Shown one piece after another: positions 1 to 20,000 of a DNA stretch of 20,000 bases. This DNA is from Angustibacter luteus. GTDB taxonomy: Bacteria; Actinomycetota; Actinomycetes; Actinomycetales; Angustibacteraceae. Where the stretch lies: the NCBI RefSeq assembly GCF_039541115.1, contig NZ_BAABFP010000007.1:606584-626583 (forward strand), read 5' to 3'. Positions within the stretch are counted from its first letter, which is position 1, and every line of letters begins with the position of its first letter. The notes below the pieces were generated by a model. It saw only the letters and a program-made list of their open reading frames with translations. It was not told the origin of the DNA and ran no database searches. The position numbers and the translations under genes are program-made.

Positions 1-788
1 CGGGGCTGTCCGACGTGTTCGCCCGGTACGCCTGCGACCACCTGTTCAGCCAGGTCGACGAGCTCGGCACCCGGGACGGCTCGAACCTGACGGTGGACGG
101 CTACGAGTTCGCGCCGTCGTTCTCGATCTGGACGACGATCGAGGAGTGCCTGAACCCGCCCGTGGTGTGGGAGGCCGACCGCGGCTGGTTCACCACGGCG
201 CCGTTCAGCGAGCCCGAGGTCTTCGACTTCCCGGACGGCATCGGTCCCGTGGAGTGCGTGAACGTGGAGCACGAGGAGGTGCTGCTGATGCCGCGCTGGC
301 TCGACGCGAAGCGAGTCACGTTCAAGTACGGGCTGGGCGAGGAGTTCATCGACGTCCTGCGCACGCTGCACAAGCTGGGACTCGACTCGACCGAGCCCGT
401 GCGGGTCGGTGGGGTGCAGGTCAGCCCGCGGGACGTCGTCGCCGCGTGCCTGCCGGACCCGGCGGGGCTGGGGGACCGGATGCACGGCAAGACCTGCGCC
501 GGGCTGTGGGTCACGGGCACCGGGACGGACGGGCAGCCGCGCGAGGTGTACCTCTACCACGTCGTCGACAACGACTGGTCGATGCAGGAGTACGGCGCGC
601 AGTGCGTGGTGTGGCAGACCGCGGTCAACCCCGTGGTCGCGCTCGAGCTGCTCGCGACGGGCGCGTGGTCCGGGTCGGGTGTGCTCGGTCCCGAGGCCTT
701 CGACGCCGTGCCGTTCCTGGACCTGCTCCGCGACGGCTACGGGTCACCGTGGGGGCTGCGCGAGCAGACCCCGGGCCCAGCCAGCTAG
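1..788 (+). CDS. Saccharopine dehydrogenase family / carboxy(nor)spermidine dehydrogenase-like oxidoreductase, 5'-truncated by the window edge
   Basis: Frame is open from base 3 (GLSDVFARYA...). Recognisable C-terminal motifs FSIWTTIEECLNP, VEHEEV, TFKYGL and GVLGPEAFD. TAG stop overlaps the gabT stop (CTAG 785-788). Confidence 0.8.
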   Translation, partial: GLSDVFARYACDHLFSQVDELGTRDGSNLTVDGYEFAPSFSIWTTIEECLNPPVVWEADRGWFTTAPFSEPEVFDFPDGIGPVECVNVEHEEVLLMPRWLDAKRVTFKYGLGEEFIDVLRTLHKLGLDSTEPVRVGGVQVSPRDVVAACLPDPAGLGDRMHGKTCAGLWVTGTGTDGQPREVYLYHVVDNDWSMQEYGAQCVVWQTAVNPVVALELLATGAWSGSGVLGPEAFDAVPFLDLLRDGYGSPWGLREQTPGPAS

Positions 789-2146
789 TCGCCGGCGACC
801 GCGGACTCGAGGACGTCGAGCGCCTCGGCCAGCAGGGCGTCGTCGATCACCAGCGGGGGCAGGAAGCGCAGCACGTTGCCGAAGGTGCCGCAGGTGAGCG
901 TCAGCACACCCTGCTGGTGGCAGGCAGCGCTGATCCGGGCGGCCTCGGCCGGGTCGGGGTCGGTGCTGCCGGGCACGACCAGCTCGATGGCGACCATCGC
1001 GCCGCGGCCCCGGACGTCGCCGATCTGCGCGTGCTGACCGGCCAGTGCGGAGAGCCGGTCCAGCATCGTCCGACCGATGGCGGCGGCACGGCCCGCCAGG
1101 TCGTCCTCCTCGAGCGACTCCAGGGCGCCCAGCGCCGCGGCGCAGGCGACCGGGTTGCCGCCGTAGGTGCCACCGAGGCCGCCGGCGTGCACCGCGTCCA
1201 TCAGCTCGGCGCGGCCGGTGACCGCAGCGAGCGGCAGGCCCCCCGCGATGCCCTTGGCGGTCGTGATCAGGTCCGGCACCACGCCCTCGTCGTCGCATGC
1301 GAACAGCGTGCCGGTCCGGCCGAACCCGGTCTGGATCTCGTCGGCGACGAAGACGATGCCGTTCTCGGTGCACCACTGCGCGATGGCCGGCAGGAAGCCC
1401 GGCGCCGGGACGACGAAGCCGCCCTCGCCCTGGATCGGCTCGATCACGACGGCGGCGACCTCGTCGGCGCCCACCTGCTTGTCGATGACCGAGATCGCGC
1501 GACGCGCGGCCTCCGCGCCGCTGATCGGCACCGGCTCGCGGAACGGGTAGCTCATCGGGGCCCGGTAGACCTCGCCCGCGAACGGGCCGAAGCCGTGCTT
1601 GTACGGCATGGACTTCGCCGTCATGGCCATCGTGAGGTTGGTGCGGCCGTGGTAGGCGTGGTCGAAGACGACCACGGCGTCGCGGCCGGTGGCCACCCGG
1701 GCGATCTTGACCGCGTTCTCCACCGCCTCGGCGCCGGAGTTGAACAGCGCCGACTTCTTCGCGTGGTCGCCGGGGGTGAGCCGGGCCAGCGCCTCGCAGA
1801 CCGCGACGTAGCCCTCGTACGGGGTGACCATGAAGCAGGTGTGGGTGAACTGCTGCACCTGCTCGGTGACCCGGGCGACGACCCGCGGGTTGGCGTTGCC
1901 CACGTTGACCACGGCGATGCCCGAGCCCAGGTCGATCAGCGAGTTGCCGTCGACGTCCTGCAGCACGCCACCACCGGCGCGGGCGATGTAGACCGGCAGG
2001 GTGGTCCCGACGCCGTCGGCGACTGCCGCCTGCTTGCGCGCGTGCAGCGCACGCGAGCGCGGCCCGGGGATCTCGGTCAGCAGCTCGCGGCGCTGAGGAA
2101 CTCCGTCGGCGACGGCGGGGGACGTGGACTCGCGCAGGTCGGTCAT
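785..2146 (-). CDS. gabT: 4-aminobutyrate aminotransferase (class III PLP-dependent)
   Basis: Motifs NSGAEAVENA, AYHGRT, IEPIQGEGG, DEIQTGFGRTG, TAKGIAGG (PLP lysine) and GGTYGGNP. Start taken at ATG 2146 (MTDLRES...), 453 aa. The ORF-track extension to 3904 is the antisense shadow of gabD. Confidence 0.92.
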   Translation of the reverse strand: MTDLRESTSPAVADGVPQRRELLTEIPGPRSRALHARKQAAVADGVGTTLPVYIARAGGGVLQDVDGNSLIDLGSGIAVVNVGNANPRVVARVTEQVQQFTHTCFMVTPYEGYVAVCEALARLTPGDHAKKSALFNSGAEAVENAVKIARVATGRDAVVVFDHAYHGRTNLTMAMTAKSMPYKHGFGPFAGEVYRAPMSYPFREPVPISGAEAARRAISVIDKQVGADEVAAVVIEPIQGEGGFVVPAPGFLPAIAQWCTENGIVFVADEIQTGFGRTGTLFACDDEGVVPDLITTAKGIAGGLPLAAVTGRAELMDAVHAGGLGGTYGGNPVACAAALGALESLEEDDLAGRAAAIGRTMLDRLSALAGQHAQIGDVRGRGAMVAIELVVPGSTDPDPAEAARISAACHQQGVLTLTCGTFGNVLRFLPPLVIDDALLAEALDVLESAVAGD

Positions 2147-2293
2147 GGCTCGCAGACTAGCCACGAGGCCGACCGGCCCGCACCGCCAGAGTGCGGCCCA
2201 CGGGCCCGGACGGCTGACAGTGTGACGCCCGACCCACCCGTGCGCTGGACTAGCGTCGAGCCGCGACCACCCGACCACCCGAAGGAGCCCGCG
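2147..2293. promoter_or_regulatory. Divergent gabT/gabD promoter region
   Basis: Minus-strand TAGTCT (2154-2159) lies 7 nt before the gabT ATG (leaderless geometry). Plus-strand TAGCGT (2251-2256) lies upstream of the gabD RBS. Confidence 0.5.
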
Positions 2294-3757
2294 GTGACCC
2301 AGCAGGACGAGCGACGCGTCGTCGAGGCCGTACCCCAGGGCCTGTTCATCGGCGGTCAGTGGCGGCCGGCGTCCGACGGCGCCGAGCTGAAGGTGCTCGA
2401 CCCCTCCACCGAAGAGGTGCTGACCACCGTCGCCGACGCCTCGGTGGCCGACGGCCGCGAGGCGCTGGACGCTGCGGTTGCCGCGCAGGCGGGGTGGGCC
2501 GCCACGCCGCCGCGCGACCGCGGCGAGATCCTGCGCGCGGCCTACGAGAAGGTCACCGAGCGCGCGGAGGACCTCGCGCTGCTGATGACGCTCGAGATGG
2601 GCAAGCCGCTGAAGGAGGCGCTGGGCGAGATCACCTACGGCGCCGAGTTCTTCCGGTGGTTCTCCGAGGAGGCCGTGCGCATCTCCGGTCGCTGGTCGAC
2701 GGCCCCGAACGGCGCCACCCGGCTGCTCACCATGAAGCAGCCCGTGGGGCCGTGCCTGATGATCACGCCCTGGAACTTCCCGCTCGCGATGGGCACCCGC
2801 AAGATCGGCCCCGCCATCGCGGCCGGCTGCACGATGGTGGTCAAGCCGGCGTCCCAGACCCCGCTGACCATGTACGCGCTCGCCCAGATCCTCACCGAGT
2901 GCGGGCTGCCGGACGGCGTCCTCAACGTGGTGACGACGTCCCACACCGGCGACGTGATGGAGCCGCTGATCCGCGACCCCCGGCTGCGCAAGCTGACCTT
3001 CACCGGGTCCACGCCGGTCGGCCGCCGGCTGGTCGAGCAGTCGGCCGAGGGCCTGCTGCGGGTGTCGATGGAGCTCGGTGGGAACGCCCCGTTCATCGTC
3101 TTCGGCGACGCCGACCTGGACCGCGCCGTGGACGGCGCCATGCTCGCCAAGATGCGCAACATCGGCGAGGCCTGCACCGCGGCGAACCGGTTCATCGTGC
3201 ACGAGTCGGTCTCGGCCGAGTTCTCCGCCCGGCTGGCCGAGCGGATGGGCGCGCTCACCGTCGGTCGGGGGACCGAGGACGGCGTGGACGTCGGTCCGCT
3301 GATCGACGGCACCCAGCGGGACAAGGTGGCCGAGCTCGTCCAGGACGCCGTCGACCTCGGGGGCAAGGTCCTCACCGGTGGGGGAGCACTGGACGGCAAG
3401 GGCTTCTACTTCGCGCCCACCGTGCTGGGCGACGTCCCGACCCAGGCGCGGGTCTTCGGCGAGGAGATCTTCGGCCCGGTCGCGCCGATCACCACCTTCG
3501 CCACGGACGACGAGGCGCTGGCGCTGGCCAACGACACCGAGTACGGGCTGATCGCCTACGCCTTCACCCGCGACCTGGCCCGAGCCCTCGCCGTCGCCGA
3601 GGGCCTGGAGACCGGCATGGTCGGGATCAACGCGGGGGTGGTGTCCAACCCGGCGGCGCCGTTCGGCGGCGTCAAGGCCAGCGGGTTCGGTCGCGAGGGC
3701 GGCGCCGAGGGCATCGAGGAGTACCTCGAGACCAAGTACGTCGGCATCGCCCCCTGA
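2294..3757 (+). CDS. gabD: NAD(P)-dependent succinate-semialdehyde dehydrogenase
   Basis: Aldehyde dehydrogenase motifs ITPWNFP, FTGST, MELGGNAP, GEAC (catalytic Cys), EEIFGPV and PFGGVKASG. AAGGAG RBS at 2282-2287 before GTG 2294. Divergent from gabT. Confidence 0.92.
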   Translation: MTQQDERRVVEAVPQGLFIGGQWRPASDGAELKVLDPSTEEVLTTVADASVADGREALDAAVAAQAGWAATPPRDRGEILRAAYEKVTERAEDLALLMTLEMGKPLKEALGEITYGAEFFRWFSEEAVRISGRWSTAPNGATRLLTMKQPVGPCLMITPWNFPLAMGTRKIGPAIAAGCTMVVKPASQTPLTMYALAQILTECGLPDGVLNVVTTSHTGDVMEPLIRDPRLRKLTFTGSTPVGRRLVEQSAEGLLRVSMELGGNAPFIVFGDADLDRAVDGAMLAKMRNIGEACTAANRFIVHESVSAEFSARLAERMGALTVGRGTEDGVDVGPLIDGTQRDKVAELVQDAVDLGGKVLTGGGALDGKGFYFAPTVLGDVPTQARVFGEEIFGPVAPITTFATDDEALALANDTEYGLIAYAFTRDLARALAVAEGLETGMVGINAGVVSNPAAPFGGVKASGFGREGGAEGIEEYLETKYVGIAP

Positions 3758-3768
3758 CATCCCCGGCG

Positions 3769-3891
3769 TCACCCGTTCGGCCCAATCGCTCGGCGTGTCG
3801 GTGGCTGGCTGCCCGGGAAAGTCGAAGTTCCCGTGCTGGACTAGTCCGTTCGGGTGCATTCGGGTCCGATCGCACTGACCCGAACGGGTGA
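3769..3891. promoter_or_regulatory. Three related 16-bp palindromic operator-like sites resembling the BldM box TCACcCgnncGgGTGA
   Basis: TCACCCGTTCGGCCCA (3769-3784), TAGTCCGTTCGGGTGC (3842-3857) and TGACCCGAACGGGTGA (3876-3891; one mismatch to the consensus). Confidence 0.5.
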
Positions 3892-4011
3892 GATGCTCAC
3901 CCACAGGTAGTGAGTTTCGGTAACTTCCTGCGACGTGACGCTGCGTGCGGCTTCAATCGCTCACAGCGATACAGCCCGCCCGGGGCTGCCCCGCATCGCT
4001 GAGGAGTGCCG

Positions 4012-4116
4012 ATGAAGAAGAAGTCCCCTGTCAGCGCGGTCGTTCGCCTCAGTGCGGGCGTGCTCCCCGTGATCACCCTGGTGTCGGTGCTCGGCGCCGG
4101 CTCCAAGTGGTGGTGA
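4012..4116 (+). CDS. 34-aa small peptide, signal-peptide-like precursor (MKKKSPVSAVVRLSAGVLPVITLVSVLGAGSKWW)
   Basis: GAGGAG RBS at 4001-4006, 5 nt before the ATG. Basic N-terminus, hydrophobic core and GSKWW tail. Absent from the ORF track because of its size. Confidence 0.8.
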   Translation: MKKKSPVSAVVRLSAGVLPVITLVSVLGAGSKWW

Positions 4117-4175
4117 TCGCCGTGCTGACGCGCAGCGAAGACACGCAGTACCTGCCCGGTTACAAGTGGGTCTAG
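4113..4175 (+). CDS. Putative 20-aa peptide (MIAVLTRSEDTQYLPGYKWV)
   Basis: GTG start overlaps the upstream TGA (GTGA). Ends in the same G-x-K-W-x-stop pattern as the upstream peptide. Third codon positions are mostly G/C. Confidence 0.45.
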   Translation: MIAVLTRSEDTQYLPGYKWV

Positions 4176-4197
4176 GGCCTCGCGCCCGCTGACACCC

Positions 4198-6363
4198 ATG
4201 AAGCGACCCTCGCCCCTCGCGCTCTACGTCGCCTGCGTCGCCCTGCTGGGCGCGCTCGTGGCGGCGTGGAGCCTGTGGGGTGTCGGTCTCGCGGAGCTGG
4301 CCCGTACCGCCCCGAACCCGGTGTGGTTCCTGGCGGTCGGGCTGGTTCTGGGCGAGCTCATGCCGATCCCCGTGGCCCGCGGGGACGACGAGACGTCCAA
4401 CGTCACGATGTCGACCACCTTCGCCGTGGCGCTGGTGACCACCGGACCCTTCGCCCTGCTCCTGCTGGTGCACACCATGGCCGTCGCGATCGACGACCTG
4501 CGCACCCGCCGGAGCGTGGCCAAGGTGCTGTTCAACTTCGGCCAGTACGCCGTGTCGTTGGCCGCCGCCCGCGCGGCGTTCTGCGTCATCACCGGCACGA
4601 GCTTCCACGCCGGCTACACCCCGCTGGACGCCAGCGAGCTGCCCGCGGCCCTCGTCGCGGGCTTCACGTTCATCATGCTCAACAACGGTCTCGTCGCCGT
4701 CGTCGTCGCCCTGGCCACCCGCCAGCCGGTGCTGGCGATGCTGCGCGAGGACCTCGCATTCAAGCTCGAGACGTCCAGCGTGCTGCTCGGCCTGGCGCCG
4801 GTCGCCGCCGTGCTCGCCGAGATGAGCGGCTGGCTCCTACCCCTGCTCGCGCTGCCTGTCCTGGCGGTCCGCCGCTCCGCGGCGCTGGCCGTGGCCCGGC
4901 AGTCCCAGGCCCTGCGCGACGCCCTGACCGGACTGGGCAACCGCGAGCTCTTCTTCGGCCGCGCCGAGCGCATGCTCGCCGCCTACGAGCGCACCGAGAG
5001 TCCCTTCGCGGTGCTGATGATCGACCTCGACCACTTCAAGGACATCAACGACACGCTCGGCCACCAGGTCGGTGACCGGGTCATCCAGACGGTCGGTGCC
5101 CGCATCGCGCACGCCGGCGGCCCCGACGGCTGCGTCGCCCGGCTCGGTGGCGACGAGTTCGCCATCACCATCCCCGGCGTGGACGTCGCGCAGGCGAGCG
5201 CCGCCGCCGAGACGCTGCTGTCCGACATCGTCCGTCCGCTGCACGTCGGCGGCATCCGGATGGTCATCCACGCCAGCGTCGGCATCGCCATGGCCGAGCC
5301 CGGCGTCGACGTCACCACGCTGATGCAGCGGGCGGACATCGCCCTCTACGAGGCCAAGCGGGACCGCGCCCGGTGGTGCCTGTACGACGTCCAGTCCTCG
5401 ACGGCGACCCCCGAGCGCCTCGGGCTGCTCGCCGACCTGCGCGACGCGATCGACCTGCGGCAGATCTCCGTGCACTTCCAGCCGCAGGTCGCGCTCAACG
5501 GCGGCCGCGTCTTCGGCGCCGAGGCGCTCGCGCGCTGGGACCACCCCGAGCGCGGCTCGGTCGCGCCCGAGGAGTTCATCGCCCTGGCCGAGCACGCCGG
5601 GCTCATCGACCAGGTGACCGACATCGTCCTCGAGGAGTCGCTGGACGCGCTGGCCAGCTGGTCCCAGATGGGCATCGCCGCCCGCGTCTCGGTGAACCTG
5701 TCGGCCCGGCAGCTGGCCGACCTGGGGCTGCCCGAGCGGTTGCGTGACGCGTTGCGCCGGCACGGTGTCTCGCCGGGCCAGCTGACCGCGGAGGTGACCG
5801 AGGGCAGCATCATGGGCGACCCCCGGCGGGCCGCGCAGGTGCTGCACGAGCTCCGCCAGGAGGGCATCCGGATCGCCGTCGACGACTTCGGCACCGGCTA
5901 CTCCTCGCTGGCCTACCTGCAGCGCCTGGACCTCGACGAGCTGAAGATCGACCGCAGCTTCGTGCAGTCGATGGGCGCCGTCTCGCGGGACGACGTGCTC
6001 GTCCGCTCGATCATCGAGCTCGCGCACAACCTCGGCCTGTCGGTGGTCGCCGAGGGCGTCGAGACCCCGGGGCAGGTCGAACGACTGCGCGAGCTGCAGT
6101 GCGACGCCGCCCAGGGCTACCACCTCGGTCGGCCGATGGACCGCGAGATGATGACCGCCTGGCTGCGTCGCGACACCATGCTCGAGCCCCTGCGGCTGCC
6201 CGAGGAGGACCACAGCGAGGACACCCTGCACGGTCTCGTGCAGGGGCTGGCCCACCTCGAGCCGTTCGGCCCGGCCGAGGCCGTGCCCGCCGTCCCGGCG
6301 ACCGGTCGGTCCGGCAAGCCGACCCACCTGCGCGCCGTCCGGTCCGGACAGGGAACGGCGTGA
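4198..6363 (+). CDS. Membrane-anchored diguanylate cyclase/phosphodiesterase (multi-TM N-terminal domain + GGDEF + EAL)
   Basis: About 230 aa hydrophobic N-terminus. GGDEF motifs DALTGLGNR, DLDHFKDINDTLGH and RLGGDEF (GGDEF at 5146-5160). EAL at 5521-5529, followed by DDFGTGYSS, LKIDRSF, VAEGVE and QGY. Confidence 0.95.
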   Translation: MKRPSPLALYVACVALLGALVAAWSLWGVGLAELARTAPNPVWFLAVGLVLGELMPIPVARGDDETSNVTMSTTFAVALVTTGPFALLLLVHTMAVAIDDLRTRRSVAKVLFNFGQYAVSLAAARAAFCVITGTSFHAGYTPLDASELPAALVAGFTFIMLNNGLVAVVVALATRQPVLAMLREDLAFKLETSSVLLGLAPVAAVLAEMSGWLLPLLALPVLAVRRSAALAVARQSQALRDALTGLGNRELFFGRAERMLAAYERTESPFAVLMIDLDHFKDINDTLGHQVGDRVIQTVGARIAHAGGPDGCVARLGGDEFAITIPGVDVAQASAAAETLLSDIVRPLHVGGIRMVIHASVGIAMAEPGVDVTTLMQRADIALYEAKRDRARWCLYDVQSSTATPERLGLLADLRDAIDLRQISVHFQPQVALNGGRVFGAEALARWDHPERGSVAPEEFIALAEHAGLIDQVTDIVLEESLDALASWSQMGIAARVSVNLSARQLADLGLPERLRDALRRHGVSPGQLTAEVTEGSIMGDPRRAAQVLHELRQEGIRIAVDDFGTGYSSLAYLQRLDLDELKIDRSFVQSMGAVSRDDVLVRSIIELAHNLGLSVVAEGVETPGQVERLRELQCDAAQGYHLGRPMDREMMTAWLRRDTMLEPLRLPEEDHSEDTLHGLVQGLAHLEPFGPAEAVPAVPATGRSGKPTHLRAVRSGQGTA

Positions 6364-6367
6364 TCCG

Positions 6368-6910
6368 GTGCTGGTCGCCGCGCTCGTAGCGCTCGCCGTC
6401 CTGACCGTCCCGCTCAGCGGTGGTCGGTGGTCCGCGCTGGGCTCGCTCCGGTTGCGACACAGCTGGTTGCTGTGGATGGCGCTGCTCGGTCAGGTGCTGG
6501 CCCTCGAGGGGCCCGACCTGGGTGGTTGGGCCGCTCTGCTGCACGTCGGCACGTACCTGCTGGCGGGCGCCTTCGTCGTCCTCAACCGCGCCATCCCGGG
6601 CCTCTGGCTGATCGCGGCCGGCGGCTTCCTCAACGGCATCACCATCGCGCTGAACGACGGGACGCTGCCGGCGTCGGCGCACGCGCTGCGCGCCGCCGGG
6701 CTGCCGGCCGACCACCACCAGTTCGTGAACTCGGGCGTGGTCGGCGGAGCGCACCTGCCGTGGCTCGGCGACGTGTTCGCCTGGCCACAGCCGCTGCCGC
6801 TGGCCAACGTGTTCAGCGTGGGCGACGTCCTGCTGGTCGTGGGGGCGTTCTGGGCGATCCACCGGCTGGCCCGGCGCAGCCCGGCCGAGCCGCAGGTCGC
6901 CCTCGCGTGA
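6368..6910 (+). CDS. DUF5317-like integral membrane protein
   Basis: 180 aa, multi-TM. The pattern N...G..LN...I..N.G.(M/L)P...WLGD.F...NVFSVGD matches my recollection of DUF5317. Starts 4 nt after the GGDEF-EAL stop. Confidence 0.75.
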   Translation: MLVAALVALAVLTVPLSGGRWSALGSLRLRHSWLLWMALLGQVLALEGPDLGGWAALLHVGTYLLAGAFVVLNRAIPGLWLIAAGGFLNGITIALNDGTLPASAHALRAAGLPADHHQFVNSGVVGGAHLPWLGDVFAWPQPLPLANVFSVGDVLLVVGAFWAIHRLARRSPAEPQVALA

Positions 6911-6922
6911 CACGCTGACCGC

Positions 6923-8080
6923 ATGAGTCGCAGCGTGGTCCTGCTCGGGTCGACCGGGTCCGTCGGCGAGCAGGCCGTCGACGTCATCACCCGCAACCCC
7001 GACCGCTTCACCGTCACCGCCCTGGCCGCGGCCGGGTCCGACGTCCGGCTGCTCGCGGAGCAGGCGGCCCGGCTGCAGGTCCAGCAGGTCGCGGTCGCCC
7101 GCGAGGACCGCGCGCCGGAGCTGCGCGCCGCCCTGGAGGCGGCCGGTGCCGGCGCCGAGGTGCTGGCCGGGCCGGACGCCGCCGAGCAGCTGGCCGCCCG
7201 CGGTGACGACCTGGTGCTGAACGCGATGACCGGCTCCATCGGGCTGCGTCCCACGTTGGCGGCGCTGGCCGCCGGCAGCACGCTCGCGCTGGCCAACAAG
7301 GAGTCGCTGATCGTCGGCGGCCCGCTGGTCAAGGCCGCCGCCGCTCCCGGCCAGATCGTGCCGGTGGACTCCGAGCACTCCGCGCTCGCGCAGTGCCTAC
7401 GCGGCGGTCGGGAGTCCGAGGTGGCCCGCCTGGTGCTGACGGCCAGCGGCGGGCCCTTCCGTGGCCGGCCGCGGCACGAGCTGGACGACGTCACCCCGGC
7501 CCAGGCGCTGGCCCACCCCACCTGGGACATGGGCCGGATGGTCACCACCAACTCGGCGACGCTGGTGAACAAGGGCCTGGAGGTCATCGAGGCGCACCTG
7601 CTCTTCGACCTTCCGTTCGAGCGCATCGCCGTCGTGGTGCACCCGCAGTCGATCGTGCACTCGATGGTCGAGTTCACCGACGGCTCGACGCTCGCCCAGT
7701 GCTCGCCGCCGGACATGCGGCTGCCCATCGCGCTCGGCCTGGGCTGGCCGGACCGGGTGCCCGGCGCGGCCGCGGCCTGCGACTGGAGCACCGCGAGCAC
7801 CTGGGAGTTCCTGCCGCTGGACGACGAGGCGTTCCCCGCCGTCGCCCTGGCCCGCCGGGTGGGGTCGGCGGGGTCGACGTACCCGGCGGTGTACAACGCG
7901 GCCAACGAGGAGTGCGTGGACGCCTTCCACGACGGCCGGATCCGGTTCACCGCGATCGTCGACACGGTGACGCAGGTGGTCGACGAGCACGAGCCGCCCG
8001 CCGGCCCCCTCACCCTGACGGACGTGCTCGAGGCCGAACGGTGGGCGCGGGCTCGAGCGCATGAGAAACTGGGAGTATGA
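6923..8080 (+). CDS. dxr: 1-deoxy-D-xylulose-5-phosphate reductoisomerase
   Basis: Motifs [46 protein letters not shown] and [10 protein letters not shown]. Confidence 0.97.
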
Positions 8081-9495
8081 CCGTCCTGCTCTACGCCCTC
8101 GGCGTGCTGCTGTTCGCCGTGGGTCTCGCGGCGTCCATCGCGCTGCACGAGATCGGGCACCTCGTCCCCGCCAAGAAGTTCGGCGTCAAGGTCACCCAGT
8201 ACATGGTGGGCTTCGGCCCGACGGCCTGGTCGCGCCGGCGCGGTGAGACCGAGTACGGCGTCAAGTGGGTCCCGCTGGGCGGCTACATCCGGATGATCGG
8301 CATGTTCCCGCCGAAGCCCGGACAGGCGCCGGAGGAGGCGCTGCGCGCCACGTCCACCGGGCGGGTCGGGATGATGCTGGACCAGGCGGTGCAGTCCCGC
8401 GCCACCCGTCGTGGCACGGCGACCGGTGAGCGTCGGGTGGGCATGGCCGAGGCCGCCCGCCAGCAGTCGATGGACGAGATCCAGCCCGGCGACGAGGCCC
8501 GCGTCTTCTACAAGCTCCCCGTGCACCAGAAGATCATCGTGATGCTCGGCGGTCCCACGATGAACCTGCTGATCGGCACCGTCCTGCTGGCGGGCGTCTA
8601 CATGGCCTACGGCCTGCCGGTCGACAAGCCCGGAGCGCAGGTCGCCGCGGTCAACGAGTGCGTCGTCAGCGCGGACGCGGCCCAGACCCAGACCACCTGC
8701 GCCGCAACCGATCCGAAGACCCCCGCGTACGAGGCCGGGCTACGCCCCGGGGACACCATCGTGGCCGTCGCCGGCGAGGACGTGCAGAACAGCGCGGCCG
8801 TCGGGCGGCTGATCCGGCCGCGGGTCGGCCAGACCGTGCCCGTCGTCGTCGTCCGGGACGGCGAGCGACTGACGCTGCAGATCACCCCGATCGAGAACAC
8901 CGTCACCAAGGTGGACGGCGACGGCCAGCCGGTGCTCGGCGCCGACGGAAAGGCCGAGACCGTGCGCGCCGGCTTCCTCGGCGTGAGCACCCAGACCCCC
9001 TCGGTGGTCGAGCGGCAGTCGATCACGCAGGTCCCCGGCGAGGTCGGGTCGGCGCTGTCGGCCACCGCCGCCGTCGTGGTGCGGATCCCGCAGAAGATGG
9101 TCGGCGTGGTGCAGACCATGAGCTCGGGCGAGCGGGACCCCAACGGCCCGATCAGCGTCGTCGGCGTCGGCCGGATCGCCGGCGAGGTGGCCAGCGCGGA
9201 CGGCGCGTGGTCAGCCAAGCTCGCCACGATGCTCGGCGTCCTCGCCTCGCTGAACTTCGCGCTGTTCGTGTTCAACCTCATCCCGCTGCTGCCGCTGGAC
9301 GGCGGACACGTGGCGGGGGCGATCTGGGAGGGTCTGCGACGCACGTGGGCGCGGCTGCGGCACCGGCCGGACCCCGGCCCCGTGGACGTCGCGCGCCTGC
9401 TGCCCATCGCCTACGGCGTCGGGACCGTGCTGATCGTGATGTCCGTGATCCTGATCTACGCCGACATCGTCAATCCCATCAAGCTGCTCGGCTGA
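8077..9495 (+). CDS. rseP: M50 family site-2 zinc metalloprotease with PDZ domain (RseP/Rip1)
   Basis: HEIGH (HExxH) and [12 protein letters not shown] motifs, PDZ-like [15 protein letters not shown] overlap with dxr and canonical dxr-rip1-ispG position. Confidence 0.92.
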
Positions 9496-9550
9496 CGCCG
9501 GTTTCGACGGCGCGTTCTGCGCTGCGGCGACGGCGGGCGATACTGGAGGC

Positions 9551-10693
9551 ATGAGCGTCTCCCTCGGTATGCCCGCGGCGCCGCCGCCCGTGCTGGCCCC
9601 CCGTCGTCCCACCCGCAAGATCAAGGTCGGCAAGGTCGACGTCGGCGGTGACGCGCCGGTCAGCGTGCAGTCGATGACGACCACGCTGACCTCCGACGTG
9701 AACTCGACGCTGCAGCAGATCGCCGAGCTGACCGCGGCCGGCTGCGACATCGTCCGGGTGGCCTGCCCGAGCCAGGACGATGCGGAGGCGCTGCCCGCCA
9801 TCGCGCGCAAGTCGCAGATCCCGGTGATCGCGGACATCCACTTCCAGCCCAAGTACGTGTTCGCGGCGATCGACGCCGGCTGCGCCGCCGTCCGGGTCAA
9901 CCCGGGCAACATCCGCAAGTTCGACGACCAGGTCGGGGCGATCGCGAAGGCGGCCAAGGACGCCGGCGTCTCGATCCGGATCGGCGTGAACGCCGGCTCC
10001 CTCGACCCGCGCCTGCTGGAGAAGTACGGCAAGGCGACGCCCGAGGCGCTCGTCGAGTCCGCCGTCTGGGAGGCCTCGTTGTTCGAGGAGCACGACTTCC
10101 ACGACTTCAAGATCTCGGTCAAGCACAACGACCCGGTGGTCATGGTGCGCGCGTACGAGCTGCTCTCCGAGCGCGGGGACTGGCCGCTGCACCTCGGGGT
10201 GACCGAGGCCGGCCCGGCGTTCCAGGGCACGATCAAGTCCGCCACCGCGTTCGGTGCGCTGCTCTCGCGCGGCATCGGGGACACGATCCGGGTCTCGCTG
10301 TCGGCCCCGCCGGTCGAGGAGGTCAAGGTCGGCATCCAGATCCTGCAGTCGCTGAACCTGCGGCCGCGCAAGCTCGAGATCGTCTCCTGCCCGTCGTGCG
10401 GGCGGGCTCAGGTCGACGTCTACAAGCTCGCGGAGGAGGTCACCGCCGGGCTCGAGGGCATGGAGGTGCCGCTGCGCGTCGCGGTGATGGGCTGCGTGGT
10501 GAACGGGCCGGGCGAGGCCCGCGAGGCCGACCTGGGGGTGGCGTCCGGCAACGGCAAGGGGCAGATCTTCGTCCGCGGCGAAGTCGTCAAGACGGTCCCC
10601 GAGGCGATGATCGTGGAGACGCTGATCGAGGAGGCCATGCGCATCGCCGAGACGATGGAGGCCGAGGGCGAACCCACCGTCAGCGTCTCGTGA
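9551..10693 (+). CDS. ispG: (E)-4-hydroxy-3-methylbut-2-enyl-diphosphate synthase
   Basis: Motifs [43 protein letters not shown] and [10 protein letters not shown]. Confidence 0.97.
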
Positions 10694-10741
10694 CTCGCTT
10701 GGTGGTCGACACGCGGCGGTCCGGCACGGCACGCTGAGCCC

Positions 10742-11590
10742 GTGCTGCGAACTGCCACCTCTCTGCGCACCCTCGGGCGCGCCGACCGCGACGACGTGCT
10801 GGCGCTGTGCGCCCAGGCACCCGTGGTCAACGTCATGGTCGCCGAGCGGGTGGAGCTGGTCGGCTCGGAGCCCGTCCGGCTGGGCGGTGAGCTGTGGGGC
10901 ATGTTCGAGCAGGGGGAGCTGACCAGCGCGTGCTGGTCCGGCGCGAACCTGATCCCCGTCGGTCCCTGCAGCGATGCGGCCCTGGACGCCTTCGCGAGCC
11001 GGGCCAAGCGGTCCGGCGTCCCGTACTCGTCGATGTTCGGCGAGGCCGAGCACGTCCTCGGACTGTGGTCCCGGTTGCAGGCCGCGGGCTGGCGCGCGCG
11101 GGACGTGCGCGCCTGTCAGCCGCTGTTCGCCACTGACCGGGTACCCGACGTCGCGCCGGACCCCCTGGTCGGCCGGGCCGGTCCGGACGACCTGCTGACC
11201 GTGCTCCCGGCGTCCGTCGCGATGTTCACCGAGGAGGTCGGCTACTCGCCGATGGCGGCGGACGGTGGACTGTCCTACCGCCGGCGGGTGGCGGAGCTGC
11301 TGCGTCAGGGGCGGATGTTCGTGCGCCGCGACGGCGACGGCGTGGTGTTCAAGGCGGACCTGGGGTCGGTCAGCTCCTCGGTCGCGCAGGTGCACGGGGT
11401 CTGGGTGGACCCCCGCTACCGCGGCCAGGGCATCGCCGCGCCGGCCATGGCGGCCGTGGTCGCCGCGGCGCTGCGCTCGGACGCCCGCACCGTCTCGCTC
11501 TACGTGAACGACTACAACCACCGCGCGCTCGCCGTGTACTCGAAGGTCGGCTTCACCCAGGTGGGCACCTTCGCGACGGTCCTCTTCTAG
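10742..11590 (+). CDS. GNAT family N-acetyltransferase (DUF4081-GNAT type)
   Basis: Acetyl-CoA motif VWVDPRYRGQGIA, plus SLYVNDYN..A..VY.KVGF and AMFTEEVG. Usual neighbour of ispG in actinobacteria. Confidence 0.85.
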   Translation: MLRTATSLRTLGRADRDDVLALCAQAPVVNVMVAERVELVGSEPVRLGGELWGMFEQGELTSACWSGANLIPVGPCSDAALDAFASRAKRSGVPYSSMFGEAEHVLGLWSRLQAAGWRARDVRACQPLFATDRVPDVAPDPLVGRAGPDDLLTVLPASVAMFTEEVGYSPMAADGGLSYRRRVAELLRQGRMFVRRDGDGVVFKADLGSVSSSVAQVHGVWVDPRYRGQGIAAPAMAAVVAAALRSDARTVSLYVNDYNHRALAVYSKVGFTQVGTFATVLF

Positions 11591-11601
11591 GTCTGACCGC
11601 A

Positions 11602-11689
11602 CACCCCAACCCCGCGGTGATCATGCACAGTCGCCCCGACACGTCGACGCGTCGGGGCGAACGTGCATGATCACCGCGGGGTTGGGGTG
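11602..11689. repeat. 88-bp near-perfect palindrome (REP-like element)
   Basis: 27-bp perfect arms (11602-11628 / 11663-11689), inner 10-bp arms (11631-11640 / 11651-11660) and a self-complementary CGTCGACG core. Confidence 0.9.
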
Positions 11690-11718
11690 GCCGAATGGGG
11701 AGTTGTGCCGGGGGCCGC

Positions 11719-11750
11719 TTGACGGAGGCGACTTAGGATGCTAGCAATAT
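11719..11750 (+). promoter_or_regulatory. Putative promoter/operator of the RHH-VOC-MFS operon
   Basis: TTGACG at 11719-11724. AT-rich TAGCAATAT overlaps the palindrome TGCTAGCA (11739-11746) just before GTG 11755. Confidence 0.5.
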
Positions 11751-11754
11751 AGCC

Positions 11755-11916
11755 GTGAGCGACGTCGAAGCCGTGCCGAAGGTGCAGTTCAACGTCTACC
11801 TGCCGCCTGGGCTGGTGCGCCGCATCAAGCACCTGGCGGTCGACGAGGGGGCGAGCCTGTCCGCACTCGTCGAGCGCGCGCTCACCGCGTACGCCGACGC
11901 CGAGGAGGCCTCGTGA
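11755..11916 (+). CDS. CopG/ribbon-helix-helix transcriptional regulator, 53 aa ([53 protein letters not shown])
   Basis: Beta-strand QFNVYLP followed by two helices ([23 protein letters not shown]). GTGA overlap with the next gene. Absent from the ORF track. Confidence 0.85.
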
Positions 11917-12506
11917 ACGACGTGACCCTGCGTCCGGTGCGCTTCACGGACGACGTCGCCGGCACCCGCGCGTACTTCGAGCAGCAGGGGCTCGCCGCCC
12001 GGGTCGTCGCGGTCGGGGGCGGCTGGGTCGACCTGGTCGCCGGCGGCGGCGGGATGCTGGCGCTGCACGACGCGGCGTCCAGCTCGACCGAGCAACCCAG
12101 CGGACGCACGACCCTGTCCGCCGAGTGCCAGGACGCCGAGGCGTTGGCCGAGCGGTTGCGCGAGGCCGGGTTCGACGACGCCACCGTGTACGACGAGGGC
12201 TATGGCCGGGTGCTGGTGGTCACCGACCCCGACGGCGGTCTGGTCCAGGTCGACGAGCGCCAGGACGACCTCCACGGCTACCACCACCTCGACGTCTCCG
12301 GTGCCGATCCGGCCGTGTCCGTGCGGGTGGTCCTCGACTCGCCGGACGTGGCTCGCTACCGGGCCTTTCTCGAGGCGCTCGGGCTCGCGGCCGCGGTCGA
12401 GCTGCACGAGCAGGAACCGCAGGACGTGCGGGCGACCGCGCCGGACGGCCGCCCCCGCCGCCCGGCCGTCGTCCGGCTGCAGCTGTCGGCCCGTCCGCGC
12501 CCGTGA
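11913..12506 (+). CDS. VOC/glyoxalase-family protein
   Basis: Patterns [14 protein letters not shown] and [27 protein letters not shown] at 11902-11908. Confidence 0.75.
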
Positions 12507-13771
12507 GCGACCCCACGGTCGCCGACTCGCTCGGCCGAATGCTGCGCGCGGACCGCGACTTCCGGCGCTACTTCGTCGCCCGCATCGTGTCCCTCGGCGG
12601 CGCGGTGGTCACGGTGGTGGCCCTGCCCGTGCTGGTCTACCGGCTGAGCGGCTCGGCCTTGCTGACCGCGTCCGTCACCGCACTGGAGGCGCTTCCCTAC
12701 CTGCTCTTCGGCCTGGTCGCCGGCGCACTGACCGACCGCTGGGACCGACAACGCGTCATGGTGTCCAGCGACCTGGTGAACGCCGTGCTCATCGGGTCGA
12801 TCCCGCTCGCGTGGTGGCTGGGCGCGCTGACCGTCTGGCACGTGCTCGTCGTGGCCTTCTGCGCGCAGGCGGTGTTCACGTTCTTCGACGGAGCGAACTT
12901 CGGCGCCCTTCCGGTGCTGGTCGGCCGCGAGCGGGTCGCGGTGGCCAGCGCCGGCGTCTGGGCCGTGGCGAGCGTGGTGGAGGTCGTGGCACCCCCCGCG
13001 GCGGCGACGGCGATCGGCGTGCTCGGCCCGGCGAACCTCCTCGTCGTGGACGCGCTCAGCTTCGTCGCGTCCGCACTCGCCGTGCGGGGCATCAGCCGCG
13101 CCCTGCACGACCGCGACCGGCATCGCGAGCCGGCGACCGTGCGGTCGGTGCTGGACGACGTCCGCGAGGGTCTGCGGTTCCTGCTCGCCCATGCGGGCGT
13201 GCGCACCATGACCCTGGTGGGCACGCTGCAGTCCGCGGCGGGCGGCGGGTTCGTGGCCCTCATGGTGGTGTGGGCGGACCGCACGCTGGGCATCGGGACC
13301 TCCGGGCTGCGGTTCGGCGTGCTCTTCGGCGTGTGGGGCATCGGCGGTGCCCTCGCCGCGGTCCTGCTGCCGCGGCTGCTGTCCTGGCTGGGACCCGAGT
13401 GGCTGTGCCTGTGGGCGCTACCCGCCTCGGCCGTGCTCGGCGTGCTCACCGCACTCGCACCCACCTGGCAGCTGGGCGCGCTCGGCCTGGGGTGCTGGGG
13501 CGTGGCGTACTCGCTGGTGGTGGTCAACTCGATCACCTACCGCCAGATGGTCACGCCGGAGCCGCTGCTCGGGCGGGTCAACACCACGGGCCGGATGCTG
13601 TCCTGGGGCCTGGGCTGGACCGGCGGCGCGCTGGTCGCCGGCCTGCTCGCGACCCACGCCGGCACTCGCGCGGCGCTGGTCGCGATGGCCTCCCTGAGCC
13701 TCGTTGCCGTCCTGGTGGCCTGGACGTCGCCACTGCGCCGGGCGTCCCGCCCGCGGCGGATATCCGTGTGA
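12503..13771 (+). CDS. MFS transporter (MFS_3/DHA3-like efflux)
   Basis: About 12 hydrophobic segments, MFS motif A ([13 protein letters not shown]) and [18 protein letters not shown] 12503 overlaps the VOC stop; ATG 12539 is an alternative start. Confidence 0.88.
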
Positions 13772-13827
13772 GGTCACCGGGGCCCGACGACTACGCTCGG
13801 GTGCCACCCCCGAACCAAGGAGACCCC

Positions 13828-15588
13828 GTGATCGCGCGCATGTCGACGTTGTTCCTTCGCACCCTGCGTGAGGACCCGTCGGACGCCGAGGTCCCCAGCC
13901 ACCGCCTGCTGGTCCGCGCCGGCTACATCCGTCGCGCGGCGCCGGGCATCTACACCTGGCTGCCGCTGGGCCTTCGGGTGCTGCGCAAGGTCGAGGCGAT
14001 CGTCCGGGAGGAGATGGACGCGGCCGGCTTCCAGGAGCTGCAGTTCCCGGCCCTGCTGCCGCGCGAGCCGTACGACGCGACCGGCCGCTGGACGGAGTAC
14101 GGCGACAACATCTTCCGCCTGAAGGACCGCAAGGGCGGCGACTACCTGCTCGGCCCGACGCACGAGGAGATGTTCACCCTCACGGTCAAGGACCTGTACT
14201 CGTCCTACAAGGACCTGCCGCTCTCGCTCTACCAGATCCAGAACAAGTACCGCGACGAGGCGCGTCCGCGCGCGGGCCTGCTGCGCGGGCGCGAGTTCAT
14301 CATGAAGGACTCGTACTCCTTCGACGTGGACGACGCCGGGCTGCAGCGCTCCTACGAAGCGCACCGGGCGGCGTACATCAAGATCTTCGACCGGCTCGGC
14401 ATGGACTACGTGATCGTCGCTGCCATGTCCGGCGCGATGGGCGGCAGCGCCAGCGAGGAGTTCTTGGCCAACGCGGTCAACGGCGAGGACACGTACGTGC
14501 GCTCGGCGGGGGGCTACGCCGCCAACGTCGAGGCGGTGGTCACCGTGCCGCCGCCCGCGGCGGACGCGACCGGCATCCGGGCCGCACACGTCGAGGACAC
14601 CCCGGACACCCCGACGATCGACTCGCTGGTGCAGGCCGCCCGCGGGCTCTTCCCGGACCGCGAGTGGTCGGCCGCGGACACGCTGAAGAACGTCGTCTTC
14701 ATGCTGACCCACCCGGACGGCAGCCGGGAGCCGCTCGTCGTCGGCCTGCCCGGCGACCGGGACGTGGACACCAAGCGCCTGGGCGCGCAGCTCGAGCCCG
14801 TCGAGGCCGAGGTGTTCACCGACGCCGACTTCGCGAAGTACCCGGCGCTGGTCAAGGGCTACATCGGCCCGCAGGCGCTGGGCGAGGCCAGCGAGAGCGG
14901 CATCCGGTACCTCGTCGACCCGCGCGTCGTCGACGGCACGGCCTGGGTGACCGGCGCCAACGTCGCGGGCCGGCACGTCTTCGACCTCGTGGCCGGCCGC
15001 GACTTCACGGCCGACGGGACGATCGAGGCCGCCGAGGTGCGGGCCGGCGACCTCGCACCGGACGGCTCGGGTCCGCTCGAGCTGGCCCGCGGCATCGAGA
15101 TCGGCCACATCTTCCAGCTCGGCCGCAAGTACGCCGAGGCGCTCGGGCTGAAGGTGCTGGACGAGAACGGCAAGCAGGTCACCGTGACCATGGGCTCCTA
15201 CGGCATCGGGGTGTCCCGCGCGGTCGCCTCGGTCGCGGAGAACAGCCACGACGACCTCGGTCTGGTGTGGCCGCGGGCGATCTCGCCGTACGACGTGCAC
15301 GTGCTCGCGACCGGCAAGGACGAGGCGATCTTCCAGCGGGCGCAGCAGCTGGCCGACGAGCTCTCGAGCCGGGGTCTGGACGTGCTCTACGACGACCGGC
15401 CGAAGGTCTCGCCCGGGGTGAAGTTCAAGGACTCCGAGCTGATCGGGGTGCCGACGATCCTGGTCGTGGGCAAGGGGCTGGCGGACGGCGTGGTCGAGCT
15501 CAAGGACCGCGCGAGCGGGCAGCGCGAGGACGTCCCGCTGGCCGACGCGGTCGAGCGGGTCGTGGCCGTGACCCGCGTGGCCGGCTGA
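13828..15588 (+). CDS. proS: Proline--tRNA ligase (bacterial type with INS editing domain)
   Basis: [21 protein letters not shown], motif 2 [28 protein letters not shown] and MGSYGIG. AAGGAG RBS at 13817-13822 and TACGCT -10-like element at 13792-13797. Confidence 0.97.
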
Positions 15589-15598
15589 CCCGCACCCG

Positions 15599-16396
15599 TT
15601 GAGCTGGCTCGGGCTGCCGGCGGACGTCGGCACGGGCGCCGTCGTCCTCATGCTGGTGGCCGCCCTGGTCGCCGGCTGGGTGGACGCCGTCGCCGGCGGT
15701 GGTGGGCTGGTGCAGCTGCCCGCGCTCCTCATCGGCCTGGGCCCCGGCAGTCCGGCGATCGCGTCGCTGGCGACCAACAAGCTCGCCTCGATCTGCGGGA
15801 CGGCGACCAGCTCGGTCACGTACTACCGGCGGGTGCATCCGGACCTGCGCACGGCGTTGCCGATGGCGGGCTTCGCCCTGGGCGGGGCGCTGCTCGGCGC
15901 CACCGTCGCGTCGCGCCTGCCCTCGGACTGGATCCGGCCCATCGTGATCGTCGCGCTGGTGGCTGTGCTGGCGTACACCATCCGGCACCCGAGCCTGGGG
16001 GCGGAGACGGTGCTGCGGCACTCGGGACGGCGGCACCACGTGACCACGGGCGGCATCGGCTTCGTCATCGGGGTGTACGACGGTGCGATCGGGCCGGGCA
16101 CCGGGTCGTTCTTGGTGTTCGCCCTGGTCGGCTGGGTCGGCTACGCCTTCCTGGAGGCCAGCGCGAAGGCGAAGATCACCAACTTCGCGACCAACCTCGG
16201 CGCGCTGATCGTGTTCGCCCCGCAGGGCGTGGTGCTCTGGCGGCTGGGCCTGCTGATGGGCCTGGCCAACCTGCTGGGCGGCTACGTCGGGGCGCGCACC
16301 GCCGTCGCCCGGGGCCACCGCTTCATCCGGGTCGTGTTCGTCGCCGTGTCGTCCGTGCTGATCGTGCGGCTCGGCTACGACGTCGTCCAGGGCTGA
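15599..16396 (+). CDS. TauE/SafE (TSUP) family membrane transporter
   Basis: Motifs AGWVDAVAGGGGLVQLP, ATNK, YDGAIGPGTGSFL and AKITNFATN. Start codon uncertain (TTG). Confidence 0.85.
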   Translation: MSWLGLPADVGTGAVVLMLVAALVAGWVDAVAGGGGLVQLPALLIGLGPGSPAIASLATNKLASICGTATSSVTYYRRVHPDLRTALPMAGFALGGALLGATVASRLPSDWIRPIVIVALVAVLAYTIRHPSLGAETVLRHSGRRHHVTTGGIGFVIGVYDGAIGPGTGSFLVFALVGWVGYAFLEASAKAKITNFATNLGALIVFAPQGVVLWRLGLLMGLANLLGGYVGARTAVARGHRFIRVVFVAVSSVLIVRLGYDVVQG

Positions 16397-16415
16397 CCGG
16401 CACGCCGACGACGGC

Positions 16416-16919
16416 TCAGCGCCCTGCGCGCTCGGGCATCCCCGGGAACGTCTGTGCGCGGGCGCCCCACGTGCGGGCGGCCACGGCGCTCTCGGCCAGC
16501 CAGCGGCTCGCCTCGACCCGGGCAGCGGCCGGAGACGCGGCGACGAGGTCGGCGTTCGCGTCGGCGACGGCGGTCTCGACGTGCACCGCGAGCTTGCGCG
16601 ACTGGGCCGGCGTGCCCACCGCGAACGGCAGCTGGTACGCCGGAGGCGCCGGCTTCGGGGTCTGCTGGGCGACGGATAGCCGCGCTGCCACCAGGTCGCG
16701 GCGGGCTGCGTGCCGCTGCAGCGCGGTCAGCGCCTCGTCCCGGTCCGCGGCAGCGCCCTGCGCGCCGACCACCCCGTAGGCGTACACGGCCGCCTGCTCG
16801 GCGGCCAGGACGGCGGCGAGCGCGGTCGCCTGCGCCGCTGGCATCGTCGTCGGGTCCGCACCGGGCGAGGTGGACGTCCCGGTGGCGGCGACGGCCGCGG
16901 TCGGCTGCGCGGCGCTCAT
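16416..16919 (-). CDS. Ferritin-like DUF4439 protein
   Basis: LAAEQAAVYAYGVV, H..RRD, Y.LPF and C-terminal W...FPG. Typical gene upstream of rimP in actinobacteria. Confidence 0.8.
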   Translation of the reverse strand: MSAAQPTAAVAATGTSTSPGADPTTMPAAQATALAAVLAAEQAAVYAYGVVGAQGAAADRDEALTALQRHAARRDLVAARLSVAQQTPKPAPPAYQLPFAVGTPAQSRKLAVHVETAVADANADLVAASPAAARVEASRWLAESAVAARTWGARAQTFPGMPERAGR

Positions 16920-17479
16920 GTGGTCGCCCCGCGGGCGAGGCGCTCCAGGACGTCGGCGTGCACGGTGCGGCAGGCGGCGACCGACGCGAGCAGGCGAGCG
17001 ACGTCCGGGCTGACCCGGCCCAGGTCAGCCTCGACGGCGGTGGCGCCCTGCCGTTCAGCGAGCGCCTGACGGCCCAGCGCCGTCCGCCTCGTCGCGCCGC
17101 CGCTGCTGACGCCTGGGGTGGATGCGGGGCTGGACGTCGCGGTGCTGGTGGCCCGGCCGCCGCCGGCGGCGGGCACGGGGCGCAGGGCCGCAGCGTGCTC
17201 GCGGTGCTGGGCGGCGATGAGCGTCAGCTGGCGGGCGTCGTCCGGCCGCAGCTTGGCCGTGGCCCCGGCGCTCGCGGCCAACGCGTCCGCCTGCGCGGCA
17301 ACCCGCTCCCGGGCGAGCTCGTCCGGGCTGGGCGCGGGCATCGTCGGGTCGGCGTCCGGTTGGCCCACCCGGAGCGCGCAGCCGCTCAGGGCCAGCAGCG
17401 CGGGGGCGGTCAGCCCGGTGCGGACGACCTGCCTCCGGGTCAGCTCGACGTCCCCCACGGGCCGCTGGTCAGCAGGCAC
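16916..17479 (-). CDS. Putative Tat-exported lipoprotein
   Basis: LTRRQVV twin-arginine motif, hydrophobic stretch and LSGC lipobox. Also H..H..AL and LLASVAAC..VH. ATGA-type overlap with the DUF4439 gene. Start is GTG 17479 or 17458. Confidence 0.7.
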   Translation of the reverse strand: MPADQRPVGDVELTRRQVVRTGLTAPALLALSGCALRVGQPDADPTMPAPSPDELARERVAAQADALAASAGATAKLRPDDARQLTLIAAQHREHAAALRPVPAAGGGRATSTATSSPASTPGVSSGGATRRTALGRQALAERQGATAVEADLGRVSPDVARLLASVAACRTVHADVLERLARGATT

Positions 17480-17572
17480 GTCACGAATCCTCGCACGTCC
17501 CGGTTGTGGGTAGGGTTGTGGTGCGGTGACGGGGTTCGCCGCACCAATCGAGAACAGCGGCGGGAGGCTCCA

Positions 17573-18166
17573 GTGGCCAGGCAGAACCCGGCAGGTGAGG
17601 CGTTGGCCGACTCGGTTCGGCAGACGCTCGAGCCGGTCGTCCAGGGCCTCGGGCTGGCACTCGAGGAGGTCTCGGTCTCGTCCGCCGGTTCCCGGCGGGT
17701 GCTGCGGGTGGTGCTCGACAGCCCGGACCCCACGGACGGGCGGCCGGCGCAGTCGCCGACGTTGGACTCCGTGGCCGAGGCCTCGCGCGGGATCTCGGCG
17801 GTGCTGGACTCCGGTGACGTCATGGGGCAGGCGCCGTACGTGCTCGAGGTGTCCACGCCCGGGGTCGACCGTCCGCTGACCCTCCCGCGGCACTTCGCCC
17901 GAAACCTCCAGCGGCTCGTGGAGGTGACCCTCACCGACGGGTCCAGCGTCTCCGGTCGGGTGAGCGAGGTCGGCGAGAGCCTGGCGCTCGAGGTGGCCGG
18001 CGCCAAGAAGGGCAGCCCGACCAAGTCGCGGACGCTCGCCTGGGAGGAGGTCGCCCGGGGCCAGGTGCAGGTGGAGTTCCGCCGGCTGGACGACGCGGCC
18101 GAGGACGCGGTTGATGACGGCGCTGACGGCGCTGATGATGCGGTTGACGACGAGGACGGCGAGTGA
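17573..18166 (+). CDS. rimP: Ribosome maturation factor RimP
   Basis: [14 protein letters not shown] motif. GGGAGG RBS at 17562-17567 before GTG 17573. Directly upstream of nusA. Confidence 0.93.
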
Positions 18167-19188
18167 TGGACATCGACCTGGCCGCGCTGCGGCTCATCGA
18201 GCGTGAGAAGGACATCCCGGCGGGCGTGCTGATCAGCGCGATCGAGCAGGCGATGCTCGTGGCCTACCACCGCACCGAGGGGGCGCAGCCGAACGCCCGT
18301 GTCGAGCTGGACCGATCCTCGGGGCACGTCGTGGTGTGGGCCCGCGAGCAGCTCGAGAACGGCGAGGACCGCGAGTACGACGACACCCCCGAGGGCTTCG
18401 GCCGGATCGCCGCCTCGACGGCCCGGCAGGTCATCCTGCAGCGGCTGCGCGATGTCGAGGACGAGCACGTGCTGGGCGAGTTCCGCGGCCGCGAGGGTGA
18501 CGTGGTCGGCGGCGTCATCCAGCAGGGCTCGGACCCACGGACCGTGCTGGTCGACCTCGGCACGGTCGAGGGCGTGCTGCCGCAGACCGAGCAGGTGCCG
18601 GGCGAGGAGTACGTGCACGGTGAGCGCCTGCGCTGCTTCGTGGTCGCCGTCCGCAAGGGCGCCAAGGGACCGCAGATCCAGCTCTCCCGGACCCACCCGA
18701 ACCTCGTGCGCAAGCTGTTCGCGCTCGAGGTCCCGGAGATCGCGGACGGCAGCGTCGAGATCATGGCACTGGCCCGCGAGGCCGGGCACCGGACCAAGAT
18801 CGCGGTGCGCACGTCCATCGCCGGGCTGAACGCGAAGGGTGCCTGCATCGGCCCGATGGGTCAGCGCGTGCGGGCCGTCATGTCCGAGCTGCACGGCGAG
18901 AAGATCGACATCGTCGACTGGGACGACGAGCCGGCGGCGTTCGTGGCGCACGCCCTGTCGCCGGCGCGGGTGAACGAGGTGATCGTGGTCGACCAGGTGG
19001 CGCGCTCCGCCCGGGTGATCGTGCCGGACTACCAGCTGTCGTTGGCGATCGGCAAGGAGGGCCAGAACGCGCGCCTGGCCGCCAAGCTCACCGGGTGGCG
19101 GATCGATATCCGTCCTGATACCCAGGACGACGCTCCGGCGGGCCCGGCGGTAGAGCCGGAACGGGCCGCCGAGCCGGCCGGCGAGTGA
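18166..19188 (+). CDS. nusA: Transcription termination/antitermination factor NusA
   Basis: [14 protein letters not shown]1 domain, [20 protein letters not shown] and [18 protein letters not shown] overlap with rimP (GTG 18163 is an alternative start). Confidence 0.97.
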
Positions 19189-19535
19189 CCTCGAGGAACG
19201 GCCCCGCGCCCGGACGCGGTAGAGTGTCCGGGACCGAGCGCGCAGCGGAGGCGCTCACGCACGTGCCTGTCCGGCGCTGCGTGGGTTGCCGACAGCCGGG
19301 TGAGCGGTCTGTCCTCCTGCGGTTCGCCGTGGCCGAGGTCGACGGCCAGCAGACCGTCGTCCACGACCCCGCCCGGACCCTGCCGGGGCGCGGCGCCTGG
19401 CTGCACCCGGACGAGGACTGCTGGCAGCTGGCCCTTCGCCGTTCGGCGTTCGGTCGGGCGCTGCGGTCCCCGGCGAGGCTCGACCAGGTGGGAATCAGCG
19501 AGGTCATCGCCGCGCTGAGCCCTGAGCACGACTGA
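19185..19535 (+). CDS. ylxR: YlxR/DUF448 family RNA-binding protein
   Basis: [13 protein letters not shown] and PGRGAWLH motifs, located between nusA and infB. True start may be downstream (TAGAGT -10-like element at 19220-19225). Confidence 0.85.
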
Positions 19536-19637
19536 ACGAGCAGTCAGAGTCACCCCGATCCCGAACCTGGGAGCGGGCACCACACGTCACCGTCACCGTC
19601 GGCGGGACGCGAGCAACCGGAAGCGGGTCAGACGCTG

Positions 19638-19683
19638 ATGAGCACCCGATGAGCACCCAGCGATGAACACCCCCCAGCACTAA
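19638..19683 (+). promoter_or_regulatory. infB leader: three chained mini-ORFs built from an ATGA(G/A)CACCC repeat
   Basis: MSTR* (19638-19652), MSTQR* (19649-19666) and MNTPQH* (19663-19683), each joined by an ATGA overlap. Confidence 0.6.
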
Positions 19684-19730
19684 CGACGGTCCGCGCCTGT
19701 CCTGGCCCGGACCAGAAGACAGGGAGAGAC

Positions 19731-20000
19731 GTGGCAAAGGTCCGGGTCTACGAGCTCGCGAAAGAGCTCGGAGTCGAGAGCAAGGTCATCATGACCAAGC
19801 TCAACGAGATGGGCGAGTTCGTCCGGTCGGCATCGTCGACCGTCGAGCCGCCCGTGGTGCGCCGCCTGCGTGAGCAGATGCCGGCCGCCGAAGAGGCCGC
19901 GCCGGCGAAGAAGGCCGCCGCCAAGAAGGCGGCCCCCAAGGCCGCCACCCCCGCCGCGCCCGAGGCGGCGTCCGCGCCGGCCGAGGCTCCGGCCGCAGCC
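19731..20000 (+). CDS. infB: Translation initiation factor IF-2, N-terminus (3'-truncated by the window edge)
   Basis: [57 protein letters not shown] before GTG 19731. Confidence 0.95.

Follow-up and report, generated by a model that had tools for sequence, protein, structure and literature searches.

In the Phr/Rap, SHP/Rgg and ComS/ComR systems (RRNPP), a precursor combines a leader with a short C-terminal peptide that is linear, frequently aromatic, cut outside the cell and read inside it. To our knowledge, peptide pheromone systems have barely been described in the Actinomycetota. MASE9 (PF20972), represented by T. maritima TM1467 and S. venezuelae HdgA and HdgB, is an eight-helix membrane domain (bioRxiv 10.1101/2021.11.05.467447, Galperin and Chou). 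From work on hdgA and hdgB deletions, it was suggested that the signals activating the two proteins had been absent in the conditions tested (PMC6205966). Streptomyces RmdB is a TM-GGDEF-EAL phosphodiesterase whose residues 1-238 are predicted to span the membrane with eight TM helices (PMC13232838). Here we describe a cassette from Angustibacter luteus that joins a receptor of this kind to small peptide genes and a DUF5317 membrane protein. The trio is most likely an undescribed peptide-signalling system. The window analysed is a stretch of 20,000 nucleotides (contig NZ_BAABFP010000007.1, positions 606,584 to 626,583), and all positions below are counted from its first letter.

Results

The cassette lies between a gabD-like gene that ends at 3757 and dxr, which begins at 6923. 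ORF1 (4012..4116 including the stop, 34 aa) is preceded by a Shine-Dalgarno sequence, GAGGAG, at 4001..4006 and begins at ATG 4012. It is followed by ORF2 (4107..4175, 20-22 aa), by the receptor gene (4198-6363, 721 aa) with an ATG of its own and, after a spacing of 4 nt, by a gene for a 180-aa DUF5317 membrane protein (6368..6910; Pfam E 5e-25). All four genes are on the + strand and, like the strong ribosome-binding site of the first small ORF, are found where the original prediction had placed them. Its description of the cassette as an insertion agrees with the one genome of the same gene order among five examined (L366), in which gabD abuts dxr without a cassette. Upstream of ORF1, a non-coding block on the + strand (3934..3975) is near-identical to that of a close relative (L001) and is a probable promoter or regulator site; a promoter and terminator scan gave no hit, and hence no sigma-70-type site, and positions 3700-4300 gave no Rfam match.

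The ORF1 product has a basic N-terminus, an uncharged core, L-G-A and the tail GSKWW, so that it ends in VLGAGSKWW and resembles a signal-peptide-like precursor (class i). Pfam and NCBIfam scans assigned it to no family, and an ESM Atlas search returned three unnamed clusters of 32-36 aa at 0.88, which we treat as a lead only. That it is translated as a 34-residue product is shown by conservation: over the last 22 codons of 30 distinct relatives, divergence is 0.29, 0.22 and 0.48 at codon positions 1, 2 and 3, highest at the third. A peptide gene is present in 30 of 35 near loci. The small ORF is genuine and kept in homologous loci, as had been proposed, and its best-conserved portion is the C-terminal G-x-K-W-x tail. 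The motif G-x-K-W followed by zero to two residues and a stop occurs just three times in the six frames of the 4.16-Mb genome, two of the three being ORF1 and ORF2, and their shared ending therefore exceeds chance. Of 54 peptides, 53 carry x-G-A followed by a tail of 4-7 residues, with Trp in 46 of the 53 tails, and the Trp-bearing tail is retained behind a hydrophobic leader, an amphipathic leader or none at all; in two loci (L351, L355) the sole peptides are leaderless and 13-16 residues long. Cys is the first residue in none of the 53 tails, ORF1 and ORF2 contain no Cys, and TIGR04223 matched one of the 54 peptides (E 0.27).

Near loci have the receptor gene upstream of DUF5317 in 34 of 35 cases; of the five lacking a peptide gene, four are cut by contig ends and one is masked by N. 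Among 40 distant Actinomycetota DUF5317 loci, 31 encode a MASE9-like domain and 24 a peptide, all 24 within the 31; in the other nine, about 4 kb of surrounding sequence contains no receptor and no peptide gene. The trio is also present in two Bacillota records, and across loci its output is GGDEF-EAL, HD-GYP or a histidine kinase. The peptide alignment is too variable for a locus search, so the reverse test employed a degenerate DNA pattern restricted to V-G-A-G-x-K-W-x ends, with 79 of 120 stretches examined; motif matches lay near cassette genes in 18 of 22 cases with a hydrophobic leader against 0 of 57 without. Peptide, DUF5317 and membrane domain are thus linked in both search directions, with outputs including GGDEF-EAL and HD-GYP, which bears out the co-occurrence originally predicted. 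As DUF5317 was found in 121 of 301 sampled Actinomycetota genomes, the system would be common in the phylum.

Across the hdgA-like loci (30/30), most peptide leaders are amphipathic. DUF5317 adjoins 16 of these 30 loci, lies elsewhere in the genome in eight and has no match in six, four of the six peptide-bearing genomes without a match being 97-100% complete; the idea that amphipathic-leader peptides go without DUF5317 was rejected on these counts. MASE9-like receptors also occur on their own: no upstream peptide gene was found for the extra paralogues in L009, L012, L020 and L035 (7/7) or at two of this genome's three other MASE9-like loci, and no peptide gene was detected with the receptors of genus g7 and L343 (4/4).

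The receptor consists of a membrane domain (aa 1-235, 4198..4902, + strand) followed by a GGDEF and EAL part (4903..6363, + strand), in which Pfam places GGDEF at aa 238-390 and EAL at aa 413-646. PF20972 matches aa 86-221 with 23.2 bits against a cut-off of 24.3 (E 7e-5), a cut-off passed by many homologues in the same alignment. The modelled helices and the conserved aromatic, Asn and Ser residues fit the MASE9 description of eight TM helices, two of them short, N-terminal to an output domain; the conserved residues are E53, S70, S72, F112, N113, Q116, Y117 and N162. A single-sequence search with this domain found nothing in five genomes, three of which gave matches to a profile. The GGDEF motif is intact at aa 317, with no RxxD I-site match, and the EAL motifs EALAR, DDFGTGYSSL and EGVE are all intact, as would be expected of an active DGC and PDE. 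The limitation of the output to c-di-GMP in the original prediction was wrong: the same module also serves HisKA and HisKA_3 kinases, and the output is correspondingly wider.

When a model of the membrane domain was used as query, the top 15 rows of a VIA search were all S-components (Z 8.1-14.9), the best being NikM (Z 14.9, rmsd 3.7 over 191), as were the top 12 rows from Foldseek (best E 3e-3). The domain is accordingly predicted to have the ECF S-component fold, with a six-helix core and the extra helices H0 and H7. In NikM, the corresponding pocket is filled by a nine-residue peptide segment (PMC3945884). The content of Lys plus Arg per loop over 59 sequences is 2.1, 3.8 and 2.3 in L1, L3 and L5 versus 0.5, 0.0, 0.5 and 0.2 in L0, L2, L4 and L6. 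Taken with the mapping of helices from alignment ranges, this charge bias suggests that the pocket side of the receptor appears to be cytoplasmic, an orientation that fits export, processing and re-import, or else intracellular sensing, better than surface sensing. The receptor thus seems to sense the peptide on its cytoplasmic side. A complex prediction for the membrane domain with ORF1 scored 0.02 against a mark of 0.32, in a run whose controls were not folded, and is given no weight in either direction.

DUF5317 is our candidate for the processing peptidase. D135 is conserved in 84 of 84 sequences and D153 in 83 of 84, and both are located within or at the end of a loop whose charge bias predicts it to be outside. 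Fold searches gave no clear PDB match and did not list LspA, a PDB profile search gave no clear match, PF01252 (LspA) matched none of 100 DUF5317 members, and ESM Atlas returned DUF5317 clusters only. Alignment to LspA with hhalign had a probability of 11-24% and a score above those of 100 column shuffles, but LspA scored 28.0 and reversed LspA 28.5, and this control weakens the idea of homology. Six invariant or near-invariant DUF5317 positions align in order with the invariant Gly, Asn, Gly, Asp, Asp and Gly of LspA. Long DUF5317 proteins are MFS fusions in 52 of 60 cases and TPR fusions in two; the window's protein has no transporter fusion, and the cassette includes no transporter.

ORF2 ends in LPGYKWV and occupies the place that the second peptide gene has in orthologous cassettes. 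It has neither a leader nor a Shine-Dalgarno sequence of its own, and its start candidates are in-frame GTG codons at 4107, 4110 and 4113, the last overlapping the ORF1 stop as GTGA. Within its Lys-Trp codons, a GTG opens an eight-codon frame (4166..4192, + strand) that stops 5 nt ahead of the receptor ATG, an arrangement repeated in L001, and this frame is probably a remnant of the overlapping start of relatives. In these, a GTG inside the Lys-Trp codons shares the reading frame of the receptor gene in 25 of 30 near loci (mostly of one genus) and in 12 of 14 further orthologous cassettes, and is probably the receptor start. In all four coupled relatives that were folded, the last stop is followed by a strong hairpin (z -3.9 to -6.4), whereas the window has no significant hairpin (z 1.2). 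In the relatives, receptor synthesis therefore appears to be tied to peptide synthesis through the overlapping start and then the hairpin, and in near relatives Lys-Trp may be additionally constrained by the overlapping start codon. Of the two small ORFs in the original prediction, ORF1 is precursor-like; ORF2 may in part be a translational relay instead, because it is leaderless and the Lys-Trp codons of its orthologues contain the in-frame receptor GTG. At hdgA-like loci, just 4 of 27 parsed tails (three were unparsed) supply a start in the receptor's frame, most receptors having an SD-like start of their own, and for those loci we therefore reject the idea that the W-x-W tail is conserved solely as an overlapping start codon.

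Discussion

We favor a model, to which we give a probability of roughly 40%, in which the tail, once DUF5317 has cut after x-G-A, is sensed within the cell, so that the system would be Phr- or SHP-like rather than agr-like, although built from none of the known components. According to this model, ORF1 is translated into a 34-residue precursor whose leader would insert N-in/C-out, placing x-G-A at the outer face of the membrane, where the Asp pair of DUF5317 would cut and release the five-residue GSKWW. The tail could return to the cytoplasm by re-import, DUF5317 often being fused to MFS proteins, or it may be supplied there directly by products that are not exported or have no leader, ORF2 being an example. 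It would then fill the cytoplasm-facing pocket of the domain modelled with an S-component fold and shift the GGDEF/EAL balance, and hence c-di-GMP. In 7 of 24 distant loci the peptide gene runs antisense to that of the receptor, and three loci have identical tandem copies of it (L008, L033, L076); both arrangements argue that the peptide acts in trans. A broader generalization is tentative and, as a whole, rather doubtful: that MASE9 is a peptide receptor using the S-component fold in inverted orientation, that the DUF5317 proteins are membrane aspartyl peptidases of a new family, and that with precursors of 13-53 residues they constitute peptide signalling into c-di-GMP enzymes and histidine kinases in Actinomycetota and Bacillota.

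The peptide might instead remain uncleaved, as a micro-protein subunit in the membrane or at its surface that attaches to the receptor and governs its activity, with DUF5317 as a co-subunit, chaperone or signal-ending protease and nothing diffusible. The class-i peptides would suit such a role with their uncharged stretch of about 17 residues and interfacial Lys-Trp end, those with amphipathic leaders could rest against the inner leaflet, offering an uncut tail to a cytoplasmic pocket, the peptides are kept in the six of 30 genomes without a DUF5317 match, and receptor synthesis is apparently coupled to the peptide gene, as with subunits. We nevertheless consider this unlikely: N-in/C-out insertion would put the conserved tail opposite the predicted pocket, the small-small residue pair directly before the tail is kept across phyla, tails repeated within a single ORF (L266, L285) and tandem gene copies suit precursors, and the frequent MFS fusions point to a transported product.

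Quite improbable, in our estimate, is an agr-like scheme in which the tail, set free outside the cell, would bind the receptor at an outward site as AIP binds AgrC. The one helix that MASE9 has beyond 5TMR after H6, the basic residues in L1, L3 and L5, the poor conservation of the outer loops of MASE9 (bioRxiv 10.1101/2021.11.05.467447) and the lack of such a route outside for leaderless peptides all weigh against it, even though the precursor anatomy and the outside location of the conserved DUF5317 loop would fit, and S-component-fold receptors of the 5TMR-LYT type do bind ligand near the outer face (PMC11109136).

Less probable again is that the peptide genes are cis-acting leaders, governing the receptor by coupling, stalling or Trp-dependent attenuation with products that have no role in trans, although ORF2 may act chiefly in this way. 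The receptor-frame GTG codons, the hairpins past the last stop of the coupled relatives and the Trp codons close to the stop are what such leaders would display. They do not account for the hdgA-like loci with their scarce in-frame starts and SD-like receptor starts, for peptide genes that are antisense or the last in the operon (L175, L211), for the 7 of 53 tails without Trp, or for the window itself, where the hairpin is not significant and the receptor has its own ATG. Least probable is that housekeeping signal peptidase I frees the tail while DUF5317 modifies, binds or helps transport the peptide: the residue before G-A (V, A, G, L or T) is compatible with the small-residue -3/-1 rule of that enzyme, and neither fold nor profile evidence marks DUF5317 as a protease, but its six ordered positions match LspA invariants with the Asp pair on the outer side in both, and a lipoprotein signal model weakly matches 3 of 54 peptides (best E 0.012).

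If cleavage and intracellular sensing are the correct reading, the cassette offers a candidate MASE9 ligand in the form of a synthesisable tail of 4-7 residues, along with a candidate maturase in which two aspartates could be mutated, and a predicted receptor pocket. The use of the S-component fold upside down by a receptor would be new for the fold. Under the broader generalization, receptors without a peptide gene, such as the HdgA/HdgB-like and RmdB-like proteins, would listen for peptides of this type, providing a candidate input to the Streptomyces developmental phosphodiesterase.

Comparison with known systems

As originally anticipated, we found no description of a peptide/receptor/DUF5317 system in the literature searched, which did not extend to most subscription papers. 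The MASE9 enzymes share the eight-helix domain fused to GGDEF-EAL or HD-GYP, the GGDEF-EAL pairing being already listed; the peptide gene, DUF5317, the S-component fold and a kinase output are absent from the MASE9 section of that work, and the main text does not contain the term "DUF5317" (bioRxiv 10.1101/2021.11.05.467447). With RmdB, the window receptor shares eight TM helices followed by GGDEF and EAL. In this genome and in G039, the MASE9-like profile also matches a gene that follows a ligA-like one, which we take from synteny to be the RmdB-like locus; it has no upstream peptide and no DUF5317, and the window gene is a separate paralogue. The 5TMR-LYT receptors (BtsS, YpdA, KinB) likewise employ the S-component fold for sensing, joined to kinases or GGDEF/EAL, but have seven helices with the N-terminus and pocket outside, whereas MASE9 has eight and a pocket side predicted to be inside; "MASE" does not occur in the main text of that description (PMC11109136). 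Assignment of the window receptor to 5TMR-LYT was rejected given its eighth helix, the opposite loop charge bias and the lack of a PF07694 match at E 0.1. The receptor has no TPR match either.

The agr locus (AgrD/AgrB/MroQ/AgrC) also combines a short precursor with a membrane-targeting leader, membrane processing protein(s) and a multi-TM receptor (PMC9388083). The agr logic invoked by the original prediction did not hold up, however: the cassette peptides contain neither the internal Cys of a thiolactone ring nor a C-terminal follower for AgrB to cleave, the AgrB, MroQ and AgrC families have no match among the four cassette products in Pfam or NCBIfam, the pocket side is apparently cytoplasmic, and outputs include c-di-GMP enzymes. 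DUF5317 resembles LspA (PF01252) in size, TM count and the ordered G-x3-N, Asp, F-x3-D and Gly positions; it differs in having no Asp-Arg pair after the Asn, an insertion of 30-40 residues and no significant profile or fold match, and the cassette peptides have no Cys at +1. The proposed module would share with the RRNPP systems a leader and a short linear C-terminal tail that is cut outside and read inside, but it would do so with an eight-helix membrane enzyme or kinase in place of a soluble TPR protein as receptor, and with a dedicated, unrelated family as candidate maturase.

Results

The cassette and its relatives

Re-reading the sequence confirmed the positions originally given for the four genes. 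ORF1 (4012-4116), with GAGGAG ahead of it, reads MKKK, an uncharged stretch, L-G-A and the tail GSKWW, and ORF2, which starts at a GTG at 4107, 4110 or 4113 within or overlapping the end of ORF1 and terminates at 4175, ends PGYKWV; neither a Shine-Dalgarno sequence nor a membrane-spanning core was seen for ORF2. In the receptor, of 721 aa, the GGDEF and EAL domains both retain intact motifs; its MASE9 match is slightly below cut-off, and a gap of 4 nt separates its gene from that of DUF5317. The 4.16-Mb genome, read in all six frames, has three instances of G-x-K-W-x(0-2)-stop, two of them in this cassette. That the cassette is an insertion between gabD and dxr is supported by one of five genomes with the same gene order, where gabD adjoins dxr without it; one relative (L001) carries the cassette at the same site. 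By translation alone, gabT-like and gabD-like genes at 785-3757 are ordinary neighbours, and dxr, membrane metalloprotease, ispG, GNAT, MFS, proS, rimP and nusA-like genes occupy 6923-19535.

The original prediction proposed collecting DUF5317 loci, and the arrangement held: a GGDEF-EAL gene lies immediately 5' in 34 of the 35 near loci retrieved with the window's DUF5317 protein, and one to three short ORFs with a Lys-Trp-x end precede it in 30, the remaining five being truncated by contig ends (four) or masked (one). These loci are not independent because more than half belong to one genus. Peptide codons of near relatives vary most at position 3. In Demequina loci (L009, L012, L020, L035), tandem MASE9-like-GGDEF-EAL paralogues, two to four per locus, surround a single peptide gene and a single DUF5317. 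In four loci (L008, L033, L073, L076) the peptide gene is duplicated or triplicated with identical or near-identical sequence, L033 having a 178-bp period and a degenerate fourth copy.

PF17248 matched in 121 of 301 Actinomycetota genomes, as well as in Thermus and Thermotoga controls. In a non-random sample of 40 distant loci, high-scoring and on long contigs, a MASE9-like domain lies within ~4 kb of DUF5317 in 31; 24 of these carry a signal-peptide-like ORF of 24-32 aa, which the other nine lack, and the scan of all 40 gave one apparent false positive. Seven of the 24 have their peptide gene oriented antisense to the receptor. The output is not limited to the predicted c-di-GMP, since the distant MASE9-like domains are fused to HD-GYP or GGDEF-EAL and also to HisKA or HisKA_3. 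The trio is present in Subdoligranulum and Natranaerobius (Bacillota) and Euzebya records, and a Nonomuraea record has DUF5317 only. On a Natranaerobius plasmid record (L137:3460-5258), receptor and DUF5317 are both split by frameshifts, which may reflect either sequencing error or decay. x-G-A followed by 4-7 residues occurs in 53 of 54 aligned peptides, a count partly by construction because the distant-locus filter required a small-residue pair; the motif had emerged unasked in the near-locus search and in an earlier distant-locus search. No Pfam or NCBIfam family covers these peptides.

In the reverse direction, a DNA pattern for V-G-A-G-x-K-W-x-end retrieved 120 metagenomic stretches, and the analysis covered 79 of them. 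Matches with a hydrophobic leader (mean Kyte-Doolittle at least 1.7, a threshold set with the data already seen) lay near a MASE9-like or DUF5317 gene in 18 of 22 cases, versus 0 of 57 without such a leader; at a threshold of 1.2 the same 79 gave 18/25 versus 0/54.

A second type of leader

The window's genome has one DUF5317 gene and four MASE9-like loci. One is a tandem MASE9-like HD-GYP pair resembling hdgA/hdgB (contig C2, about 367100-368700, minus strand; L262:2324-5238), without an adjoining DUF5317 but preceded by an unannotated 23-aa ORF behind AAGGAG that ends PGWTWMNG, the first example of an amphipathic leader. Among 201 genomes of the class, a small ORF with a Trp-bearing tail lies 5' of all 30 best hdgA-like loci and 15 of 20 weaker matches, the four from genus g7 being among those that lack it. 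Most of these peptides are ~20 aa long; their leader is amphipathic, has a Glu inside it and is not long enough to cross the membrane. Among hdgA-like loci, a second, leaderless ORF is present in three, the only peptide has 13-16 residues in two, and the tail is doubled within one ORF in two; the doubled tails (RGWGWGG; PNWKW), 5' of an HD-GYP gene in L266 (genome G165) and L285 (G313), resemble multi-core precursors. DUF5317 adjoins 16 of the 30 best loci, is elsewhere in the genome for eight and was not found for six; G165, 100% complete, has no DUF5317 match. The constant element is thus the tail, not the leader, and DUF5317 is usual, not obligatory.

HD-GYP-type loci can also have a hypothetical gene of ~220-240 aa 5' of the peptide (L262:5464-6192, plus strand; L137:2472-3137), which is absent from the window cassette. 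Elsewhere in the window's genome, no upstream peptide was seen for a MASE9-like-GGDEF-EAL paralogue (C2, about 212900-214850, minus; L263), which we take to be RmdB-like by synteny, with ligA-like and gatC-like flanks, or for a long protein (C7, about 120600, minus; L264) in which a MASE9-like domain comes before others, GGDEF/EAL among them. Unpublished genomes G001, G048, G088, G120 and G329 are included in the 301- and 201-genome tallies, and a G120 locus (L056) was mined for the DUF5317 alignment; the peptide claims rest on none of them.

DUF5317

Structure searches with the predicted DUF5317 model (pLDDT 92.7) matched no solved fold. All 84 sequences aligned share N73, G85, N89, N96, P101, L133, D135 and S150; G152, D153 and G159 are conserved in 83. 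Judged by charge bias, the loop holding D135 and D153 faces outside, the side on which the G-A of a precursor inserted N-in/C-out is expected. Its conserved positions line up in order with those of LspA, but the alignment scores the same as reversed LspA, so homology is not demonstrated; we give the originally proposed peptidase activity about even odds. The 60 long homologues include 52 MFS, two TPR and one GGDEF-EAL fusion, and the MFS fusions point to a transported product. Fusions were seen in L071, L082, L138 and proteins P0121-P0180, one MFS form having HEAT repeats.

Discussion

The best fit to the data, to which we assign a probability of roughly 40%, is that the precursor would be cut at the outer face and the tail peptide sensed from the cytoplasm, either after maturation and re-import or directly. 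We favor this reading because of a putative cutting site outside, a pocket predicted inside, the common fusion of DUF5317 to transporters and the persistence of the tail where its leader is lost. The pocket is predicted from a model of receptor residues 1-235 (pLDDT 95.5), for which the top 15 rows among 48,161 chains were all ECF S-components (NikM, Z 14.9). By alignment ranges, residues 35-213 hold six helices that correspond to H1-H6; a further helix comes after H6 and ahead of the cytoplasmic GGDEF domain. Loops L1, L3 and L5 average 2.1-3.8 Lys+Arg each, versus 0-0.5 for the alternate loops; judged by these ranges and this charge bias, the pocket side would therefore be cytoplasmic. Poorly conserved outer loops, described for MASE9 in a preprint (bioRxiv 10.1101/2021.11.05.467447), agree with this.

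That the peptide instead acts as an uncleaved partner of the receptor is a doubtful alternative. Sensing of the tail outside is rather unlikely. NikM has its N-terminus outside and its pocket filled by its first nine residues (PMC3945884), and 5TMR-LYT receptors have the same fold and the pocket outside (PMC11109136); the pocket side predicted here would be inside.

Slightly less probable still is control in cis by the peptide ORFs, on which the near relatives bear. In 25 of 30 near loci, the AAG-TGG of the last peptide contains a GTG that shares the receptor's frame with no intervening stop, and strong hairpins follow the peptide stop in all four folded relatives with such a GTG; in L002, L003, L004 and L027, strong GC hairpins 11-13 nt past the last stop, in the receptor's probable N-terminal coding region, could restrict re-initiation or read-through. 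The overlap is lost in the window and L001, where the receptor starts at its own ATG, and folding gave no significant hairpin for the window. Eighteen further DUF5317 loci from the same class yielded 15 orthologous cassettes, 14 with peptides (GTG in frame in 12) and 13 of these with two; the second is full-length in five, intermediate in one and leaderless in seven (one a duplicate of L003), and ORF2 is therefore a recurring form. In this clade its tail may be kept as ligand or as part of the start region, the two being inseparable there. For hdgA-like tails, a role as receptor start was rejected, with only 4 of 27 fitting. Release of the tail by signal peptidase I, which requires small residues at -3/-1 such as those of x-G-A, is improbable.

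Literature searches, in the portions of sources consulted, yielded no description of the cassette. The original analogy with agr did not hold, as the features tested place the cassette outside that family, and by the same token it belongs to neither the RRNPP nor the 5TMR family. It would work like the linear-peptide systems of Gram-positive bacteria, but from unrelated parts.

Follow-up and report, generated by a model that had tools for sequence, protein, structure and literature searches.

ORF1, a short open reading frame in the stretch of 20,000 nucleotides analysed here (the window), is a genuine, conserved gene and not a chance frame, and it is linked to the gene that follows it, which encodes a membrane-bound c-di-GMP enzyme. 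In light of its build and of the company it keeps, we consider, at a probability of roughly one half, that its product is an uncleaved, single-pass micropeptide acting in trans on the MASE9-like domain of that enzyme, where the topology is a predicted one, the physical binding putative, and an effect on enzyme activity presumed. ORF1 thus represents a new small-protein family within a known functional class, and its arrangement with a second short ORF (ORF2) is unusual. The features of the locus are collected in Table 1.

Table 1. Features of the ORF1 locus, with positions counted from the first letter of the window
Feature	Position	Strand	Remarks
Leader 5' of ORF1	3956..3988	+	inverted repeat ATYGCT-NNN-AGCRAT at 3956-3970; second short hairpin, variable in sequence, at 3972-3988
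Shine-Dalgarno sequence of ORF1 (GAGGAG)	4001..4006	+	5 nt spacer to ATG 4012
ORF1 micropeptide gene	4012..4116	+	34 aa; ATG 4012, TGA 4114-4116
ORF2 mini-ORF	4122..4175	+	17 codons from GTG 4122; ends in TAG; 3' of ORF1 stop
Membrane c-di-GMP enzyme (sensor)	4198..6363	+	721 aa; MASE9-like multi-pass N-terminus (residues 1 to about 235), GGDEF, EAL
DUF5317 membrane protein	6368..6910	+	180 aa; Pfam PF17248, 88.6 bits; start 4 nt after sensor gene

Coding evidence for ORF1

The window has a G+C content of 72.7%, and open frames of the length of ORF1 are common in it by chance, with many spurious ORFs listed. Because such frames are frequent, the status of ORF1 as a gene rests on comparison across genomes and not on its own sequence. 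That sequence had been described in an earlier, sequence-only reading of the window as GAGGAG-N5-ATG followed by MKKK, a hydrophobic stretch, LGAG and SKWW, and the description proved exact: the product starts with MKKK, continues with about 19 hydrophobic residues, and ends in L-G-A-G and S-K-W-W before the stop. The maximum Kyte-Doolittle mean over 19 residues is 2.09. The G+C content by codon position (0.59/0.50/0.91) is the coding pattern of the adjoining genes.

Selection on ORF1 is clearly frame-specific. For 48 distinct DNA copies, aligned without gaps across the 28 codons that end with the Trp, the reading frame has a pN/pS of 0.25, and the two alternative frames have values of 1.82 and 2.73. 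Because the copies had been chosen by their motif, the six motif codons were left out of a repeat calculation, which gave 0.19 versus 1.93 and 3.45 for the 56 pairs with at least 70% identity, and 0.39 versus 1.43 and 1.95 for the 147 pairs with at least 60%. Within the motif codons, positions 1 and 2 are constant, and the wobble positions of Gly and Ala take three or four alternatives. Further, GGAG, GAGG or AGGA is found 4-17 nt 5' of a start codon in 34 of 46 distinct copies, and most of the remainder carry a purine-rich run nearer the start. The sequence-only reading had named a frame and stop position that vary among orthologous loci as grounds for refutation, and both are kept.

Spread and conservation of the ORF1 family

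ORF1 occurs once in its own genome. A six-frame search with the single sequence recovered relatives over the full length, 74% and 68% identical, from two further genomes, and a small ORF of the same build stands upstream of the sensor orthologues in six of seven genomes of the same family. Weak single-sequence matches to 36-aa frames in G004, G005, and G012 were rejected, as these frames are not hydrophobic peptides on inspection. A first profile, built from eight peptides, matches in 55 of the 401 genomes of the order, spread over 16 of 118 genera (43 of 358 when good-quality genomes are counted). With a profile of 33 sequences, matches extend to 25 of 401 genomes in a phylum-wide sample, other classes included, a tally that takes in two unpublished genomes (G417 and G634).

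Against 1.84 billion predicted proteins, the ORF1 profile returned 31 cluster representatives at E <= 0.001, and the ORF1-like proteins of that library have cores of 29-37 aa, all with the same terminal motif. In the ten clusters looked up, most named members are called "hypothetical protein"; the exceptions are a 51-aa member labeled "uncharacterized membrane protein" and an oddly clustered 430-aa member labeled a peptidase. The ESM Atlas contains the exact ORF1 sequence (clusters found unnamed, score 0.88). A search of Pfam with ORF1 gave no matches, and a search of NCBIfam with four members gave none at E <= 1. The widespread ORF1 family and the ORF2 family, joined by a common terminal motif, are represented in neither of these collections.

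In an alignment of 33 sequences, A29 and W33 are invariant, and conservation reaches 90% or more at G28, G30, and K32. The R12 position is Arg or Lys in 22 members, Gln in eight, and other residues in three, and the alignment is gap-free from this position to the Lys, so that their separation is a constant 19 residues. The 19-residue hydropathy maximum lies between 1.42 and 2.27 in all 33 members (at least 1.6 in 32), 30 of the 33 carry a net positive charge at the N-terminus, and between zero and two residues follow the Trp before the stop. Some genomes carry tandem duplicated copies, up to five in G303.

Linkage to a membrane sensor

ORF1 lies in a gap of 440 nt between an aldehyde dehydrogenase gene, which ends at 3757, and the sensor gene. 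Upstream neighbours vary among loci (aldehyde dehydrogenase, arginase family, JmjC), and the same-strand frames 3' of the DUF5317 gene in the window we take, from their sequences, to be dxr, a site-2-type metalloprotease, and ispG. What is constant is the sensor. An orthologue follows ORF1 immediately and on the same strand in 29 of 30 loci, 28 of them established by tblastn and one (L061) in addition; the remaining locus (L049) is cut by a contig end. The distance from the ORF1 stop to the sensor start ranges from roughly 40 to about 260 nt across loci, and this variability fits a product that acts in trans.

In Pfam searches, the 721-aa protein scores 255 bits for EAL and 141 bits for GGDEF. 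Its N-terminal region scores 23.2 bits for MASE9, below the Pfam cut-off of 24.3, and orthologues score 27.7, 32.3, and 35.4 bits; we therefore call the domain MASE9-like. The association of ORF1 is with this domain in particular. In another family belonging to another class, an ORF1-type peptide directly precedes, at six loci, a protein that is similar to the window enzyme over the membrane domain only, and in both of the two loci scanned with Pfam the C-terminal half of that protein consists of HisKA and HATPase_c. Given that the peptide is kept where the output is a histidine kinase and DUF5317 lies elsewhere, ORF1 follows the MASE9-like domain, and neither the c-di-GMP output nor, strictly, DUF5317. 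At 10 loci of paralogous sensors with 30% identity, no hydrophobic small ORF was found within 500 nt upstream. In a single case (G008), a sensor orthologue whose first helix is apparently missing occurs in a genome without ORF1.

In the alignment of the sensors, E53, D99, N113, Y117, and N162 are invariant, D100, R105, and D185 are nearly so, and all of these may be regarded as candidate partners of the ORF1 Lys. For MASE9 itself, Galperin and Chou propose in the MASE9 passages of their preprint (bioRxiv 10.1101/2021.11.05.467447), from sequence, that ligands are bound within the membrane. Their argument there is drawn from the short loops and the buried charged residues of the domain (bioRxiv 10.1101/2021.11.05.467447). 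Complex prediction for ORF1 with the MASE9-like domain gave scores of 0.04 and 0.11 relative to a mark of 0.32, the peptide's own fold being uncertain in these models, and we weigh this neither in favor of binding nor against it. A search for fused peptide-sensor proteins, in which a 44-aa relative was compared with longer proteins, returned no match at E <= 0.1 among 191 candidates, and is a weak test.

A proposed trans-acting membrane micropeptide

We propose that ORF1 opens an operon and is translated from a strong ribosome-binding site of its own. The basic N-terminus would remain in the cytoplasm in keeping with the positive-inside rule, the 19 residues between the conserved basic residue and the Lys-Trp pair would cross the bilayer, and the Lys-Trp tail would come to rest at the outer interface. 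Within the membrane, the peptide may serve as a subunit or ligand of the MASE9-like domain in the GGDEF-EAL enzyme whose gene follows, and in this capacity may set or relay the input that governs c-di-GMP turnover. DUF5317 would be a frequent third component. ORF2 would be made by reinitiation a few bases past the ORF1 stop, and its G-x-K-W motif probably addresses the same site or factor as that of ORF1. The proposal is at its weakest where ORF2 is concerned. Docking within the membrane alone leaves the shared motif on a peptide with no membrane segment unexplained.

The sequence-only reading had offered an uncleaved small membrane protein at the sensor domain as its fallback, and this is the interpretation we favor, given that ORF1 tracks the MASE9-like domain across outputs and has the build of a membrane anchor; binding to the domain remains the putative element. 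With fewer than 50 residues, one predicted helix, and a specific linkage to a sensor, ORF1 is a candidate for the membrane-partner class to which MgrB and SafA belong, a class defined by function and not by homology.

ORF2, the leader, and possible regulation in cis

ORF2 went unremarked in the sequence-only reading. In addition to the start given in Table 1, its frame contains GTG codons at 4107, 4110, and 4113 that overlap the 3' end of ORF1. Its body is hydrophilic and unconserved, has neither a membrane segment nor an export signal, and leads to a terminus that reads P-G-Y-K-W-x followed by the stop. Among the 21 distinct ORF2 copies found, the Pro and Gly codons differ at the wobble position only, and the Gly wobble position takes all four bases (1.64 bits). 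In 20 of 20 distinct ORF1-ORF2 units, an ATG or GTG in the ORF2 frame starts at a distance of -1 to +5 nt relative to the stop of ORF1. The phase of ORF2 relative to ORF1 differs among these units (phase 2 in 15 and phase 1 in five), which rules out a fusion of the two by frameshifting. We therefore read ORF2 as a coupled cistron in its own right, which arises neither by frameshifting nor as a side effect of the frame of ORF1.

Several lineages dispense with ORF2, and the ORF1 terminus there is G-A-G-[Y/W/F]-K-W-x. Others carry two tandem membrane peptides of the ORF1 type, or a tandem duplication of leader, ORF1, and ORF2. Common to all arrangements is at least one short ORF ending in G-x-K-W-x directly 5' of the sensor gene. 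As the ORF1-type terminal motif also occurs on a soluble peptide, some shared factor or site may recognize it.

The leader is conserved in an alignment of 11 copies, on which RNAalifold predicts five pairs, one of them with the pair types UA (4), CG (3), and UG (3), and the leader word CTCAGCG recurs in distant lineages. The inverted repeat could be an RNA hairpin or an operator. Folding of 3929-4240 gave a z of -0.94, which is not significant (18 of 100 shuffles fold as well), Rfam gave no matches at E <= 1 on 3600-4400, and simple promoter and terminator scans found nothing. In four metatranscriptome runs, 4-7% of the sampled words were present, which shows neither transcription nor absence elsewhere. 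Metatranscriptome contigs of 167-193 nt fall on 3827-4155, that is, on the leader, ORF1, and part of ORF2, and two 31-nt pieces fall at 4713-4743; neither is proof of transcription.

These features bring into view a different function for both ORFs, namely that they are cis-acting leader ORFs whose peptides have no function of their own, and that translation of, or pausing at, the G-x-K-W-x tail sets reinitiation on the sensor. This we consider possible, if unlikely. Both ORFs place G-x-K-W between zero and two codons before the stop, as an arrest-type leader would, and in both the conservation is strongest in the last five to six codons. The coupling of ORF1 with ORF2 in all 20 units points in the same direction, as do the sensor ATG, which lies 22 nt 3' of the ORF2 stop with no visible Shine-Dalgarno sequence, and the conserved upstream leader, which may fold. 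However, purifying selection acts on the whole of ORF1, including the 22 codons outside the motif, and stalling at a motif would call for no such constraint. The tail beyond the Trp is not constant in length, the distance between ORF1 and the sensor varies widely, ORF2 is missing in many lineages, and the z for the fold of the region is as unremarkable as reported above.

Possible cleavage and release of a peptide signal

The sequence-only reading had placed first the idea that ORF1 is a pheromone precursor with a cargo of four to five residues. Cleavage at [V/L]-G-A-G, by signal peptidase or by a different protease of the membrane, would then free a signal of three to five residues (x-K-W-x) outside the cell for the sensor. 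We judge this distinctly unlikely. All members of the family share a basic n-region, a hydrophobic core, and, at -3 and -1, small residues, with [V/L]-G-A-G invariant or almost so, in agreement with what signal peptidase I recognizes, and they fit an uncleaved signal anchor as well. The Lys-Trp pair after G-A-G is kept in all members, the tandem copies recall the arrays of peptide precursors, and the terminus of ORF2 is also G-x-K-W-x. Against this, the hydrophobic stretch meets G-A-G without an intervening polar c-region, and its 19-residue span is the length of a membrane anchor. Likewise, the locus has no conserved adjacent transporter, exporter, peptidase, or receptor of the known pheromone systems, its upstream neighbours differ, and ORF2 lacks an export signal. 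We know of no Sec substrate with a cargo as small as three to five residues. The accompanying analogy between L-G-A-G and a lipobox did not hold: none of the 33 members has Cys at the lipobox position, so that this is not a lipoprotein signal, and the sole Cys, found in one ORF1 member at the variable position before Lys-Trp, is preceded by G-A-G, with no Leu, Val, or Ile at -3.

DUF5317 and the composition of the module

DUF5317 is a frequent companion of the peptide and sensor. By hand comparison, it lies on the same contig and strand, at most 3.1 kb downstream, in 50 of the 55 ORF1-positive genomes. The five exceptions are a genome that has no DUF5317 (G003), one in which the contig is 1.7 kb long (G059), and three with weak ORF1 matches. 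Conversely, 15 of 66 DUF5317-positive genomes are without a match to ORF1 at E <= 0.01. G003 carries both short ORFs and the sensor, with a DUF5317 match nowhere in the genome, and the trio is therefore not obligatory. A second locus in G024 has peptide and sensor with DUF5317 not nearby, two loci outside the order have DUF5317 adjacent and divergently transcribed, and the histidine-kinase group has its DUF5317 genes on different contigs from the peptide in five of five genomes. An alignment of DUF5317 shows the polar residues H59, N73, N89, N96, N121, S122, D135, S150, and D153 to be invariant. Its AF2 model (pLDDT 80.4) had no Foldseek match in the PDB at E <= 0.001, a VIA-align comparison with 48,161 chains reached a Z of 6.7 at most, with helical-hairpin matches only, and a literature search on DUF5317 found no paper.

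It is conceivable, and in our estimation improbable, that the ORF1 peptide works with DUF5317, as its partner or substrate, and has no such relation to the sensor, so that co-expression would be all that unites the three membrane components. The frequent proximity just described would follow, the many invariant polar residues resemble those of an enzyme or binding site, and G258 has a weak ORF1-like match (E = 0.00175), confined to the motif end, only about 0.4 kb 5' of its DUF5317 gene. Such a partnership is at odds with G003 and the second G024 locus, where DUF5317 is not nearby, and with the histidine-kinase group, where it is encoded on other contigs.

A more elaborate possibility, which we would regard as a long shot, joins all of the components in one circuit. 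ORF1 and ORF2, or tandem ORF1 pairs, would be twin precursors of a minimal x-K-W-x signal, DUF5317 would trim or hand over the tail, and the MASE9-like domain would read the tail in the membrane, with c-di-GMP turnover or kinase activity as the output. If true, this would be self-contained peptide sensing of a new kind in several classes of Actinomycetota. Lastly, that ORF1 is a chance frame, or a hydrophobic peptide akin to type I toxins and unrelated to its neighbours, is scarcely credible: chance ORFs are frequent in the G+C-rich window and type I toxins are typically small hydrophobic peptides, but selection is specific to the frame, the stop position is conserved, and synteny with the sensor is strict even between classes, all of which stands against it.

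Significance and relation to known systems

ORF1 represents a testable candidate for the input of membrane-embedded MASE-type sensor domains, or for a co-receptor. Its candidacy rests on its staying with the MASE9-like domain when the output changes between GGDEF-EAL and histidine kinase and when genes are rearranged. More broadly, the ORF1 module opens a way to study how c-di-GMP is controlled in Actinomycetota other than Streptomyces. A literature search, judged by titles and the opening parts of abstracts, found no description of the ORF1 peptide or of a MASE9 partner among the papers listed. The preprint that treats MASE9 (PF20972) lists the architecture of MASE9 with GGDEF-EAL that the window's sensor shows, and its MASE9 passages mention neither a micropeptide nor a DUF5317 partner (bioRxiv 10.1101/2021.11.05.467447).

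Four groups of small peptides invite comparison with ORF1, and in function it comes closest to the single-pass partners of membrane proteins, namely MgrB and SafA, KdpF, and CydX. The peptide pheromone precursors of Firmicutes include Phr, SHP/ComS, and the sex pheromones derived from signal peptides. ORF1 is similarly small, and its conserved part likewise includes the last few residues; in contrast to these systems, it has no linked RRNPP-type receptor, exporter, or protease, its hosts are Actinomycetota, and its cleavage is putative. TnaC, SecM, and the Erm leaders are regulatory leader peptides whose conserved arrest motif stands at the C-terminus. ORF1 shares with them a short upstream ORF, conservation near the stop, and a Trp in the motif, and differs from them in being conserved over its whole length, in its variable spacing to the sensor, and in the absence of a significant RNA switch from the searches made.

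KdpF (of KdpFABC) and CydX (of cytochrome bd) are single-helix subunits of about 30 aa that are encoded in operons and often missed by annotation. ORF1 is likewise a cistron of about 30 aa in the operon of its putative membrane partner. KdpF and CydX, however, are unrelated to ORF1 in sequence, stabilize transporters or oxidases and not signalling proteins, and have neither a conserved C-terminal Lys-Trp motif nor a soluble peptide that shares a motif with them.

MgrB and SafA are small, single-pass regulators of the Escherichia coli kinase PhoQ. Regulators of this kind are also the subject of a recent preprint (compare 10.64898/2026.05.06.723403). ORF1 resembles the pair in having fewer than 50 residues, one helix (here a predicted one), and an action in trans on a membrane sensor (here a proposed one). 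It is unrelated to them in sequence, and the genes for MgrB and SafA are not co-transcribed in front of the sensor as ORF1 appears to be. Further, the putative partner of ORF1, a MASE9-like domain, crosses the membrane several times and exposes almost nothing on the extracytoplasmic side. Finally, MgrB and SafA are two small proteins that converge on one sensor, and ORF1 and ORF2, or tandem ORF1 pairs, might do likewise.

The leader and its peptide units

The leader preceding ORF1, the membrane-type micropeptide gene, shows DNA-level conservation across 11 copies, which come from 8 genomes. In the leader copies compared, one pair of its inverted repeat occurs as C:G, T:A and T:G variants, and the hairpin that follows the repeat varies in sequence from genome to genome. 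A CTCAGCG word lying about 60-75 nt 5' of the ORF1 ATG is found again in distant lineages. The leader returned no Rfam matches; it could represent an RNA element or an operator.

Features of the leader in the window and ORF1-type arrays in genome G303
Feature	Coordinates	Context
Non-coding leader before ORF1	window 3929-4011	conserved DNA stretch
Inverted repeat ATYGCT-NNN-AGCRAT	window 3956-3970	leader of ORF1
Second hairpin	window 3972-3988	leader of ORF1, 3' of the inverted repeat
ORF1-type array, G303	C14:227052-227328	ORF1 profile matches
ORF1-type array, G303	C1:4398-4837	ORF1 profile matches

The unit formed by the leader, ORF1 and the coupled mini-ORF, ORF2, is doubled in tandem 5' of the sensor gene at three loci from one family of the order (L002 in G029, L039 in G052 and L046 in G072), where the copies have diverged in amino-acid sequence while retaining both terminal motifs. 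At L041 (G090, ~1828-1995), another leader-like segment is accompanied by an ORF that carries the ORF2 motif at its end, and the 150 nt upstream contain no ORF1; this arrangement looks like a decayed second unit. A profile search of the order's genomes returned five ORF1 matches in G303 (genus g21), distributed over two small arrays, one of which lies just 5' of sensor and DUF5317 genes.

ORF1 and ORF2 are absent from locus L028 (G008), which retains a leader remnant and encodes a sensor orthologue (46% identity) whose first membrane helix is seemingly missing as well. This combination suggests that the peptide genes and the sensor's first helix may have been lost jointly.

Neighboring genes and sensor variants

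L073-L084 come from MAGs whose label is Actinomycetes or Nanopelagicales; at these loci, genes for an aldehyde dehydrogenase, a small GAF-like protein and an arginase-family protein lie ahead of the module. An aldehyde dehydrogenase gene is likewise found upstream of the module in the window, together with what looks, from its reading frame alone, like an aminotransferase gene. A connection with amine or GABA catabolism may reflect more than common ancestry.

Invariant polar residues are densely represented in the family alignment of the DUF5317 protein, which is encoded downstream of the sensor at window 6368-6910 (H59, Y63, N73, N89, N96, N121, S122, D135, S150 and D153 are the invariant positions). 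Two methods detected no structural relative in the PDB, and the Pfam family also has matches in the control genomes of Thermotoga maritima and Thermus thermophilus.

In another class of the phylum, an ORF1-type micropeptide is encoded 5' of a MASE9-like domain at six loci (L086, L088-L091 and L094), at which the part downstream of that domain is not GGDEF-EAL. The two loci scanned with Pfam, L086 and L089, carry HisKA and HATPase_c after the MASE9-like domain, and both have a serine hydroxymethyltransferase gene upstream on the opposite strand.

Follow-up and report, generated by a model that had tools for sequence, protein, structure and literature searches.

Agr cassettes encode the precursor AgrD, the membrane peptidase AgrB (Cys/His) and the polytopic sensor kinase AgrC. 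In systems of the MgrB-PhoQ type, small membrane proteins tune sensor kinases. ComQ modifies ComX, a pheromone that the polytopic kinase ComP senses. The GxGD intramembrane aspartyl proteases comprise presenilin/SPP and prepilin peptidase. On the sensor side, the membrane domain MASE9 (Pfam PF20972) was defined by Galperin and Chou, who propose that it binds a ligand within the membrane and list HD-GYP and GGDEF-EAL outputs (bioRxiv 10.1101/2021.11.05.467447). The main text of that preprint, supplementary figures aside, contains none of the terms 'DUF5317', 'PF17248' and 'neighbor', and its excerpted text names neither a MASE9 signal nor histidine-kinase outputs. The preprint contains Thermotoga maritima TM1467 but says nothing of the genes around it.

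We analyzed a 20,000-nucleotide stretch of Angustibacter luteus DNA (the window) and identified a conserved cassette composed of one or more genes for a short peptide ending in a Lys-Trp motif (the KW micropeptide), a gene for a MASE9-type sensor, and a gene for a DUF5317 protein. The relevant features are as follows.

4001..4006, forward strand: Shine-Dalgarno-like GAGGAG, 5 nt ahead of the micropeptide ATG
4012..4116, forward strand: KW micropeptide gene, 34 aa, recognized as an ORF and by a family profile match
4122..4175, forward strand: tentative second mini-ORF, 17 aa, with a GTG at 4122 and the ending PGYKWV
4198..6363, forward strand: membrane sensor enzyme gene, 721 aa, recognized by Pfam and alignment A2
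6368..6910, forward strand: DUF5317 gene, 180 aa, GTG start, five predicted transmembrane helices
6770..6772, forward strand: codon of D135 in the LGDVF motif, invariant in both alignments
6824..6826, forward strand: codon of D153 in the SVGD motif, invariant in both alignments

The cassette resembles Agr in that a tiny precursor, a polytopic protein with few invariant polar residues and a polytopic sensor are encoded together. The two systems share no Pfam family, and DUF5317 carries an Asp/Asp pair whereas AgrB uses Cys/His. They differ further in that c-di-GMP enzymes are among the outputs here and in that the peptide is conserved at its very C-terminal end. The likeness to MgrB-PhoQ lies in a single-span peptide of about 30 residues encoded beside, and presumably acting on, a membrane sensor. 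No third, conserved polytopic protein bearing an acidic dyad is known from systems of the MgrB-PhoQ type, whose peptides are not related to the one described here. Our preferred reading, to which we assign a probability of roughly 40%, is that DUF5317 handles the micropeptide at the outer face of the membrane, probably by cleaving it, and so feeds a MASE9 c-di-GMP sensor.

DUF5317 is a common family without an assigned function, and a full-text literature search for DUF5317 and PF17248 found nothing. The GTG of the gene in the window lies 4 nt past the stop codon (TGA, 6361-6363) of the upstream GGDEF-EAL gene. Its product matched PF17248 with an E-value of 5.3e-25 (88.6 bits against a cut-off of 25) over residues 27-164, which cover positions 2-150 of the 151 in the profile. 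Nothing else noteworthy emerged from the Pfam scan, NCBIfam holds no model for DUF5317, and Rfam gave no match within the window. An exhaustive HMMER search (E<=0.001) retrieved 2037 DUF5317 cluster representatives. The word-indexed search gave 1257 proteins, with PF17248 present in 120 of 120 among the matches listed. Most members, including the one in the window, are stand-alone proteins of 170-250 aa. Searching the sequences of solved structures yielded 0 matches with the protein and only chance matches at E=5 with its profile, and the ESM Atlas returned DUF5317 clusters only, one of them a DUF5317-MFS protein. Across these searches we detected no kinship of DUF5317 to characterized families. 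The family is present in 77 of 201 sampled Actinomycetota genomes (70/194 without seven unpublished genomes), in Bacillota, and in Thermus and Thermotoga control genomes.

An earlier sequence-only reading of this DNA had pointed to three motifs in the protein, and the ORF places all of them, and their codons, where that reading put them. GGFLN occupies residues 85-89 (N89 codon aac, 6632-6634), WLGDVF residues 132-137 and NVFSVGDVLL residues 147-156. The reported spacing of 18 residues between D135 and D153 was borne out, and D153 is two residues inside the final predicted helix. Both Asp residues are also conserved. Among 69 actinobacterial relatives with 39-72% identity, the invariant residues are Q42, G85, N89, N96, G98, P101, N121, G134, D135, S150, G152 and D153. 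We also aligned 20 sequences from Actinomycetota and Bacillota that share 20-57% identity with the query, the Bacillota rows having been found through a Natranaerobius homologue. Here G19, N73, G85, N89, I93, N96, P101, L133, D135, S150, G152, D153 and G159 are invariant. Both Asp residues are therefore conserved across the sampled members of the two phyla. The invariant polar cluster of DUF5317 consists of N73, N89, N96, D135, S150 and D153.

An AlphaFold2 model built from the 69-row alignment (pLDDT 93.9, pTM 0.86) placed helices at residues 2-12, 33-47, 53-72, 79-95 and 151-168. The 55 residues between the last two helices (96-150) are predicted to form a short helix and a small hairpin with strands at 135-139 and 147-150, so that in the model D135 opens the first strand and D153 sits near the start of helix 151-168. 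Lys and Arg are unevenly distributed over the loops of the 69 sequences, with 2.2-2.4 per 10 aa in loops 18-32 and 73-78 and in the C-terminal tail, and 0.44-0.49 per 10 aa in loops 48-53 and 96-150. By the positive-inside rule, this distribution suggests that the N-terminus is outside, the C-terminus is inside, and loop 96-150 with both Asp residues faces outward. We infer an outward-facing Asp pair from this pattern.

The sequence-only reading had noted motifs like those of lipoprotein signal peptidase (LspA) and proposed a divergent membrane aspartic peptidase, and we compared DUF5317 with LspA (MEROPS family A8, Pfam PF01252; solved chains 6RYO/6RYP, 5DIR/6FMS and 9EMZ). The LspA motifs from which the proposal started are genuine, and the consensus of 27 actinobacterial domains reads LGGALGNLxDR...VVDFIDFxxWPVFNxAD. 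The A. luteus genome encodes a canonical LspA with GGALGNLTDR, VVDF and GNVAD motifs (PF01252 match, 101.3 bits), and a canonical LspA is found in 40 of 41 sampled Actinomycetota genomes. From our LspA alignment (A7, 27 rows) we excluded L105, L107 and L108, with their long open frames, as well as L111 from an unpublished genome. The residues invariant in A7 are D8, K12, N39, G41, F44, N91 and R95. These columns match conserved residues of Staphylococcus aureus LspA, a block given in the excerpted text of PMC6952399 as Asp21, Lys25, Asn52, Gly54, Asn106, Asp109 and Arg110.

DUF5317 shows no match to PF01252 at E<=0.1, and hhalign of its profile against the genome's own LspA gave a probability of 0.3%. 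Aligning the actinobacterial DUF5317 profile (A1) with A7 gave 4.8% and a score of 22.6, with FAxPxxxPLANVFSvGD paired with FIDFxxWPVFNvAD. The cross-phylum profile (A6) gave 1.2% and a score of 20.8, with both Asp residues paired and GGAMP opposite GGALG, the same correspondences that the sequence-only reading had drawn. None of 110 column-shuffled LspA profiles reached 22.6 (mean 13.1, maximum 21.8), a null that destroys helix-like runs. Reversed LspA profiles, which cannot be homologous, scored 22.1 and 22.5. Because the reversed profiles score as high as the real ones, the likeness is no better than chance for membrane segments rich in Gly and aliphatic residues, and we discarded it as evidence although it beat 110 of 110 shuffles.

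We also compared structures. The C-terminal half of DUF5317 (residues 74-180), folded alone from an 82-row alignment, reached a pLDDT of 91.8, and Foldseek returned no matches for it. In a fold search with the same half, 6ryp_A ranked 20th and had the highest sequence identity among the matches listed, with a Z tied with unrelated hairpins (4.4-3.6 over ranks 1-50). 6RYP is S. aureus LspA, and residues 89-163 comprise helices H3-H4 with the catalytic Asp118 and Asp136 (PMC6952399, excerpted text). We take this match to a predicted model as a local likeness of layout and as no evidence of A8 membership.

DUF5317 and LspA are alike in that the dyad is near the outer surface (by prediction for DUF5317) and the second Asp is at the start of the last helix. 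The proposal that DUF5317 is a true divergent A8 member that processes lipoproteins could draw on the two Asp residues 18 positions apart flanking the last helix, on a GG motif that closes the preceding helix, on the pairing of D153 (and, with the cross-phylum profile, D135) with the LspA dyad in the top hhalign alignments, and on the rank of 6ryp_A. These points are outweighed by the missing PF01252 match, the reversed-profile control and the presence of a canonical LspA in this and nearly all sampled genomes. LspA has four helices and a beta-cradle, whereas five helices and an outer loop of 55 residues are predicted for DUF5317. Neither the LspA residues D21, K25, N52, G54, N106 and R110, which are also A7 invariants, nor the A7 invariant F44 have an aligned invariant counterpart in DUF5317. 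LspA acts on a lipobox with a diacylglyceryl-Cys, and the corresponding position in the 87 partner peptides described below holds G in 51, P in 32, S in 2, A in 1, V in 1 and Cys in 0. We therefore reject membership in family A8, and an A8 enzyme for lipoproteins is an extremely improbable identity for DUF5317. It may still work in an LspA-like mode without kinship.

The motif around D153 also recalls the GxGD proteases, in that DUF5317 has S-[VI]-G-D at a helix start and two Asp residues that look essential. It differs from GxGD families A22 and A24 in that the motif reads S-V-G-D and D135 is predicted to lie on a strand of the loop rather than in a helix. DUF5317 had no Pfam match to GxGD families at E<=0.1, and none was listed in the fold searches.

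We examined the gene neighborhood of DUF5317 in 80 loci, the best 80 of 598 confirmed relatives in contigs sampled at one genome per species, and searched these loci with the window's proteins by tblastn. The sensor in the window has a MASE9-like polytopic N-terminus (about residues 1-235) followed by GGDEF (238-390) and EAL (413-646) domains, with Pfam E-values of 7.2e-5, 2.6e-41 and 5.9e-76, respectively. Its MASE9-like match scores 23.2 bits, slightly below the 24.3 cut-off, and homologues in related loci score 28.9-49.9 bits. A homologue of the sensor neighbors DUF5317 in 74 of the 80 loci, lying upstream in the same orientation in 57 and divergently in 17, and is absent from the other 6. 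The N-terminal membrane domain of the sensor, compared alone, was found in 67/80. The genes dxr, rseP and ispG, which lie 3' of DUF5317 in the window, each recur in 4/80 loci. At that recurrence we set aside any connection with the isoprenoid genes dxr and ispG, as well as cutting of the peptide by the downstream M50 protease RseP. A scan of called genes, which covered 53 of the 80 loci while the linkage counts rest on tblastn, found no family more than 3 times among downstream neighbors (44 of 52 called ORFs, the 8 of <=114 aa being dropped).

The output domains of the linked sensors vary. Fourteen divergent partners were scanned, and 8 proved to be GGDEF(-EAL) proteins and 6 HisKA/HATPase kinases. 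Five of these six kinases have a MASE9 match above the cut-off (28.9-41.2 bits). A plasmid of Natranaerobius thermophilus (Bacillota) carries a small ORF, a MASE9-HD-GYP gene and a DUF5317 gene in this order, the latter two being frameshifted in the record. The varied outputs indicate that DUF5317 tracks the MASE9-type membrane domain irrespective of the attached output. HD-GYP and GGDEF-EAL are the outputs already described for MASE9 proteins, and histidine kinases are found here in addition. DUF5317 is not itself a MASE9 domain (hhalign of A1 against A2, score 12.5, P 0.52). A complex prediction for the MASE9 domain (A2) and DUF5317 (A1) scored 0.01 against a mark of 0.32, which is uninformative either way.

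The association extends to whole genomes. A MASE9-like domain (profile A2, E<=1e-5) occurs in 115 of 201 Actinomycetota genomes (108/194 without the seven unpublished ones). It is found in 69 of the 77 genomes with DUF5317 and in 46 of the 124 without it; omitting the unpublished genomes, 62 of 70 DUF5317 genomes have it (194 sampled). We attach no probability to this co-occurrence because related genomes are not independent. The A. luteus genome has four MASE9-like genes, one DUF5317 gene and one KW peptide gene, and the latter two belong to the same cassette.

The sequence-only reading had also proposed that DUF5317 cleaves a neighboring precursor that looks like a lipobox protein without Cys. 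This precursor belongs to a real, conserved and previously unannotated gene family linked to DUF5317. The peptide in the window has a basic N-terminus, a hydrophobic span and the C-terminal sequence LGAGSKWW, and its gene ends 81 nt before the sensor start. A regular expression for the tail, applied to the loci and the window, found 55 cases, all adjoining a sensor gene, from which we built a profile. The window's peptide matched this profile with E 3e-10 among 15,282 ORF tails from the 80 loci and the window. It was also the sole match in its whole genome (E 1.3e-9, the next being 0.25, among 66,250 ORF tails). At E<=1e-3 the profile found 86 matches in 68 of the 80 loci, 18 of which hold at least two. 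Of these matches, 81 lie upstream of the sensor gene on the same strand, separated from it by a median of 106 nt (range 39-489). Among the 12 loci without a match, at least 6 are cut off before the region and 3 have weaker matches at the right place. Small ORFs of the same build also precede the sensor gene in the Natranaerobius and Euzebya records.

The 87 peptides share the motif L-V-A-x-[VL]-G-A-[GP]-x-K-W, followed by 0-5 residues after the Trp. Counting back from the Lys-Trp pair, A(-3) is present in 87, G(-4) in 78 and G or P(-2) in 51 and 32, respectively; K is present in 85 and W in 81. The N-terminal net charge is positive in 83/87, and the hydrophobic core contains at most one polar or charged residue. 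Scanning six of the peptides against Pfam and NCBIfam identified no family, and the analysis exposes a micropeptide gene family named by neither. The profile matched 19 of the 201 Actinomycetota genomes (17/194 without the seven unpublished ones), a count to be read with the low sensitivity of so short a profile. All 19 are among the 77 genomes with DUF5317, and 0 of the 124 without DUF5317 have a match. The link between peptide and DUF5317 is the strongest new support for the functional idea in the sequence-only reading. The observation behind that reading is confirmed, an assignment to A8 is rejected, and the functional idea is partly supported, the support being gene linkage.

We propose the following mechanism for the preferred reading. 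One or two KW micropeptides of about 30 aa and a MASE9 sensor would be joined by DUF5317 as the third component of the cassette. Judging from its charge, the micropeptide would insert with its N-terminus inside and its C-terminus outside, which would bring the GA[GP]xKW tail to the outer leaflet, on the same side as the Asp pair. DUF5317 would bind this tail, and the Asp pair would hydrolyze the peptide within or next to the helix-breaking GA[GP]. DUF5317 would thus act as an interface aspartyl peptidase of the signal-peptidase-II type, outside family A8. The product, a short xKW(x) tail or a membrane remnant, would then reach the MASE9 domain as its input, either within the membrane or at the outer face. 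This input would set c-di-GMP synthesis and breakdown through the GGDEF-EAL output in the window, and would act through a histidine kinase or HD-GYP output elsewhere. It is possible, though we think it doubtful, that DUF5317 founds a new family of membrane-interface aspartyl peptidases, convergent with or very remotely related to LspA, that matures a Cys-less micropeptide resembling a signal peptide as the long-sought MASE9 input, a peptide signal of the cell's own making wired directly to c-di-GMP turnover, a kinase or HD-GYP in Actinomycetota and Bacillota and probably in Thermus and Thermotoga.

Some features of the peptides sit poorly with cleavage. Proline within a cleavage motif is disfavored by many peptidases, and the 32 of 87 micropeptides with Pro inside the presumed motif would count against hydrolysis there. 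A product of just 2-8 residues would be released, which also counts against cleavage. In one actinobacterial family, five loci pair a KW peptide with a MASE9 kinase and have no adjacent DUF5317, so that the sensor may be the peptide's primary partner. Two other loci (L054 and L073) show the converse arrangement, with a KW peptide directly before DUF5317 and no sensor detected. The DUF5317 protein of L054 is a 720-aa fusion whose C-terminal 550 residues have no MASE9 match.

In a different role, DUF5317 would be a non-catalytic scaffold or co-sensing subunit of the MASE9 sensor. Its polar cluster would hold a cation, a small ligand or the Lys-Trp end of the micropeptide, which would remain an intact single-pass subunit in the manner of MgrB-PhoQ. 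The gene linkage fits such a co-receptor as well as it fits a peptidase, the pairs lacking an adjacent DUF5317 favor it, Lys and Trp closing a hydrophobic span are typical interface anchors, and the LspA similarity is not significant. Two Asp, three Asn and one Ser that stay invariant at 20-25% identity across two phyla are more typical of catalysis or tight coordination. Moreover, the invariant G-A-[GP] before K-W is a helix breaker, and helix-breaking motifs occur in substrates of membrane proteases. We consider a non-catalytic co-receptor somewhat unlikely on balance.

The conserved Lys and Trp near the C-terminus of the peptide would also suit a modifying enzyme. By analogy with ComQ and ComX, DUF5317 might lipidate or prenylate the invariant Trp or Lys, with the acidic and amide cluster binding Mg2+-diphosphate, and the cassette does include a polytopic sensor. 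Pfam and fold searches found no similarity to prenyl or acyl transferases, and the predicted outward orientation of the cluster would keep it away from prenyl diphosphates, which are cytoplasmic. Such a modification is the least probable of the roles considered here outside family A8.

DUF5317 also occurs in fusion proteins. In some lineages the domain is fused to an MFS_3 exporter, and among the 30 long representatives of the family, 20 combine DUF5317 at the front with an MFS domain. MFS domains begin inside the cell, which fits a DUF5317 C-terminus on the inside. The bacteriocin exporters of the peptidase-containing ABC type would be paralleled by a peptidase-exporter fusion of DUF5317. Rarer fusions join DUF5317 to TPR repeats or HEAT repeats, and a Euzebya plasmid has the order KW peptide, GGDEF-EAL and DUF5317-EAL fusion. 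A single GGDEF-EAL-DUF5317 read-through protein (P0269), encoded on a short contig, was not counted as fusion evidence.

The MFS fusions, together with MFS sequence directly downstream of the DUF5317 match in 5/80 loci, could mean that DUF5317 is an accessory or gating part of transporters. Paired acidic residues of membrane proteins often bind ions, and the Asp/Asn cluster would then handle protons or cations, with an indirect link to the micropeptide. Most members stand alone, five helices with one surface polar cluster offer no obvious pore, and linkage to the sensor is far more constant than linkage to MFS. We regard a transport or ion module as improbable, if less so than a modifying enzyme. 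The EAL and TPR fusions fit a sensor-anchor reading better. In one EAL protein and one TPR protein, DUF5317 forms the membrane part at the N-terminus, an arrangement that suggests a sensor or an anchor rather than an enzyme. This favors the co-receptor and weighs against the cleavage step of the preferred reading.

The linkage gives MASE9 sensors two candidate partners and an order of events. If the Asp pair is catalytic, DUF5317 would represent a new family of membrane peptidases and the cassette a new route from peptide to c-di-GMP. If the pair is not catalytic, the trio would still be a first handle on how MASE9 sensors are fed.

The tentative second mini-ORF in the window has the GxKWx tail only and contains no hydrophobic span. 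Its tail and the underlying DNA are kept in the two closest loci (L001 and L002), and the flanks diverge.

The genome of A. luteus carries three more MASE9-like genes outside the window (for example on contig C2 near 214 kb), and none of them has a DUF5317 or KW micropeptide partner anywhere in the genome. This distribution indicates that the accessory pair, the DUF5317 membrane protein and the KW micropeptide, serves only one sensor paralogue. Five genomes from one actinobacterial family (L085-L089) encode a KW micropeptide with a MASE9 histidine kinase and have no adjacent DUF5317 gene. In four of the five (L085-L088), the micropeptide-kinase pair adjoins a gene for a serine hydroxymethyltransferase that is greatly extended at its N-terminus; the neighbors at L089 differ, encoding a ferritin and a Peptidase_M15_4 protein. 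In L085, the sole locus where the ORF downstream of the kinase was scanned, this ORF encodes an ABC ATPase.

A plasmid of Euzebya pacifica (NZ_CP031166, locus L084) joins DUF5317 to an EAL domain in a single protein:

L084 3956-6496, DUF5317-EAL fusion protein, 846 aa

An N-terminal DUF5317 is followed by approximately 400 residues without an assigned family and then by the EAL domain. Genes for a KW micropeptide and a GGDEF-EAL protein precede the fusion gene.

A second mini-ORF was found beside the micropeptide gene of the A. luteus cassette:

Window 4122-4175, + strand, mini-ORF of 17 codons, directly 3' of the micropeptide gene

Its product lacks the hydrophobic span and ends in PGYKWV, a GxKWx tail. 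This tail and the DNA encoding it are kept in the two closest loci (L001 and L002), while the remainder has diverged. Many other loci have two full tandem micropeptide genes in place of the short mini-ORF. The mini-ORF could be a decayed second micropeptide copy or could encode a free form of the tail.

Two further ORFs lie elsewhere in the window:

Window 8077-9495, + strand, RseP-type site-2 protease (Peptidase_M50 and PDZ domains), two genes downstream of DUF5317
Window 146-3757, + strand, large ORF of approximately 1200 codons

Relatives of RseP-type proteases process peptide pheromones in firmicutes. The protease gene is flanked by dxr and ispG, and this neighborhood was found again in only 4 of 80 loci; its proximity to DUF5317 therefore looks like coincidental housekeeping synteny. 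In the large ORF, the family match (aldehyde dehydrogenase) is confined to the last 460 residues, and a Pfam search with the first ~740 residues gave no match at E ≤ 1e-4. This N-terminal region could represent the proline dehydrogenase portion of a PutA-like protein; alternatively, the assigned start codon may lie too far upstream.

On a Natranaerobius thermophilus plasmid (NZ_CP144220, locus L083), the MASE9-HD-GYP, DUF5317, and aldehyde ferredoxin oxidoreductase genes are each in pieces. The plasmid record probably contains sequencing frameshifts; an intact 187-aa DUF5317 from the same species is present in the protein collection (P0286).
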